A stretch of 64,000 bases of DNA from Deltaproteobacteria bacterium (GCA_033763315.1 JANRKS010000040.1:1-64000), one strand, 5' to 3'. Numbered from the stretch's first letter, positions 1 to 64,000 are shown. A program made the numbers and translations. Notes: a model not told the origin generated them from the sequence alone.

Positions 1-39
1 AGCACCGCAAAAACTAGATTCGCCAAGCAGAGCGCCGCC

Positions 40-171
40 GCCCAACCCGGCCTTCAAGTCTGACAGTGCCGCGAGCGTCACTTTGAACCTAGACATGGCA
101 GTGGAATGCGAGCGACAATGCGGTCTTTGGGCCTCATCGGGCACTGCAGCTTAAGGCCCATCACGTTGGGC
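40..171 (+). repeat. attC site (integron cassette recombination site)
   Basis: R'' GCCCAAC at 40-46 and R' GTTGGGC at 165-171 are perfectly complementary; inner CCTTCAAG/CTTAAGG L boxes; interior nearly identical to 4726-4854. Confidence 0.9.
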
Positions 172-208
172 GGACGAAGGTAGCCGCACTAATTGGAAAG
201 CCATCTGT

Positions 209-946
209 ATGCGTCACGGAGATCGAAGAATACGCATCCGTAGTCTCGTAAAGTTCTTGGTGTTGCCCACGACACTCGCGGTGACGTTTCCTCATAGAGC
301 TATTGGAGGTCGTGTCTGCGAAATTCCTCCTCCGTTGCGTTTCTCAGATGAGAACAAACATCAGCCGGAACTCGCTCGGCCCGACCTCATTGCCAGACTT
401 ACGGCCTACAAGTTCACGGAAGCGAAGGACGGCCTTGATGCGTTGTTGGTAGGGTTTGCACGTGGCGACGGTCCCGTCGAAGGAAGCTGCAACAACGTGG
501 GCGCATTCAAGTTTTGCCCATCTCCGCGCGATGGCGACGATCACCATAACATGGGGTTCACATTCAGAATCCTGGAGGGACGTCTCCCGGCGGGGCTAGT
601 CTTGCCAGAAGAACCGCTTGCCGTCTCATTTCCGAAAGAACCGACAAGCTTGCCTACCGAGCAATGCGTGAATCTGTACTGGATCGACGATCTAGGTCCT
701 TTTGCCGCCAAAATCAACGTAGTTGTCGTTGATCGGCAAGGACATGAAACCGGCAAATTCGATATCGACGTGAGTGGTCCAGAAGCCCAACGCCGAACCT
801 CCCCCTCAGTGTTTGAAGATTTATGGGAAAATTACGGAAAGCGTACTTTACTACTGATTGTTCTCCTTTTCATCGTGATGGGACTCGTCAGTCGCATACG
901 GTATTACTACCGTGTGGCTTTTGGGAAACGAAAGCGGTCTGAGTAA
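209..946 (+). CDS. cassette-encoded hypothetical exported/membrane-anchored protein
   Basis: 245 aa ORF between two attC sites; N-terminal hydrophobic segment, C-terminal TM helix followed by basic tail. Confidence 0.7.
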   Translation: MRHGDRRIRIRSLVKFLVLPTTLAVTFPHRAIGGRVCEIPPPLRFSDENKHQPELARPDLIARLTAYKFTEAKDGLDALLVGFARGDGPVEGSCNNVGAFKFCPSPRDGDDHHNMGFTFRILEGRLPAGLVLPEEPLAVSFPKEPTSLPTEQCVNLYWIDDLGPFAAKINVVVVDRQGHETGKFDIDVSGPEAQRRTSPSVFEDLWENYGKRTLLLIVLLFIVMGLVSRIRYYYRVAFGKRKRSE

Positions 947-996
947 CAATGGGGACTTGCTCGAGGTTTTCCGACTTAGTTCGGGCGAGCGGCGCC

Positions 997-1127
997 GCCC
1001 ATATCATCGTTCAAGTCCGACCGCGCCCCGGACGTCAATTTGAACGTAGACATGTTTGTGGCTGGCGAGCGACAATGCGATCTGTGGCGTCAGTGAGCGC
1101 ACCGCGGCTGAATTTTGCACGTTAACC
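997..1127 (+). repeat. attC site (R'' slightly degenerate)
   Basis: GCCCATA...GCTGAATTTTGCACGTTAACC; shares GTAGACA...GCGAGCGACAATGCG core with the other copies. Confidence 0.8.
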
Positions 1128-1135
1128 GGACGCCG

Positions 1136-1888
1136 ATGGCATTTCACATACGCACACTTATGTTGGCGATCGCAGTGGGATTGCTGCTTTGGGCTGGCGC
1201 GCGCCACGTTTCAGAGCCGCCTAATGATCCGCTTCGTGAAGTCAAGACCGATAGCGCGCCCGTAGCCGAAGAGGCTGATGTGAGCGCTGACCCGAGGCTA
1301 ACGAGCCGTGTCCATAGCGGCGGCACACAGCCCACGCGGCCAATCAGGAATCGCCCCGCTAACCTGTCATACCCAGGCATCGACGAACGGCTCAGGGCCA
1401 GCGCTCTCAACGCTCACGAAAGCGAGCCAAGAGACGTAACCTGGGCACCCGCGATGGAAGCGGCGTTTGGGTCAAGGCTGACAAAAGAGGAGCTGTCAAA
1501 ATACGGGTTGGCAGAGCTGCGAATTACAGAACTGTCGTGCAAACGCGTTACATGTCGGCTCGCGTACGAGTACCCAGCGAGTGTCGAGGATGTTCTCGCG
1601 GCTAACGGACTGCCACGACACATTTCTCCGCTAGCGCTTATCGAGGAGCAGACGGGTCCTCCTGCGCCAGTAAACCTTGGTTGGAGCCGCGAAGTCGTGG
1701 AACGCGATGGCCGGCGCCTGATGCGAATGATGGCCGTATTCGGATTTGACGACAATTCATACGATCCGGAACAATACGCCGATTGGGTTGAGAGCAAGGC
1801 CGAAGAAGCACGTGAAGCGTTCGGCCGTATGCCTAGAAGTTGGCCATCACCCGTAGACCCAGAGCGATCCGATCTCGATGCCGGCTAA
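1136..1888 (+). CDS. cassette-encoded hypothetical protein with N-terminal TM/signal
   Basis: ATG 9 nt after the attC R' box; stop TAA lies in GGCTAAC (1883-1889), complementary to the cassette start GTTAACC. Confidence 0.75.
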   Translation: MAFHIRTLMLAIAVGLLLWAGARHVSEPPNDPLREVKTDSAPVAEEADVSADPRLTSRVHSGGTQPTRPIRNRPANLSYPGIDERLRASALNAHESEPRDVTWAPAMEAAFGSRLTKEELSKYGLAELRITELSCKRVTCRLAYEYPASVEDVLAANGLPRHISPLALIEEQTGPPAPVNLGWSREVVERDGRRLMRMMAVFGFDDNSYDPEQYADWVESKAEEAREAFGRMPRSWPSPVDPERSDLDAG

Positions 1889-1989
1889 CTCACGCCCCTC
1901 ATGCCCTGAGGCGGACCGCACATCGGTTGGTAGACAAGACAGCGTGGATCATCGCTGTGTGGCACGACACCAGCTGCCACGCGAACCCA

Positions 1990-2270
1990 AATAGAAGTCG
2001 ACTTGATTCTCTGCTCAGGCGAAGCATTTAGCTGGCAGACCGTGCCGCGCTCATCTTCCTGGCAACGGAGGCGCCCCGTGCTCCAGTCACTCAGTGGCCG
2101 GGTAGCGCCATTCGCGTCACTGCCGACGGGCCGTTCCCCGATGCCACTGTAAAGGCCTCGTTGGAACTTCCGGAAGCCCTGCCATTGGACGCAATCGGCC
2201 ACTACGTCTACACAAGCAGTACAAACGGCTTCACCGTCTTTGCGGCCACCGATGTCAGGCACTTGGGCGT
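1990..2270 (+). pseudogene. decayed paralog of the 5579-5986 cassette gene
   Basis: Translates NRSRLDSLLRRSI* then LIFLATEAPRAPVTQWPGSAIRVTADGPFPDATVKASLELPEALPLDAIGHYVYTSSTNGFTVFAAT, aligning to 5579-5986 with an internal deletion and a stop. Confidence 0.8.
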
Positions 2271-2317
2271 GGAGCGCCATCGACCTCGAGAAAGGCCTGG
2301 CTGCATTCTATTTCTTT

Positions 2318-2428
2318 CCAGCCAAGCCGTGGAAGCCATTTTTCAACCTGGACGCCACAATGTGTTGCGGGCAACATTGGGGCGTTCGGCATTGATGGCT
2401 TTTGCAGCTTAACGCCGATCCGTTGGCC
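2318..2428 (+). repeat. degenerate attC site
   Basis: 3' half GCAGCTTAACGCCGATCCGTTGGCC resembles the end of 40-171; CAACCTGGACG core resembles 4037-4047; left end eroded, start approximate. Confidence 0.65.
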
Positions 2429-2443
2429 ACCGAGGGGATCAGG

Positions 2444-3007
2444 ATGAAACGCAGAAAACTGCTTGGTGAAGGCATCTTGCATACGTTGGGTTTCGTTTCA
2501 GCGTGTAAGCGGCAGCAGCCTCACGCGAGCAGAGATTTGACGAAGGACTCGTTGATGGACTACGACATAAAAATCGCGGAGGTTCCCGAGCAGCTCATTG
2601 CGGTAGCAAGGGAGCGCACGAAAATGAGTCTGATTTCGCGAGACATTCAGCGGCTCTTGGATGCCCCGTGGGCCTTGATAAGGCAACGTGGCGATCTGCG
2701 CACGGATGGACATAACGTCGCGGTCTACTTGCAATGGGATCCGAACGGCGCGGTCGAGGTCGGCGTTCAGATTGTCCGAAGATTCGATGCAACCGATCTG
2801 GTCGTGTGTTCCGCGACGCCGGCGGGGCGAGTCGCCGCCACAACGCACTTCGGCCCGTACGAACGGTTGGTCCATGCGCACAACGCAACTAGGGAATGGT
2901 GTGCGAAGCACGGGTACAAGCCCGCCGGGCCCGCTTGGGAGATCTACGGTGACTGGAACAATGATCCCCAGAAGATTCGGACCGATGTCCATGTGCTTCT
3001 CGCGTAG
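2444..3007 (+). CDS. GyrI-like small-molecule binding domain protein
   Basis: GRVAATTHFGPYERL and GPAWEIYGDW motifs typical of GyrI-like proteins; alternative start ATG 2555 with GAAGGA RBS. Confidence 0.85.
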   Translation: MKRRKLLGEGILHTLGFVSACKRQQPHASRDLTKDSLMDYDIKIAEVPEQLIAVARERTKMSLISRDIQRLLDAPWALIRQRGDLRTDGHNVAVYLQWDPNGAVEVGVQIVRRFDATDLVVCSATPAGRVAATTHFGPYERLVHAHNATREWCAKHGYKPAGPAWEIYGDWNNDPQKIRTDVHVLLA

Positions 3008-3009
3008 GG

Positions 3010-3135
3010 CGGACGCCAGGGTTCTGCGGAATCTGACTTTGAAGGCCGGCAATATTGTGGTCGCCGTCGCGAACCTCGACACGGCACTGATTTCCGCGCA
3101 ACAATGTAGCCGGCCGCCGTCGGCCGCGGCGATTG
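3010..3135 (+). repeat. strongly degenerate attC remnant
   Basis: GAACCTCGACACGGCACTGATTTCCGCGCAACAATG (3071-3106) aligns to the attC core; R boxes not recognisable, boundaries approximate. Confidence 0.5.
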
Positions 3136-3138
3136 CGT

Positions 3139-3828
3139 ATGGCGTTTCGACGAAACACTGCATTCTTGGCACTTGCTTGCGCGGCGTGGGGCGTAAGTTG
3201 CGCCGACGTTTTTCATCCGTATCAGAGCACGTCCGTCTTGCGAGGCTGGGCGGTGGTAATTGCTGCTTTCGGTATCGCCGCTCTGTCGGTGTATCTTGTC
3301 CGCTACCGCAGTGAGCGCTCGGCGAAGCGAGGGCTCGCTGTTTCCGTCGCCTCCATCGGGGCGTTTCTTGCCGGCGGTTTCGCTCGGCCGTGGGTGGCGT
3401 CGGCAATTTGGGACGTTCGATGTTCAAGCAAAACAGACATCAGGCATTGTTACCAAGCGGCGATGGAAATAGGCGCGTTTCAAAATTCAGGCAACGATTG
3501 GCTAGGCCGGCAATGTATCGGAAGCGAGATCCCGTATACCGTGTGTCGGTTTTCACCAATAAGGGACGAACGATCGTGCGGAGCCGTTGCAAGCGAATGC
3601 GCAGCCTGGGCAACGCGAATGATTCCGCGACCATTTGCAGCCGCAATCTGTGAGGAGTGGCAGGACAGCTGTCGAGATCTCCGTGCCGCCGGATGGCCAG
3701 TCGCGCGGCAACCTGGACCAGTGAATCCGAGAAGCTGGCCACCCCCTTTTTTGTCGCCAGCTGACCCAAAAATTCCAGGCTGGTTAAGGACCAAGGCCGA
3801 TTCCTCAATAGATGAAAATGGCAGATAA
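3139..3828 (+). CDS. cassette-encoded membrane protein (about 3 TM, Cys-rich C-terminal part)
   Basis: ORF with hydrophobic segments, same orientation as the array, flanked by attC remnants. Confidence 0.6.
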   Translation: MAFRRNTAFLALACAAWGVSCADVFHPYQSTSVLRGWAVVIAAFGIAALSVYLVRYRSERSAKRGLAVSVASIGAFLAGGFARPWVASAIWDVRCSSKTDIRHCYQAAMEIGAFQNSGNDWLGRQCIGSEIPYTVCRFSPIRDERSCGAVASECAAWATRMIPRPFAAAICEEWQDSCRDLRAAGWPVARQPGPVNPRSWPPPFLSPADPKIPGWLRTKADSSIDENGR

Positions 3829-3829
3829 A

Positions 3830-3910
3830 CGCGCGATTTCTGTGCAGTAGACTAGACACGTTAGTAGCTCGAGAGCGACAATGCGGTTACGCGGCCGTGT
3901 GCGTTGACGC
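3830..3910 (+). repeat. degenerate attC remnant
   Basis: CTAGACACGTTAGTAGCTCGAGAGCGACAATGCGG (3852-3886) is the attC-family core; boundaries approximate. Confidence 0.55.
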
Positions 3911-3993
3911 TGGCTAACCGGCCGCTGCAAGGGATGAACACAACAAGCGTTCGCTGCAACGCAGCTCATAGCACTGGTGTTTGAAGCCCCGCT

Positions 3994-4120
3994 GCACAAC
4001 CGATCGTTTCAGCTGACAAAGCGTGGGCGGCATCTACAACCTAGACACGCTCGCGGCTTTGCAACACCATTGGTGTTGTTCACGCTGCTGGGCTTTGCAA
4101 CTGAACTTTGCACGTTGAGC
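3994..4120 (+). repeat. attC site
   Basis: GCACAAC...GTTGAGC ends; TTTCAG/CTGAA L boxes; conserved TTTGCACGTT terminus. Confidence 0.85.
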
Positions 4121-4180
4121 AGACGGCAGAAGCCCCAGGAAATGCAAACGCCACGTCCACGTGTTAAGCTTCAATGCATC

Positions 4181-4426
4181 GTGGCAAACGCATTGCAGAT
4201 TCCGCCGGCAGGTTTCGAGGAACTTTCAGTCGAAGACCAAGTCGACTACGTGCAAGCCTTGTGGAACAGGATTGCTGAGCGTCCCGAACGGCTTCCCATC
4301 TCGGACGAAACACGGGAAATGCTCGAACAGCGCTTGGCCGCTCACCGTGCAGCCCCAGATGAAGCCAGGCCATGGGACGAGGTTCGTGAAGAGATCCATG
4401 CGGCCCTGCGTGCACGCCGCAAATGA
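4181..4426 (+). CDS. putative addiction module antitoxin (TIGR02574-like)
   Basis: LSVEDQVDYVQALW...LEQRLAAHRAAP...PWDEVR signature; ATGA overlap with the toxin; own TG-n-TAAGCT -10 at 4162-4170. Confidence 0.85.
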   Translation: MANALQIPPAGFEELSVEDQVDYVQALWNRIAERPERLPISDETREMLEQRLAAHRAAPDEARPWDEVREEIHAALRARRK

Positions 4427-4712
4427 AACTCGTAGTACGTGATGAGGCGTTGCTCGACGTCGTTGAGGCTTCGCTAGCGTATGAGGACGAACGCGAAGGG
4501 TTGGGGTGGGACTTCGAAGGCGAAGTTGACCGCGTGATGTCTCGAATCGCTGAGAATCACCTCCAGTTCGCCGATCGCTTTTCTGGAATACGTTTGGCCC
4601 TAACCCGCCGGTTCCCGTACGGTGTTTTCTTTGCGGTTGATGAGCGTTAAATCACGGTCATTGACGTTCACCATCTTCACCGCATGCCCGGTCATGGAGA
4701 CATCGACTGTAG
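4423..4712 (+). pseudogene. parE: ParE/RelE-family toxin, inactivated
   Basis: YEDEREGLG, RFPYGVFF motifs; premature TAA 4648-4650; in-frame continuation ITVIDVHHLHR, then apparent frameshift into SWRHRL*. Confidence 0.75.
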
Positions 4713-4725
4713 GTCTCACGCAGCT

Positions 4726-4854
4726 GCCCAACCCTTCATTGCAGCAGACAGTGCCGCGAACGTCACCTTGATCCTAGACAGGGCAGCGGAATGCGAGCGA
4801 CAATGCGGTCTTGGTGATTCAGTGGGGTCCGCAGCTGAATTTTGCACGTTAGCT
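4726..4854 (+). repeat. attC site
   Basis: GCCCAAC...GTTAGCT; interior nearly identical to 40-171; R'' complements the TA cassette start GTTGAGCAG. Confidence 0.9.
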
Positions 4855-4866
4855 TGGCAGGCCTGA

Positions 4867-5385
4867 ATGTTCTGGAGCCGTGAGAACCGAAAGCGCCTGA
4901 GGGTACACTTAAATGGGCCTGTGCCGACCTTTGCTGCGACCCTCCTTTTCGCGGCGGCGGTGGCGACGGCACTCCGAATATCGTGGAACCCGGGCCTCCA
5001 GAGCTACGTGGAATACGTTCCCATCAGCGGCCTTTTTGCCGCTTTCGTCTTGGAGCGCATCGTCGTCTATGACAGAAGATTAGGGCTTACTACCGTCGTA
5101 TGCGACGTCCTCGTTATCGTTCTGGCGTTGATGCGAGTTCTCGTTCCCCCGTTGCCATTTGTGTCCGGGCACTCCCTATTCTCGGCTTACGCATTCACGA
5201 CGCCCTGTCGATGGCATCTTCGCGCAGTCGCGCTCGTTGTACTGGCACAGGTCGCGTACGTGAAACTCGTGCTGACGGGAGGGATGGTGTCCATGGTACT
5301 GGGGTTCGCAGCGGCGGCACTTCTCGCCTTCGTCAGGCACGCGGCAGAGAAGAGTGTCGTGGCGGAACTCGATTCCGCCGGCTAA
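4867..5385 (+). CDS. cassette-encoded multi-TM membrane protein
   Basis: 172 aa, hydrophobic, conserved-looking PFVSGH motif; stop lies inside R''-like GGCTAAC (5380-5386). Confidence 0.8.
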   Translation: MFWSRENRKRLRVHLNGPVPTFAATLLFAAAVATALRISWNPGLQSYVEYVPISGLFAAFVLERIVVYDRRLGLTTVVCDVLVIVLALMRVLVPPLPFVSGHSLFSAYAFTTPCRWHLRAVALVVLAQVAYVKLVLTGGMVSMVLGFAAAALLAFVRHAAEKSVVAELDSAG

Positions 5386-5514
5386 CAATATGGAGAGCCG
5401 GTGGATGAGGCGATCCCTGAGTGTCCCAGCCCATGTTTGAGATATGCTCTAGTTCGGACGAATGAAGAGGCTGGGTGGGCCCGAATGAGCCAGAATCTGG
5501 GGCAGCCACACCCA

Positions 5515-5560
5515 GGCTAAGTGATCATTGCAGCAGGCGGTGTTAATTTGCACGTTATGC
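5515..5560 (+). repeat. internally deleted mini-attC
   Basis: GGCTAAGTGATCATTGCAGCAG (cf. GCCCAACCCTTCATTGCAGCAG at 4726) joined almost directly to AATTTGCACGTTATGC. Confidence 0.6.
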
Positions 5561-5578
5561 CGATACGCAGGTCTTGTA

Positions 5579-5986
5579 ATGCGAAGGGTTGAACTCGACG
5601 CACTTCTTCAGCGGCGTTTTCCTAGTGCCAGCTTTCACGACTCCGAGTTGCGATCAATGACCGTAGACTGGACGGGCAGGCGCGCGTGTTTGGCGTTCGA
5701 GATGAACGTGGAACGGAAAACCCACAAATTCGGGATCCTCGAGCTTGATGGTCTGTTCTTCTTGGCCACCGAGGCCCCCACTGCGCCGACCTCTGAGTGG
5801 CTGGGGCGCCCTCTTCGCATCACTGCCGAGGGATCGTTTCCCAACGCCGCGATCAAGACGTCGCTAGAACTGCCGGGCGACCTGCCATCGGACGCCATTG
5901 GCCATTATTTTTACGCCAGCAATACCAACGGCTTCACCGTGTTTGCGGCGACGACTATTGGATTTCTTTGGTGCGAAGGCACATGA
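5579..5986 (+). CDS. cassette-encoded hypothetical protein (FHD motif)
   Basis: ATG shortly after GTTATGC; decayed paralog at 1990-2270 supports a real gene family. Confidence 0.75.
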   Translation: MRRVELDALLQRRFPSASFHDSELRSMTVDWTGRRACLAFEMNVERKTHKFGILELDGLFFLATEAPTAPTSEWLGRPLRITAEGSFPNAAIKTSLELPGDLPSDAIGHYFYASNTNGFTVFAATTIGFLWCEGT

Positions 5987-6573
5987 CTTCCGCATTCGAA
6001 TGGGAAGAAGCGATACCCACGATCAAATACGGAGACGTAGAACTTAGCAGGCTTACCGAGGGCGACGTGCCGGCGCTGTTCGAGATATTCGGACACCCCG
6101 AGGTGATGCGCTACTGGAGCACGCCGCGGCTCCACGATGAGGCGGCTGCGGCAGCCTTATTGAACGACATCCATGAAGCGTTTCGGACTCGTCAACTGTT
6201 TCAATGGGGCGTTCGGATCCGCGGAACCGCAAAGGTTGTGGGTACGTGCACCTTGTTCAATCTGGATTTCGCGCATCGCCGGGCAGAGATCGGCTTTGCC
6301 GTTGCCCGTCGTGAGTGGCGCCAAGGCATCGCTACCAAAGCGACGAGAGCCCTTATTGAATTCGCGTTCGAACGCCTCGACTTACATCGGCTCGAAGCCG
6401 ACGCTGATCCGCGAAATTCAGCATCGCTTCGCGTGCTCGAGCGTCACGGGTTCCGACGCGAGGGCCATCTGCGAGAGCGATACCACCAAGGTGGCGAGAT
6501 ACAGGACGCACTCATCCTGGGGCTTCTTCGGCGAGAATGGGACGGCCCCGCCCATGAGGTCGGCATTGACTGA
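5983..6573 (+). CDS. RimJ/RimL-family GNAT acetyltransferase
   Basis: AEIGFAV...WRQGIATKA...LHRLEADADPRNSASLRVLERHGFRREG motifs. Confidence 0.92.
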   Translation: MTSAFEWEEAIPTIKYGDVELSRLTEGDVPALFEIFGHPEVMRYWSTPRLHDEAAAAALLNDIHEAFRTRQLFQWGVRIRGTAKVVGTCTLFNLDFAHRRAEIGFAVARREWRQGIATKATRALIEFAFERLDLHRLEADADPRNSASLRVLERHGFRREGHLRERYHQGGEIQDALILGLLRREWDGPAHEVGID

Positions 6574-6912
6574 GCGATCATTTATCCATTCCAAGCACCG
6601 AGCAGCCTACCTTGGAGCTGTGTTGTACTTTTTATCGGGCAGCTTTGGTCGGGCAGACGACGCCATCCCACCAAACGACCGAGCGCAATTAATTGTCGGC
6701 TCACTGCGCGGGCTAGAAGCTTGGCGCTATGATGGCGGTGGCAAGCGCATCATCAGCAAGATCGTTGCACTCAAACCTCGGTGGCTGGACGCAGGCGTCG
6801 TACTGGTGTTGATGGCCATCTAGATCCGCAGAAACTTGGCCATGGTGGCCCCAAAGTCAGGAAATTAGGCGCCGAGGCAGTGGCGGCTTAAAAGCCTGCG
6901 CTCAAGCTCGAG

Positions 6913-6965
6913 AAAAAAAAACGAGGGCCCACCCCAAGCTTGTGACTAGGCAAAGGCGGGCCCTC
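6913..6965 (-). terminator. putative intrinsic terminator/hairpin in IS leader, minus strand
   Basis: GAGGGCCC (6923-6930)/GGGCCCTC (6958-6965) stem next to A9 at 6913-6921 (U-tract on minus strand). Confidence 0.5.
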
Positions 6966-7043
6966 ACGAAACGCTTTCGCGTCGGGGCAGATGGTGGTCC
7001 TTTCGCGAAGCGTTGTCCAGTTTTTGATCATTCCCGAGCGGGG

Positions 7044-7709
7044 ATGGACGACTGGATGGATGAGCTGGTTTTGATTGAGCTTCTTTGCGGCACCTGCCGC
7101 TCAATCTTTCACGTCTGCGAGAGTGACTATCGAGGCCACCGCTACTGCCAAGAGATGTGTCGGGGCCGTGGGCAGCGTCAGGCCCGGCGAGCCGCCAACG
7201 ACCGGCACCAGCGTTCAGCCGAAGGCCGCGCTGACCATCGCGACCGTAACCGTGCGTTGCGCAAACGCAAGAGTGCCGCCACAAGCGTGACGGATATGGG
7301 TTCAAAAGAATTTGACCGCGTGGCCTCTTTGCCCTCGCCAGAGCGCTTGCCCGTAGCCATGGAGGTTGCAGTGCAAAGCGAAGGCGAAGGAAAGAACGAT
7401 GAAGCCGTACAAATTGATGGTGTCTTCGATGCAAGGCCGGATGCGGTTGTTGCTCCTGGACGAGACAGACGAGATCTTGAAAGCAGAGCTGCCGAGCGGG
7501 TATTTCCCGCGTCACCCACGCGCGATGACGACGTTGCTCGAAGGCTTGTCGATGTTCCTCTGCGCCAAGCTGCACGTTGTTGTGTCTGCGGATGTATTGG
7601 ACGATTTATATTGCCTGGATTTCGTGGACGGGCTGGGCGGCGCGGCCCCCAGCGTGTTTTTCGAGGTCGAGATCGCCCCACGGCTGCGGCGGCCCGGACG
7701 GCGAATTAA
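7044..7709 (+). CDS. IS-associated Cys/Arg-rich (Zn-ribbon-like) accessory protein
   Basis: CGTC...C.SDYRGHRYC..MC followed by an Arg-rich helix; lies inside the IS ends; 3' half overlaps the next ORF. Confidence 0.65.
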   Translation: MDDWMDELVLIELLCGTCRSIFHVCESDYRGHRYCQEMCRGRGQRQARRAANDRHQRSAEGRADHRDRNRALRKRKSAATSVTDMGSKEFDRVASLPSPERLPVAMEVAVQSEGEGKNDEAVQIDGVFDARPDAVVAPGRDRRDLESRAAERVFPASPTRDDDVARRLVDVPLRQAARCCVCGCIGRFILPGFRGRAGRRGPQRVFRGRDRPTAAAARTAN

Positions 7710-7770
7710 AGGTGTGGGCCACTTTCGTGACCTGAAGCAATTGCACCTTTGTACAGGGTGGCCACGATGA
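7399..7770 (+). CDS. IS-associated accessory protein
   Basis: GAAGGA RBS; stop overlaps istA start (ATGA). Confidence 0.75.
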   Translation: MKPYKLMVSSMQGRMRLLLLDETDEILKAELPSGYFPRHPRAMTTLLEGLSMFLCAKLHVVVSADVLDDLYCLDFVDGLGGAAPSVFFEVEIAPRLRRPGRRIKGVGHFRDLKQLHLCTGWPR

Positions 7771-9233
7771 CCATCTCAATCGAAATGGAAGCTGAGATCG
7801 TGCGCCTTTGCCGCGCTGAAGGCTGGCCCGTGGGCACCATCGCTACGCAGCTTGGTGTTCATCATGATGTCGTCGAGCGCGTGCTCGGTCTGCAGCCACT
7901 GCGGGATGATCAGCGTCCACCTTTGCTCATCGAGGCTTACAAAGGCTTCATCAAGGAAACCTTGGATCTGTATCCCAAACTCTGTGGCACACGTGTTTTC
8001 GACATGATTGCCTCGCGTGGCTACAAAGGCAGCATGCGCACGTTGAGTAGGCATTTGCTCGAGGTGCGTCCCATGCCAAGGCGCGAAGCTTATCTGCGAA
8101 TGGATCCGTTGATTGGCGAGCAAGCGCAGATCGATTGGGCGCATGTTGGTACGGTGGATGTGCCGGGCGGCAAACGAAGCCTTTGGCTTTTCGTAATTGT
8201 GCTTTCGTGGTCGCGAGCACAGTGGGGCGAGTTCGTCTTCGACTTAACGGCGGACTCTTTGTTGCGGTCGCTGGTTCGTGCAGCCGAGTACTTCGGCGGC
8301 ACCTGCCGCCAGTGGTTGTTCGACAATCCAAAGACGGTGGTGCTCGAACGCTTCGGCCAAGCCACACGGTTTCATTCGCTGCTTCTTGATACCGCGGGAA
8401 AATTCAACGTACAGCTGCGCGTCTGCGGCGTCCGCAAAGCAAATCAAAAAGGCCGCGTCGAGCGTGCCATCAGGTGGTGGCGCGACCGCTTCTTGGCCGC
8501 GCGTACAATCCGCACCATCGAGCAAGGCAATCGTGAGCTTAACGAATTTTTGCAAACCATCGTTCTTGATCGCCCTCACCCCACAATACCCAGCCAAACC
8601 GTGAGGGCATGTTTTGAAAAAGAGAAGCTTGCAATCCTGAGGTTGCCAGACACGATGCCCGCCATCACCGTGCCCACGCCGGTGGCAGTCGACAAAACAG
8701 CGTTCATTCGCCTCGATACGAATTCCTATTCAGTGCCTCCGTGCTTCGTCGGCCAAACACTGACGATGTCGGCTTGCGACCAAACCGTGCGCGTGCTCGA
8801 TTCTCGCGGCCTGATGGTGGCGCAGCACAAACGCTCTTGGGGGCGGCGGCAAGTGATTGAAGATCCTGCGCATCGTGAAAGCCTGTTGACGGTCAAGCGA
8901 GGCGCAAGAGAAAGCAAAGGACGAGATAGGCTACGTGTGGTCACGCCACAAATTGATGTACTCGTGGACAGGTGGGTGGAAGCTGGCGCAAATATCGGCA
9001 GCGTTATCTCACGCACCGTCAAATTGCTCGACACCTATGGCCCTGACATCTTTGCCGCGGCGATTAACGATGTCGTCGAGCGCGGCATCTGGGATGTCGG
9101 CGCCATTGCTCAGGGGTGCGAGCAAAAACGCATTGCCACTGGCTTACCAGTGCCAGTCGCAATTGCGTTTGGTGAAGGCGTCAAAGACCGCCACGTGAAG
9201 CCTCACTCATTGGAGAGCTACGATGACATTTGA
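7767..9233 (+). CDS. istA: IS21 DDE transposase IstA
   Basis: N-terminal HTH; GEQAQIDW, LFDNPK, KGRVER DDE motifs; NSYSVP. Confidence 0.95.
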   Translation: MTISIEMEAEIVRLCRAEGWPVGTIATQLGVHHDVVERVLGLQPLRDDQRPPLLIEAYKGFIKETLDLYPKLCGTRVFDMIASRGYKGSMRTLSRHLLEVRPMPRREAYLRMDPLIGEQAQIDWAHVGTVDVPGGKRSLWLFVIVLSWSRAQWGEFVFDLTADSLLRSLVRAAEYFGGTCRQWLFDNPKTVVLERFGQATRFHSLLLDTAGKFNVQLRVCGVRKANQKGRVERAIRWWRDRFLAARTIRTIEQGNRELNEFLQTIVLDRPHPTIPSQTVRACFEKEKLAILRLPDTMPAITVPTPVAVDKTAFIRLDTNSYSVPPCFVGQTLTMSACDQTVRVLDSRGLMVAQHKRSWGRRQVIEDPAHRESLLTVKRGARESKGRDRLRVVTPQIDVLVDRWVEAGANIGSVISRTVKLLDTYGPDIFAAAINDVVERGIWDVGAIAQGCEQKRIATGLPVPVAIAFGEGVKDRHVKPHSLESYDDI

Positions 9234-9987
9234 TCCTGCAGACGCGCTCGCTTCGATTGGAATTCGTGCACCCAAGCCCACGATCAAAGCGTTCTTTGCT
9301 GAGGCCACGAAGGTGCGCTGGTCCCCGGTGCAGGTTTGCGAAAAGCTTGTGGCTCTAGAACGCCGCGAGCGAGACGCGTGCAATCTTGCACGTCGTACCC
9401 GCTCCGCCACCATCGGTCCCTGCGCCACATTAGATACGTTCAATTGGTCGCATCCACGCAGCATCGATCGCGAGGTGTACGACGAGCTCTTGCTACTCGA
9501 CTTCTTGAAGCTTGGTCAGAATGTGCTTTTTCGCGGTCCAAGCGGCGCGGGTAAAACGATGCTCGCGCAAAACCTCTGTCTCGCTGCATTGGCGGCTGGC
9601 CACCGCGTTCGCTTCGTGACCCTGGCTTCTGCCCTCGCCGATTTGCTGCGCCAAGAATCTTTGCCGGCATTCGAGCGCCGCGTGAAGCGATACACGGATC
9701 CAGATCTACTCGTGCTTGACGAGCTGGGTTATGTGCCCGCCGACTCACGGGGAGCTGACATCCTTTATAACGTCATCACGCGCCGGCATAAAGCTCGGTC
9801 AACGATCATCACGACCAATCTTGCCTTCAAAGAATGGGGGCCAGTGTTTCCAAGCGCTGCCTGCGTGGGTGCGCTCGTGGACCGCTTCACCGAACAGTGC
9901 CATTTCGTAGACATTGATGCGGACTCGTGGCGCCAGAGAAACGCGCTAAAGCGATCGGCGAGCGCGCATTCGGCGCGCAAGCGCTAA
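9223..9987 (+). CDS. istB: IS21 helper ATPase IstB
   Basis: Walker A GPSGAGKT, Walker B LLVLDELGY, STIITTNL..EW, ALVDR. Confidence 0.95.
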   Translation: MTFDPADALASIGIRAPKPTIKAFFAEATKVRWSPVQVCEKLVALERRERDACNLARRTRSATIGPCATLDTFNWSHPRSIDREVYDELLLLDFLKLGQNVLFRGPSGAGKTMLAQNLCLAALAAGHRVRFVTLASALADLLRQESLPAFERRVKRYTDPDLLVLDELGYVPADSRGADILYNVITRRHKARSTIITTNLAFKEWGPVFPSAACVGALVDRFTEQCHFVDIDADSWRQRNALKRSASAHSARKR

Positions 9988-10912
9988 GCCGTCCCCGCTT
10001 AACCAGGCCCGGTCGCTCGCCACGACAGGGCCTTTCTTTCGCTCTGCCATGGCCGGATTTCCGCGGATCTGCGTGGCCGTCTACATACTGGCTATTCATC
10101 CGGAAAACTCCGCAGATCTCTCAAGGGGTGGCAGCATTGATCGCATAGTGATCGACACTGGAGATCGTGCGCCTATAGCCAAGCTGCCACCTTTTGTGTG
10201 CGCTGACGCTTCTCTGAAGGTCTTTCCGTCGGTTGCGCTTAACATCCAAGATCCCGGAGACTTTCGCATCGACCGCAAAAAAGGCTGGGCTTGCATAACG
10301 CTGATGGATCGAAATATCAACGCAGCTTCGCTGCTGTTGGACATTCGCGTCGATCTCAAGAGCGGCAACGTTGCGCGACACGTATCGGTTGGTGAGTTTT
10401 CTTGCCGCCCCCCCGATGGAGTAACCACGGGCGCGAAGGCGGCGGACACGTGCGGGTCTCAATCGAGGGCTAGCGCGACGGCCTCTCAACAGAAACGCTA
10501 TGCATTCTCGTTCAGGACGGGCAATGTCATGAAGAGTGTAAAAGGTCGTCCGCAGAAGGTGCTTCGCATCAACGAGTACGAGCAGGAGGCGCTTTCACCG
10601 TCAGGTCGTTGGGCATTGCTCAGCGGCGATCAGAGTGATGGCGACTACATTCACCGCCAGCTCGTTCTGCTGGATCGTGAAACCGGACAAATTTTCCCTA
10701 TCCATGGCAGTCCCGGCGCTTGGCCCTCTGCGCTAGAGCCGGTGGCAGGAAGCTCCTTGCGAATCGAAGTTCCGATTGCAAACACCATTGGCGTCGTCGG
10801 CGAGTCAGATGTTCGGTGGCTGGGGACCTCGGCCGAATCGGAGGTGCTGGTAATCGACGATCTGATCATTGTGCCACGACGTGAGTCCTTCTCTGTCAAT
10901 GGTGCCGTCGCC

Positions 10913-11030
10913 CGCTAACCTCAAGTCCGCGGTCCATCACGGCATCGACTTGAAAAGCCTGCCGACGTTTATGGCAAACTAGACACGCGAACAGGGCGAA
11001 GCCACGATGCGCGTTGCAGGCGGCCGAAAC
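10913..11030 (+). repeat. degenerate attC remnant
   Basis: CGCTAAC containing the upstream stop; AACTAGACACG...CACGATGCG core at 10977-11011; right end uncertain. Confidence 0.5.
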
Positions 11031-11204
11031 GTGGGCGTAGCCCTGGTGCCGTCTTTCAGCTCATGATCGCGCTAAACAACTATGGTGAGCAACCATTCGG
11101 CAACCGTCGTTCGATGTCTATCGCCGACGTTGCTGAGAATATCGAGCTGGCGAAGCGCTATCTCGCCCAGCTCGACGCCAATTCGGAGGTCGCCGGTTAA
11201 CCCG

Positions 11205-11630
11205 ATGCCCAAGACCATGGAGTCGTGGGTAGCAAAGGAGTGGCGTGCCCTCGGGTTCTATTTCTACCGAGACACCGTTTGTCGTGAATACAGGTTCGTG
11301 GGCTCACGCGAAGGGCTTCGACAATTTGGTGCACTGCTTATGGCCTACGGTCTGAACCCGAACAATGCTGACGAATCAGAACACGAACATCACGATCCAT
11401 TCGGTTCGCTCAAGATAATGACGTTGACCTTCCCACGGATCGATGACGACGCGATATCTGGAACACTGGATGACCTTCGCCGGTGGGCAAGTATTGTTTC
11501 TGAGAAACTGGATGTCGCCGTTGTGGGGGAAAAGATTCGAATTTCCGAGGAGTACACACGCTCCAGCCAGTACATCTTGATCCTTGATGTTCGTGAGGAC
11601 GGATTCGATCCGGCCGCTGCCGAGGCTTGA
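11205..11630 (+). CDS. conserved-looking hypothetical protein (cassette type)
   Basis: EWRALGF...GSREGL...SEHEH...VREDGFDP; starts right after GCCGGTTAAC. Confidence 0.75.
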   Translation: MPKTMESWVAKEWRALGFYFYRDTVCREYRFVGSREGLRQFGALLMAYGLNPNNADESEHEHHDPFGSLKIMTLTFPRIDDDAISGTLDDLRRWASIVSEKLDVAVVGEKIRISEEYTRSSQYILILDVREDGFDPAAAEA

Positions 11631-11663
11631 CACTCTCGTGTCACATCGGTGAGGCTGTCCCCT

Positions 11664-12311
11664 ATGTTCAAACGTTCGCTTGTGATGATGATTGCGCTGG
11701 TCGCCACTTTGCAACACGTACGGCACGCACGCGCCAACGACGCACAGCCATCGCCACCGTCGTTCGCTTGGCTTCCCGCCGGGGCGGCCGCGTTCGGTTT
11801 GGGCGTATACCTGAACCTGAGCGCGGCTGCTGACTTCAAGGATGGGAACGACGATTGCGCGAAGCTGTTTACGGGCTGTAATACGCGATCAATTGGAGGT
11901 GGCCTGTTGATACTTGGCGGTCAGGCGCTCATGGCCACCTATGGTTGGAAGTTGGGCACGTATGGATCCTCTCTTAACGAAGAGCCACCGGGTGCGCTCA
12001 GTAAAGTGGCGCTGGTTTTCGCTGCGGTGGGGTTCACAACGTCTCTCGTCGCAGGCGCGTACTCCGTTGTGAAGGCACTTGGATGCACGGAGGGGGACGA
12101 CCGCCACATATCCTCTGCCTGTGCAGGAGATACGCTCTACAAGGCAACTCTGGTTCAAACTGTTGGTCAAGGCGTTCTGTTCGCAGCGGCGCCCTTCGCT
12201 GCTTACGGTTTTGGTTACAGAGTGCATGAGCGCAAAAAACGCGAGCTTGTGCTTTTACCTATGTCACCAGCGGGCGGTGGCATGGGTTTGATGGCGGCAT
12301 CGGCTTTTTAG
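11664..12311 (+). CDS. hypothetical membrane protein with signal peptide
   Basis: Signal-like N-terminus (HARA), several Gly-rich hydrophobic segments, C-terminal Phe. Confidence 0.7.
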   Translation: MFKRSLVMMIALVATLQHVRHARANDAQPSPPSFAWLPAGAAAFGLGVYLNLSAAADFKDGNDDCAKLFTGCNTRSIGGGLLILGGQALMATYGWKLGTYGSSLNEEPPGALSKVALVFAAVGFTTSLVAGAYSVVKALGCTEGDDRHISSACAGDTLYKATLVQTVGQGVLFAAAPFAAYGFGYRVHERKKRELVLLPMSPAGGGMGLMAASAF

Positions 12312-12355
12312 CGTGAACGTGATGTCGCTTCTCCACGTTGATCACGCCAAGATAG

Positions 12356-12540
12356 AGCTTTGATTCAGTAGAATTTGCGCTGCACAACAGTGAGATTTGT
12401 CCGGGCGACTCCTTGGTGATGGCATCGGTCATCGGCGATAGCCAAGCATGGCAAGCCTCGTACCGCAGTCCCACCATCGGTGGCGCGATCAAGCAGGCGC
12501 TGGCGTTCTTCGTTGATGACGTTGACGCTCACGACACAGA
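12356..12540 (+). pseudogene. VOC/glyoxalase (PhnB-like) gene remnant
   Basis: LHNSEICPGDSLVM...YRSPTIGGAIKQALAFFVDDVDAH resembles the VOC core; both ends missing. Confidence 0.55.
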
Positions 12541-12626
12541 GCCGTTGCTCTTGTCACGCAAAGCTCTTGCACTTGTGACGTCCCTTCTTGGGTTGGTGCG
12601 CGACACTGCGCTCAGGAGAACCAACC

Positions 12627-14768
12627 ATGAAGAAGAATCTGTCGTCGCTTTTGGCGGCTAGCGCATTGCTCGCCGCGTGTGGCCCGTCCGCGGGAACCCA
12701 GGATTCGCAAGAGAAAGACCTGACAGGCGGCCTGACGCTTTCCCTCACGTCTGTGCCAACCGACGTGTCGTGCTTGAAGATCGACGTTGTGGGCAGCCGC
12801 ACCGTCAGCGAAGCCTTCGACATTGATGCGAATTCCAGCAATACTTTCAAGCTCTCGCGTTTGCCCGTCGGCCTGGTCAACGTGTCTGCCAAGGCCTTTG
12901 CCACAGCTTGCAAGCTTGTAAAACCGGCCGATGAGCCAGCCTACGTCACCGAGAGCCCAGCCTCGGTTCGCATCCAGCCCTCGGTTCTGGCTGAGCTTAT
13001 ACTGAAACTGCTGCGCAACGGCCGCCTCTCCGTGGGCATCGACTTCGAAACTGACGAATACTCCTGCGGCACATGCGACGACAAGAACGAATGCACAACC
13101 GATACCTGCACAGCAGGCGTGTGTGCCTTCACTCCCGTGGCTGATGGCAAACTTTGCCAAGGCGGAAATCTGCGCGTGAAGCTGCTGGCCTTCAATGATT
13201 TTCACGGACAGCTTTCGGCAGGCAGGCTCGTTTCGGGACGCCCTGTGGGTGGCGCTCAAGTGATGGCTGCTTATCTTAAGGCCGCCTCCGCCGGGTTCGA
13301 GGATCAAACCTTGATCGTTCATGCGGGCGATCACGTCGGTGCGTCTCCGCCCGCTTCGGCACTTCTTCAGGACGAGCCATCAATCTCGTTCCTGAACATG
13401 TTGGCCAACTCATCATGCACCTACGCAAACAAGGCCAACCCCGCCTGCAACATGGTTGGCACGCTAGGCAACCACGAATTTGATGAGGGATCTGGTGAGT
13501 TGTTGCGCTTGCTTGATGGCGGCAAGTTTTCGAGCGGTCCGTTCCTCGAAGATCCATACCAAGGGGCACGCTTTCCTTATGTATCGGCCAACGTTGTGAA
13601 TGAGATCACCGGCCAGCCCTTGCTGCCTCCCTACGTCATCAAGACGATTAAAGGCGTCAAGGTTGCTTTTGTGGGTGCTGTGCTAAAGGCCACCCCCACC
13701 ATTGTGACGCCCACGGGTGTGGCGGGTTTGAAGTTTCTTGACGAAGCAACGGCGGCCAATAGCTATGTGCCTGAGTTGAAAAAGGCGGGTGTTAAAGCCC
13801 TCGTACTTCTGATTCACCAAGGCGGCACGCAAAGCAGTTACGTGGGCCCCACCAAAACCACGGGCACCACCATCAACGGCGCAGACATTCTGGATGTTGT
13901 AAAGCGGCTCGACAGTGAGTTTGACGTTGTGGTCAGCGGCCACGCGCACGCCTTTACCAACGCGCTCGTGAACAACAGCGAAGGCAAATCTATCTTGGTG
14001 ACGCAAGCCTTCTCGGCCAGCACCGCCTACGCCGACATCGACTTGACTGTGAGTCCCGCAACAGGTGATGTGGTGACCAAGACCGCTTCGGTGATCACAA
14101 CGTTCGCTGACGTGGCCCCCGGCACAACCCCGGTTCCCGACGTGGCTGCCTTGGTGGCGGCAGCTGAAGGCCGTGTGGCGCCGCTCATCAATCGCGTTGA
14201 AGGTTTTGCGGCCGCTGCTTTATCGAGAGCGCAGAACGCCGCTGGCGAATCTCCCCTGGGCAACGTTATTGCTGACGCCCAGCGCGCGGCCATGGGCACC
14301 CAGTTTGCCTTCATGAATCCAGGTGGCATCCGCGCTGATTTGAACGCGGGGGACATCACCTGGGGTGAGCTGTTCACGATCCAGCCGTTTGGCAACAGCC
14401 TCGTGAAGTTGCAAATGACCGGTGCGCAAATCAAGTTGGTGCTTGAACAACAATGGGCACCGCCACAAACCTTCGCACGCATCATGGCAGTGTCGGGTCT
14501 AAAATACACGTGGGACAACGCCTTGCCACCTGGCAACCGCGTGGTGCAAGTGCTGGACGCGGCAACGGAGTTGCCTTTGGATCCCGCTGCGCTTTACACC
14601 GTTGCTTGCAATAATTTCATGGCCACGGGTGGCGACAACTTCTCTGCCTTCACCTTGGGATTGAACGCCGTGGGCGGGCCCATCGATCTCGATGCGCTTG
14701 TGGATTGGGTGCACAGCCATAATCCGTTGACCGGCGCCAACGACGGACGCATCAAGCGCCTGAACTAA
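12627..14768 (+). CDS. lipoprotein bifunctional metallophosphatase/5'-nucleotidase
   Basis: AGGAG RBS; lipobox LLAAC; NDFHG, AGD, GNHEFD, SGHAH; NPGGIRA and IQPFGN in the C-domain. Confidence 0.92.
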   Translation: MKKNLSSLLAASALLAACGPSAGTQDSQEKDLTGGLTLSLTSVPTDVSCLKIDVVGSRTVSEAFDIDANSSNTFKLSRLPVGLVNVSAKAFATACKLVKPADEPAYVTESPASVRIQPSVLAELILKLLRNGRLSVGIDFETDEYSCGTCDDKNECTTDTCTAGVCAFTPVADGKLCQGGNLRVKLLAFNDFHGQLSAGRLVSGRPVGGAQVMAAYLKAASAGFEDQTLIVHAGDHVGASPPASALLQDEPSISFLNMLANSSCTYANKANPACNMVGTLGNHEFDEGSGELLRLLDGGKFSSGPFLEDPYQGARFPYVSANVVNEITGQPLLPPYVIKTIKGVKVAFVGAVLKATPTIVTPTGVAGLKFLDEATAANSYVPELKKAGVKALVLLIHQGGTQSSYVGPTKTTGTTINGADILDVVKRLDSEFDVVVSGHAHAFTNALVNNSEGKSILVTQAFSASTAYADIDLTVSPATGDVVTKTASVITTFADVAPGTTPVPDVAALVAAAEGRVAPLINRVEGFAAAALSRAQNAAGESPLGNVIADAQRAAMGTQFAFMNPGGIRADLNAGDITWGELFTIQPFGNSLVKLQMTGAQIKLVLEQQWAPPQTFARIMAVSGLKYTWDNALPPGNRVVQVLDAATELPLDPAALYTVACNNFMATGGDNFSAFTLGLNAVGGPIDLDALVDWVHSHNPLTGANDGRIKRLN

Positions 14769-14770
14769 AC

Positions 14771-15574
14771 GTGCGTCCCTTAGCTTATCGTTTACTAATG
14801 GCGTTATCGTGGTTGGGGGCATTTGCATGCGAAACGCCCCCAACTCACGGTGATGCGGCCGCTTTGGTGCGGGTGGGCAACGTGTGGATCACCGAGGCAG
14901 ATCTCGATCGGGCCATCGCGCGCGAGCCCGAAGCCGCGCGGGAAAGATACAGGCAAAAAGCAGCCCGCAAGCAGTTGCTTGAGGGGCTTGTGAAGTTCGA
15001 GGTCATGGCACAGGCCGCGCAAGCCGCGGGAGCCATGAACGATCCTGAGGTGTTGCGTGCGTGGAAACACCAAGGCATCCAAAAATACATTCAAGATCGC
15101 ATCGGCAACCAAACGTCGGCCGAAAGCATCGCGGCCGCTGACGTGCTTGCCTATTACGAGAGCCACAAAGAGGAAACGTATTCACAACCGCCAGCGGTTC
15201 ACGTGCGGCAGTTTCTATTCGACGACGAAAAGACCGCCGCTGCGTTCACCACAGCGTCCAAAACGGCGAAGAAGCAGGATGGCACCGACCTTGGCTATGT
15301 GGACAAGAATACGGCGATGCCCGGTGTGCTCAAATCGGCGGCGTTAGCGCTAACCGAGAGCACACCCATTTCGGCACCCGTGCACATCGAAACCGGATGG
15401 GCTGTGCTTATGCTGGTGGACCGGCGGGCCCCCGTGGTTGTGCCGATCGGCGATGTCGAAACGCGGATTCGCCAAGAGCTGCAAAGGCAACGGCGCGAAC
15501 AAGCGTTGGACGCCTTAATTAAAGCGGCGCAACGGCAGACGAAAGTGACGTGGGCCGAAGCACCGGGGGCCTGA
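14771..15574 (+). CDS. PpiC/SurA-type peptidyl-prolyl isomerase lipoprotein
   Basis: Lipobox AFAC; SurA-like N-domain; DLGYV and ISAPVHIETGW parvulin motifs. Confidence 0.75.
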   Translation: MRPLAYRLLMALSWLGAFACETPPTHGDAAALVRVGNVWITEADLDRAIAREPEAARERYRQKAARKQLLEGLVKFEVMAQAAQAAGAMNDPEVLRAWKHQGIQKYIQDRIGNQTSAESIAAADVLAYYESHKEETYSQPPAVHVRQFLFDDEKTAAAFTTASKTAKKQDGTDLGYVDKNTAMPGVLKSAALALTESTPISAPVHIETGWAVLMLVDRRAPVVVPIGDVETRIRQELQRQRREQALDALIKAAQRQTKVTWAEAPGA

Positions 15575-15603
15575 GTTTGACTTGATGGCGCCCAAAGTCG
15601 CGC

Positions 15604-15632
15604 TTGACAAGGACCGGTGGCTAAGCCACCGT
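15604..15632 (+). promoter_or_regulatory. putative sigma70 promoter
   Basis: TTGACA-N17-CACCGT ending 6 nt before ATG 15639. Confidence 0.45.
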
Positions 15633-15638
15633 ACAACC

Positions 15639-17966
15639 ATGCGGAGTCTATGTCTTATCGGTGTTGGTGTTGTGGCAGGCACCTTGGCCGGCCCTGCGAT
15701 GGCGGTTGCCGACGTCTCTTACGATTCACAGGTGCGGCCGATCCTTTCGGCCCGATGCTTCAAGTGCCACGGCTTCGATCCCGGCACGCGCCGCTCGGGC
15801 TTACGCCTTGATACGTTCGAGGGGGCGACGAAGGACGAGGCTGCGGTGGTGCCTGGAAAGCCGCACCAAAGCGAGCTCATCAAACGCGTTCTCACAAAAG
15901 ATCCCGATGATCGCATGCCGCCCAACGGCGAGCCGCTGACACCAAGCGAAGTTGCAATTTTGCAGCAGTGGATCAGCGAAGGCGCACACTACACACAGCA
16001 CTGGGCCTACGCACCCGTGGTCAGACCACCGCTGCCCAAAGTGAAACAGCGTTGGGGGCGCAACCCGATCGACCGCTTTATCTTGGCACGCCTCGAAGCC
16101 GCTGGGCGCCTCCCCTCACCCCCTGCAAGCCCCGCGATTTTGCTGCGGCGTCTGTACCTTGATCTATCAGGCCTTCCTCCCACGGTTGAGCAAGTCAAGG
16201 CATTCGAGCAAGACCCTTCCTTCGCACATTACGAAGCCATGGCCCGCCGCCTTTTAAACGAACCTACGTTTGGTGAACACTGGGCGCGGTGGTGGCTTGA
16301 TCTCGCTCGTTACGCTGAATCCACAGGGTACTCAGGAGATTTTCTTCACACAATGTGGCCTTACCGCGATTGGGTGGTGAACGCACTGAACGCGGGCATG
16401 CGCTTCGATCGCTTTTCAATCGAACAAGTGGCAGGAGATCTTTTGGCCAAGCCCACGCCGTCGACGTTGGTGGCCACAGCCTTCTTTCGCGCGGGTGCGG
16501 TCACCCTCGATGGCGGCAACAAGGCGGACGAGATCCAGTGGATGATGGCAAGGGATCGCACAAATACCACGGCCACGGTTTGGCTTGGCGCCACCATGGA
16601 GTGCGCGCAGTGCCACACACACAAATATGATCCCTACACGCAAAAAGAATATTACCAACTCGCAGCCTATTTCCGCTCCAACGCCGAGGAGGTGATCTCA
16701 CTTGGTTACCGCGAAGCCGTGAAACGCCTCTACGGTGCCACTGTTTTGTTAGACTCGTATCCGACAAATCAAATGTCGGAAGACGAGTTGGCAACGAAAG
16801 CCACCGACGTCGCCAAGCGGATTCTATTCGCCAAGCGCATCTCCGATGAAATCGTGCAAGGCCGGCGCACGCGGCAAGACGGCGAGCCCGATTACGTTCA
16901 GCTTGCCAAGGACATCAACGACAAGGAGTCCGATCCGCTCATCGCCTTTTACGACCGATACGCGCCTTACCGTTTGTGGATCATGAAAGATCGCGCCACG
17001 CCACGGCCGTGTACGGTGCTGCAGCGAGGCGATTACACCTCGCCAGGTGAAACCGTGACCCCGGGCACCCCAGCGTCGCTTCATCCGCTCAAACGACGAA
17101 GACTTGCGAATCGACTTGAGCTCGCACAGTGGCTCGTCAGTGCAAACAATCCATTGACCCCGCGGGTGATTGTGAATCGCTTTTGGAACGAACTGTTTGG
17201 GCGCGGAATCGTCACCACCACCGAAGACTTTGGTCATCAAGGCGCCCTGCCCTCTCATCCTGAGTTGCTTGATTGGTTGGCGTCTGAGTTCGTCCTGAGC
17301 GGTTGGGACATCAAGGGCATTTTGCTGAAGCTCGTGACGTCCGAAACCTACCGACAAAGCTCCGATCGGGGCGACGAAGACGTTCCGGAAGAGCTATTCG
17401 CGTTCGGGCCGCGGCACCGCTTAACCGCCGAAGGTGTACGCGACAATTTGCTTGCGATCTCGGGGCTGCTCGAACGCCAACGCGGAGGTCCGCCTGTTTT
17501 CCCTCCCCAGCCTGACGGGTTATGGAAGGAGATCTTCCAATCGTCACGCACCGACTACCCAACATCAACCGGGAGGGAGGCATACCGTCGCAGCCTTTAC
17601 GTGATCGCACGCAGAGGAAGCCCATTTCCGATGTTCACCACGTTCGACGCACCTGCACGCGACGTCAGCACCACGAAGCGATTGCGGTCAAACACGCCCT
17701 TGCAGGCGCTGGCGTTGATGAATGAACCCATGTTCGTTGAAGCCGCGCGCGCCTTCGCCAAGCGCATGCGAGCAGAGCGGGGCGACGACGTCAGCAAGAT
17801 CACTTGGGGGTTTCGGACCGCCGTCGCGCGCGCACCCACAACACAAGAGGTGAACATCTTGGCGGCGCTGTTGACCGAGCCCAAAGGCTCGACCGCCGAT
17901 GAAGATGCGTGGTTCAACGTCGCGCATGCGTTGCTCAATCTCGATGAAACGATTGTCAAACGATAG
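15639..17966 (+). CDS. planctomycete-type cytochrome c / DUF1549 / DUF1553 (PSD1) protein
   Basis: [74 protein letters not shown]. Confidence 0.93.
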
Positions 17967-17974
17967 GAAACGTC

Positions 17975-19315
17975 ATGCAGTTGTCACGCCGTCAGATGCT
18001 TCAGTTGGGTGCAGCCGCGCCCTTAGCGCCGCCCGCCGCGGCGAGGCCGCGCATCATGCATCATGCAGCCAAGGCCAAGCGCGTGATTTTCATGCACATG
18101 GTGGGGGCGCCTTCGCAAATAGACCTATTCGATCCCAAGCCGATCCTCGCCAAGTTCGCGCATAAGTCGTTGCCCGATTCGGTGCTAAAAAATGCGAATT
18201 TCGCATTCATTTCTCGCGACAGTTCGGCCCTGCCCTCCCCCTGGGAATTCAAGCGTTATGGAAGACGAGGCACACACGTTTCGTCGCTGTTGCCGCATTT
18301 TCAAAAGGTCGTGGATGACGTATGCATCGTTCGCTCGATGCATACGCACGAATTCAACCATCCGTCGGGCGAACTGGTTTTTCACACGGGCTTTGGGCAG
18401 CTGGGGCGCCCAAGCCTCGGCGCATGGGTTGACTTTGCGCTCGGCTCGGCCAACCCTGATCTGCCCTCGAACATCGTCATGTGTACGGGCGGCGGCAGCG
18501 CGGCGGGAACAGCCACCTGGGGAACAGGCTTTTTGCCAACCCAGCATCAGGGGGTGCGGCTGCGCGGCAGTGGCGACCCCGTGCTGTTTTTGACGAACCC
18601 GGATGGCATCAATGACAAACGGCGCCGCATCATCATGGACGCCGCCCGCAGACTCAACGAGCTGCAATACAAACAGGCCCGCGACGCAGAGACGCAAACG
18701 CGGATCGCACAAACCGAAATGGCGATCCGCATGCAGAAGTCGGTACCTGAACTTGTGGACCTGCGCAGCGAATCGCAGGCCACGCTCGACCTCTATGGCG
18801 TCGAGCCCAATAAGCCCAGCTTCGCGCGACATTGCTTGCTGGCGCGCCGGCTTGCGGAGCGCGGGGTTCGCTTCATTCAACTCATGGATGGCGACTGGGA
18901 TCATCACGGCCAACTCAAACAAGATCTGCCAACGAAATGTGCGCAGGTCGATCAGGGCATGTCAGCCTTGGTGCAGGATCTTGGCAAGCGTGGCCTTTTG
19001 GACGACACGTTGGTTGTATGGGGCGGCGAGTTCGGGCGAACGCCCTTGGCACAAAAAGACGATGGTCGCGATCATCACAAAGACGGTTTCACGATGTGGT
19101 TGGCGGGCGGCGGAATCAAGGCAGGCATGGATTACGGCGCCACAGACGATTTTGGCTTCAACGTGGCACAGGATCCGGTGCATGTTCATGATCTGCACGC
19201 CACCATCTTGCATTTGCTTGGCATCGATCACGAACGCCTCACCTACAAATTCCAGGGCCGTGACTTTCGCTTGACCGATGTGGCGGGGCGAGTTGTGCGC
19301 CCCATCCTGGCCTAA
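17975..19315 (+). CDS. DUF1501 (sulfatase-like) Tat-exported protein
   Basis: SRRQML Tat motif; KAKRVIF, GAPSQIDLFDPKP, WDHH, GEFGRTP, GRDHH, VHDLHATIL. Confidence 0.93.
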   Translation: MQLSRRQMLQLGAAAPLAPPAAARPRIMHHAAKAKRVIFMHMVGAPSQIDLFDPKPILAKFAHKSLPDSVLKNANFAFISRDSSALPSPWEFKRYGRRGTHVSSLLPHFQKVVDDVCIVRSMHTHEFNHPSGELVFHTGFGQLGRPSLGAWVDFALGSANPDLPSNIVMCTGGGSAAGTATWGTGFLPTQHQGVRLRGSGDPVLFLTNPDGINDKRRRIIMDAARRLNELQYKQARDAETQTRIAQTEMAIRMQKSVPELVDLRSESQATLDLYGVEPNKPSFARHCLLARRLAERGVRFIQLMDGDWDHHGQLKQDLPTKCAQVDQGMSALVQDLGKRGLLDDTLVVWGGEFGRTPLAQKDDGRDHHKDGFTMWLAGGGIKAGMDYGATDDFGFNVAQDPVHVHDLHATILHLLGIDHERLTYKFQGRDFRLTDVAGRVVRPILA

Positions 19316-19349
19316 GCTGACTCGCAAAAATGCGTCCGCCCGAACGGCA

Positions 19350-19441
19350 AACCTTTCATTTGGCCGCACCCAAACCTTTCATTTGGACGCACCACAACCT
19401 TTCATTTGGCCGTAGCCAAACCTTGCATTTAGCCGCAGGCA
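19350..19441 (+). repeat. 4 x 23 bp tandem direct repeat
   Basis: Units AACCTTTCATTTGGCCGCACCCA, AACCTTTCATTTGGACGCACCAC, AACCTTTCATTTGGCCGTAGCCA, AACCTTGCATTTAGCCGCAGGCA. Confidence 0.9.
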
Positions 19442-19460
19442 GGGGTTACATTGTATCTCG

Positions 19461-20711
19461 GTGAAGTCTAAGGAATACAAGAGGTTCGCCATGGCGCGCC
19501 TGGAAGAGGCCCTCGACGACACCCCCGTGGTGCTAATCCATGGCCCGCGCCAGTGCGGCAAAACAACGCTGGCAAAGACTGTGGCCAGCCAGCGCGGCCA
19601 CTCCTACTTCACCTTCGACGACGATGTGGTCCGCGCGGCGGCGGCGACGGACCCCGTGCGTTTCCTGTCTGAGTTGCCCGAGCGGGTGGTCCTTGATGAG
19701 GTGCAGCGGGCGCCGCAGCTGTTCTCAACCCTCAAGGCGGTCGTCGACAAGAATCGTCGACCCGGCCGTTTCTTGCTTACAGGTTCATCCAACGTACTTC
19801 TGCTGCCGCAGCTCGCTGACTCTCTTGCCGGTCGAATGGCAATCATCCGCCTGCATCCGTTGGCCCAATCTGAGCTCGAACGGCGGCCCTCCAACTTTCT
19901 AGAGTCGCTGTTTCGCCGAACGTGGCCAAACCGCAAAACGGAGCGGTTGTCGAAATCACTTGCCGCGCGGATCGTGGCTGGTGGGTATCCCGAAGCGCTC
20001 GGTCGCCAATCAGCGCACCGCCGTGCCGCTTGGTACCGCGACTACATTGAGACGCTGGTTCAACGGGATGTACGTGAACTTTCGCGCATTTCTTCGCTAG
20101 ACGTTTTGCCCCGTCTGCTTGCGCTTGCCGCAAGCCACACTGCCCGTTTGATCAACATCACCGATCTGGGCGGTCCATTCTCACTTAGCCGACCCACCAT
20201 TCGAGACTACGTCACGCTACTTGAAAGGGTGTTTCTGCTCGAAGAACTTTCACCCTGGTACAGCAATCATATGAGTCGCTTGGTTAAAACGCCCAAGTTG
20301 CACATTATCGACACAGGCGTTGCGTGTGGGCTCTTGGGGCACAACGAAGACTCGCTTTGGGAAGAGCGCGAAATGTTCGGTCAAATGCTTGAGACATTCG
20401 TGTTCCAGGAGCTTCGACGGCAAGCGAGCTTTCGCGAGGATAAGATTGGTTTTTCCCACTTTCGCGACAAGGACGGTGTTGAGGTCGACATCGTCCTGGA
20501 GGCCGGTGCTCACCAAATGGCAGGTGTCGAGATCAAAGCGGGATCTACCGTAACGTCCTCCGACTTCCGCGGCCTGCGAAAGCTGGCAGAAGCGGTGGGC
20601 AAGCGTTGGACAGCCGGCATTGTGCTTTACGACGGAGAGGCGACGCTTCCATTCGGTGAGCGATTACACGCAGTACCCTTTGGGTCCCTGTGGCAAGGAT
20701 GGCAAGACTAA
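19461..20711 (+). CDS. AAA_14 ATPase with wHTH and C-terminal DUF4143 domain
   Basis: GPRQCGKTT, LDEVQ, FLLTGSS, DSLAGR, GGYPE, VKTPK, EVDIVLE...VEIK. Confidence 0.92.
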   Translation: MKSKEYKRFAMARLEEALDDTPVVLIHGPRQCGKTTLAKTVASQRGHSYFTFDDDVVRAAAATDPVRFLSELPERVVLDEVQRAPQLFSTLKAVVDKNRRPGRFLLTGSSNVLLLPQLADSLAGRMAIIRLHPLAQSELERRPSNFLESLFRRTWPNRKTERLSKSLAARIVAGGYPEALGRQSAHRRAAWYRDYIETLVQRDVRELSRISSLDVLPRLLALAASHTARLINITDLGGPFSLSRPTIRDYVTLLERVFLLEELSPWYSNHMSRLVKTPKLHIIDTGVACGLLGHNEDSLWEEREMFGQMLETFVFQELRRQASFREDKIGFSHFRDKDGVEVDIVLEAGAHQMAGVEIKAGSTVTSSDFRGLRKLAEAVGKRWTAGIVLYDGEATLPFGERLHAVPFGSLWQGWQD

Positions 20712-22090
20712 AACTCCGTTACAACCGGTTTGCCTTCGAGCCACGCCAGCATATTGATGGCCAGATAGTTCCAGTCCATGAAGCCCTTATTGAGAACGGG
20801 CTCGCCGCTTTCGGGCAGGTAATATTCGTGGGCGGCGCCAGAGCGCTCGACGTCGCGGCCAATGAGGGTGATGGTTTTCTCGGCAAGCTCTTGAGCCTCC
20901 TTCGTGAAGCCGTATTTCACCAGTCCACGGAACACGATGTAATTGGACAACGACCATACGGGACCCATCCATGACGACGGGTTACCGCTGGCGCGCACGT
21001 TGTACATCTTTTCCATTTTTGAAAGCGACCGGATGCCATACGGTGCTGCAAACGTTTTTTCATTCCTGAGATGTTCTGCCACGATGCGTTTGGCTTGCTC
21101 GGGCGTGGCAATCTCGGCCCACAGGGGCATAAAGCCCGTCCACACACCCAGGCGCTGTATGAGGCAATCGTAGTCGCGGGGACCGCCGCCGTGCAATTCC
21201 CACGACACCTGCGGCTTATTCACCGGCATCAAATTGAGATCCACGCTGTAGAAGAAGCCATCGCGTTCATCCCACATGTGCTCTTGAATGGCTTTGCGCA
21301 GGTTCTCGGCGTCGCGGCGAAGCAACACACCGATCTCGCTTTGGTTCAACTTGTCCGCGAGAAAGGCCGCCGCAAGCAGCTCGCGATACATCAAGCTGTT
21401 CAAATAGATGTTGCCGCTGCTGCCGGGCGGGCGAAAGAACACTGCTGGATCCGTATCGATACCCACGGCCAGATCGGTTTGCCAATAATAAAGGCCCGTG
21501 GCCTTGTGCCGGTGGTGGTTGCGGTAGTTGTTGAGGAATGACTGCACAAAGTAAAACGATTCGCGCAGCCATTGCACATCGCCGTCCATCTTAACCAAGA
21601 ACGCCGCATGTTGCGCCAGCACCGGCTTGTGCATGTTCTCGGCGAACGGGTTCTTCGGCATCATCTGATCGCGCGTCTTTGGCTTCTTGAAGATCGTGAT
21701 CGGTAGCCATCCGTCGGCGCCGCCAAATCCCAAGAAATTCAATACCGAGCCGCGGCCGTGGTCGATGGCGTCTTGCTTGTCCTTGGCCGTGCCAACATCG
21801 GCCACGATCTGACGAACGGCGATGTCGTAGATCCATGAATCCCAATCCCACAGCTGCGCCTCGTATTGCGAGCTGCCCGGCAAGAAGAACGGATGTTTGA
21901 AGTTATTGCCAGGCTCGCCATAGGCGTCGCGGTAGTTCTTGTGCATGTGCTTGCGCAGCACAGCCGCATACTTGGCAATGTCGCCGCTGAGCACCCGCGG
22001 GGGCAATGTGGCGGCGGCACTTTGTGGTTGCGCGCGCGCCGTAGAAACGGTTGTGCATAGGAACAAAAGCAGAAGCGATATTCTGAGCAT
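20708..22090 (-). CDS. secreted MGH1/trehalase-like (GH63/GH37-like) glycoside hydrolase
   Basis: Signal peptide; LWDWDS, MWDERDGFFY, WMGPVW, HEYYLPESG motifs. Confidence 0.85.
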   Translation of the reverse strand: MLRISLLLLFLCTTVSTARAQPQSAAATLPPRVLSGDIAKYAAVLRKHMHKNYRDAYGEPGNNFKHPFFLPGSSQYEAQLWDWDSWIYDIAVRQIVADVGTAKDKQDAIDHGRGSVLNFLGFGGADGWLPITIFKKPKTRDQMMPKNPFAENMHKPVLAQHAAFLVKMDGDVQWLRESFYFVQSFLNNYRNHHRHKATGLYYWQTDLAVGIDTDPAVFFRPPGSSGNIYLNSLMYRELLAAAFLADKLNQSEIGVLLRRDAENLRKAIQEHMWDERDGFFYSVDLNLMPVNKPQVSWELHGGGPRDYDCLIQRLGVWTGFMPLWAEIATPEQAKRIVAEHLRNEKTFAAPYGIRSLSKMEKMYNVRASGNPSSWMGPVWSLSNYIVFRGLVKYGFTKEAQELAEKTITLIGRDVERSGAAHEYYLPESGEPVLNKGFMDWNYLAINMLAWLEGKPVVTEF

Positions 22091-22152
22091 GAAACGGTGG
22101 CAATCTAACGTATTTGTTCGCAACCTGCGTTGCCTAAATCCGCACATGGCTG

Positions 22153-23070
22153 TTATTGGCTCTGTGAAAACAGCCACGGAAACAAAGCGGGCTCGCGGTA
22201 GGCGGGGCCCCACACGATGTGGCCGGGGCCTGTGTATGTGCTGAACTTGGGGGAGCCACCCAGTGACTTTAGCTTCTCAATCATGCGTCGATCCCATTCA
22301 ATGGGCACGTTGCCATCATCGGTGGAGTGAAATGCCCATATGGGCATATAGACGATCTTCGCCGCCATCGACCGATCGCCGCCCGAGCACATTGGGATCG
22401 CAGCCGCGAATTTTTCGGACCAGCGCGAGATCATCTCCCATGAAGCGAACCCACCCATTGACATGCCCATTACATAAATGCGACGCGTGTCGATCGTTGG
22501 GTTCTCTTTAATCACAACATCTAAGAGCTCCATCGTGGTGGTCAACGCCTTGGTGCTACCGCTAAAGCGCAGGTCAGTTGGCGTTACGTCCGTGCCGTCC
22601 CAGTGTTCAGGCGCCCACGGGCATTGCGGCGCCAAGATAAAGGCCGGCATCGCCTTGGCGCGCGCACCAATGGCAAGTACACCGGGCCCAGCGATAAATA
22701 CAGTGGGCCCGACCTGAGCCCTGTTGTCGGCTCCACGTTCACCGCCACCATGCATGAACACGAGCAGCGGCGCTTTGTTCTTGTATGAAGCTCGATCCGG
22801 CGTGTGCAACCGATAGGGCAACGTCATACCGGTGGCGCCTTTGAAGCTTCTCGGCGGGAACAACTTGTCCAAGTTGTTTTGCACTTCGGTAATCTCAGCG
22901 GTCGTGGCAGGAGGGAACCGCAGCTGCGCCAAGGCCTTGGCGTCATAATCTTCGTCGGCGGCCCGAGGCACCCGCGGTTGAGCGGCAGGTCGGGCGCCCA
23001 TAGGCGGGGCGTGGCTACAACCGAAGAAACCCCAAAAAATGGCGAAGACATACGGGAAAGCGCGAGCCAT
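22153..23070 (-). CDS. alpha/beta-hydrolase esterase lipoprotein
   Basis: FMHGGGERG, APQCP, RIYVMGMSMGG nucleophile elbow, HSTDD, GH. Confidence 0.88.
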   Translation of the reverse strand: MARAFPYVFAIFWGFFGCSHAPPMGARPAAQPRVPRAADEDYDAKALAQLRFPPATTAEITEVQNNLDKLFPPRSFKGATGMTLPYRLHTPDRASYKNKAPLLVFMHGGGERGADNRAQVGPTVFIAGPGVLAIGARAKAMPAFILAPQCPWAPEHWDGTDVTPTDLRFSGSTKALTTTMELLDVVIKENPTIDTRRIYVMGMSMGGFASWEMISRWSEKFAAAIPMCSGGDRSMAAKIVYMPIWAFHSTDDGNVPIEWDRRMIEKLKSLGGSPKFSTYTGPGHIVWGPAYREPALFPWLFSQSQ

Positions 23071-23312
23071 GCAAGCCTCCTGTGGCCCTGTGAGTAAAGC
23101 CTCCGGCCAACGGCGGGCGGCTGCCGTTACTGTTACCGACGCTCAGCTTGGGCTCCACCGGATGATCCTCGGCCCAAAGCCCGACAAAGCTCTGTAGCGC
23201 AACGTTGTGACAGCGAGGTGATTTGGGCTGCAAAAGCGGGTACATTGTGAGACACCGCTTGCGAAACTTGCAGCATAGGACCGGCAGGCAGCGCGCGTTC
23301 CATCGCTTATGG

Positions 23313-24320
23313 ATGGCGTTGCTGATGATGTGCGGACCTCAGCTCGCACGGGCAGGTGCACCTGAAAATCTTGTGGCGGTGGAGTACGAAACAGATCCGC
23401 AAGCCCAATGCCCTTCGGCCGCGCAGGTGCAAGCCGCTGTGCAAAGGGAAGCGGTGAATGCCACGATTTCAAGCGCAGCGGCCTTGCGGGCCACATTGAA
23501 GGTGGCGCGTGATGACCTTGGGCTGCACGCAACGATTGCGATTCGCGAAGCGCAAGGGGGCGAGCAGGCGTTGCGACAGATCGATGGCGCGCACGATCGC
23601 TGCATTGATCTGGTGCGCGTGTTTGCCGTGCTTGTGGCTTTGCAGGTGCAAAAACACAAAAACCAGCCCGCGAAGACGGTGGCTCCGCACCGTGCAGTAT
23701 CAAAGCCGCGCCCTTTAGCCGCCAACGCCGTGCCTGCCACAACGAAACCTGTGCCGAAGCCGCAAGCGAATGCGGTGCTCGTTGAACCGGCACCCGCCGT
23801 TCCTCCCGTGGCAACAAAACCACGTCCCGCCTTTGCCGTGTGGGGGGGCCCGACGATAGATGGCACCCCCAATTTCACCCGCATGGGCGGATTGCTTGGT
23901 GTGGCGTTCGGACTGACGCCGCATTGGCGCGCGGTCGTTGAACCCTACGGCGCCTGGGGGCACAAAGATGTGCAGACGGGGGCGTTCGATGCGCCTGTGC
24001 TGGGCGGTGCCGTTGCCGCTTGTTGGTTGCCGTGGATCGATGCAAGGGTGACATTGTGGTTGTGCCCCGACGCCGCCGCGGAAGTGATGTTCGTGCGTGG
24101 CCAGAACGTGGATGTGCCACAAAGCGACGCCACGTTTTTGGCGCGGATCGGAGCTGATGTGCGCGCGTCGTGGGCCATCAATGGCCCGTGGTTCGCGATG
24201 GTGAAACTGCAGGGCGGCATTCACCTGCGCACCCCGCGCGTATTCCTCGACAACCAGGCGGTGTGGGCCGTGCCCCGAGGGGCCGGAAACCTCGCAATTA
24301 CAATTGGTTACAGGTTCTAA
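23313..24320 (+). CDS. exported protein with C-terminal beta-barrel-like region
   Basis: Signal peptide, Pro-rich linker, alternating beta-strands ending IGYRF; upstream of ECF sigma; start approximate. Confidence 0.7.
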   Translation: MALLMMCGPQLARAGAPENLVAVEYETDPQAQCPSAAQVQAAVQREAVNATISSAAALRATLKVARDDLGLHATIAIREAQGGEQALRQIDGAHDRCIDLVRVFAVLVALQVQKHKNQPAKTVAPHRAVSKPRPLAANAVPATTKPVPKPQANAVLVEPAPAVPPVATKPRPAFAVWGGPTIDGTPNFTRMGGLLGVAFGLTPHWRAVVEPYGAWGHKDVQTGAFDAPVLGGAVAACWLPWIDARVTLWLCPDAAAEVMFVRGQNVDVPQSDATFLARIGADVRASWAINGPWFAMVKLQGGIHLRTPRVFLDNQAVWAVPRGAGNLAITIGYRF

Positions 24321-24405
24321 CGGCGCGGCCCCGCGGTGTGGGCGCGCTCCTGTCGATTTTTGAAAATTTATCGACAATGCCGTGGCTGCCGAAGCAATAA
24401 GAGGG

Positions 24406-25020
24406 ATGCCAGTGTTGGCCATGGCTGGGGTGAAGCTTGAACCGCGAGGGCACCTTGCCCCGGGGCGGGCCCGGCCGTTGTCGCGGGCGGATGATGCCGG
24501 CGCGCCACGTGAGCTGCCGTTGCTCGATCGATTCGTCGACGAGATGCCGTTTCTTTACGGCTTCGTTGAACGCATGGGGTTGCCGCCTTCGGATCGCGAC
24601 GATGTGATTCAAGAGGTGTTCTTGATCTTGCACCGGCGCCAATCGGATTTTGATGGTAACCGCCCGCTGCGCCCTTGGCTTGCGGGCATTGCCTATCGAT
24701 TGACGCTGCAACAGCGGCGGCCCAAGCGCGAAGTGGATTTGCAAGGAGCTGATGTGCGCGATGAGCGATCGCGCTCGCCTGAACAGCAAGCCGTGAGCAA
24801 CGAATCGGCTGACCTCGCTTGGCAGGCCTTGCAGAAGATCCCGGCCAAACAGCGGGCGGTTTTTATCCTGCATGAAATTCAGGGGCAAGATGTGCCCGAC
24901 GTCGCAAAGGCGTTGGGTGTGCCACGGTTCACTGTGTATTCTCGTTTAAGGGAAGCGCGCAAGGCGTTTGCGAGCGCTGTCGATCGTTTGGTTGGCAAGG
25001 ATGGGTGGCATGGCGCTTAA
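24406..25020 (+). CDS. ECF-type sigma-70 factor
   Basis: DDVIQEVFL, RPWLAGIA (region 2); RAVFILHEIQG...VAKALG...TVYSRL (region 4); start uncertain. Confidence 0.92.
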   Translation: MPVLAMAGVKLEPRGHLAPGRARPLSRADDAGAPRELPLLDRFVDEMPFLYGFVERMGLPPSDRDDVIQEVFLILHRRQSDFDGNRPLRPWLAGIAYRLTLQQRRPKREVDLQGADVRDERSRSPEQQAVSNESADLAWQALQKIPAKQRAVFILHEIQGQDVPDVAKALGVPRFTVYSRLREARKAFASAVDRLVGKDGWHGA

Positions 25021-25633
25021 TGAAATGGATGCGCAAGTTCATCGGCTGTTGGTCCGGGAACGCAACCGTGAGCCGCTTTCGGCGCAAAAGCGCGAAGAGC
25101 TCAAGCGCCGCCTGCAACGCGCGGTGGCCGAACAGCGCCCCGCGGGCCTCGGGTGGTGGCGAAGAACCCGGATGGGGGTGCGCTTTGCGATCGCGTTCTC
25201 TGTGTTGACAGCCATGGGTGGAGCGGCCGTTGCGTTGATGCTGAACGCTCAGAAACCCGCGCCCATCACGGCGCCCCTTCATAAGGTGCTTACGAAACAA
25301 GCAGAAGCGACAGCTGTGGTTCTCCCGGCAGCAGAAGACGCCAGTGCATCGGCGTTGCGCGCGGAGGTTGCGCTGATCGCAGGCGCACGGCGCGCCTTAG
25401 AGGCGGGGCACATCAAAGAAGCCATGCGGCTGTTGGCGGCGCATGGGCAACGCTTTCCCGCCGGCACACTGATCGAAGAGCGCGAGGGATTAGGCATCAT
25501 TGCGTTGTGGCGGCAAGGTCAGCACAACGCGGCTCGGGAAGGAGCCACACGCTTTCGCCGGCAATACCCACGCAGCCCCATGAACAGGCCCATCCACGAG
25601 CTTCTCGATGGCAGCGCTTCGCAAGGGCGATAA
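25010..25633 (+). CDS. putative anti-sigma factor (1 TM + TPR-like C-terminus)
   Basis: Overlaps the sigma stop; TM helix; FPAGTLIEERE...F...YPRSP motif. Confidence 0.75.
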   Translation: MALNEMDAQVHRLLVRERNREPLSAQKREELKRRLQRAVAEQRPAGLGWWRRTRMGVRFAIAFSVLTAMGGAAVALMLNAQKPAPITAPLHKVLTKQAEATAVVLPAAEDASASALRAEVALIAGARRALEAGHIKEAMRLLAAHGQRFPAGTLIEEREGLGIIALWRQGQHNAAREGATRFRRQYPRSPMNRPIHELLDGSASQGR

Positions 25634-26411
25634 GCGCGCGTACGCATGGTGCGTGCTTGCCTTTGCGCTGTGCCAAGGCGCGTGCGACGATCGGCTCAAC
25701 GCGGGCTACAACCTTCCCGCCGCCATCACGGGCGACGCAGCCCCCACGGACGCCACACCTTCGTCGCCCTTTTCGTTCAATGGCAAACCCGTTGCGTTGC
25801 AACTCAACGGTGACGCTGTGTCGCTGGATCCCGCACTAGGCATTGAGTTGACGCGGTCACTTGAGAACCAAGAGGGCAGCGCCTACCTGCCGATGATGAT
25901 GCCACTGACAGCGGGCAAGGTCATCACCGTGTTTGCAGCGTTTGTGATCGAACCCAGCGAGCTCGCGGCCGACGGCGTGGCGTTCGTTTGGCATAACGAT
26001 CCACGCGGCATTTATGCGCTTGGCGGAACGGGTGGCGGCATCAGCATCGGCAACTTGACGCCATCGTTTGCCGTGGTCTTCGACACGCACAACGGCAGCG
26101 GCTTCGAGTTGGCTCCCAACGTGTGTATGGGCCACGGCAATAACTTCGCGACGGCCGCGGTGGCCACCCGGACGGTCCCCTTTGATTTGCCCACGGGTGA
26201 ACCCGTTTTCGTGTGGATCGACTACGGCGCGCAGCGGCTGGCCGTTTTCGTCAGCCATGTGGCATCAAAACCAACTGCGCCCTGGATTGAAGCACCCGTC
26301 GATCTTGTGAAGGAAGTGGGCAGCACGGCCGCGTTCGGCGTTGCAGCGGCCACGGGCGCCAAACATTCACGCCATCGCTTGCTGTCATTGCAGGTGTCTT
26401 GGGCCCCGTAG
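25608..26411 (+). CDS. legume (L-type) lectin domain lipoprotein
   Basis: ADGVAFV, AVVFDT, VWIDY, FGVAAATG motifs; lipobox QGAC. Confidence 0.85.
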   Translation: MAALRKGDKRAYAWCVLAFALCQGACDDRLNAGYNLPAAITGDAAPTDATPSSPFSFNGKPVALQLNGDAVSLDPALGIELTRSLENQEGSAYLPMMMPLTAGKVITVFAAFVIEPSELAADGVAFVWHNDPRGIYALGGTGGGISIGNLTPSFAVVFDTHNGSGFELAPNVCMGHGNNFATAAVATRTVPFDLPTGEPVFVWIDYGAQRLAVFVSHVASKPTAPWIEAPVDLVKEVGSTAAFGVAAATGAKHSRHRLLSLQVSWAP

Positions 26412-26466
26412 ATCCTCCCGCTCAACATTTTCTGACAACCTTGCCCGCCTGGCTGCAATAAGCACC

Positions 26467-28584
26467 ATGGCAAAAGCGCTGTTCTTGTTGGCCACGTTGT
26501 TTGTGTCCGCGTGTTCTGGAGCCGTAAGCGGTCAAGATCACGAGCCCTCCTCAGGCCCGACCGGCCCCAACGCACCGGGGGAAGATCCGAGCCCCGGCGA
26601 TAAACCCGATACACCTGCCACCGACACCCCAATTGGTTTGGCGGGCGTGCAAGGCATTCTTGGTTGCCCCACTGTGCCCTTGCCAGCGTATGGCTCGCCA
26701 CCTGTGGCCACGCTTTCGAAACCGTTTCAAAGCAACTGCGCCGCCTGCCATGGCGGTGCGGGTGAAGGCAGCGCGAAATACCCCGCGCTGCCGGGGAAAC
26801 TGTCGCTGCCTGAATTCATCGCAAAGGTGCGTTCAGGCATCAATGAAATGCCGGCGTTCGCGGCGTCGTTTATTTCGGACGCACAGTTGACCGCCGATTT
26901 CGATGCGTTGAAAAAGGGTGCACAGCCAGCTTCGGCACAAGTGGACGTGCCCCTCACCTGGTCACAAGGCAAGCTGGATGAAATTTACACCCAGGGGCTG
27001 CAGGTGTGGCGCAAGCCCGGAAGCATTGATGGGCAAGCGTGCACCAATTGCCACAGCGCCGATGGCGTGGAGATGGCGATCATTGGCTTTACCGACGATG
27101 CCATTTTGAGGCGGGCGCAACAGCACTTGTCGGCCGAAGACGCGCTGGTCGTGCGAGACTTTGTGCACGCACAACGCCGCCGGTTCAACATCGCCAAGGT
27201 TTGTTCGCCTGATTGGCGTCCGTTTCAACCGGGCGGCGAAGTGCTGCCTGGCAACACGCCGAACGAGCAAGACGCTTCATTCTTGGCTGAGCTGCAAAAA
27301 CGCAAGCTGCTGGTGGCCACGGGAAAAGTGGTCACGTTGGCCGACGCGCAAAAGGCGCTGGCCGAGCTGCAAGCGATCGATCTTCGCCAGTTGCCCATCG
27401 GCATTCCCCTGCCCCGTTGGAGCGAAGACAAATTCAACGGACCCGCACATCGAGACATCAACGACTATATGGCGCCCATTCCAACGGTCCCGAACCGGCC
27501 CGAAGAATACTTTGCGGTGGAAGATGAGTATCTGCGCGCGCCAACCGATCAAAACCTTTACAAGGTGCTGGATCAGAACCGCAAGAACATGAACGACTTG
27601 GGTTTTGCCAAGAAGAACAGCACCCCACACATGGGAGGCAACTGCCCCGCGTTCAACGAGAGCACGGGCTGGATCCTACAGCGAATCACCCAGCCGAAAC
27701 GGCTCAGCACGCTGCTGGCAGCTCACCTCTTTCGGCAAGAGCTTGCCAAGCCGGGAAGCTTCTACAAACGTCCGGCATCCCCCTTTCCTGATGCCCCCGC
27801 AGCCGCAAACCCCGCGTTTTTCATGGGTGCCTTTGCGATTGAGCCCCCGTGTTACGACGCGGTCAACTATTCCAGCTGGATCAAAGCCTTTCCCAGCGGT
27901 TTTCGCGATGAGTTTCCGGAATCAGATCTCAAAGCGGGCGTGGTTGAAAACGCCACCGACCGGATCACGCATGTGTGGATGACGTTGGGGCAGGTGATGG
28001 ATCCTACGCTCATCGCAACGGATCCGATGCAGGACAACAAGATTCACTATTGGGCGTTTCGCAATTTCAAGCAGAGCGAAGTGCATCTTCCGTTCATGTA
28101 CGTTCACCGCATGGCCATGCAGGCCCTTTACCGGACCAAGATGCTAAAGACGGAACAGTTCCCCAAGATCAGCGGGCCCTTCGATGAAGCCAACCGCGAT
28201 TGGCTGCATCCCTTCCTTGCCACGCGGACGCAAAACAGCGCGGGTCTGCGCAGCGCCGCGGATCCGGAAGCGAAAGGCTTTCCGGGCGTGGCCGTGAACC
28301 GCTTTAAGGGCAACCTCCTACGCATGATGTTACTCATCAGCCAAGATCTATTGAAGTCGGGCATGCCGATTCAAACCGAACAAAACAGCGACCACTGCTT
28401 GTCGCTGTTCTGCAACTACGGTGAAATGCGTGGATTTACATCAGACCTCAAAGCGCAAGCGAGCAAAGCCTCCGCGAAGGCAATCTACGACGCGCAAGGT
28501 TTCGACTTGGATCTGTACATGAAGGACACGGACGCCCTGCTGACCAACGTTGAAGCGCTGGCCACCAAAGCGCCGCGCCGGTAA
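26467..28584 (+). CDS. c-type cytochrome lipoprotein (two CxxCH) with large unknown C-terminal domain
   Basis: Lipobox VSAC; CAACH plus MPAF; CTNCH. Confidence 0.8.
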   Translation: MAKALFLLATLFVSACSGAVSGQDHEPSSGPTGPNAPGEDPSPGDKPDTPATDTPIGLAGVQGILGCPTVPLPAYGSPPVATLSKPFQSNCAACHGGAGEGSAKYPALPGKLSLPEFIAKVRSGINEMPAFAASFISDAQLTADFDALKKGAQPASAQVDVPLTWSQGKLDEIYTQGLQVWRKPGSIDGQACTNCHSADGVEMAIIGFTDDAILRRAQQHLSAEDALVVRDFVHAQRRRFNIAKVCSPDWRPFQPGGEVLPGNTPNEQDASFLAELQKRKLLVATGKVVTLADAQKALAELQAIDLRQLPIGIPLPRWSEDKFNGPAHRDINDYMAPIPTVPNRPEEYFAVEDEYLRAPTDQNLYKVLDQNRKNMNDLGFAKKNSTPHMGGNCPAFNESTGWILQRITQPKRLSTLLAAHLFRQELAKPGSFYKRPASPFPDAPAAANPAFFMGAFAIEPPCYDAVNYSSWIKAFPSGFRDEFPESDLKAGVVENATDRITHVWMTLGQVMDPTLIATDPMQDNKIHYWAFRNFKQSEVHLPFMYVHRMAMQALYRTKMLKTEQFPKISGPFDEANRDWLHPFLATRTQNSAGLRSAADPEAKGFPGVAVNRFKGNLLRMMLLISQDLLKSGMPIQTEQNSDHCLSLFCNYGEMRGFTSDLKAQASKASAKAIYDAQGFDLDLYMKDTDALLTNVEALATKAPRR

Positions 28585-28621
28585 ACATGACGATCACAGC
28601 CGCGCGCCTTCCCTTGCAGGG

Positions 28622-29806
28622 TTATTGCGCGCGGCACATGGCCGATTCGTCCACAACACCGTATGCAAGATCGATCAGATTGGGCCCCATGGGCCCGTTG
28701 ATCTTCTCCCACGTCACGCCGTCCAAGCTGCGGTAAAAACCTGTGCCGGCTTGAGTGATGCCAACGTAGGTGCCGGCTGGGCTGCGCGCCACAACGTTCA
28801 CTTTAATGCCCACCGGTTTGAAGATCATTGACGCCCAAGACTCACCATCGGTGCTCACATAGGCACGGCTAACGGACGGCGCATAAAAGTGATCACCCGC
28901 CCACACGACTTTGCCGATCACGCCGCCACCGACGCTGCCCGATTTCACAACCTTCCCATCGACCAGCTTGCAGAAGTTGCCCTTCGCCGACATCACCACG
29001 AAAGCGTTGCCCCCGAAGGCCGCACCGCCCAGCTGCCCAAGGTTGCTGAAATCCATGCCGGGGCACCCTGTGGCCTTAATGAAGGTTTTGCCCTGGTTCC
29101 ACGTGACAACGGGTGTGAGATCACTGCCGCCGCCTGCCACAGCCGGACCTCCGCCGCCTGCGCCCCGCACGTGATACCCATGCCCGGAAGGTCCACCAGG
29201 CATCCACGTGACCCCACCGTCGCGGGACACACGTGAACCAAACGAATCAACGCCGACGAACGCGCCCATCGAAAAGCCCAAGCCACCAAATGTGTAATCC
29301 TTCACTTCGGATCGCTGCCACGTCACGCCGTCGCGGCTACGTTTGATGCGCGCGTAATTGCCCCAGCCGCTCACTTGCACAAACGTGCCGTCGCCATAAG
29401 CAAAGCCTTTGTGGGTGTAGGGCGAATGATCTTCGTTGGCGTTCTCGATCACTTCTTGTGCGATCCAAGTCTTGCCATCGTCACAGGAAGTCACGGTGCG
29501 GCCGCCATTGCCTGCCGCCACAAACACTCCCACTTTGCCCATGGGTATCACGACGGCGTCGGGTGCACCTGCATCGCCGTTGGCGCTCGCGCTTCCAGCA
29601 TCGCCCGCATTCTGCATATCCGTGCGGCCACCGGCGGCATTGCCACCGTGATCGCCGTTGCCCGCTTGGCCGCCCTCGCCTGCACCGCCCACGGCTTCAC
29701 CACCTTCCCCACCAGAATCGTCATTCACAGTGGACGGCCCATTGGCACTGCTGCAAGCACACAAAAAAGCGCTGACGCCTAGAACAACGACGAAGTTTCG
29801 AGCCAT
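28622..29806 (-). CDS. BNR/Asp-box repeat lipoprotein
   Basis: Lipobox LCAC; Gly-rich linker; S.DG.TW repeats. Confidence 0.8.
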   Translation of the reverse strand: MARNFVVVLGVSAFLCACSSANGPSTVNDDSGGEGGEAVGGAGEGGQAGNGDHGGNAAGGRTDMQNAGDAGSASANGDAGAPDAVVIPMGKVGVFVAAGNGGRTVTSCDDGKTWIAQEVIENANEDHSPYTHKGFAYGDGTFVQVSGWGNYARIKRSRDGVTWQRSEVKDYTFGGLGFSMGAFVGVDSFGSRVSRDGGVTWMPGGPSGHGYHVRGAGGGGPAVAGGGSDLTPVVTWNQGKTFIKATGCPGMDFSNLGQLGGAAFGGNAFVVMSAKGNFCKLVDGKVVKSGSVGGGVIGKVVWAGDHFYAPSVSRAYVSTDGESWASMIFKPVGIKVNVVARSPAGTYVGITQAGTGFYRSLDGVTWEKINGPMGPNLIDLAYGVVDESAMCRAQ

Positions 29807-30096
29807 ACGAACCTCCTGCTGGCTCACCGATTGAATCAGATGCCCCAACAGGATAGCTCAACTATCGGCCCGAACGATCGTTCGATGAATCGCCTAGGCC
29901 GTAAGGCATGGCCAAAACGCCGTGGGGGAGCCTTGAGCATCTTAAACGCTCACGGTCGACGCGGACGCATCATCACGCATCCCGGTGCGTTTGACGGGCA
30001 CGGGCAGCCCAGCGGGACCCACAAGTTCGATCGCCCGTGCGTACGGCCACCACCTCGTGGCACAAGTCCCCGCGCCCCGCACCACACCTGCCAAGT

Positions 30097-31176
30097 TTAC
30101 GAATTGTCGTCGGGCAGGCTCTGTCGCCCTTTGGCGTTCAGCGCGATGATCTCCGCATTGACGGTGGCATTGACGAAATCGTAGCTAACGATGTTTGGCA
30201 ACGAATAGTTGCGCACCGGTAGGGTTGAGTACATGACGCGGGGTTGGGTTACAACCTTCTTGCGTAACGCCCCCACCTTCTTCGATTCCTCCGCTTGCAC
30301 CTCGAAATCAAGGGGCACGCTTTTGGGCCCCATCCCCTTCATGAGGCGCAGCATGAAGGACGTGGATTCGTGCGTGCCACCGTGAACCTTGCCATCGCTA
30401 AAGCGATAGAACGGCCTTTGCTTGGTGGTGCCGTCCTGAATGCCTGTGGTCGACGCTGGATTAACATAGGTCTTTTGCCAATACACCTGCCACAGGTGTG
30501 TGCCGTTGACGTTGTGTTTGGCGTTGTGCTCGTACTGCCCCTTCAACCCATTGGTCATCACCTGGTGCAGCTTATGGGTGCCCGAATAACATCCACAGGT
30601 GCTGATGCCACGATCGTTCGCGGGGTTTTTGCTGTGCTTTGTATAGCCGTGGATCCCTTCACCCTGACTGATGACGTTGCCAAACTTGTCTTCGTCGAAG
30701 ATGCACACCAAGCCTCCGCCGTTGCTGACGATCTCGCCCAGCGTTTTGGTGCATAAATTCCCTGTGCCCTTGTGAAGCGCGCCCACGCCGCTGAGCTTCG
30801 CAATCTGGTGTGCTTCCGTGGAAGCCGACGTGTGCGAGATGCGGAAGATGATCACCTCCGTGCGATGGCTCTTCCAAAACTTGGCCGCCCCCTCCAGCAC
30901 TTCATCCACAGACGTTTTGCTGAAGGCGCCCTGGCCAGCCGTGGTGTGATGTGCGACAACCTGCTTCTTGTGCGTGGCCAGCCGGAGATCGAAAAAACGC
31001 GTGCCCACCGCCAGCTGTTCAAGGATGGTCAGATCCTGGGTCGCAGCGTTTGAGTTGGTGCCGAACAGCGTCTTGTCGATGAAGTTTTTCGTGGTGCCGG
31101 CATCGTGGCTGCCTGGCAGGTGCATGTCGCCAAGTTTGCGGTCTTGATACTGTGCCATCCAATCCGTCTGTGCCAT
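30097..31176 (-). CDS. PI-PLC X-domain phosphodiesterase
   Basis: WM...LPGSHDAG, TQDLTILEQL..GTRFFDLRL; GGAG RBS; no signal peptide. Confidence 0.85.
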   Translation of the reverse strand: MAQTDWMAQYQDRKLGDMHLPGSHDAGTTKNFIDKTLFGTNSNAATQDLTILEQLAVGTRFFDLRLATHKKQVVAHHTTAGQGAFSKTSVDEVLEGAAKFWKSHRTEVIIFRISHTSASTEAHQIAKLSGVGALHKGTGNLCTKTLGEIVSNGGGLVCIFDEDKFGNVISQGEGIHGYTKHSKNPANDRGISTCGCYSGTHKLHQVMTNGLKGQYEHNAKHNVNGTHLWQVYWQKTYVNPASTTGIQDGTTKQRPFYRFSDGKVHGGTHESTSFMLRLMKGMGPKSVPLDFEVQAEESKKVGALRKKVVTQPRVMYSTLPVRNYSLPNIVSYDFVNATVNAEIIALNAKGRQSLPDDNS

Positions 31177-31457
31177 CGCCCGGGGCTCCTTTGATCAAAG
31201 ACAACTCAAACCGCCGCATTGTCGTGCAAGTCCGGATTTCAATCAAACGTTGTCTCAGTTTCGCTCGCGATCAAACGCACGCAAGTAGGAGGGTTTGGCG
31301 TGACCCTTGGGCTTTTGCCCCTTGAGGTGACAGTCGCGAGAACGCTCTAAATAGTTACCGAGACAACTCAAGAACGACGAGCGCTATGTCGAGGAACATC
31401 GGGCTCCGCCTTTTGGGGACGGGGAATCTTCAACCACATCCTTCACCGAGGATCCTC

Positions 31458-33932
31458 ATGAAACCGTTCCAGGCCGGCGCCACACTACTTGTTCTTTCGC
31501 TCATCACGGTCACCACCGGGTGTGGCAGCGGTGGCGGACGTTCTCCGGACAGCGGCACCATCACGGCGGGAAGCGGAGGCTCGGGCGTGGATGCGATGAG
31601 CGCTGGAGGTATGGGTCTAGGGTCGACGGGTGGAACCGGCATTGATGCGATGGTTGCCGAAGGTGGCAGTGGCGGGTCGGTCGTGCCGGACGCCGCCGCG
31701 GACGCCTTGGCGGCAGATGGTGGCAGGGCAGACGCTGAGGGCGCCGATACGGCGGTGAACGAATGCGAGGCGACGATTAAACCATGCAGCGCAAATGCGA
31801 TTTGCACGGACACACCCAGCAGTTACACCTGCGAATGCAAAGCCGGATACAGCGGCAATGGTGTGACATGCGTTGATGTCGACGAATGTGCAACGAACAA
31901 CGGCGGATGCAGCGCAGACGCCATCTGTTCCAACACAGCCGGTGCGCGCGAGTGCACATGCAAGAGCGGCTTTAGTGGCGACGGCATCACGTGCGTAGAT
32001 ATCAATGAGTGCGCCACCAACAACGGTGATTGCGATTCCTTGGTGGTCTGCACAAACACGCCTGGTTCGCACACGTGCGGCAACTGCCCTGCCGGCTACT
32101 CTGGTGGCGGCGCAGGTGCATGCACAGACATCAACGAATGCACTTCGGGCACAGCCAACTGCGCCGCAGACGCAGACTGCACAAATAGCGCAGGCAGTTT
32201 TTCATGCACGTGTAAAGGAGGCTTCACCGGCACGGGCGCAAGCTGCAACGCGTGTGCAACGTGCGCCGCAGGGTCCTATGAGACCGCGGCGTGCACCGCC
32301 ACCACCGACACCACGTGCGGCGCGTGCCCGAGCGGATGCACAACATGCAGCAGCGCCAGCATTTGCACGGCATGCGCGCCAGGCCATTACATGTACCTTG
32401 GCATGTGCGTCCCTTGTTCAACCTGCGGCGATGGGCAGTATCAATCGAGTGCCTGCTCAGCAACACAAAACACCGTATGCACCAGCTGTTCGGTGTGCGG
32501 CAACGGGCAGTATCAAACCATGGCATGTGCAGCCACCACCAACGCCACGTGCAGCACATGCTCGGTGTGCCCGGTCGGCAAGTACGCCTCCACGGCGTGC
32601 ACGGCCACCAGCGACACGGTCTGTGGAACGTGCGACGCAGGTTGTGACGCGTGCAGTGGCACAGGCCAATGCACTGTTTGCTCCGCGGGCTATGCCCTCA
32701 ATGGGGGCTCATGTGTCAAGAAGGGCAAGAGCTGCCTGGCTTTGCACACGGGCGATTCACAATTGCCTGATGGAATTTATCAGCTGGACCCAGACGCCGC
32801 GGGCGCGGGCGAGCCGTTCTTCGCATACTGCGACATGACCACCGACGGCGGTGGGTGGATGAAGATACTGCAGTACAAAGATGCAGCCTACACGCCCACG
32901 TCAGCCGCCGTTGGCACGATCGCCGTGGCAGGAACCAACGCCATGGCCAAGATGGCCGACGCAAACGTAAATGCCTTGGCGAAGATATGGCCGCAGCGGG
33001 AATATCGCTTTGCCGGAGCAACTTCAACGAAGAAGCTGTTCATCAAATCCAGTGTCGATTGGAACGATACCGCACGGGGCGAAGGCTTGGTCTTGACTGG
33101 TACGACCATGGCGTGTGAATCCACCACCAACTGCACGTATGTCAGCGTGACGACCCCAGGGGGCAGGCCCACAATCGATTCGAATGACTGGACACCCTCA
33201 TCAATCGCAGGTGCGAACAACATCGATCGCTACTTCACGGATTACAGCGCGCCCATTCATTGTTTCGCCACAAATGACTCCACGAAGCGCTGCTACTGTT
33301 CTGGCGCCACAACTAACCATGCCATGATTCAGAATTTATCGATTTGGGTCCGTGAAGATCCGATCTCCAGTGCCGCCGTACTCACTTATCAAGCTGACGA
33401 GAACGCTGGAGCCACGGTCGCTGATAGCTCGGGGCGCATGCTCAACGCGACGCTCGTTTCGGGCACATGGGACGTCGGCCACACAGGAAGCGGCATCGCA
33501 GGGGCGTTTGTGACCAACGCTGACGTGCCGGTTACAACCGATGTGACCGTGTCGCTGTGGGTGCGCCGTGATGGCGCTGGGAACGCCTACTCGCGCATCT
33601 TGGGGTGGCAGAACGATCGTCTCGAACTTGCAGATTTCGCCTCCCAAGGCAAATTGGGCGTCTACACGCCGGGCATCGGTTGGCAAAATACAGGCGTGAC
33701 CTTCGCCAGTGGCTTTCATCACGTGGCGGTGACGGTGGGCGGCGGCACGGTCACGGTCTACTACGACGGTGTCAGCGTTTACACCCACGCAGGCTCCGTA
33801 AACCTGAGCGGACCAATCATGTTGGGTCGCCGTTGGAGCGGCGGTGAGGCATGGGTTGGAGCCATCGACCAAGTGCGCGTGTTCAACACCGCGCTCAGCG
33901 CCGCGCAGATCGCAGTACTAGCGCAGGAATAG
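31458..33932 (+). CDS. EGF/TNFR-like Cys-rich, fibrinogen-like and LamG domain surface protein
   Basis: D(V/I)(D/N)EC Ca-EGF repeats, ACTATTDTTC repeats, YCDMTTDGGGW, FHHVAVT...GAIDQVRVFN. Confidence 0.88.
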   Translation: MKPFQAGATLLVLSLITVTTGCGSGGGRSPDSGTITAGSGGSGVDAMSAGGMGLGSTGGTGIDAMVAEGGSGGSVVPDAAADALAADGGRADAEGADTAVNECEATIKPCSANAICTDTPSSYTCECKAGYSGNGVTCVDVDECATNNGGCSADAICSNTAGARECTCKSGFSGDGITCVDINECATNNGDCDSLVVCTNTPGSHTCGNCPAGYSGGGAGACTDINECTSGTANCAADADCTNSAGSFSCTCKGGFTGTGASCNACATCAAGSYETAACTATTDTTCGACPSGCTTCSSASICTACAPGHYMYLGMCVPCSTCGDGQYQSSACSATQNTVCTSCSVCGNGQYQTMACAATTNATCSTCSVCPVGKYASTACTATSDTVCGTCDAGCDACSGTGQCTVCSAGYALNGGSCVKKGKSCLALHTGDSQLPDGIYQLDPDAAGAGEPFFAYCDMTTDGGGWMKILQYKDAAYTPTSAAVGTIAVAGTNAMAKMADANVNALAKIWPQREYRFAGATSTKKLFIKSSVDWNDTARGEGLVLTGTTMACESTTNCTYVSVTTPGGRPTIDSNDWTPSSIAGANNIDRYFTDYSAPIHCFATNDSTKRCYCSGATTNHAMIQNLSIWVREDPISSAAVLTYQADENAGATVADSSGRMLNATLVSGTWDVGHTGSGIAGAFVTNADVPVTTDVTVSLWVRRDGAGNAYSRILGWQNDRLELADFASQGKLGVYTPGIGWQNTGVTFASGFHHVAVTVGGGTVTVYYDGVSVYTHAGSVNLSGPIMLGRRWSGGEAWVGAIDQVRVFNTALSAAQIAVLAQE

Positions 33933-33960
33933 ACGGCGCGCGCCGCTGCTCGACGTCCTG

Positions 33961-34833
33961 TCAGACGAGGATGTCGAGCAGCTGCACCCGTGTAAGGTAT
34001 CCCTCAAGCACCGCAACCGAGTCTTCGATCAGCAAATCAAGTTCGATCGTGACGACGCGGTTTCCCGATCGGATTACGGTGCCAGAGATCACCAGCTCTT
34101 GGCCTGCCAGATCGGCGATGCCCGAAAGCCATTCGCCCACGGCCGGCAAGGTTGCAGGCCCATCGGGCCACGCCATGGTCACGTGAGTGCGGGACAGTTC
34201 CACAACGGGCGCGCGCCCCACGTCTACGCGGACATGTGACGCAAGCGTGGGCGGCGGCGCCACGCGGTAATTCACCCGGCGGTTGTTCACGATCAAGCGA
34301 TCGAGCGTGCTGTGGATGGGCGCTGACACGGGCGTGTCTTTTGATTCGAGAACCAAATCGCGCAGCGCCTTAAGCGATTTTTGTGTGGTGATGAGATTGC
34401 CGCGCATGTCGGCCAGGCGCCGCTGATCGCGGTGCAATTTGTGAGCGGACATCGCCAACAAATTGCTTAACAAGCGTATCCCCACGGCAGGATGCCGGGC
34501 AAACAACTGAGTGATGGCGGTCTCATCCAGCTCCCACACCTCGGCCGTGGCGGAGGCAACCGCACGACCGTTGCGCTCGCAGCCCACGACAGCGCCAAGC
34601 TCGCCTATCACAGCGGGTGGGCGCAAAGTGAAGGTGTCCTCGCCGGCGATCTGCAACGTCACCTCGCCTGCGGTAAGCACGTAAAGGCTGCGGGCTGTGT
34701 CGCCAACCTCGAAGAGGATGCCGCCGGGAGGCGAAGCGGCCGTAAACTTCGCACTTAACTCAACCAACGGCTCCTCCGGAATGTCTTGGAACAAGGCGAT
34801 CGTGCGAAGGTGGTCAAGGCGAGGTCCAGGCAT
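33961..34833 (-). CDS. cNMP-binding domain protein with PilZ-like C-terminus
   Basis: LF, LYVL..GEV, GELG...R cNMP cassette; RRVNYR...ELS...GTVIR. Confidence 0.8.
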   Translation of the reverse strand: MPGPRLDHLRTIALFQDIPEEPLVELSAKFTAASPPGGILFEVGDTARSLYVLTAGEVTLQIAGEDTFTLRPPAVIGELGAVVGCERNGRAVASATAEVWELDETAITQLFARHPAVGIRLLSNLLAMSAHKLHRDQRRLADMRGNLITTQKSLKALRDLVLESKDTPVSAPIHSTLDRLIVNNRRVNYRVAPPPTLASHVRVDVGRAPVVELSRTHVTMAWPDGPATLPAVGEWLSGIADLAGQELVISGTVIRSGNRVVTIELDLLIEDSVAVLEGYLTRVQLLDILV

Positions 34834-35039
34834 CGCAGGAGTTTACACCTCAATGCGCAAGCCCGAAATTGCGGCCAACAACTCCATCATATCGCTCATG
34901 ATTCTCGGCCCCGTTGGTCCCCCCACAGAAATTTGAGCCTAGGCATAACGAGCTATGAGCGACCAAGCTCCCGCCGAAACCTGCGCCTCAAGCACACCTT
35001 TACGTGACCCTGCCTGCGTTTCCCTTATATAGAGGGCGC

Positions 35040-36509
35040 ATGAAATCTCTGCTCGCTGCTCTCGCGTTGGTTTGTGCCCTGCCACAAGTGGTTTGGGCGC
35101 AGACGCTGCTGACACCCGGGTACCAATTCAATTCAGACCCCACCTGCCGGGAACTCAACGGCAGACTTTATCTTTTCACCACGCACGACCAAAGCACCGT
35201 GAACTTTCAAGGGCCAGAGGATTTCTGGCACAGCATGTTCGACTACCATGCCTACAGCACCACAGACTTCAAGCATTGGATCGATCACGGCTCCGCCTTA
35301 AGCATTCACGACGCCGCCTGGGCGACCGATCTTTCAGTTTGGGATGGCGACCTGGGGATCCCCGCCAACGGAAAGTTCTATGCTTACGTTCCGTTTCGCA
35401 GCAAAGGGTTCGAGATTGGCGTACTCGTGGCCGACAGGCCTGAAGGGCCCTACCGCGATCCGCTAGGCAAACCCCTGATGACCACGGCGATCATGCGTGA
35501 GCATGGCATTGCTTTAAAGACAGAAGCGCAACCCAAGCAGGCAGACTCCCAAAGCCCAACGATCGTGCGAGACGAAAATGGCGTTCCGTACTTGCTGTTC
35601 GGTCAAATGCGCGTGTTCGCTGTGAAGTTGAAGCCCAGCATGACGGAGCTTGACGGAAAGGTCTTTGAGATCGACGTGCCCTTGCGAGGGGGCGAAGCCA
35701 CCGAATACGTGGAGGGCCCGTGGATTCACCGCATGGGCAACAAGTTTTACTTCTCATACATGACGTACAAGAACTGGGAAGGTAAGACGAATTCCAATTT
35801 CACGAACGAAGATCCCGCGGGGCCGTACATTCAGTATGCGGTTTCGGACAAACTGTTCGGGCCCTATGCCAAGCCAAAGCATTGGATTTATCCAGTGGCG
35901 CCCGATGCCGCAAACAACCAGCATGGCGTGTGCACATACAAAGGCCAGTGGTACGTGGCATATCACGTGCCGTATGAAGGCAAACAACACAGGCAGGTGG
36001 CCATCACGCGGCTGCGCACCAACAAACATGGTGACCTGCTGCCGATTTATCCCGGCAAGGATCCGGGGGTTGTCCCGAAGGATTCTGTAAGCTTGGTTCT
36101 AGACGCTTTTGCGCACAAGCGTGAAGCTGAAGAGTTCCATACGCGTCGTGATGCGTTCGAAGAGCGCGGTAAGAAGCAGGATTTTCACTTTAAGCTCAAG
36201 CAGGACGGCTTTCTGCACTTCCGCAATGTCGATTTCGGCGCGGGCGCCACTGGCTTCAAGGCGCATGTGAGCTGCGAGAACAGCAAAATTCACGACGCGC
36301 GGCTCGAGTTTCATCTCGACGCCCCCGATGGCCCCAAGATCGGTGAATCACCGGTACGCTTTACATATTGGATCACGTATTACCAGGAGCTCACCGGCGC
36401 CGTGCAAGGAGCCAAGGGCGTTCACGACGTCTACCTGGTGGCCAAGGGCGAAGGCGGGGATGCTTACGGTCGCCTATTCAACGTGGATTGGTTTACCTTC
36501 ACGCGGTGA
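35040..36509 (+). CDS. GH43 glycoside hydrolase with CBM6
   Basis: SDP, YSTTD..HW.DHG, PEGPYRDPLGKP, YVEGPW; NVDFGAG, GVHDVYL, FNVDWFTF. Confidence 0.9.
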   Translation: MKSLLAALALVCALPQVVWAQTLLTPGYQFNSDPTCRELNGRLYLFTTHDQSTVNFQGPEDFWHSMFDYHAYSTTDFKHWIDHGSALSIHDAAWATDLSVWDGDLGIPANGKFYAYVPFRSKGFEIGVLVADRPEGPYRDPLGKPLMTTAIMREHGIALKTEAQPKQADSQSPTIVRDENGVPYLLFGQMRVFAVKLKPSMTELDGKVFEIDVPLRGGEATEYVEGPWIHRMGNKFYFSYMTYKNWEGKTNSNFTNEDPAGPYIQYAVSDKLFGPYAKPKHWIYPVAPDAANNQHGVCTYKGQWYVAYHVPYEGKQHRQVAITRLRTNKHGDLLPIYPGKDPGVVPKDSVSLVLDAFAHKREAEEFHTRRDAFEERGKKQDFHFKLKQDGFLHFRNVDFGAGATGFKAHVSCENSKIHDARLEFHLDAPDGPKIGESPVRFTYWITYYQELTGAVQGAKGVHDVYLVAKGEGGDAYGRLFNVDWFTFTR

Positions 36510-36568
36510 AGGCGACGGCCCGTGGCACCGCCGTGACCGATCTGCCGAGGGCCTGCTAGGATGCTGCG

Positions 36569-36994
36569 ATGGCACCAAGAGCAGCTGTGTTTTGGGCATG
36601 CGTCGGCGCACTCTGCGCGTGCGGCAACACCAAAACTGACTCGTGCTTAGACACGTGGGAACGGCGCACGTCCACGCTGGCGCCATGTGCACCCACGAAC
36701 ACGTGCGCGCAGCTCAGCGCGCAACCTGAGATTCAAGCGTCGTTTGTGATCGACCTTGCTGGCGATCCAAGCGTGCGGGGCCCCGATGGTTCGTTCGTTG
36801 TGGTTCCTGAAGGGCAACGGCTGGCAAACTGGAATTGTATGGCGGGGGCGCTCCGTGAGCGCGGTGTGAGCTCCGTTGCGCCTTATCAATCATCCTCGAA
36901 CGTCGCGGTGACGGGCACTTGGTCCCAGATTCAAGATGTGCGCGGCTTCCGTCTCGTGCTTGGCATTGCCGTCACCTGCCCCGACTGCCGGTAG
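36569..36994 (+). CDS. hypothetical lipoprotein
   Basis: Lipobox LCAC; TG-n-TAGGAT ending 6 nt upstream of the ATG. Confidence 0.65.
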   Translation: MAPRAAVFWACVGALCACGNTKTDSCLDTWERRTSTLAPCAPTNTCAQLSAQPEIQASFVIDLAGDPSVRGPDGSFVVVPEGQRLANWNCMAGALRERGVSSVAPYQSSSNVAVTGTWSQIQDVRGFRLVLGIAVTCPDCR

Positions 36995-37061
36995 CGGAGC
37001 CTTGTGGCCCAAGCTCCAACAAAGCCAACCAAAGCCTCGCCATCGCGTAAGCTATTGTGAC

Positions 37062-38135
37062 GTGCCTAAGTACGACTTTCCGCCTGCACCCGTAAGCCTT
37101 AAGGGGCGCACCACTGAACTGCGTGCCCTGCAACACCGCCTCACCGACGGCCGCATTGCACGGCTGGCCTTGGTCGGCGGTGGGGGCAGTGGCAAATCGC
37201 TGCTAGCGTGTGCCATCGGCCATCGCTTGCGCGCTCACTTTACAGGCGGCCTCGTGTGGCTGCGCGTGGGCAACTGGGACACCACCACGTTGTTCCAAAT
37301 GTTTGCGCGCAAGATGGGCGCCAATCCAACCGGCGGCGCGCGCGGTTTGCGTCGGACGCTTGGGCAACTTGGCCCAGTATTGATCGTACTCGACAACCAC
37401 GAGAATGATGCCGCGTTGGCCAGGTTCTTGGATGAGCTAAACGTTCCGAACGTGGTGTGGCTGATCACGGCGCGCCGTTGCCTTTTGTCAGGCGTTGAAA
37501 TCTTTGCGGTGGTTCCGCCGCTGGTTACGTCGGCGCAGGATGCGTTTCCGCGCGTCGCACCGCTAACGAAGCTGCTGCGATGGAACCCGTTGGCGCTCGA
37601 CATCGCTGACGCGCTTGTTCACACGCGCGCCGTTTCTGTGAGGGCGCTTCATTCGTGGCTCTTGAGCCATGGGCTGGGCCAGGTCCGTGTGATGGCCCAC
37701 GAGGACGACATCGCAGAAGTGCGAGGTTTGTTTGAATGGGCCTGGGCGAAGCTTGCCCCGGCCAGCCGACGGCAACTGGTTGTGCTTGCAAGCAGTGAAG
37801 GCGACGACATCGATGAAGCGTCCCTGTTCGCGCTGGCTCGCACCGGCAAGGGTGGCGAACAAGCGCTTGGGGCGCTCAGACGTTGGCACCTTGTTCAGGA
37901 GCCCGTGACCGGCCGTTTTACAGTGCACGCGGTGATTCGGTACGCCGTTCAAACGAAGAAGCAACTGCCGGGGAAGCTATATTTCGATCACTACGTCCCG
38001 TTGCTTGAACGCGACAAAGAACGGGTGGTTCAGGAACAGACCCACCTCTACGCCGCGATGGATTATGCCCACCGCAATTCATCACTGGTCGACGCCTTAC
38101 GTGTTCAAGAGCTAGCCACGTTGTTGGGCGCGTAA
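37062..38135 (+). CDS. minimal NB-ARC/STAND ATPase
   Basis: GRTTEL, Walker A GGGGSGKS, Walker B LIVLDN, LITAR, NPLAL, VHAVIR. Confidence 0.8.
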   Translation: MPKYDFPPAPVSLKGRTTELRALQHRLTDGRIARLALVGGGGSGKSLLACAIGHRLRAHFTGGLVWLRVGNWDTTTLFQMFARKMGANPTGGARGLRRTLGQLGPVLIVLDNHENDAALARFLDELNVPNVVWLITARRCLLSGVEIFAVVPPLVTSAQDAFPRVAPLTKLLRWNPLALDIADALVHTRAVSVRALHSWLLSHGLGQVRVMAHEDDIAEVRGLFEWAWAKLAPASRRQLVVLASSEGDDIDEASLFALARTGKGGEQALGALRRWHLVQEPVTGRFTVHAVIRYAVQTKKQLPGKLYFDHYVPLLERDKERVVQEQTHLYAAMDYAHRNSSLVDALRVQELATLLGA

Positions 38136-38161
38136 CACAGAGTGCGCCCGTTGCCGTTGGC

Positions 38162-38914
38162 TTAGATGCTGTCGCCCGAAGGCGAAACGGTTTCTTTCTT
38201 CGGATCTCCCCTTAGCGCCAGCTCTTCTTGATACCGAATCGCAAATTTCCGAAGACCATCAAGGTCAGCCTCGGTTAATACGAAGCGACCCATGCAGCTT
38301 TGCCCAACCACGCGTATCGACTGAGCCAGCTCTACAAGCGAGGCAAACGGAACAACAAAGCTTAGGCTCTCTTTGAATGCTGTCTTCTCAAAACTGCCCT
38401 CGGGTAGTTCAAGCAAGCGGCCGTTGGCGACGAGCTTGAACTCACAGCCTTCGAGCTTAAAGGGAGGCGCTTTGCGTCGCAGGGTCAGGTGGACAAGCAG
38501 AGGCTCCGGCTCGGGCTTCCCTCTCCATTCCAACACGATGCCATTGGACGGGATGAAGACGTCCACACCTAAAACCATCACGCCTTCTGACTCTGATTCA
38601 AGACCGACGGGGGGCCGAGGCCGCGGTGGCGGTGGGGACGCACGATAAGGCTGGCTTGCCGAGCGTTCGACAGGTGCACGAAGCTGCCACCGGCGATTTC
38701 CTGGTTCGCCGACGAGCGCATAGGTCGCTCGTTTTTCACAGCCGGTCACATCCCAATCGGTGCGTGTGATTTTCAGAAGCTGAAGCTCCGCATCTGCACA
38801 TTGAAGATCATCGGCGGCCACCTTCCGCAACGCATTCGTAGGGGTGCCGCAAGCCGCAAACAGGCAGGCAATTCCGAGCAATCTCTTTAAGAATGTGCAA
38901 ACACCGTTTGTCAC
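38162..38914 (-). CDS. hypothetical lipoprotein
   Basis: Lipobox FAAC; AADDLQC...VTGCEKRATY motif; Pro linker. Confidence 0.7.
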   Translation of the reverse strand: MTNGVCTFLKRLLGIACLFAACGTPTNALRKVAADDLQCADAELQLLKITRTDWDVTGCEKRATYALVGEPGNRRWQLRAPVERSASQPYRASPPPPRPRPPVGLESESEGVMVLGVDVFIPSNGIVLEWRGKPEPEPLLVHLTLRRKAPPFKLEGCEFKLVANGRLLELPEGSFEKTAFKESLSFVVPFASLVELAQSIRVVGQSCMGRFVLTEADLDGLRKFAIRYQEELALRGDPKKETVSPSGDSI

Positions 38915-39014
38915 GGCCGGAAACGTAACATGCAGCCAAGGGGAAGCGATAGTCGCAAACTTCGTCTCACAGCGATCTGCCGTCTTTGCCCTCCGGGATG
39001 CTAAACCAAAACTT

Positions 39015-39863
39015 ATGCGACGAATGCGTTATGTGATTTGCGATGTGTTTACGGACAACGCCTTGGCGGGAAACCCCTTGGCCGTGTTCACGGATGCCCG
39101 GGGCGTATCTGAGAGCATGATGCAGTCACTGGCGCGTGAACTGAATTTGTCGGAAACAACATTCCTCCTGCCGGCTGAACAAGGCGGCGATGCGCGCGTT
39201 CGCATCTTCACACCCACCCAGGAGCTGCCTTTCGCCGGGCACCCCATACTCGGCACAGCGTTCGTTCTCGCGGCACCCTTGCAGCGGCCCATCGTCCGTT
39301 TAGAAACAGCGGGCGGCATTGTGCCGGTGCGGTTTGAGTTAAGCGGTGCACGAGTGTCGTTTGCTTGGATGCTGCAACCGTTGCCCACGTGCAAGCCGTT
39401 CGGCGACGAGGCCACCGTACGTTTACTTGAGGCACTGGGTGTAACCGAATCCACCTTGCCGGTTGAGCTCTACAACAATGGCGTTCACCACGTTTATGTC
39501 GCTTTGCCAACCGAAGAGGCGGTGGCAAGCGTGCGCCCCAACATCGAGCGTCTAGGTGTCTTTGGAGCGATCGGCATCAACGTTTTCGCGAACGCAGGCA
39601 ACCGATGCAAAACGCGTATGTTCGGCCCCGGGCTCGGCGTGGCAGAAGATCCGGCAACGGGCTCTGCTGCCGGGCCTTTGGCTGTCCATTTGTTAAGACA
39701 CGGCCGCTTGCAATCGGGCGCGGAAATTCAGATTGAGCAAGGCGCCGAGATCAACAGGCCGTCGAGAATCCATGCCATCGTTCGCGGCACGTCACAAGCG
39801 CTTGAATCCGTCGAGGTCGGAGGCGGCGCGGTGATCGTCGCGCGTGGCGAGTTTCACTGCTGA
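39015..39863 (+). CDS. PhzF-family isomerase
   Basis: DVFT..ALAGNPLAV, LSETTF, ELPFAGHP, EDPATGSA, EQG.EI.RPS. Confidence 0.93.
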   Translation: MRRMRYVICDVFTDNALAGNPLAVFTDARGVSESMMQSLARELNLSETTFLLPAEQGGDARVRIFTPTQELPFAGHPILGTAFVLAAPLQRPIVRLETAGGIVPVRFELSGARVSFAWMLQPLPTCKPFGDEATVRLLEALGVTESTLPVELYNNGVHHVYVALPTEEAVASVRPNIERLGVFGAIGINVFANAGNRCKTRMFGPGLGVAEDPATGSAAGPLAVHLLRHGRLQSGAEIQIEQGAEINRPSRIHAIVRGTSQALESVEVGGGAVIVARGEFHC

Positions 39864-39971
39864 GTGGTGTTCCAGCAAACAGGTTGGATGGAATTGCCGT
39901 AGCGTAGGGTTTTTGAAACACTACGAGCAAGGAATGACATTACGAGGCAGCCATGAAAGACTGCCCCGCGC

Positions 39972-40571
39972 ATGAGCGATCCAGAGAAGATTGAAGCGCT
40001 GCTTGCGGCGGCACAGCATCTAGAAGAAGAGTTACAGCGTTTCGGCCGCTTGGTCGACACCGCCTGCCGGGGACAGATCGGCAGCCAAAAGGACATTGAG
40101 CGAACGGCGAAGGCGATTCAGGAGGCCACAGCCGTCGTCAGCCAGATCGATGCGCGCGCGCAGGCGTTGACGCGTTCGCTGCAGCGGGCGCAGATGGCGC
40201 AACAAGGCCCCATCGACCGGCTCCGCACTCGCGCCGAGTTGCTGCGGCAGCGCCACGAAGAACACGAAGCGCTCAAAGCACGCTTTGCCGAGCTGACGGC
40301 CGAGGCAGCCTCCCTGGCCCAGATCACGCAGCCGCTGGCGGAGACGTCGTCGATTCAGCTGGATGTGGCCACACCCATCACCACTTTGAAAGACCGTCTT
40401 AAAGTGGCCCGCGAGAACGCGCGTTCGCTCATGCAGGACGCCCATTCAATGCGTTTTGAAGAAGTGGCGAAGGACGTTCACCGCTTCGAGCAAATGCTGG
40501 GCACTTTGGAGCGCAAGATCGTGCAAACCGAAGAATCGTTGACGACCGCACGCGCCCGTGTGCAATCGTAA
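39972..40571 (+). CDS. hypothetical coiled-coil protein
   Basis: 199 aa Ala/Glu/Gln/Arg-rich helical ORF. Confidence 0.7.
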   Translation: MSDPEKIEALLAAAQHLEEELQRFGRLVDTACRGQIGSQKDIERTAKAIQEATAVVSQIDARAQALTRSLQRAQMAQQGPIDRLRTRAELLRQRHEEHEALKARFAELTAEAASLAQITQPLAETSSIQLDVATPITTLKDRLKVARENARSLMQDAHSMRFEEVAKDVHRFEQMLGTLERKIVQTEESLTTARARVQS

Positions 40572-40635
40572 GCGTGCGGTCACCGGCAAAGGGGGTTGTG
40601 GTATTCTGGGCTTGCGATTCGAGACAGGAGCTTCA

Positions 40636-41481
40636 ATGCCACACAGAACTCTCACACGCGTATTGTGCCTTGCTTGCACGGTGACCATGGCACCGCTACA
40701 AACGTGGGCGGCCAGCAAAACGGCGCCAACACCGGTACCGAAGGCGGCTCCAAGCGGCGCGGCCGCCAACGAGTTCCAGCTCCAGAACTCAAACACCGCC
40801 CGATCGGCCCAAGGTGCCACCGCTTCCAAGATCAAGGCCACCAAAACCGAGGCGGCGATGAAGTTTGTCGTCGTCGATAAGGATAAGGGCCCCGTGGCAG
40901 GCATCGTGATCTGCTTAACGGCACCCGATGGCAAAAAGTTTTATACGGAGGAAACGGATGCCACGGGTTACGCAGAAGTTTTGGTGCCCATCGGGCAAAA
41001 ATACGAGCTGGTGTACTTGTCCCTCGGTCGCCGGGACATCTCGGCGCACGTGAACGTTACGAACGAACCGAACCAGAACGTCAAGCTCACCCTGCGCTAC
41101 AAACGGCCGCCGCCGCCACCTGAAATCAAACGCAACAAAGGCGCCCCGCGCTTCGTGCTCAATGGCGTGAATTTCGATACGGGGAAGGCCACGATACGGC
41201 CCGAATCGTTCGCACGCTTGGACGCTGTGGTTGAATACATGCAGCACAAACTACAGTCGCGCATTGAAATCTCCGGGCACACAGACAACGTGGGCAACCC
41301 GAAAGCCAACAAGGCCCTGTCGCTGGCCCGGGCGCAGGCGTGCCGCAATTATCTTGTAAACAAAGGCATTCAGGGCGATCGCATCGTTGCCGTGGGCGTG
41401 GGCGATGAGCACCCCATGGCAAGCAACGACAGCGAAGAAGGCAGGCAGCAGAACCGTCGCATCGAAGCAACGGAACTGTGA
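40636..41481 (+). CDS. OmpA-like peptidoglycan-binding protein
   Basis: AGGAG RBS; VNFDTGKA, ISGHTD, LSLARA, QNRRIE. Confidence 0.9.
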   Translation: MPHRTLTRVLCLACTVTMAPLQTWAASKTAPTPVPKAAPSGAAANEFQLQNSNTARSAQGATASKIKATKTEAAMKFVVVDKDKGPVAGIVICLTAPDGKKFYTEETDATGYAEVLVPIGQKYELVYLSLGRRDISAHVNVTNEPNQNVKLTLRYKRPPPPPEIKRNKGAPRFVLNGVNFDTGKATIRPESFARLDAVVEYMQHKLQSRIEISGHTDNVGNPKANKALSLARAQACRNYLVNKGIQGDRIVAVGVGDEHPMASNDSEEGRQQNRRIEATEL

Positions 41482-41510
41482 GGCGCAGACTCACACGCCG
41501 CGAGGATCTT

Positions 41511-43121
41511 TCACCTCTGACGCGATTTCACGAAATCCTGCACGATCTCGCGGGCCAGCTGCGGCTCGAATGGTTTGTCCACGCACTTGTTCGGCGTTTG
41601 ATCTAAAAAGGCATGAGACTTGGGCGTAAACGCTCCGCCGGTCATGAACACAACCCTTTCGGCCATTTGCGGGAACTCTGACCGCATTTGCGCAAAGAAC
41701 TCCATGCCCGACATCTGCGGCATCATCAAATCGCAAAACACCACGTCATACGCTTGGCCCTCTTTCAAAAGAGCCAAGGCGGCTTTGCCGGACGTGACAG
41801 CGGTCACGGTATGATGGCGTAGCGCCCGCGTCAGCGACGCACCGATGGCAGGCTCGTCATCCACCACAAGCACCTGAGCGTTGGCCACTTGCTGCGGCAG
41901 CGGCGCACTGGGGGGCAAGTTCGATTGGGCGCGGCGCTGCGCGGCCGGCAGAATCACGCGGAATGTGGTGCCTTGGCCCACCACGCTTGTTACATGAATG
42001 TGGCCGCCCAAGGCGGTGACGATGTTGTGGCAGATTGACAGCCCCAAACCCGTCCCGATGCCCGTCGGGTTGGTTGTGAAGAACGGATCGAAGATGCGAC
42101 CGATGTGCTCAGGCGCGATCCCGTGCCCGGTGTCGCGCACCTCGATCACCACGCGGCCAGCAGCATCGGTGGCGATTGAAAGAGCGATCTCATTTGCTTC
42201 GAAGTTGCCCTCTTCGATGGCTTGAGCTGCGTTGATCAGAAGATTGATAAAGACCTGCCCAAGCCGAGATTCATCGGCCCACACGGGTGGCGTATCCGCG
42301 TAATCCCTTACCAGGCGTGCGCGCTGGCGGATCTCATTTGCAGTCATGTTGACGGACAAATCCAGTAGCGGTGCCACCTCCACCAGAGCCTTGCGCTCCT
42401 CCTCAGAGCGGGAAAACGTTTTGAGGCCCAGGACAATTTTGCGAATGCGCTCTGCACCCGCGTGTGCCTCTTGCGCCATGTCACGAATGTCATTGATCAA
42501 GTTGGCCCGGTCGCCGCGCTGATCCGGAGCATTGACAGCTTCGAGAATGAGACTGATGTTTGTGGTCACATAGGTCAGCGGGTTGTTGAGCTCGTGTGCC
42601 ACACCGGCCGCAAGCGTGCCTACCGAGGCCATGCGATCCGCGAACATGAGCTGTCGCCGCAGGCTTTCCTCCACGTCACGAGCCTTTCGCAGGCGCTCAT
42701 CGGTTTCTATCTGCTGAGTGACATCGCGGGCAATGGCATACACCAGGCCGCGTTCCGGGTCCGACACCGAACGCCACTCAAACCAGCGGTAGCCGCCATC
42801 CTTACACAAGTAGCGGTTGCGCAGATCCCACAACCAAGTGCCATCCCGCAGACCCTCCCGCGCCTTCAGCGTGGCGTCACGATCATCTATGTGAACAAAC
42901 TCTATGGACGGCCGTGACATCAACTCGGTCACCGACCACCCGAGGGTGCGCGTCCACGACTGGTTCAGACGCTTGAAATAGCCGTCAAAACCGGCGACGC
43001 AAACGTTGTCGAGCGACATCTCGAAAAAATCATCCAGCGCCACAGCGTCGGGCGACAACGGCTGTTCATTTTGGGCTCCTGCGCTCACCGACACAGCATC
43101 CCCGGCGCTGGCGGGCGACAC
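41511..43121 (-). CDS. PAS hybrid sensor histidine kinase/receiver
   Basis: PAS; AHELNNP H-box; NLLINA, DTGHGI, PFFTT, GTGLGL; VVDDE...DLMMP...KP receiver. Confidence 0.93.
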   Translation of the reverse strand: MSPASAGDAVSVSAGAQNEQPLSPDAVALDDFFEMSLDNVCVAGFDGYFKRLNQSWTRTLGWSVTELMSRPSIEFVHIDDRDATLKAREGLRDGTWLWDLRNRYLCKDGGYRWFEWRSVSDPERGLVYAIARDVTQQIETDERLRKARDVEESLRRQLMFADRMASVGTLAAGVAHELNNPLTYVTTNISLILEAVNAPDQRGDRANLINDIRDMAQEAHAGAERIRKIVLGLKTFSRSEEERKALVEVAPLLDLSVNMTANEIRQRARLVRDYADTPPVWADESRLGQVFINLLINAAQAIEEGNFEANEIALSIATDAAGRVVIEVRDTGHGIAPEHIGRIFDPFFTTNPTGIGTGLGLSICHNIVTALGGHIHVTSVVGQGTTFRVILPAAQRRAQSNLPPSAPLPQQVANAQVLVVDDEPAIGASLTRALRHHTVTAVTSGKAALALLKEGQAYDVVFCDLMMPQMSGMEFFAQMRSEFPQMAERVVFMTGGAFTPKSHAFLDQTPNKCVDKPFEPQLAREIVQDFVKSRQR

Positions 43122-43255
43122 GGCGAAAGGGCGATCAACCCATCGCGCCCGCCTTTCATGATCACCAAAGTAAGGCTCGTCGTCATCTGATGGTCAACCT
43201 TGCGTAACCCTCCTTGATTTTACTCTGTTCCAGGAAAGAAACCAACACAGCGCTG

Positions 43256-44041
43256 TCACGCAGTTTTCAAGGTGATCCAAGCCGGCGCGTGGTCACTGGC
43301 GCCCTCCTTGCCACGCACCCAGGTGTCAACGCCGGCGGCCGCAAGACGGGGCGCCAGGGTTGGGCTCAACAGGAGGTGATCGATCCGCAAACCCGCGTTT
43401 CGCTCCCAAGCGCCGCGCAAGTAGTCCCAGAAAGTGTAAACCGATTCGCGAGGGTAAACCGCACGGATGGCATCACACCAGCCTTGCGACAATAAGGTTG
43501 AGAACATCGCGCGGCTCTGCGGTTGCAACAGCGCGTTCTTGCTCCATGAGCGTGTGTTATAGATGTCGAAGTCGGTTGGCACAACGTTGTAATCACCCAC
43601 CAAAGCCACAGGGTGGCGCGTGTCAATCAACGCTTGTGCATGCCGGTTGAATCGTTCGAACCACGCCAGTTTATAATCAAACTTTGGCCCCGGTTGCGGG
43701 TTGCCGTTGGGTAAGTAGAGGCAAGCCACGATCACGCCGTTCACGGCCGCCTCAAGGTACCGAGCCTGCTCGTCTTTCGGATCACCCGGCAGGCCGCGCC
43801 GCGTTTCGATCGGTTTGCTTCCTTTGGCCAAAATGGCCACCCCATTCCACGTCTTCTGGCCATGCCAAATGGCTTCGTAACCGGCGGCCTTGATGGCGGC
43901 GCCAGGAAAATCACGATCGGTCGATTTGCTCTCCTGCAAGCAGACAACGTCGGGCGACTCGGCTTGCAGCCACTGCAACAGGTTGGCAAGCCGCTTCACC
44001 ACGCCGTTGATGTTGTAAGTGGCGATCTTAAGAGTCGACAT
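43256..44041 (-). CDS. xth: exodeoxyribonuclease III
   Basis: IATYNING, CLQESK, NGVAIL, YLPNG, GDYN, GLRIDH, SDHAP. Confidence 0.95.
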   Translation of the reverse strand: MSTLKIATYNINGVVKRLANLLQWLQAESPDVVCLQESKSTDRDFPGAAIKAAGYEAIWHGQKTWNGVAILAKGSKPIETRRGLPGDPKDEQARYLEAAVNGVIVACLYLPNGNPQPGPKFDYKLAWFERFNRHAQALIDTRHPVALVGDYNVVPTDFDIYNTRSWSKNALLQPQSRAMFSTLLSQGWCDAIRAVYPRESVYTFWDYLRGAWERNAGLRIDHLLLSPTLAPRLAAAGVDTWVRGKEGASDHAPAWITLKTA

Positions 44042-44114
44042 GTGGATGGGCGGAAAGGCAGCATACACGAATGCAGCCCCACAGAAGACCACGCCCAGCA
44101 CAGCCCTGGGTTGT

Positions 44115-44990
44115 ATGCTGGCGCTGCGTAGGAACCAAGCCTTGATCAAAATCGTTGTCGCTGTTTTCGGACTGGCCAGTGTGGCGTACGTCGGTCTTCT
44201 GATTTGGTTCCGTATGAACGAAGATACGCTGTTGTTTCACCCTGAAAAGGGACCACTCGCACCGCCCCCACCAGAGCTCCACCTAGACTATCAGGATGTC
44301 GCCTTCCCCAGCACCGGCGGTGTGGCATTGAAGGCGCGGCTGATCTCACCGCGGCCCGCCGGAGCGCAGGCACCACCAGGCTGGGTGCTCTACTTTCACG
44401 GTGCGGCCGGCAACGTAGGCACCGCGGGCTACAACGAGGCCTGGGCAAAATTCCGCGACGTCGGGCTGGGCGTGCTGGCGGCTGATTATCGCGGCTATGG
44501 TGAGAGCGAGGGCCAACCTTCGGAGTCGGGCTTCTATGACGACGCAGCGGCGGCCTACGTTTACCTTCGTGAAACGCTACACGTGGCAGCCTCACACATC
44601 GTGATCTATGGCTACTCGCTGGGCACGGGTGTGGCAATCGATCTGGCCACCCACGTCCAGGCGGCCGGTCTCGTCGTTGAGGGAGCCTTCACATCCGTGC
44701 CTGCGCGTGCCGCAGAGCTTTACCCATACGTTCCCGTGCGATCGTTGGCGCGCAACCGGTTCGCATCGCTCGACAAAATTCCGCACGTGACGATGCCGAT
44801 TTTGTTTGTGCATGCCCGCGAAGACGAAGCCGTACCGCTCGCCCACGGCAAACGGTTATTTGACGCCGCCACGGCGCCAAAACGTTTTGTAGCAGTTGCC
44901 GGCGGTCACACCACGGCGTTCAAAGTGGATGGCACGTTCTTCGAGGCAATCAAGCACTTCGTGGCTGATCTTGGTCTGCCCGTGCAGTGA
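44115..44990 (+). CDS. ABHD12/13-like alpha/beta hydrolase
   Basis: YFHG, DYRGYGES.G.PSE.G, GYSLG, DE.VP, GGH; start uncertain. Confidence 0.88.
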   Translation: MLALRRNQALIKIVVAVFGLASVAYVGLLIWFRMNEDTLLFHPEKGPLAPPPPELHLDYQDVAFPSTGGVALKARLISPRPAGAQAPPGWVLYFHGAAGNVGTAGYNEAWAKFRDVGLGVLAADYRGYGESEGQPSESGFYDDAAAAYVYLRETLHVAASHIVIYGYSLGTGVAIDLATHVQAAGLVVEGAFTSVPARAAELYPYVPVRSLARNRFASLDKIPHVTMPILFVHAREDEAVPLAHGKRLFDAATAPKRFVAVAGGHTTAFKVDGTFFEAIKHFVADLGLPVQ

Positions 44991-44996
44991 CCGAAA

Positions 44997-46034
44997 TCAA
45001 GGCGTGGTCGGTCGTGTGTGCTGGTTCAAGTGTGCGCCTGCTTGATCCACCCGCGCCTGCGTGGCGGCGTTGGCGCTGCGTTTAAGCTCCACCCCAAACG
45101 CCCGTGTGAAGGGCAACCCCTGATCTTCGGGCAGATATCGGTTGAACACCGACAAGGCCCGCGAGAAGGCATTTGGCGCAACGGCATGAGCTGCGCGCAG
45201 AAGTTTGGCTTGCCACCCAAGTGTCAATTGGCCCCCACCCTGCCTCATAGACGCAACGATCAAGCGGGCCGCTCGATCGGCCGACATCGACGTCAGCGGC
45301 ATGGAGTCGCTGGCACTGAACCACGCGAACTCAGCTTCTGGGTTTCCTTTGAATTCTGCGTTCACGGGGGAGCCAGTGTGCAGCAGGCCTGGGATCACCG
45401 TGGTGACATCGATGTTGTCGCGCGCCAGCTCTGCACGCATGCCTTCGGACAACCCCATGAAAGCCGCCTTTGAGCAGTCATACGGCACAAGGTGGGGTAC
45501 GGGCACTTGGCCCGCGAAAGAGGTGACATTAACGATATGCCCGCCGCCCTGTTCGCGCATGTGTGGCAACACAGACCACACCACATTGAGCGGACCCCAA
45601 AAGTTCACCGCCATCGACTTTTCAAAATCGCCCAACGTCATCGAATCAAGTGGCCCCACGGAAATCATGCCCGCGTTGTTGACCAAGATGTCGATTCCAC
45701 CGTAGTCCTGCAAGACCGCCTGCACCATATCGTTGACGGAAGCTCGGTCGGTTACATCACATTGATACATCAGCACATGGCGTCCGTGGCCCTTGAGCTC
45801 TTGCCTGGCGCGATCAAGTTCACCCTCGTCGCGCGCACAGATCGCAAGGTGACAACCTTGATCCAGCAGCGCGCGCGACAACGCGAGGCCCAAGCCACGC
45901 GAGCCGCCGGTGACCAGAACCACTTGGTAGCGCAGGTCGCGCCGCTGCGTTCTGCGGTAAATCCAGCGGCCAGCCAGAAAGGCGCCACCAATGAAGGCCG
46001 CGGCTGTTAGTAGATCGGAATTGTCACGACGCAT
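44997..46034 (-). CDS. short-chain dehydrogenase/reductase
   Basis: TGGSRGLG, NNAG, YDCSK. Confidence 0.93.
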   Translation of the reverse strand: MRRDNSDLLTAAAFIGGAFLAGRWIYRRTQRRDLRYQVVLVTGGSRGLGLALSRALLDQGCHLAICARDEGELDRARQELKGHGRHVLMYQCDVTDRASVNDMVQAVLQDYGGIDILVNNAGMISVGPLDSMTLGDFEKSMAVNFWGPLNVVWSVLPHMREQGGGHIVNVTSFAGQVPVPHLVPYDCSKAAFMGLSEGMRAELARDNIDVTTVIPGLLHTGSPVNAEFKGNPEAEFAWFSASDSMPLTSMSADRAARLIVASMRQGGGQLTLGWQAKLLRAAHAVAPNAFSRALSVFNRYLPEDQGLPFTRAFGVELKRSANAATQARVDQAGAHLNQHTRPTTP

Positions 46035-46260
46035 TTCGCCCCTTCGGCGTCCGGCTTGGTGAACGCCTGAGCTGAACCAACTGCAAAAGCCTCGCCATAC
46101 CGCGGCTCCGGGGAAAGCCCTCCCCGGGTGCAGGAGCCAAGGATCCGACGTTGCGGGTCCCTAACGCGCGGCTCACCTTCGTGTCGATCCGGAAACCACA
46201 AAGCGGAACCCAAGAAGCAAAACCTGGGAACCTTCGCCCAGCCCGGCTGTCTATACACGT

Positions 46261-47610
46261 GTGCGGCCGCATCCCTTTGTTTGGGTGATGTGTGCTCTGG
46301 CAGGTTCCACAACCTACTGGGCATTGCAGGCGGTTATGGCGCCCCGGGGAAAACCCGCGGCCGCAGCGAACGCGGCTCCCGTCGTGAGGCCCGCCGCTAC
46401 GCCAACCATGCCCCAATTTTTAGACCTCGCGGTGCCGCCACCAGAGGTGGCGTGTGTCCCAAAGCCCGGCCGCGCCTGTCTGGCTGGCCGCGTGGTGCTG
46501 TCGCCCAAGGCGCGTGATTTGTGGCAACGGCAACAAGGAACAGCGCCCTTTGCCTTCACATCCCTTCGTATCACGCCTCACCGTCATGTGATGGATGAGC
46601 ATAAACAAGGTGATGAAGTTGAGGACGACGATGACAGCGACGAGACTGACAACCGCCACACGTGCGCGTGCGACGAGATATACGTGGGTTCGGATGGTCG
46701 CTTCGAACTTGGGCTGCTGCCAGGGCTCTACGATGTGCAGGCGCGCACCGAAGACAATGCCTTCACAGGCGTACTGGCTCGGTTTGAAGCGAAAGAACGA
46801 GCCAGCGTCGGCCCCGTTGAGTTGTTGTTAAACGTGGCGATGCACTTGACGGGCGTCGTGAGAAACCCGCAGGGGCAACCCGTGGCGAACGTGCGCGTTG
46901 AGGTGCAACGCACGGCCCCTGGGCGCTTGCAGCCGCAATCAATTCATGGACGCACAGATCAAGACGGCCACTTTGATTTCGCGCCGATGGAAGAAGGCCT
47001 TTATGATCTCGAGTTCACTTCTTCACGATACCGAAGCGCTTCACTGTTCGGCGTGTCTGCCAACCATTCCCCATTTGAGGTGCGTATGACGCGCAGCCCA
47101 GCGTTGTTGGGGATGGTGGCGGCCGGCGATCAAGATTGTCCGCCGTTTGTCGAAGTGCGGGGCCGCCTGCGATCGATGCGCGTGCCCACCGAGACGCCAG
47201 GCTGCACTTTCTATACGCAAACGTTGCCTCCCGAAGAGCAGCTACACGTTGTTGCGACGCTGGCGGGGCGGAACATTGAACAGTATTTCACTGTGCCGGT
47301 GCTTGGGGATCCGCCGGTGGTTTGCCTCGGCGGCCCCTGCCCTTTCAACCCAGCCGTTGTGTTGGTGATGCCCATTGGTGGCGAAATGGATGCTTTGTTC
47401 GTGGACACCGAAGGCAGCGAGAACGATGAGGAGCTGGGCCAGGGCATGGTGACCTCTGGTGGATTCGCACCGAACCGCTTCTACGCATTCGCTGGCTTTC
47501 GCGCGGGGCAAACCGTACGCGTGGGCGATCCCGATCAGCGGCACGCGCAGGCACGCGTCACATTGCATACGGGAGTGAACGAATTGACAATCACAGTGCC
47601 CCAACATTGA
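46261..47610 (+). CDS. carboxypeptidase-regulatory-like (Ig/transthyretin-like) repeat protein
   Basis: N-terminal TM; DGRFEL...PGLYDV and G.VRNPQGQPVANVRV...TDQDGHF repeats. Confidence 0.75.
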   Translation: MRPHPFVWVMCALAGSTTYWALQAVMAPRGKPAAAANAAPVVRPAATPTMPQFLDLAVPPPEVACVPKPGRACLAGRVVLSPKARDLWQRQQGTAPFAFTSLRITPHRHVMDEHKQGDEVEDDDDSDETDNRHTCACDEIYVGSDGRFELGLLPGLYDVQARTEDNAFTGVLARFEAKERASVGPVELLLNVAMHLTGVVRNPQGQPVANVRVEVQRTAPGRLQPQSIHGRTDQDGHFDFAPMEEGLYDLEFTSSRYRSASLFGVSANHSPFEVRMTRSPALLGMVAAGDQDCPPFVEVRGRLRSMRVPTETPGCTFYTQTLPPEEQLHVVATLAGRNIEQYFTVPVLGDPPVVCLGGPCPFNPAVVLVMPIGGEMDALFVDTEGSENDEELGQGMVTSGGFAPNRFYAFAGFRAGQTVRVGDPDQRHAQARVTLHTGVNELTITVPQH

Positions 47611-47643
47611 TGTAAAGGCGTGGTGTTGTTGACGATGACGATT

Positions 47644-49653
47644 TCAAGCGTCGCGGCTGATCTCTGCCGCAAACAATTCGTGCATCAGCTGGCTGATGTC
47701 CTCCCGTGAGGCCGTGGCGAAGGGGCGCAACATGCGCGCAAACTCGCCGGCCGAACGAATGCGTTGATCCACGGTGGGCGCCATCGCTTGCTTGATCACT
47801 TGCACAAGCTCCGGATCGAGTTTCGTCATCTCAAGATCCATGCGCGAGAACTCGGTGTGCCCGGGGCCCACGGCGGCGCGGAGGATCTGGTTGATGGGCG
47901 TGAGCTCCTTGCTGTTGTAGAGCGCGTGGCCCACCAAACAACAAAACGCCACCACGCCAGCGGCAAACACATCGGCGCGCGCGTCCACGGCTTCTCCGCG
48001 CGCCTGCTCGGGCGACATATAGCCGGCGTTGCCCTTGACCATCCCCATCTGCGTTTTGCTGACCCGGCTTTCCGCTTTGACAATGCCGAAATCCGACAGC
48101 TTCACTTCGCCCGCGTAGGACACGAGTACGTTCGAGAGCGACACGTCCCTGTGGACTATCTCCATTGGCTTGCCTTTGGCGTCGACGCGGGTGTGGGCAT
48201 ATTCGAGTGCCAACAACACTTCGCGAATGATGGTCATCGCGATCGGCGTGGGCAGCGGCTTGCCATGCACTGACATGTGCCGCAGCAAAACCTTCTCCAG
48301 ATCTTTGCCGGCCACGTACTCAAGCGCCAAGAAGTAATCGTTGCCCGCTCGGCCGAAATCAAACACCGATACGATATTTGAATGCGCTAGCCCAGATTGC
48401 AAACGCGCCTCATCCACGAACTGCGCAACCGCTTCGGGCAAACCAAGCAAATGCGGATGCATGCGTTTGACCACCAAAGTGCGCTCAAACCCCTCGGCCC
48501 CGTGAAGGATCGCGCGGAAGATCTCCGCCATGCCGCCTTCGCCGATGCGATCCAGCAAAGAATAGCGCCCCAACACATGGGGCTTTTGTTCTCGCAAATC
48601 AACAGCCACCGCGGTGGCGCTCATCGTTTCCGAAACGCTGATCTCACCGGAGGGTTTGCGTGTGCGAGGATCAGAGGTGCCATGCGTTTCGGCCACGCGG
48701 GGGGCGGTGGGGCCCGTGCCGATCACTGTGGCCTTTGCTGGCAACGCCGCAGCTGGCGCTTCCGCTGGAGTAAGGGGTTGCGTGGGCGTGCGGAACAACA
48801 CAACAACACCAGCAAGTACGAAAACCGCACCCAAGCCCCAAAACACGAATGCCAGTGGGTTCACGGCGGACGGTGCGGCCAAAGGCACGGCGCCCACCGC
48901 CCACAACCACAAACCACCGGGAAGCTGCTTGGATGCGAACGGCAGATAGTCCGCTGTGGCACCGGCAGGGGCGCCTTCTTGCCCCAGCAGTTGCGGCAAC
49001 GCCGCGGTCTGCGCCGCAGGGCCGCCAGCCAAGAGCAACTGTTGCCCATCGGAAATGCCGAGCGCCGCACCACTGGTCAACGCGGCAGCGGTGAGCGCTT
49101 CCTGCGTCAACACTTCAGCCAAGATGATCACGCCCTCATGCTGGCCACCCGCAGGCTCCAAACGAGCGGCCGCGGCGGCATACACGCGGCCACTGCCTTT
49201 GATCAACCCTGAAGCCACTTTGTTTGCCGACGCACGTTTGATCAAATCATCTGCCACGGGCATCGGTGATTCCAAGAACAACGAGGCGAGCGGTTTGCCG
49301 CTAACCACGAGCGCGCTCACGCGGCCACGGCTGCGAAACGGGTTCCACCAATCCTCGTTTTCAAACGCGTCCTGAAACGTAGCCGCGTCAACCTCATCGC
49401 GAACGGCGGCAAGCAAAGGCGGCAGCCGTGCTGCCTCGGCCGCTGGTACCTCGAGTGATTTGCCCCGGCTGTCTAAGGCCGCTTGGGCCCGCGAAACGAA
49501 ACGTTCTGCCACAGCAGCCACCGGCGCCGCTTGCGAACGCTTTTGCCCGTGCATCGCGAAGCCCCCACCCAAGGCTGCCGCGCCGAGGGCAATGAGCACG
49601 AGCGGCAAACGCGAAACACGGCGCACGGGTGCAGGCGATTGATCAGTCTTCAT
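47644..49653 (-). CDS. membrane-anchored Ser/Thr protein kinase with extracytoplasmic domain
   Basis: Two TMs flanking ~230 aa; IGEGGMAEI, VVK, HRDVS..N, DFG, YMSPEQ; start overlaps the upstream stop. Confidence 0.93.
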   Translation of the reverse strand: MKTDQSPAPVRRVSRLPLVLIALGAAALGGGFAMHGQKRSQAAPVAAVAERFVSRAQAALDSRGKSLEVPAAEAARLPPLLAAVRDEVDAATFQDAFENEDWWNPFRSRGRVSALVVSGKPLASLFLESPMPVADDLIKRASANKVASGLIKGSGRVYAAAAARLEPAGGQHEGVIILAEVLTQEALTAAALTSGAALGISDGQQLLLAGGPAAQTAALPQLLGQEGAPAGATADYLPFASKQLPGGLWLWAVGAVPLAAPSAVNPLAFVFWGLGAVFVLAGVVVLFRTPTQPLTPAEAPAAALPAKATVIGTGPTAPRVAETHGTSDPRTRKPSGEISVSETMSATAVAVDLREQKPHVLGRYSLLDRIGEGGMAEIFRAILHGAEGFERTLVVKRMHPHLLGLPEAVAQFVDEARLQSGLAHSNIVSVFDFGRAGNDYFLALEYVAGKDLEKVLLRHMSVHGKPLPTPIAMTIIREVLLALEYAHTRVDAKGKPMEIVHRDVSLSNVLVSYAGEVKLSDFGIVKAESRVSKTQMGMVKGNAGYMSPEQARGEAVDARADVFAAGVVAFCCLVGHALYNSKELTPINQILRAAVGPGHTEFSRMDLEMTKLDPELVQVIKQAMAPTVDQRIRSAGEFARMLRPFATASREDISQLMHELFAAEISRDA

Positions 49654-50572
49654 AAGATCCGTACGCCTGGCCAAACTTGTTCAGATGCGGCTGCTTCGGG
49701 GCCACGGACGCGGCCATTTGCACCCGGTTCACGCCGCCCGCAACCTCGACAGCCTTAACAGCAGGCTTGATCCCTGGCGCCCACAACACGACCTTGCGCA
49801 CGCCGACGGGCACGCCATCGATCTCGAAGGAGCCATCGCCGTTGACCTTCGCAAAATAACCATTGGGCACCACCAACACATCCGCCTGCATCTTGCTGTG
49901 GATGTTGCACATGATTTCCACGTGCCCCGGCCGCGTCAGCGCCACGGGAGAAGACGTGGTTCCTCCCTTAAGGCTGCCCACGTCAAACGCGTTGCTACGG
50001 CTTTTGGAGAACACGTTGTGAAAGATGGCGTCGCGGTTCGGGAAGATCAACTTGGTGCCCACCGGCACCGCCACCACGCGCGGTGCGAATTGCTTGTTCT
50101 CCTGCCGAATCTCCACGGTGCGAAGCGGGCCCGTACGCCCGCGCAAGCCATCGACATAAACATATGCCTCGCCCGCCCCCGAAGGCAGTTCAACCTTGCC
50201 CTGCAGCTTTCCCGTGGTGGCGGCCACTTCGCGCGTCGTCTGGCTTGGTTGATCGGGCGTTGCCGCCGGCGTGCTGGGTGTGGCGGGCTTGGGCAACGCG
50301 GGAATGTTCATCGCCTGGTTGCCTGCGCTCGCACGAATGAGCTGCACCAACACGTCGTAACGTTGTTGATCGGCGGCCATCATGTTCAGGATCAGCTGTT
50401 TCTGCTCAGCCAGCTCGCGCTCCAGCCGTGCGACGTCAGACTGCAACCGCGCAACCTCTGAAGAGGGGTCCGCGGCCGCTGCGATGGAAGGAGCGGCAAG
50501 GAGGCACCCCACCCCGAATAGCGTCGTAAGCAAATGCTGCCTTGAAATAGACATCGTGGGCAATCTTCTCAT
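49643..50572 (-). CDS. exported cupredoxin-like protein with N-terminal coiled coil
   Basis: FAPRV...FPN.D..FHNVFS...CNIHSKM (type-1 Cu His/Cys/His/Met pattern). Confidence 0.85.
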   Translation of the reverse strand: MRRLPTMSISRQHLLTTLFGVGCLLAAPSIAAAADPSSEVARLQSDVARLERELAEQKQLILNMMAADQQRYDVLVQLIRASAGNQAMNIPALPKPATPSTPAATPDQPSQTTREVAATTGKLQGKVELPSGAGEAYVYVDGLRGRTGPLRTVEIRQENKQFAPRVVAVPVGTKLIFPNRDAIFHNVFSKSRSNAFDVGSLKGGTTSSPVALTRPGHVEIMCNIHSKMQADVLVVPNGYFAKVNGDGSFEIDGVPVGVRKVVLWAPGIKPAVKAVEVAGGVNRVQMAASVAPKQPHLNKFGQAYGSYED

Positions 50573-50587
50573 CGCTCGGCTCCCAAA

Positions 50588-51898
50588 TTAAAAAGAAAGC
50601 ACCAGACTGCTGGTGAACACGTCGTTTCGGACGGCAGGCAAACCGCCGTATTCCCCATTGCGCAGGTATTCGGCCTTCAAGGCACTGCCTTCGGACAAGG
50701 TCATACGCACGCCGGCCGTCGCGCGCCACGATTTGGTAGCATAAAGACGTTCGTCGCCCAACCACACGCGGGCGCTGCGGTATTCGCCGCGGCCATAGGC
50801 GCCGAAGGTGGCATTGATAAGCCAGTCGAGTTCAAGGTAACCGCCGCCCTTGAGATCCAGGTCGTAAACGTCATCGGCGGCGCGGCCATCCATCTTGCCT
50901 TTGAGGAACTCAGCGCGCACGAGCAAGCGGCCGAGATCGGCCTGCACATCGGCGCCCGCGAAATAGGCCGTGCCCTTGCTGGAAGGCGAGCGATCCGGGG
51001 CGCCGTAGCTGCCCGACAGGCCCAACTCCACGCCGAACGGCAACCGCGCCGAAACGCGCGCGGACCCTGTTTTCGCAGCGTTGCTATCAACCTCGTCGTA
51101 AAAGTGAAACTGCTCCCAGGTGTTGGATCCATTGGTCAGCGCCATCGCCACCACCAACCAATCGCTGGCGCCAAACTTTGTGCGGGCTTTGACACCCACG
51201 GCAGGGTTGGTTGTGTAGCGAGCAATCAACGATGGCGTGACGCCGAAGCGCTGGTGTGATTTGCGGTTGCGGTATTCAATGCCCAACACCGAATCGGTTT
51301 TGCCCACAAACAACGAAGTGCGCTGCGATTGCGTGGGCAACCACTCAACCTGGGCGATGTCGAGATCCATCACGTCGCCTAGGCGAAAGTCGTTGCCTGT
51401 GCGAGGCGTGATGTTCAGGCTGGCGGTGATGATCGCTGTGGGTGTCATGGCCGCCCGCATGCGCAGGTTCAATTCATTCACGATAAACCCAGGGGCCCCG
51501 CGTGAGTTGATGCTGTCAAAGCGATCCGTGCCTGGCGCGTTGCCAAGGTCAGCCACTTCCCCGCGCGAATTGACCGCGGGGGCCAAAATATCGCCCAAGA
51601 ACACCCAGCCGAAGTTGCCATAGCGGTTGCTGAAGTCTTGGACGTAACCCGACCCATCACCTTGGGGAGCAAAGAACCCAACATCCACATAGCCACTCCA
51701 CTGCAGCTTCGGGTTGCGGTTGAGCAGCATCTCCTCGTTGCGCTGCACACGCTCGCGCAATTCGGCGATCGATTCGGGCGTCTCAAACACGGTGGTATCA
51801 GCGCCAGACACTTCATCTGTTGTGACTTCGGCATCCGCGGCCTGTGCCACCGCGGTCCAGATCGCACACGCGAAAAGGTATGTGACAAGGCTTTTCAC
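50588..51898 (-). CDS. outer-membrane beta-barrel (porin-like) protein
   Basis: Signal peptide, short coiled coil, amphipathic strands, KAEY, C-terminal LVLSF. Confidence 0.8.
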   Translation of the reverse strand: MKSLVTYLFACAIWTAVAQAADAEVTTDEVSGADTTVFETPESIAELRERVQRNEEMLLNRNPKLQWSGYVDVGFFAPQGDGSGYVQDFSNRYGNFGWVFLGDILAPAVNSRGEVADLGNAPGTDRFDSINSRGAPGFIVNELNLRMRAAMTPTAIITASLNITPRTGNDFRLGDVMDLDIAQVEWLPTQSQRTSLFVGKTDSVLGIEYRNRKSHQRFGVTPSLIARYTTNPAVGVKARTKFGASDWLVVAMALTNGSNTWEQFHFYDEVDSNAAKTGSARVSARLPFGVELGLSGSYGAPDRSPSSKGTAYFAGADVQADLGRLLVRAEFLKGKMDGRAADDVYDLDLKGGGYLELDWLINATFGAYGRGEYRSARVWLGDERLYATKSWRATAGVRMTLSEGSALKAEYLRNGEYGGLPAVRNDVFTSSLVLSF

Positions 51899-53451
51899 AG
51901 GTGCGCTCCTGGTGGCGGCAAGTGCAAGGCGGGCCGGTCATACACACCGGTAAGCGTTCGCAAGAAGGCCGCTAGATCGGCACGATCGCGCGCGCTCAAC
52001 TTGAGTGGCTTCAACTCATGCGCCACGCCAGCGCTTGTGTCACCGCCTTGGTCGTAGTGCTGAATCACATCGTCGAGCGTGCTGTAAACACCATCGTGCA
52101 TGTAGGGCGCCGTTAATGCCACGTCGCGTAAACTTGGCGTGCGCCATTGGCCTTTCATCTGGGCGCCTGGCACCATCGTATAGAACCGGCTGCGTTCAGA
52201 CCCCTTGGCAGGATCGTCGCTAAACGCCCCGTTGCGCAGCACGGGCGACGCTTGCAGCTTGGTCAAGCCATCGAAGAATCCCCAGGGCAAACAGTTGCGC
52301 GGGGTCACGCAATCGCATGCGCCACCGGCGGGGCAATCGACCACGGTGGGCACGCTCACGCCTTGTTGCGGAACGCCGATGTTGTGAAAAGCGTTGTCCG
52401 AAAACAGCGGTGTGTTGTGGCACGAGATACAAGACGCGCGCCCGACGAACAAACGTAGGCCGCGCTTGGCGTCGTCTGAAAGCGCCGTGGATTCTGGTCC
52501 CTCGGCCACGAAGCGATCAAACGGGGCGTTGCGGCTGCGCAGCTCAAACTCATACGCGCCGATCAACTTTGCAACGTTCACCAGCGTGCGTGTCACGGCG
52601 GATCGATCTGCATCCGTCATGCAATCGAACGCATCAGCAAACGGCTCAGTGGCGTCGCCCACCTGGCAGCCAGCTTTTTTGCCAGGCTTGCCCTTGAGCG
52701 GGAACCGGGGCAAACAGACCTGGGCTCCTGTTTCCACGTTGGTGGCCACGGCGCAACCCGTGGGGCAGGCGGGCGCCACACCTGCACATACACCAGCCAC
52801 ATCGACAGCGGCGGCCACCTCGGCGCTTGTGCCGGTCATCGGCAATGGTTCGCCGATCACCGCTTCGTAAGCCGCGCGGTATTTGTCGGCTACCGCCCAT
52901 GCGATGCTCAAACGGTTGCCATTCATCGAAACGGCTGATTCGATCACGGCAAAAGCTTGCCCCCACAAGGAATCCGAACGTCCATTCCAATACAGCAGAT
53001 CATAGTAAGCGGCGTTGACCGACTGTTGGCTGTTGACGTCGTACCAGCCCGCGCCCACAGAAACGTGCCCGGGCACCGAAGAGGTGTCGGTGCCGGCGTG
53101 CGTGGGGTTGTGGCAAGAAGCGCAAGACAACGCCGTTCGAGTGCCGAGCGGCGAACGCGCCGAAGCCGTCGCGCGCCCTAAGGTGTCCACCCAGGTGGAA
53201 ACGCCGGAAAAATCCCCTTCGAAATAGAACTGCCATCCCAACGCCACGGCGGCTTCGTTGCCGACGAAGCGGTTAGAAGCATCGTTGCGGGGGGGCGCCA
53301 AGCCCGCCAATGACTGGGCCCGAGACCATTCTTGATGTGTGAAAAAGCAACCCGCTTCCTCACACCCAAGGTCATCAAGCCCACCACAGGCAGACAACAG
53401 CAAGGCTGTCGCGCCGAACAAATGGAAGGTGGTGGCGGGGAAATTCGACAC
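51895..53451 (-). CDS. di-heme bCcP/MauG-family enzyme, lipoprotein
   Basis: CASCH, YWNGRS, PFDRF, CISCH, FHNIG, TPSLRDVALTAPYMHDG; lipobox LSAC. Confidence 0.9.
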   Translation of the reverse strand: MSNFPATTFHLFGATALLLSACGGLDDLGCEEAGCFFTHQEWSRAQSLAGLAPPRNDASNRFVGNEAAVALGWQFYFEGDFSGVSTWVDTLGRATASARSPLGTRTALSCASCHNPTHAGTDTSSVPGHVSVGAGWYDVNSQQSVNAAYYDLLYWNGRSDSLWGQAFAVIESAVSMNGNRLSIAWAVADKYRAAYEAVIGEPLPMTGTSAEVAAAVDVAGVCAGVAPACPTGCAVATNVETGAQVCLPRFPLKGKPGKKAGCQVGDATEPFADAFDCMTDADRSAVTRTLVNVAKLIGAYEFELRSRNAPFDRFVAEGPESTALSDDAKRGLRLFVGRASCISCHNTPLFSDNAFHNIGVPQQGVSVPTVVDCPAGGACDCVTPRNCLPWGFFDGLTKLQASPVLRNGAFSDDPAKGSERSRFYTMVPGAQMKGQWRTPSLRDVALTAPYMHDGVYSTLDDVIQHYDQGGDTSAGVAHELKPLKLSARDRADLAAFLRTLTGVYDRPALHLPPPGAHL

Positions 53452-53559
53452 GCCAGCAATGTAACCGCGTTATGGCAAAGAGGGCAGTTCTGTTTTCGAA
53501 CCGTGGTCCACAAAAATGCCTTTTGAGGCTTCGCGCCCACCTTGGGTGATCGGGCCACC

Positions 53560-55827
<2,268 letters not shown>

Positions 55828-55923
55828 AGCCGCCTTCGCAGGCAGGCCACGCGCCCGCCCTAACCTACAGGTATTTCAAGGGTAAGCGCGCTCCTCACAC
55901 AAGCTGCGCGTAATTCTGCCGAT

Positions 55924-58900
55924 GTGGCACATGTCGTGGCAAACGCGCGGAACACCAACAACGGAGACGGAGCCGATAGGGCCACAGCTGCCGCTGCCCG
56001 CACGTCCGCAAACATCGTCGCGTTGCCGCCCGAGGTGATCAAGGCGGCCAGCGAGGGCGCGCAACAACTGGGGCATTACATCCTCATCAGGGAGTTGGGG
56101 CAAGGTGGATCGGGCACCGTCTACGCGGCGTGGGATAGGCACCTTGGACGATGGGCGGCGATTAAGGTTCTGAACCACATAACCGCGGAGAGCGCCGCAC
56201 GGTTTCTGCGGGAGGCCCAGATGGCGTCACGCCTATCGCACCCCCACATCGTGCCGCTTTACGAAGCCTCCGAAGCGGACGGGGGGCGCCCCTTCTTGGC
56301 AATGAAACTGATCCATGGTCAGCAGCTCTCGCGCGTGCAACTTGAGGTCAAACGCGCGAGCGCCGTTATGCGCGACGTGGCGGATGCCGTTCAATACGCC
56401 CACGACAACGGCGTGATCCATCGCGATCTCAAGCCGCAAAACCTGATGCTTGATGAAGCGGGCCACGTATGGATCCTGGACTTCGGCCTGGCACACTCCG
56501 TAGACAATGGCAGCACCTTAACGGTGGCCGGCGCCATCGTGGGCACGCCTGCCTTTATGCCGCCCGAACAAGCGCGCGGTAAACACTGCGATGAACGCAG
56601 CGATGTGTACGCGTTGGGCGCCACCTTGTATGCGTTGTTGAGTGGTCGCGCGCCGTTTGAAGGCGACAACGCTTTGTGGGTAATGACCCAAGTTTTGGCT
56701 GACGATCCGCCACCTTTGCGATCGTTGAACGAACGTGTTCCAAAGGACATCGAGACGATCGTTCAAAAGGCCATGCGCCGTGATCCACAACAACGATACG
56801 CGCGCGCCCGTGACTTCGCCGACGACCTGCGCCGGCACGACCGCGGTGAGGTTGTGACGGCACGCCCCGTGGGCGCAGCCGCGCGCTTGGCCAAAACCGT
56901 GCGGCGAAACAAAGTCGCCGCTGTCACGTTGGCGGCGATCGTCTGCGGCGTGGGCTTGTTCGGATTGGGGGCCTTCCGCTACGCAAAGGATATGGAGGTG
57001 CGCGAACAGGCCACGGCGGAGGCGCGCGCCTTGGCCGAATCGCGCTTGGCGCAAGCGTCGAAGAACCTGAAAACAGCCGAGCTCAACCGCGCCGAGGGCC
57101 TTGTGGAGGAAGGCAACGCGCTTGGCGCCGCGGGCGATTGGCAAAGTGCAAGCTTGCGCTACCAAGCGGCCGATACGATTTTTAAAGGGGTCGGCGAGGA
57201 AGATCCTGGGCCCAACGCGGGCATGACGGACGTGCTTATGCGTGCGCCTCCGCCCATATGGATCCAACCAGCCCTTCATTCGGCGCGCATCACAGAGCTG
57301 GTTCTAAATCGTGACGAAACCCGCACCTACTCAAGCAGCTTGGATGGCACCGTCAAAGTTTTCGACCCGCGCAATCAACAGGTCGAACACACGTTTGAGT
57401 TGAACGTGCAAGTGTGGGCGCTGGCGCTCGATCCCTCTGAGCGCTTTCTCGTGGCAACCACAGAGGACGGGCAAGCGGTGATCTGGGACGTGAAGACTTT
57501 CGCGGAGGTGCGGAAGTTGCAGCAATTGCCAACACGCCTGCGAGCGATCGCCTTTTCCCCCGATGGGCGCTGGCTGACCGGCGTCTATTTCGACGGCACC
57601 GTCGTGACGTGGGCGTTTCCCGAAGGGCGCGTCTTGGCGACGTGGAAGGAGGCCACTTACGCGCGCTCAGTTGCGTATCCCGCGTTTGGCAATGGCACTG
57701 TAACGATCGGCCTCTCGCACGATCGCACCGGGCCCTGGGCCGTTTTGCGCAAGGCAGACACGGGCCAAAAGGTCGGCGCACTCACCAACAACAAGGCCTT
57801 CGCTGGCGTTCGCAACATCGTGGCCGACCGTCGAACAGGGTCCTTATATGCAGGGTTTGACGGCGGCTTTTTGATTCAGCCCAAGGGCAGCCAAGGGGCG
57901 CACACCTATGCCAGTTTCGGACACACCGTCGGCGTGTCATTGAACGCGGCGGAAGATCTTTTGGCCGTCGGGTTCCTAAAAGGAGCCATCCAAGTGCGCT
58001 CACTTTCGAGCCCGCAGAAGGTCCTATTCTCGTTGACGGAAGGCGGAGGTGAGATCACGAGGCTTGGCCGCAAAGGCCGCGTATTTTCCGCAACCGATAA
58101 AGGCGCTCTCCAGCTTTGGGCCATGGGCACTCAACCCTCGATGGGTAGGGTGGCCGAGCAAGACAATGTCATTGGCGTGCAGTCGACGATGGCGGGCGCG
58201 TTGGTGGTGGTGGAACATCGTGGGGGGCGGTTCACTGGCGTGGATCGCGCCACGGGCAAGAATTTATGGACGGTTCAACTCCCGGTTCCTGCGAGGTCGT
58301 TCTCGCTGCCCTCGCCACAGGCGGATCGTTTGGCGTCATGCGATCAAGAAGGTCACCTGCGCATCTTCGCGTTGCCTTCGGGGAAACAACTCCTCATGAT
58401 TCAAGTCGATACCCCGGTGAGGTTCTTAAAGTTCTCGCCGGATTCGCGCTGGCTGGGTGCCACCTTCGCACCCGGGGGTGCGTTGTTTGATGCGAGTACG
58501 GGCGCCCTAATGACCTCGTTCAACGGCGAGCTGACGCATCGGTTCGTCGCGTTCGCTCCCGATGGCAGCCACATGGCGACGATGAGCGGAGCCGAACTTG
58601 TGATCTTCGATATGAAAGCGATGCAGGTGAAGAAGCGCTTTCCCTACCACGCAGGTTGGCGGGCTACTGACGGCTTCTGGAACGCCAAAGCGGGTGTGGT
58701 GATGGTCGCCTTCGAGGACCAAGGGGTCGTTTCTTATGATCTTCAGACGGGCGAAGAGAAGCCGCTGGTGCTGTCCGACCATGTTTCAAGTCAATTGGCG
58801 CTCGCAGCGGTGTCACGGCCCGTGCTGTGGCTGGGAACCTTGAAACATCAAGACGGAGAACTGGGGATTGATGTCTGGGACATCACAAAGAAGCGCCGCG

Positions 58901-59415
58901 TGCATCGGTTTCAGTCGAGCGGCGTTGCCGTGACCGAGCCGCACCTGCCAAGCGACGTTCCGTTGGCCGTCTCGGTAAACGACGCAGGCGAAGTCGTGGT
59001 CTGGGATCTGACGCTGCCAGATCGTTTCCAAAACCGACAGGACGAATTCGAGTTGGCCATCCGCAAAGAGGAGAAGGTGCCCTCCCCGCGCACTCATCTG
59101 GCATTGGCACGATACTTCTCTATGCGTGGCGTTGATGATTGGGCCGCCGACGAGTTCATGAAATTTGAAGAGTCAGCGGGTGCCCTGCGCCGCGAGGTAA
59201 CGGCGCTTGAATATGGCCGCGCGCTGTGGCTGGGCGGGCACATCCAGAAAGCTTTGCAGCAATACCAACACGCGCTGAAGAACGGCGAAGCGCCGTCCGA
59301 CTACTTGAGACTGTGCATCACGGCCTTGGAAGCGGAGTTGCAAGCCGGGTCTAAAGCCGCGGCCACGCCTGTGCCAAAGCGGCGCACGAAAAGCCAGCCC
59401 GTGCGGACGCTGTGA
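55924..59415 (+). CDS. Ser/Thr kinase with TM, WD40 repeats and TPR-like segments
   Basis: LGQGGSG, AAIK, HRDLKPQN, DFGLA, GTPAFMPPEQ; repeated FSPDG/WD; start uncertain. Confidence 0.92.
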   Translation: MAHVVANARNTNNGDGADRATAAAARTSANIVALPPEVIKAASEGAQQLGHYILIRELGQGGSGTVYAAWDRHLGRWAAIKVLNHITAESAARFLREAQMASRLSHPHIVPLYEASEADGGRPFLAMKLIHGQQLSRVQLEVKRASAVMRDVADAVQYAHDNGVIHRDLKPQNLMLDEAGHVWILDFGLAHSVDNGSTLTVAGAIVGTPAFMPPEQARGKHCDERSDVYALGATLYALLSGRAPFEGDNALWVMTQVLADDPPPLRSLNERVPKDIETIVQKAMRRDPQQRYARARDFADDLRRHDRGEVVTARPVGAAARLAKTVRRNKVAAVTLAAIVCGVGLFGLGAFRYAKDMEVREQATAEARALAESRLAQASKNLKTAELNRAEGLVEEGNALGAAGDWQSASLRYQAADTIFKGVGEEDPGPNAGMTDVLMRAPPPIWIQPALHSARITELVLNRDETRTYSSSLDGTVKVFDPRNQQVEHTFELNVQVWALALDPSERFLVATTEDGQAVIWDVKTFAEVRKLQQLPTRLRAIAFSPDGRWLTGVYFDGTVVTWAFPEGRVLATWKEATYARSVAYPAFGNGTVTIGLSHDRTGPWAVLRKADTGQKVGALTNNKAFAGVRNIVADRRTGSLYAGFDGGFLIQPKGSQGAHTYASFGHTVGVSLNAAEDLLAVGFLKGAIQVRSLSSPQKVLFSLTEGGGEITRLGRKGRVFSATDKGALQLWAMGTQPSMGRVAEQDNVIGVQSTMAGALVVVEHRGGRFTGVDRATGKNLWTVQLPVPARSFSLPSPQADRLASCDQEGHLRIFALPSGKQLLMIQVDTPVRFLKFSPDSRWLGATFAPGGALFDASTGALMTSFNGELTHRFVAFAPDGSHMATMSGAELVIFDMKAMQVKKRFPYHAGWRATDGFWNAKAGVVMVAFEDQGVVSYDLQTGEEKPLVLSDHVSSQLALAAVSRPVLWLGTLKHQDGELGIDVWDITKKRRVHRFQSSGVAVTEPHLPSDVPLAVSVNDAGEVVVWDLTLPDRFQNRQDEFELAIRKEEKVPSPRTHLALARYFSMRGVDDWAADEFMKFEESAGALRREVTALEYGRALWLGGHIQKALQQYQHALKNGEAPSDYLRLCITALEAELQAGSKAAATPVPKRRTKSQPVRTL

Positions 59416-59595
59416 GACCGGGTCAGCCACGTCTTCGATGAAGTGGCGGCCTTTGTCGTTTTTTTGAGCAACACAAAGGCGCTGCGGACACTGAGACAAC
59501 AGGCGCTCGCTTTGCCGTGCTGGCAGAGCCCGGGCGGCCGCCTAAGAAGGAGAAGCTTTATGTTCTGGGTCCCTACCAAAATCAAAGCGTTGTTG

Positions 59596-61815
59596 ATGGA
59601 GCCATCACCTGATCTGGCGCGAACCTGCACCGCGCTTCAGATTTGTTTCGCCCTGGTGTTGTGCGTCAGTTTCGTCGCCTGCGGCGCCCGCGGGGGCAGC
59701 ACGGATGGCGTTGGTGGCAACGCTGGCACGGGGGGAGGCGGTGGCGGCGGCGGAGCGTCCGTAGACGCTTCTGCGCAAGACGGTTTTGTCTTCGACACCG
59801 ACACGCGCGTCATGCCCGACGGCGGCGCGTGCACTCCCATCACCTGCGAACAGGCGGGTGGAAAATACTGCGGCCGAATTGGCGACGGCTGTGGCGGCGC
59901 GCTTGAATGCGGCGGTTGCGTCGATGGCCAGACCTGCGGCGGCGGCGGCCGAACCAGCGTTTGTGGTGCACCGCCCGATCCGAACTGCAAGCCACTAACC
60001 TGCGATCAACCCGGAGGCAAATTGTGCGGCAGCCTGGGCGATGGTTGTGGCGGTGCGCTTGAATGCGGCGGCTGCAGCGACGGCAAAACCTGTGGCGGTG
60101 GCGGGCTGCCCGGCGTGTGCGGGTTACCGCCTGATCCTTCCTGTAAGAAGCTCACGTGTGAACAAGCCGGTGGAAAATTGTGCGGCAAAGTTGGCGATGG
60201 TTGTGGCGGCCTCATGGATTGCGGCGGATGCCCGGGAACGTTCACGTGCGGCGGCGCCGGCACGCCCGGCGTGTGTGGCCCCGCGCCGGGCACATGCACG
60301 CCGCGCACCTGCCAGCAAGACAGCTGGAAATACTGCGGCAGCATTGGCAATGGCTGTGGCGGCACGCTCAATTGTGGCGGTTGCAGCGCGCCCGACACCT
60401 GTGGCGGCGATCCCCGCGCGCCAAGCGCTTGCGGACAAGATCGCTGCAAAAACTTGTGCTTGAAGCAAACCAGCTGCCCCAATGGTGGAACCACTTCGGT
60501 CAGTGGCGTGGTTGTGGCTCCCACGCTGCCAAAATACGGTACGCCCGATCCGATCTATAACGCTCTTGTCTTCGTGCCCAACGAACCAGTCAAACCGTTC
60601 ACATCTAAAATCATGTGTGAAAGCTGCGAAGCACAGGTGACCGGCGCCCCATTGGTGGCCACCACCAGCGGCGCCGATGGCAAGTTCACGCTGACGAACG
60701 TTCCCGTGGGTGACAACATCCCGCTTGTGATTCAACTTGGGCGTTGGCGACGTCAGGTTGTGATCCCGAAAGTGCAGGCGTGCAAGAACAACGCTCTGAC
60801 CACTGAATTGACCCGCTTTCCGCGCAACAAGACCGAAGGCGATATTCCTCAGTTTGCCTTGGCCACGGGCAAGGTGGATGCGATTGAATGCGTGCTCCAC
60901 AAAATGGGCATCGATCAATCTGAGTTCAGCCCGCCCTCGCAAAGCGGCCGTGTGCACGTGTATCAACAAAACGGCGTGATCCAGCAGCAGAACGGTACGA
61001 AAGTCACGCCTGCGGAAAGCCAGTTGTGGAGCAGCGCCTCCACGCTTGAAAAATACGACATTGTTGTGATGCCATGCCGTGGGGGGGCTGACGCCCCCGC
61101 AGGTGCAAACACACAGCGCATCGTTGATTATGCGAATGGCGGCGGACGCTTTTTCGCCACGCACTACAGCTACACGTGGTTGACGTGGATGCTTAAGGCC
61201 GCACAGAAAGGTTACCCCGTGGGCGCGTTGCCCATCTGGACGGGCAACCTAGACACACGGCCTGCGGACTGGATGCAGCGCATTTTCGAGCCCACCCTGG
61301 TGGACCAAAGCACTGACAAGGGCAAAGCATTTTACAGCTGGCTCGCAAACGTCAACGCACTCAATGGCACGGATCCAGGCGACATTGGCATTCAAGACTT
61401 CCGCACCGATCTCACTTCGATCGATGCGCCTGCCACGCGCTATCTCTACACCGACGCCACGATGAAGGCCGTGACGGTGCAACAATTTGATCTGGGCATG
61501 CCGTGGACCGCGGCCCCGGCGAACCAATGCGGCAAGGTGGTTTTCAGTGACTTCCACGTCTCTGAAAAAGACAATCTCACCGACAAGGTGTTGTTCTCGT
61601 CAGACAATTGCAACGACTTAGCGATGCGGCCGCAAGAGAAGGTGCTCGAGTTCTTGTTGTTCGATATCGCTTCTTGCGTGAAGCCGCTTGAGCTGCCACC
61701 ACCCCCACCACCGCCTCCGGCCGCACCGCCGGGCCAGCCACCTGCGGCGCCGCCAATGGCGCCCATGGCACCCCCGCCAGCACCGCCGCCCTTGCCCCCA
61801 CCGCCGCCCCTATAG
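59596..61815 (+). CDS. Cys/Gly-repeat lipoprotein with carboxypeptidase-regulatory-like domain and poly-Pro tail
   Basis: Four C.Q.GGK.CG..GDGCGG.L.CGGC repeats; GKFTLTNVP, QLGRWRR, FSDFHV; start approximate. Confidence 0.85.
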   Translation: MEPSPDLARTCTALQICFALVLCVSFVACGARGGSTDGVGGNAGTGGGGGGGGASVDASAQDGFVFDTDTRVMPDGGACTPITCEQAGGKYCGRIGDGCGGALECGGCVDGQTCGGGGRTSVCGAPPDPNCKPLTCDQPGGKLCGSLGDGCGGALECGGCSDGKTCGGGGLPGVCGLPPDPSCKKLTCEQAGGKLCGKVGDGCGGLMDCGGCPGTFTCGGAGTPGVCGPAPGTCTPRTCQQDSWKYCGSIGNGCGGTLNCGGCSAPDTCGGDPRAPSACGQDRCKNLCLKQTSCPNGGTTSVSGVVVAPTLPKYGTPDPIYNALVFVPNEPVKPFTSKIMCESCEAQVTGAPLVATTSGADGKFTLTNVPVGDNIPLVIQLGRWRRQVVIPKVQACKNNALTTELTRFPRNKTEGDIPQFALATGKVDAIECVLHKMGIDQSEFSPPSQSGRVHVYQQNGVIQQQNGTKVTPAESQLWSSASTLEKYDIVVMPCRGGADAPAGANTQRIVDYANGGGRFFATHYSYTWLTWMLKAAQKGYPVGALPIWTGNLDTRPADWMQRIFEPTLVDQSTDKGKAFYSWLANVNALNGTDPGDIGIQDFRTDLTSIDAPATRYLYTDATMKAVTVQQFDLGMPWTAAPANQCGKVVFSDFHVSEKDNLTDKVLFSSDNCNDLAMRPQEKVLEFLLFDIASCVKPLELPPPPPPPPAAPPGQPPAAPPMAPMAPPPAPPPLPPPPPL

Positions 61816-61912
61816 CCTGGAACACTGACGCGTCTGGCGCCCGATTCATGTGGCGCCAGACATCGTCGTACTTGCAAGGCAACAAGCCCCACCAGGAAGA
61901 CGCGCCCGCGGA

Positions 61913-62545
61913 CTAACGACACCACAACCCACAAGTTGTGCCGCCGAATGATCCCGGCGGCCGAATGGCGGTGGCGATGCAACCTTCGGGCGACGACTCA
62001 AACTCAACGTCGACGCCCAACGGCACCTCATCCTTGCACGAGAGCTGGCGCTCGAAAACGCGAAAGCCGTTGAACGTCTGCACCACAAGGTATTGGCCTT
62101 GCCTTCCGGCGTACGCCAAGAGCGCACCCGTGCGCGGTGACACCGAACGTGAATCCGGCGTCACCAGCGGGCGACACAAAACCGCGCAGGTTTCATGCGT
62201 GGAAGGATCAAACAAACGGTTGTGCGTGCATGCCTCCGCAAATTGCGAGAGGCGCACCAACGCGCCTTGCTGGGTGTGTTCACAGCCTTGTCCTTCAAAC
62301 AGGTGCAACCCCGTTTGCGTGGCAACGAGGAAGAGCTCCCCTTGCGACGCCATTTCCACGCGGCCTTCCTCTTGTCCAACGTCGCTCCAGTTCTGGTTGT
62401 CGCGCGGCCCTGACGGAAGCTCGCCTTCGATGGCCGCCGGTGCAGATCCCTCAACCACATGAGAGGGCGGCGTGGGGGGCACCGAAACGCACGCGACGAG
62501 AACAACGGCGAAACCCAATGCGTGCAGCAACATTCCAAAGGGCAT
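61913..62545 (-). CDS. hypothetical lipoprotein with internal duplication
   Basis: Lipobox LVAC; two related Cys-containing halves; start 62545 or 62533. Confidence 0.6.
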   Translation of the reverse strand: MPFGMLLHALGFAVVLVACVSVPPTPPSHVVEGSAPAAIEGELPSGPRDNQNWSDVGQEEGRVEMASQGELFLVATQTGLHLFEGQGCEHTQQGALVRLSQFAEACTHNRLFDPSTHETCAVLCRPLVTPDSRSVSPRTGALLAYAGRQGQYLVVQTFNGFRVFERQLSCKDEVPLGVDVEFESSPEGCIATAIRPPGSFGGTTCGLWCR

Positions 62546-62549
62546 ACCA

Positions 62550-62756
62550 TTGTGTGGCACCGCCATCCACGACAACACGGCCAATGAAGGCGGCGGCGCC
62601 ATTTTCTTCGTGAGCAACGATCGGACAGGCTCGCTGGTGATCAAGGACTCAGTGCTCACCGCTAACCTCAGCAAGGGCTTCGAGACACAGGGCTTCCCCG
62701 GCATCTTTGTGCTCGCGAAATCGGCGCCCGAGGTCACAGGCTCGACGATTACGAAG
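62550..62756 (+). pseudogene. C-terminal remnant of a beta-helix (Pmp-like GGAI) protein
   Basis: LCGTAIHDNTANEGGGAIFFVSNDRTGSLVIKDSVLTAN...GFPGIF with no plausible start. Confidence 0.55.
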
Positions 62757-62771
62757 TGGCCGTCGCTCGCG

Positions 62772-64000
62772 TTAAGGTGCGCGCAGAGGAAACAAAATCT
62801 GCTGCGACCATTCCTTCGCTTGTTTCTCCGGCAAAAACGCCAAACCTGTGATCGGCACAAGCGTATAAGCAGAGAACTTGTAATGGGCTTTCGGTAACAC
62901 ACGCGCCTTTGCGACATCCTCAAAGGGCAGTCCAGGCTCCTTTCCGGGGCGAAGCGCGCCCATCACCAAGGGGCCATGGCGAAAGCCACGCACGCCAGGC
63001 AAACGCGAAGCATTGATGGATTCCACCGCTCGCAGCGTGATGGGGAACTTGATATCGATGGTTTGCCCCGCCGCCAGTGGCTGAGGCAACCGCAGCCATC
63101 CGTTTTCCAGGGTGTGAGCCACAATGGCGCCTTTCAATTTCACAACCACGCGGCTGGCGTCGACCCACGAAGGCATGAACACTTGCAGGCGTGCCCCGGC
63201 GGGCGCCTGATGAACACGCACTTGCGCTTGGCCTGTGATGGGGAAGGCCGTGTTGACTGAGAACGCCAGCGCGCCGGCGGGCAGTTCCAGTTTTGCTGAA
63301 AAGCTTTGCAGCGTCGTCAAAGCCACGTCGTTGCCTTTGGTGGCCACCTGCCACACAGACGCCTTGGCCATCCCTTCACCGCCACGCATGGAACAGCAAG
63401 CGAAGGCCTCAAAAATGTCTTTGTATGGGGCCAAGTAGGGGCTGCCATTCGATCCTGGGCACGTGTCGCAGCCGAAACCGCCATTGGGCCGCTGGTTAAA
63501 GCCAATGCCGTTGAAGTAGATGTTCTGCGCGTCTTCCAGGTAGGCAACGTTCTCGGTGGCTTGCCACAGCAGCATCGCAACATCGAAGGAATCGATAATG
63601 GCGCAGCCTTCGGTCCAACGAGGCTTTCCAAACCAGTTGTCGTTGGCAAAGTGATCGGTCATCGCGTGTTGTTTGTAGGTGGTAAACACCTTCTCCGCGA
63701 TGGCCACGAGAGCGTTTCGTTTTGAGAGGCGCGCAAACCTCAAGATAGCGCGCGCCGCCGACAAAGACGCATGCGTCTGCGCACCCACAACTTGCAAATC
63801 GATCATGGCAAAACGTTTGATCATGATCTGGATCAACGACTCCAACGCGTCAGTAGGTGCAAGCTCATGCGCACTTGTGGCGCCGTCGAGCATGATGAAC
63901 GCGCAGCCGATGTCGCTCGACAAACGCCACCCATCAACAACGGCGCCCACGATCGTGCCATCTGCTTTTTCGGTTTGTGGCCGGTTCGCCGCTGAAATGG
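62772..64000 (-). CDS. GH127-like (beta-L-arabinofuranosidase family) protein, 5' end outside window
   Basis: EGC, ACCSMRG, TAFPITG, FMPSW, GPLVM motifs; frame appears to run to the window edge. Confidence 0.75.
   Translation of the reverse strand, partial: ISAANRPQTEKADGTIVGAVVDGWRLSSDIGCAFIMLDGATSAHELAPTDALESLIQIMIKRFAMIDLQVVGAQTHASLSAARAILRFARLSKRNALVAIAEKVFTTYKQHAMTDHFANDNWFGKPRWTEGCAIIDSFDVAMLLWQATENVAYLEDAQNIYFNGIGFNQRPNGGFGCDTCPGSNGSPYLAPYKDIFEAFACCSMRGGEGMAKASVWQVATKGNDVALTTLQSFSAKLELPAGALAFSVNTAFPITGQAQVRVHQAPAGARLQVFMPSWVDASRVVVKLKGAIVAHTLENGWLRLPQPLAAGQTIDIKFPITLRAVESINASRLPGVRGFRHGPLVMGALRPGKEPGLPFEDVAKARVLPKAHYKFSAYTLVPITGLAFLPEKQAKEWSQQILFPLRAP

What the first reader, a model, noticed from the sequence alone, without database searches (positions are those of the whole stretch)
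40..11010. attC sites each carry a conserved sigma70-like promoter facing the next cassette
Seen: the attC loop region holds TAGACA-N18-GACAAT at 90-119, 1047-1076, 3853-3882 and 4775-4804. Variants are TCGACA-N18-AACAAT (3076-3105), TAGACA-N17-CACCAT (4042-4070), TAGACA-N17-CACGAT (10980-11008) and TGGACG-N17-CAACAT (2349-2377). The hexamers and the 17-18 nt spacing are kept while spacer sequence largely varies, and the motif survives in copies whose R/L boxes have eroded. Known: cassettes are usually promoterless and depend on Pc, so distal ones are mostly silent; the attC terminal loop is normally unconstrained. Inference: each attC doubles as a promoter, making a self-expressing array in which a cassette drives its downstream neighbour, and decayed attCs persist as promoters. 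I do not know this as a standard integron feature.
Basis: partly seen in the sequence, partly recalled or inferred. Interest (0 to 1): 0.85.

Follow-up and report, generated by a model that had tools for sequence, protein, structure and literature searches.

The report
Promoter-like motif inside integron attC repeats
The repeated recombination sites of a chromosomal integron in a soil-type bacterium carry a conserved central sequence that looks like a weak promoter pointing at the next gene cassette, but the sequence evidence cannot show that it works as one.

Summary
All eight motif instances sit at the stated coordinates. They lie in the centre of a ~137-nt attC family with canonical arms. 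This genome holds 37 copies, and the family also occurs in 3 of 40 relatives and in metagenomes. An integron integrase lies next to the same repeats on another contig.

Points for a promoter:
- It is a 9/12 sigma-70 match, always on the cassette-sense strand. Chance per 137 nt is about 0.6%.
- The host's tRNA promoters use this consensus.
- No consensus hairpin pairing explains the motif.
- 5' leaders are too short for cassette-borne promoters.

Points against:
- Conservation is not hexamer-specific. Flanking AACC, GC and GCGGTCTTG are as conserved or more so.
- Non-consensus positions are as fixed as consensus ones, and no copy has TTGACA.
- Spacing is 18, against the host's usual 16-17.
- 15 of 64 non-redundant copies lack the motif.
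- Five other chromosomal attC families have conserved sequence but no such motif.

No RNA data exist, so function is undecided. I put a selected promoter at about one in three.

The parts
37..175 (+). Full attC, main subfamily. R'' is GCCCAAC at 40-46 and R' is GTTGGGC at 165-171. The -35-like TAGACA is at 90-95 and the -10-like GACAAT at 114-119.
   Evidence: nhmmer model positions 1-137, E 6e-34. The bottom strand folds at -31.2 kcal/mol, z -3.0. Motif found.
994..1131 (+). Full attC, main subfamily. TAGACA at 1047-1052 and GACAAT at 1071-1076. R' is GTTAACC at 1121-1127.
   Evidence: sequence read.
2313..2429 (+). Diverged attC (model positions 14-134) with TGGACG-N17-CAACAT at 2349-2377. 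It fails the promoter criterion.
   Evidence: no hit for C40_2292_2440; sequence.
3028..3109 (+). Left half of an attC (model positions 6-86); the right arm is missing. TCGACA-N18-AACAAT at 3076-3105. The next ORF starts about 30 nt later.
3852..3911 (+). Fragment holding only the attC centre (model positions 52-114) with TAGACA-N18-GACAAT at 3853-3882.
3991..4124 (+). Full attC of the second subfamily. TAGACA-N17-CACCAT at 4042-4070. Here CACCAT lies in a 7-bp local hairpin (CAACACC/GGTGTTG).
4723..4853 (+). attC of the main subfamily with a poorly pairing stem. TAGACA-N18-GACAAT at 4775-4804.
   Evidence: The whole-site fold has z +1.77.
5517..5560 (+). attC remnant without the central module. 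The left arm (model positions 6-31) is joined directly to the right end (TTAATTTGCACGTTATGC).
   Evidence: Local alignment; sequence.
10960..11056 (+). Heavily decayed last attC of the array, with TAGACA-N17-CACGAT at 10980-11008.
   Evidence: It was not found by nhmmer at E <= 0.01.
209..6573 (+). Cassette ORFs, all on the attC-sense strand: 209-946, 1136-1888, 2444-3007 (GyrI-like), 3133-3828, 4142-4426 (TIGR02574 addiction-module component), 4423-4650, 4867-5385, 5579-5986, 5983-6573 (GNAT). Gaps from R' to the start codon are about 8-37 nt.
   Evidence: The gaps were read; the start codons are not verified.
7749..9987 (+). IS21-family insertion in the array (istA 7749-9233, istB 9223-9987).
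   Evidence: Pfam rve, Mu-transpos_C_2 and IstB_IS21.

Best explanation
The motif instances are the middle of a lineage-specific ~137-nt attC family. The family belongs to a sedentary chromosomal integron in a probable Polyangia (Myxococcota) genome.

The arms are canonical. They have an R''/R' core and a covarying L-box stem, with two extra bases on the left arm. These are the parts that work in integrase recombination.

TAGACA and GACAAT lie in an unpaired central region of about 70 nt. They are pieces of two longer blocks, TTTGAACCTAGACA and GC-GACAATGCGGTCTTGG. The blocks flank a hypervariable patch near the site's midpoint.

I infer that the blocks are kept as exact sequence by purifying selection on something other than RNA-polymerase recognition. 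The likeliest candidates are the behaviour of the large loop in the folded single-stranded recombination substrate, or a factor that reads these blocks.

The sigma-70 resemblance (9 of 12, spacing 18) is real and may give weak outward transcription as a by-product. Shown: family membership, anatomy and the conservation pattern. Inferred: the reason for the conservation.
For: **The sites are canonical attC.**
- Covarying pairs are 20-115, 22-113, 23-112, 24-111, 28-108, 29-107 and 30-106.
- IntI scores 441.6 bits against a TIGR02249 cut-off of 265. It lies beside the same repeats on contig C27.

**Conservation is block-wise, not hexamer-wise** (63 non-redundant copies).

| Region | Bits per column |
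|---|---|
| AACC, just upstream of the '-35' | 1.55 |
| '-35' hexamer | 1.46 |
| GC at 75-76 | 1.63 |
| Columns 83-91 | 1.20 |
| '-10' hexamer | 1.04 |

**Conserved positions do not match sigma-70 needs.**
- Non-consensus positions are as fixed as consensus ones: A54 in 58/63 and C79 in 56/63.
- No copy of 64 has TTGACA.
- In 44 copies of the main subfamily, defined without using the hexamers, the key -11 A changes 4 times. Its neighbours change 4-5 times. Spacer G71, C72 and C76 change 1-2 times.

**The motif is weak by host standards.**
- Host tRNA promoters have TTGAC at -35 and mostly 16-17 nt spacing. The attC motif has TAGACA and 18.
- 15 of 64 copies have no motif at that place.

**Other families show conservation without a motif.** Five other chromosomal attC families, taken from IntI loci I already held, show conserved sequence. 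This includes a ~125-nt family with a conserved centre. None has a 9/12 motif on the sense strand: 0 of 50 copies.

**Literature.** The review PMC8876359 (passages) states that chromosomal-integron attCs are near-identical species-specific repeats.
Against: **No structural constraint was found in the centre.**
- There is no consensus pairing on either strand.
- There is no covariation beyond subfamily linkage.
- The block1/block2 complementarity is no better than shuffles: 106 of 200 shuffles reach it.
- Main-subfamily centres fold worse than shuffles, z +0.7 to +2.2.

**The module is not needed for a site of this arm type.** Metagenomic attCs with the same right arm have short, unrelated centres.

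**Features that fit a promoter.**
- A 9/12 match on the sense strand of a 137-nt element has a chance of only about 0.6% at this genome's density.
- Two blocks at a fixed distance around a variable patch is how a bipartite recognition site looks.
- The motif is never on the antisense strand (0 of 64).
- Cassette 5' leaders of about 8-37 nt leave no room for cassette-borne promoters. This includes an addiction-module cassette.

No candidate binding factor is identified.
Confidence: 0.45

Rival explanations
1. The central module of the main attC subfamilies is a selected, weak sigma-70 (SigA) promoter that fires towards the downstream cassette. Transcripts would start around model columns 88-92. 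They would carry only the right arm of the attC, so they could not form the full attC hairpin. Any cassette placed behind such an attC would get basal expression independent of Pc.
For: - TAGACA-N18-GACAAT passes the tool's sigma-70 criterion (9/12, A2, T6) at 5 places in window 1-12000.
- 27 of 64 non-redundant copies pass at the aligned place, and 49 of 64 pass a loose 8/12 criterion. All are on the sense strand and none on the antisense strand.
- Genome-wide density of such matches is 909 per 15.3 million strand-positions. That gives P about 0.006 for one strand of a 137-nt element.
- The host uses this consensus. 15 of 37 tRNA upstream regions reach 9/12 or better, against 44 of 2000 random 150-mers. 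One tRNA-Gly has TAGACA as its best -35.
- The second subfamily keeps xAxxAT one base closer (N17), through two substitutions.
- The centre lacks secondary structure.
- Leaders from R' to the start codon are only about 8-37 nt, including before a TIGR02574 addiction-module cassette.
- Precedents in print:
  - A sigma-70-type promoter bridges the cassette 20-21 attC in Vibrio sp. DAT722 (PMC2945992, passages).
  - 5' RACE found starts within the attC of cassette F2 (PMC11014356, passages).
Against: - There is no transcript evidence.
- Conservation is not focused on the hexamers or on their critical positions.
- The T-to-A at -35 position 2 and G at -10 position 1 are kept rather than drifting to consensus. 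Only 3 of 13 substitutions at the non-consensus positions go towards consensus, where about a third would by chance (my arithmetic).
- The 18-nt spacing is the rare class among the host's tRNA promoters: 1 of 11 with a score of 9 or more.
- In the second subfamily, CACCAT lies inside a local hairpin in the window copy.
- 15 of 64 copies lack the motif.
- A V. cholerae cassette cloned with its own attC showed no promoter activity (cassette C7, PMC11014356, passages). So attCs are not promoters in general.
Confidence: 0.33
2. The conserved blocks act at another level. One possibility is a binding site for a regulator or architectural protein of the array. The other is an element of the polycistronic mRNA. 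One concrete mRNA form is a short ORF starting at the conserved ATG that overlaps GACAAT (model columns 81-83). It would help ribosomes pass the attC stem, as proposed for short ORFs in attI and attC sites.
For: - The blocks are conserved as exact sequence well beyond what a promoter needs.
- A81, T82 and G83 are among the most conserved positions of block 2 (2, 1 and 4 changes in 44 copies).
- 41 of 63 copies have ATG there. In 21 of 63 it opens an 11-codon frame ending at the TGA/TAA of the right arm.
- The review PMC8876359 (section 3.2 passages) describes short ORFs in attC sites as a proposed aid to translation of downstream cassettes.
- G-T pairs, tolerated only in the sense strand, are frequent at candidate pairs 55-88, 57-86, 65-71 and 66-70.
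Against: - The frame and its stop are not consistent. 22 of 63 copies lack the ATG, 14 run on without a stop in the stretch examined, and 6 stop elsewhere.
- The following codons show no third-position pattern.
- The Shine-Dalgarno sequence is weak.
- No binding factor is identified.
- No Rfam family matches.
Confidence: 0.12
3. There is no selection on the centre at all. The blocks only reflect descent of all cassettes' attCs from one template, with uneven mutation. The promoter likeness is chance.
For: - Chromosomal-integron attC families are generally homogeneous (PMC8876359, passages).
- Other families also show conserved sequence without any promoter-like motif.
- Promoter-like 9/12 matches do occur by chance: 4.2 expected per 12 kb in the tool's shuffles.
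Against: - Divergence is extremely uneven within a few bases: 0-3 changes against 17-25 changes in 44 copies.
- The same blocks are kept across four genomes.
- They are also kept in metagenome copies that were picked by their right arm alone: 11 of 12 carry TAGACA.
- Subfamilies are shared between species, so the copies are old.
Confidence: 0.1

Closest known systems
Homogeneous attC repeats of sedentary chromosomal integrons (for example the V. cholerae repeats, VCRs)
   Same: - Length above 120 nt and many copies.
- High sequence similarity over the whole site, including the central region.
- One copy after each mostly unknown-function cassette ORF.
- Canonical R/L arms (review PMC8876359).
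   Different: - A different sequence family, found here only in this genus, one sister genus and Polyangia-titled records.
- intI is co-directional with the cassettes.
- A VCR-bearing control cassette (C7) showed no promoter activity in V. cholerae (PMC11014356). This family carries a 9/12 sigma-70 match.
Sigma-70-type promoter bridging the attC between cassettes 20 and 21 of Vibrio sp. DAT722 (Michael and Labbate 2010, PMC2945992)
   Same: A promoter-like sequence that overlaps an attC and faces the next cassette. It was proposed to explain expression far from Pc (passages).
   Different: That is one junction, localised by nested PCR and qPCR. It is not a motif conserved across the attC family. 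[quoted passage not shown]
Transcription starts inside the attC of gene-less cassette F2, and promoter cassettes of Vibrionaceae superintegrons (Blanco et al. 2024, PMC11014356)
   Same: Transcript 5' ends were mapped within an attC. The paper concludes that arrays are not silent and hold many internal promoters (passages).
   Different: The authors suggest possible spurious transcription in AT-rich DNA. Promoter activity there belongs to particular cassettes, not to the attC repeat as such.
Cassette-borne promoters in 5' leaders (cmlA, qacE, ereA, qnrVC1, toxin-antitoxin cassettes)
   Same: Pc-independent expression of cassettes (review PMC8876359, section 2.3 read in full).
   Different: Those promoters lie between R' and the start codon of the same cassette and move with it. 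Here the leaders are only about 8-37 nt. The candidate motif sits in the preceding cassette's attC.

Membership tests
Integron attC recombination site | Inverse core R'' (RYYYAAC) and core R' (GTTRRRY) at the two ends | tested here: met
   Columns 8-10 are AAC in 25-27 of 27-28 copies. Columns 127-129 are GTT in 28-30 of 30 own-genome copies. Example: GCCCAAC at 40-46 and GTTGGGC at 165-171.
Integron attC recombination site | Imperfect hairpin with a second (L) box, supported by compensatory changes | tested here: met
   Pairs 20-115 (AT 25, CG 24), 22-113 (GC 37, CG 9), 28-108 (AT 30, GC 16), 29-107 (AT 36, GC 19) and 30-106 (AT 31, TA 10, CG 3) in 63 copies. The bottom strand of 37-175 folds with z -3.0.
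Integron attC recombination site | Extrahelical bases that mark the recombined strand | tested here: met
   Between the paired columns the left arm has one extra base twice, near columns 19 and 25-27. These appear as bulges in the folds. Their role was not tested.
Integron attC recombination site | One site after each cassette ORF in the same orientation, and an integron integrase next to the array | tested here: met
   All cassette ORFs in 209-6573 are on the attC-sense strand. IntI scores 441.6 bits against a cut-off of 265 at C27:4470-5411, with three family copies at C27:127-1393. The window's own array is on a different contig from intI.
Integron attC recombination site | Recombination by IntI | not testable with these tools
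   This needs an excision or integration assay.
Sigma-70 (housekeeping) promoter | -35 and -10 hexamers near consensus at 17 +/- 1 nt | tested here: met
   9/12 with A2 and T6 at spacing 18, in 27 of 64 non-redundant copies. The match is weak by host standards, which favour TTGAC and 16-17 nt.
Sigma-70 (housekeeping) promoter | Conservation concentrated on the positions that RNA polymerase reads (TTG of -35; -11 A and -7 T of -10) | tested here: not met
   Flanks are as conserved as the hexamers or more so. Non-consensus A54 and C79 are fixed. The -11 A (4 changes in 44) is no better kept than its neighbours. Only the -7 T (1 change) fits.
Sigma-70 (housekeeping) promoter | A transcription start 5-9 nt downstream of the -10, and activity lost on hexamer mutation | not testable with these tools
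   No RNA holder is listed for window 1-6600.

The most novel reading that the evidence does not exclude
A whole attC family of a myxobacterial chromosomal integron carries a built-in outward promoter in its unpaired loop. Every cassette, wherever it is shuffled, would land behind a basal promoter. Its mRNA would start inside the loop and so would lack the left arm that would otherwise form the translation-blocking attC hairpin. The array would then be self-expressing rather than a silent store. The extra conserved bases around the hexamers would be regulatory, for example a discriminator or leader.
Probability: 0.3. Interest if true: 0.75.

Novelty: new member of a known kind. Interest (0 to 1): 0.4.

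Why it matters
How cassettes far from Pc are expressed in large chromosomal integrons is an open question. Published work finds scattered cassette-borne promoters and occasional starts in attC sites.

A promoter built into the recombination site itself would change the picture of arrays as mostly silent stores. It would also tie recombination and expression to one element.

Even if it is not a promoter, this family is useful. Its ~70-nt loop holds two blocks under strong sequence constraint, with no pairing to explain them, while related arms work with short unrelated loops. That makes it a clean case for asking what constrains attC centres.

Tried and rejected
**Expression data.** The look-up of sequencing runs on window 1-6600 listed no RNA holder.

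**Known RNA families.** There was no Rfam match in window 1-12000 at E <= 1.

**Hairpin explanation of the hexamers.**
- RNAalifold on 21 full copies, and on 30 main-subfamily copies, on both strands and with RNA and DNA parameters, gave pairs only in the outer stem.
- Single-copy folds gave no consistent partner for columns 45-95.
- The candidate inner stem (CC/GG, AGAC/GTCT, GCA/TGC) is compatible in most copies. It shows no clean compensation apart from GC/CG at 61-84, which follows subfamily.
- Its complementarity is matched by 106 of 200 shuffles.

**Internal duplication of the L arm as the origin of block 1.** The best direct self-match was reached by 34 of 200 shuffles.

**Other sigma factors.** Sigma-54 and ECF-type readings of the centre were considered by eye from recalled consensus motifs. 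I rejected them because the spacing does not fit. No tool test was made.

**A home-made attC finder (cores plus fold energy).** It found 1, then 6, sites in window 1-12000. It also called many sites in ordinary DNA, so I abandoned it. Self-BLAST repeat families replaced it. Of the 80 IntI loci held, only those of at least 6 kb were searched. Only 5 yielded a family of 4 or more copies, so that control is small.

**Pc-like motif at the platform.** No TAGACA/GACAAT-type site lies between intI and the first cassette on C27.

**The same attC family in 80 loci around distant IntI relatives.** Only one weak hit (E 0.32) appeared.

**Tools and files not available.** Supplementary files of the papers were not opened. 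Figure 8 of PMC2945992 and the supplements of PMC11014356 could bear on where exactly the published attC-associated promoters lie.

In one search, the ORF at 4142-4426 was given one base out of frame, so its blank Pfam result means nothing. It was redone in frame.

Full report
**What is there.**
- Window 1-11,060 is the distal end of an integron cassette array.
- Iterative nhmmer from three window copies finds 37 copies of one ~137-nt repeat in the 7.63-Mb genome. They lie at the starts or ends of contigs C1, C27, C32, C39 and C40, and as a 15-kb run in C16.
- The repeat starts with GCYGSCYAAC and ends with CACGTTRRSC.
- Its arms pair with clear compensatory changes. Examples are 20-115 (AT 25, CG 24) and 29-107 (AT 36, GC 19). 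The left arm carries two extra bases.
- All cassette ORFs are on the same strand as the repeat.
- An integron integrase (TIGR02249, 441.6 bits, cut-off 265) lies at C27:4470-5411. It is co-directional with three copies at C27:127-1393. A second tyrosine recombinase gene lies between them.
- These are therefore bona fide attC sites of a sedentary chromosomal integron.
- The closest IntI in species-representative genomes is 68% identical, in a record titled Polyangia. The same attC family turns up in Polyangia- and Polyangiaceae-titled records. The host is thus probably a member of the Polyangia.

**The observation.**
- All eight motif instances are at the stated coordinates.
- They occupy model columns 53-58 (TAGACA) and 77-82 (GACAAT), in the middle of the attC.
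- I collected 93 copies: 37 from this genome and 56 from fetched regions of two congeners and one sister genus. That is 3 of 40 relatives searched.
- 78 of them cover the centre, and 64 remain after removing copies 90% or more identical.
- Motif counts among the 64 non-redundant copies:

| Feature | Copies of 64 |
|---|---|
| Exact TAGACA | 45 |
| Exact GACAAT | 28 |
| 9/12 sigma-70 criterion at the aligned place | 27 |
| Loose criterion (8/12 with A2 and T6) starting at column 53 | 49 |
| Any such match on the other strand | 0 |
| Nothing at that place | 15 |

- The copies without a motif are mainly a third subfamily (CCAAGATGGGTCTTGG ... GCATGAGGGGTTGTG).
- A second subfamily has TAGACA-N17-CACCAT or TAGACA-N17-CACTAT.

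**Is it explained by pairing or by recent duplication?** No.
- Copies are 63-89% identical.
- Consensus folding of either strand gives pairs only in the outer stem.
- No covarying Watson-Crick pairs involve columns 45-95, apart from subfamily-linked 61-84 and 78-89.
- A plausible inner stem (CCTAGAC with GTCTTGG) is no better than shuffles: 106 of 200 reach it.
- The 71-75-nt centres of three main-subfamily window copies fold worse than their shuffles on both strands, z +0.7 to +2.2.
- Metagenomic contigs were picked only by the right arm. They gave 12 full family members, 11 of them with TAGACA. They also gave short attCs with the same arms and unrelated centres.
- So the central module is a lineage-specific addition that this kind of arm does not need.

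**Does it look like a promoter of this host?** Partly.
- Of 37 tRNA upstream regions, 15 have a 9/12 or better sigma-70 match, against 44 of 2000 random 150-mers. The consensus therefore applies here.
- At the genome's density of such matches (909 in 15.3 million strand-positions), a 137-nt element has one on a given strand with P about 0.006.
- The host's tRNA promoters have TTGAC at -35 and mostly 16-17 nt spacing. Only 1 of 11 with a score of 9 or more has spacing 18.
- The attC motif has A at -35 position 2, G at -10 position 1, and spacing 18.

**Is the conservation that of a promoter?** No.
- In 63 copies the four bases before the '-35' (AACC, 1.55 bits) are as conserved as the hexamer itself (1.46 bits).
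- The '-10' hexamer (1.04) is less conserved than GC just before it (1.63) and GCGGTCTTG after it (1.20).
- I defined the main subfamily only by columns 83-91, which gave 44 copies. The per-column changes were as follows:

| Column(s) | Role | Changes in 44 |
|---|---|---|
| 77, 78, 79, 80, 81, 82 | '-10' hexamer | 9, 4, 5, 4, 2, 1 |
| G71, C72, C76 | spacer | 2, 2, 1 |
| 59, 61, 65, 67-70, 73-74 | spacer, hypervariable | 11-25 |

- Non-consensus A54 and C79 are as fixed as consensus positions, and no copy has TTGACA.
- Selection therefore keeps exact blocks rather than promoter likeness.
- Five other chromosomal attC families, found by self-BLAST in the IntI loci I held, have conserved sequence. 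One is a ~125-nt family with a conserved pyrimidine-rich centre. None has a 9/12 sense-strand motif: 0 of 4, 4, 24, 7 and 11 copies.

**Circumstantial points for the promoter reading.**
- The gaps between R' and the start codons are about 8-37 nt (read; starts unverified). Cassettes therefore cannot hold their own promoters.
- One such cassette encodes a TIGR02574 addiction-module component.
- A start in the loop would give an mRNA without the left arm, and so without the attC hairpin. The review PMC8876359 (passages) describes that hairpin as a barrier to translation.

**'Decayed attCs persist as promoters'.** This is not supported.
- Of 14 partial hits in the genome, 13 include the centre. 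One-sided truncation predicts much the same.
- A remnant at 5517-5560 has the left arm fused to the right end with no centre.

**Literature.**
- I saw passages of PMC2945992: a sigma-70-type promoter bridging one attC.
- I saw passages of PMC11014356. It reports 5' RACE starts within an attC, possibly spurious. A control cassette with its attC was inactive. [quoted passage not shown]
- From PMC8876359 I read sections 2.3 and 3.5 in full, and passages elsewhere.
- PMC3001079 was seen only as a search listing and abstract start.
- A phrase search for attC-promoter wordings found one unrelated paper. A four-term search found nothing further.
- I found no description of a promoter conserved across a whole attC family. 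These four searches cover only the held library.

**Verdict.**
- The promoter reading is neither shown nor excluded. I give it about one in three.
- A non-transcriptional constraint on the central blocks is somewhat more likely, but no mechanism for it could be shown.

Noticed in passing
window 7749-9987 (and ORF 6942-7709 upstream): An IS21-family element (istA with rve and Mu-transpos_C_2 domains; istB with IstB_IS21) is inserted in the cassette array. Its ends were not mapped.
   Followed up: partly
window 2054-2249 versus 5757-5952: A 196-nt stretch is 74% identical between the region after the second cassette and the ORF at 5579-5986. This looks like a fragment of a paralogous cassette in a decayed part of the array.
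   Followed up: no
window 5517-5560: A mini attC-like remnant: the left arm is joined directly to the right end, with no central module. It lies just upstream of ORF 5579-5986.
   Followed up: partly
attC model columns 81-116 (for example window 118-153): The ATG overlapping GACAAT opens an 11-codon frame. The frame ends at the TGA/TAA of the right arm in 21 of 63 non-redundant copies.
   Followed up: partly
G000 contig C27:1-5411 (loci L008, L031): - intI is co-directional with the cassettes.
- Between intI and the first cassette lie a second tyrosine recombinase gene (Pfam Phage_integrase) and a further long ORF.
- A GTTAGCC junction near C27:1785 may be attI.
   Followed up: partly
ends of contigs C1, C27, C32, C39, C40: Five contigs begin or end in attC arrays. 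The end of C39 and the start of C40 share 102-105 identical bases of one attC. The assembly therefore breaks inside the integron, and the number of arrays is unknown.
   Followed up: no
locus L103:2253-9218 (record titled Holophaga sp.): Seven ~125-nt attC copies have a conserved pyrimidine-rich centre (CTTCTTCTCCCCCGGTCCTCCGCCTGG-like). This is another long attC with an unexplained conserved loop.
   Followed up: no
window 19350-19460: Four to five tandem copies of a 23-nt unit (AACCTTTCATTTGGCCGCACCCA-like).
   Followed up: no
window 59830-60450: Four tandem copies of a 153-156-nt unit, 61-73% identical to the first. This is probably a repeated 52-residue protein module.
   Followed up: no
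window 69-143, 1026-1099, 4754-4824: The centres of main-subfamily attCs fold worse than dinucleotide shuffles on both strands: 154-200 of 200 shuffles fold at least as well. It looks as if structure were avoided there.
   Followed up: partly
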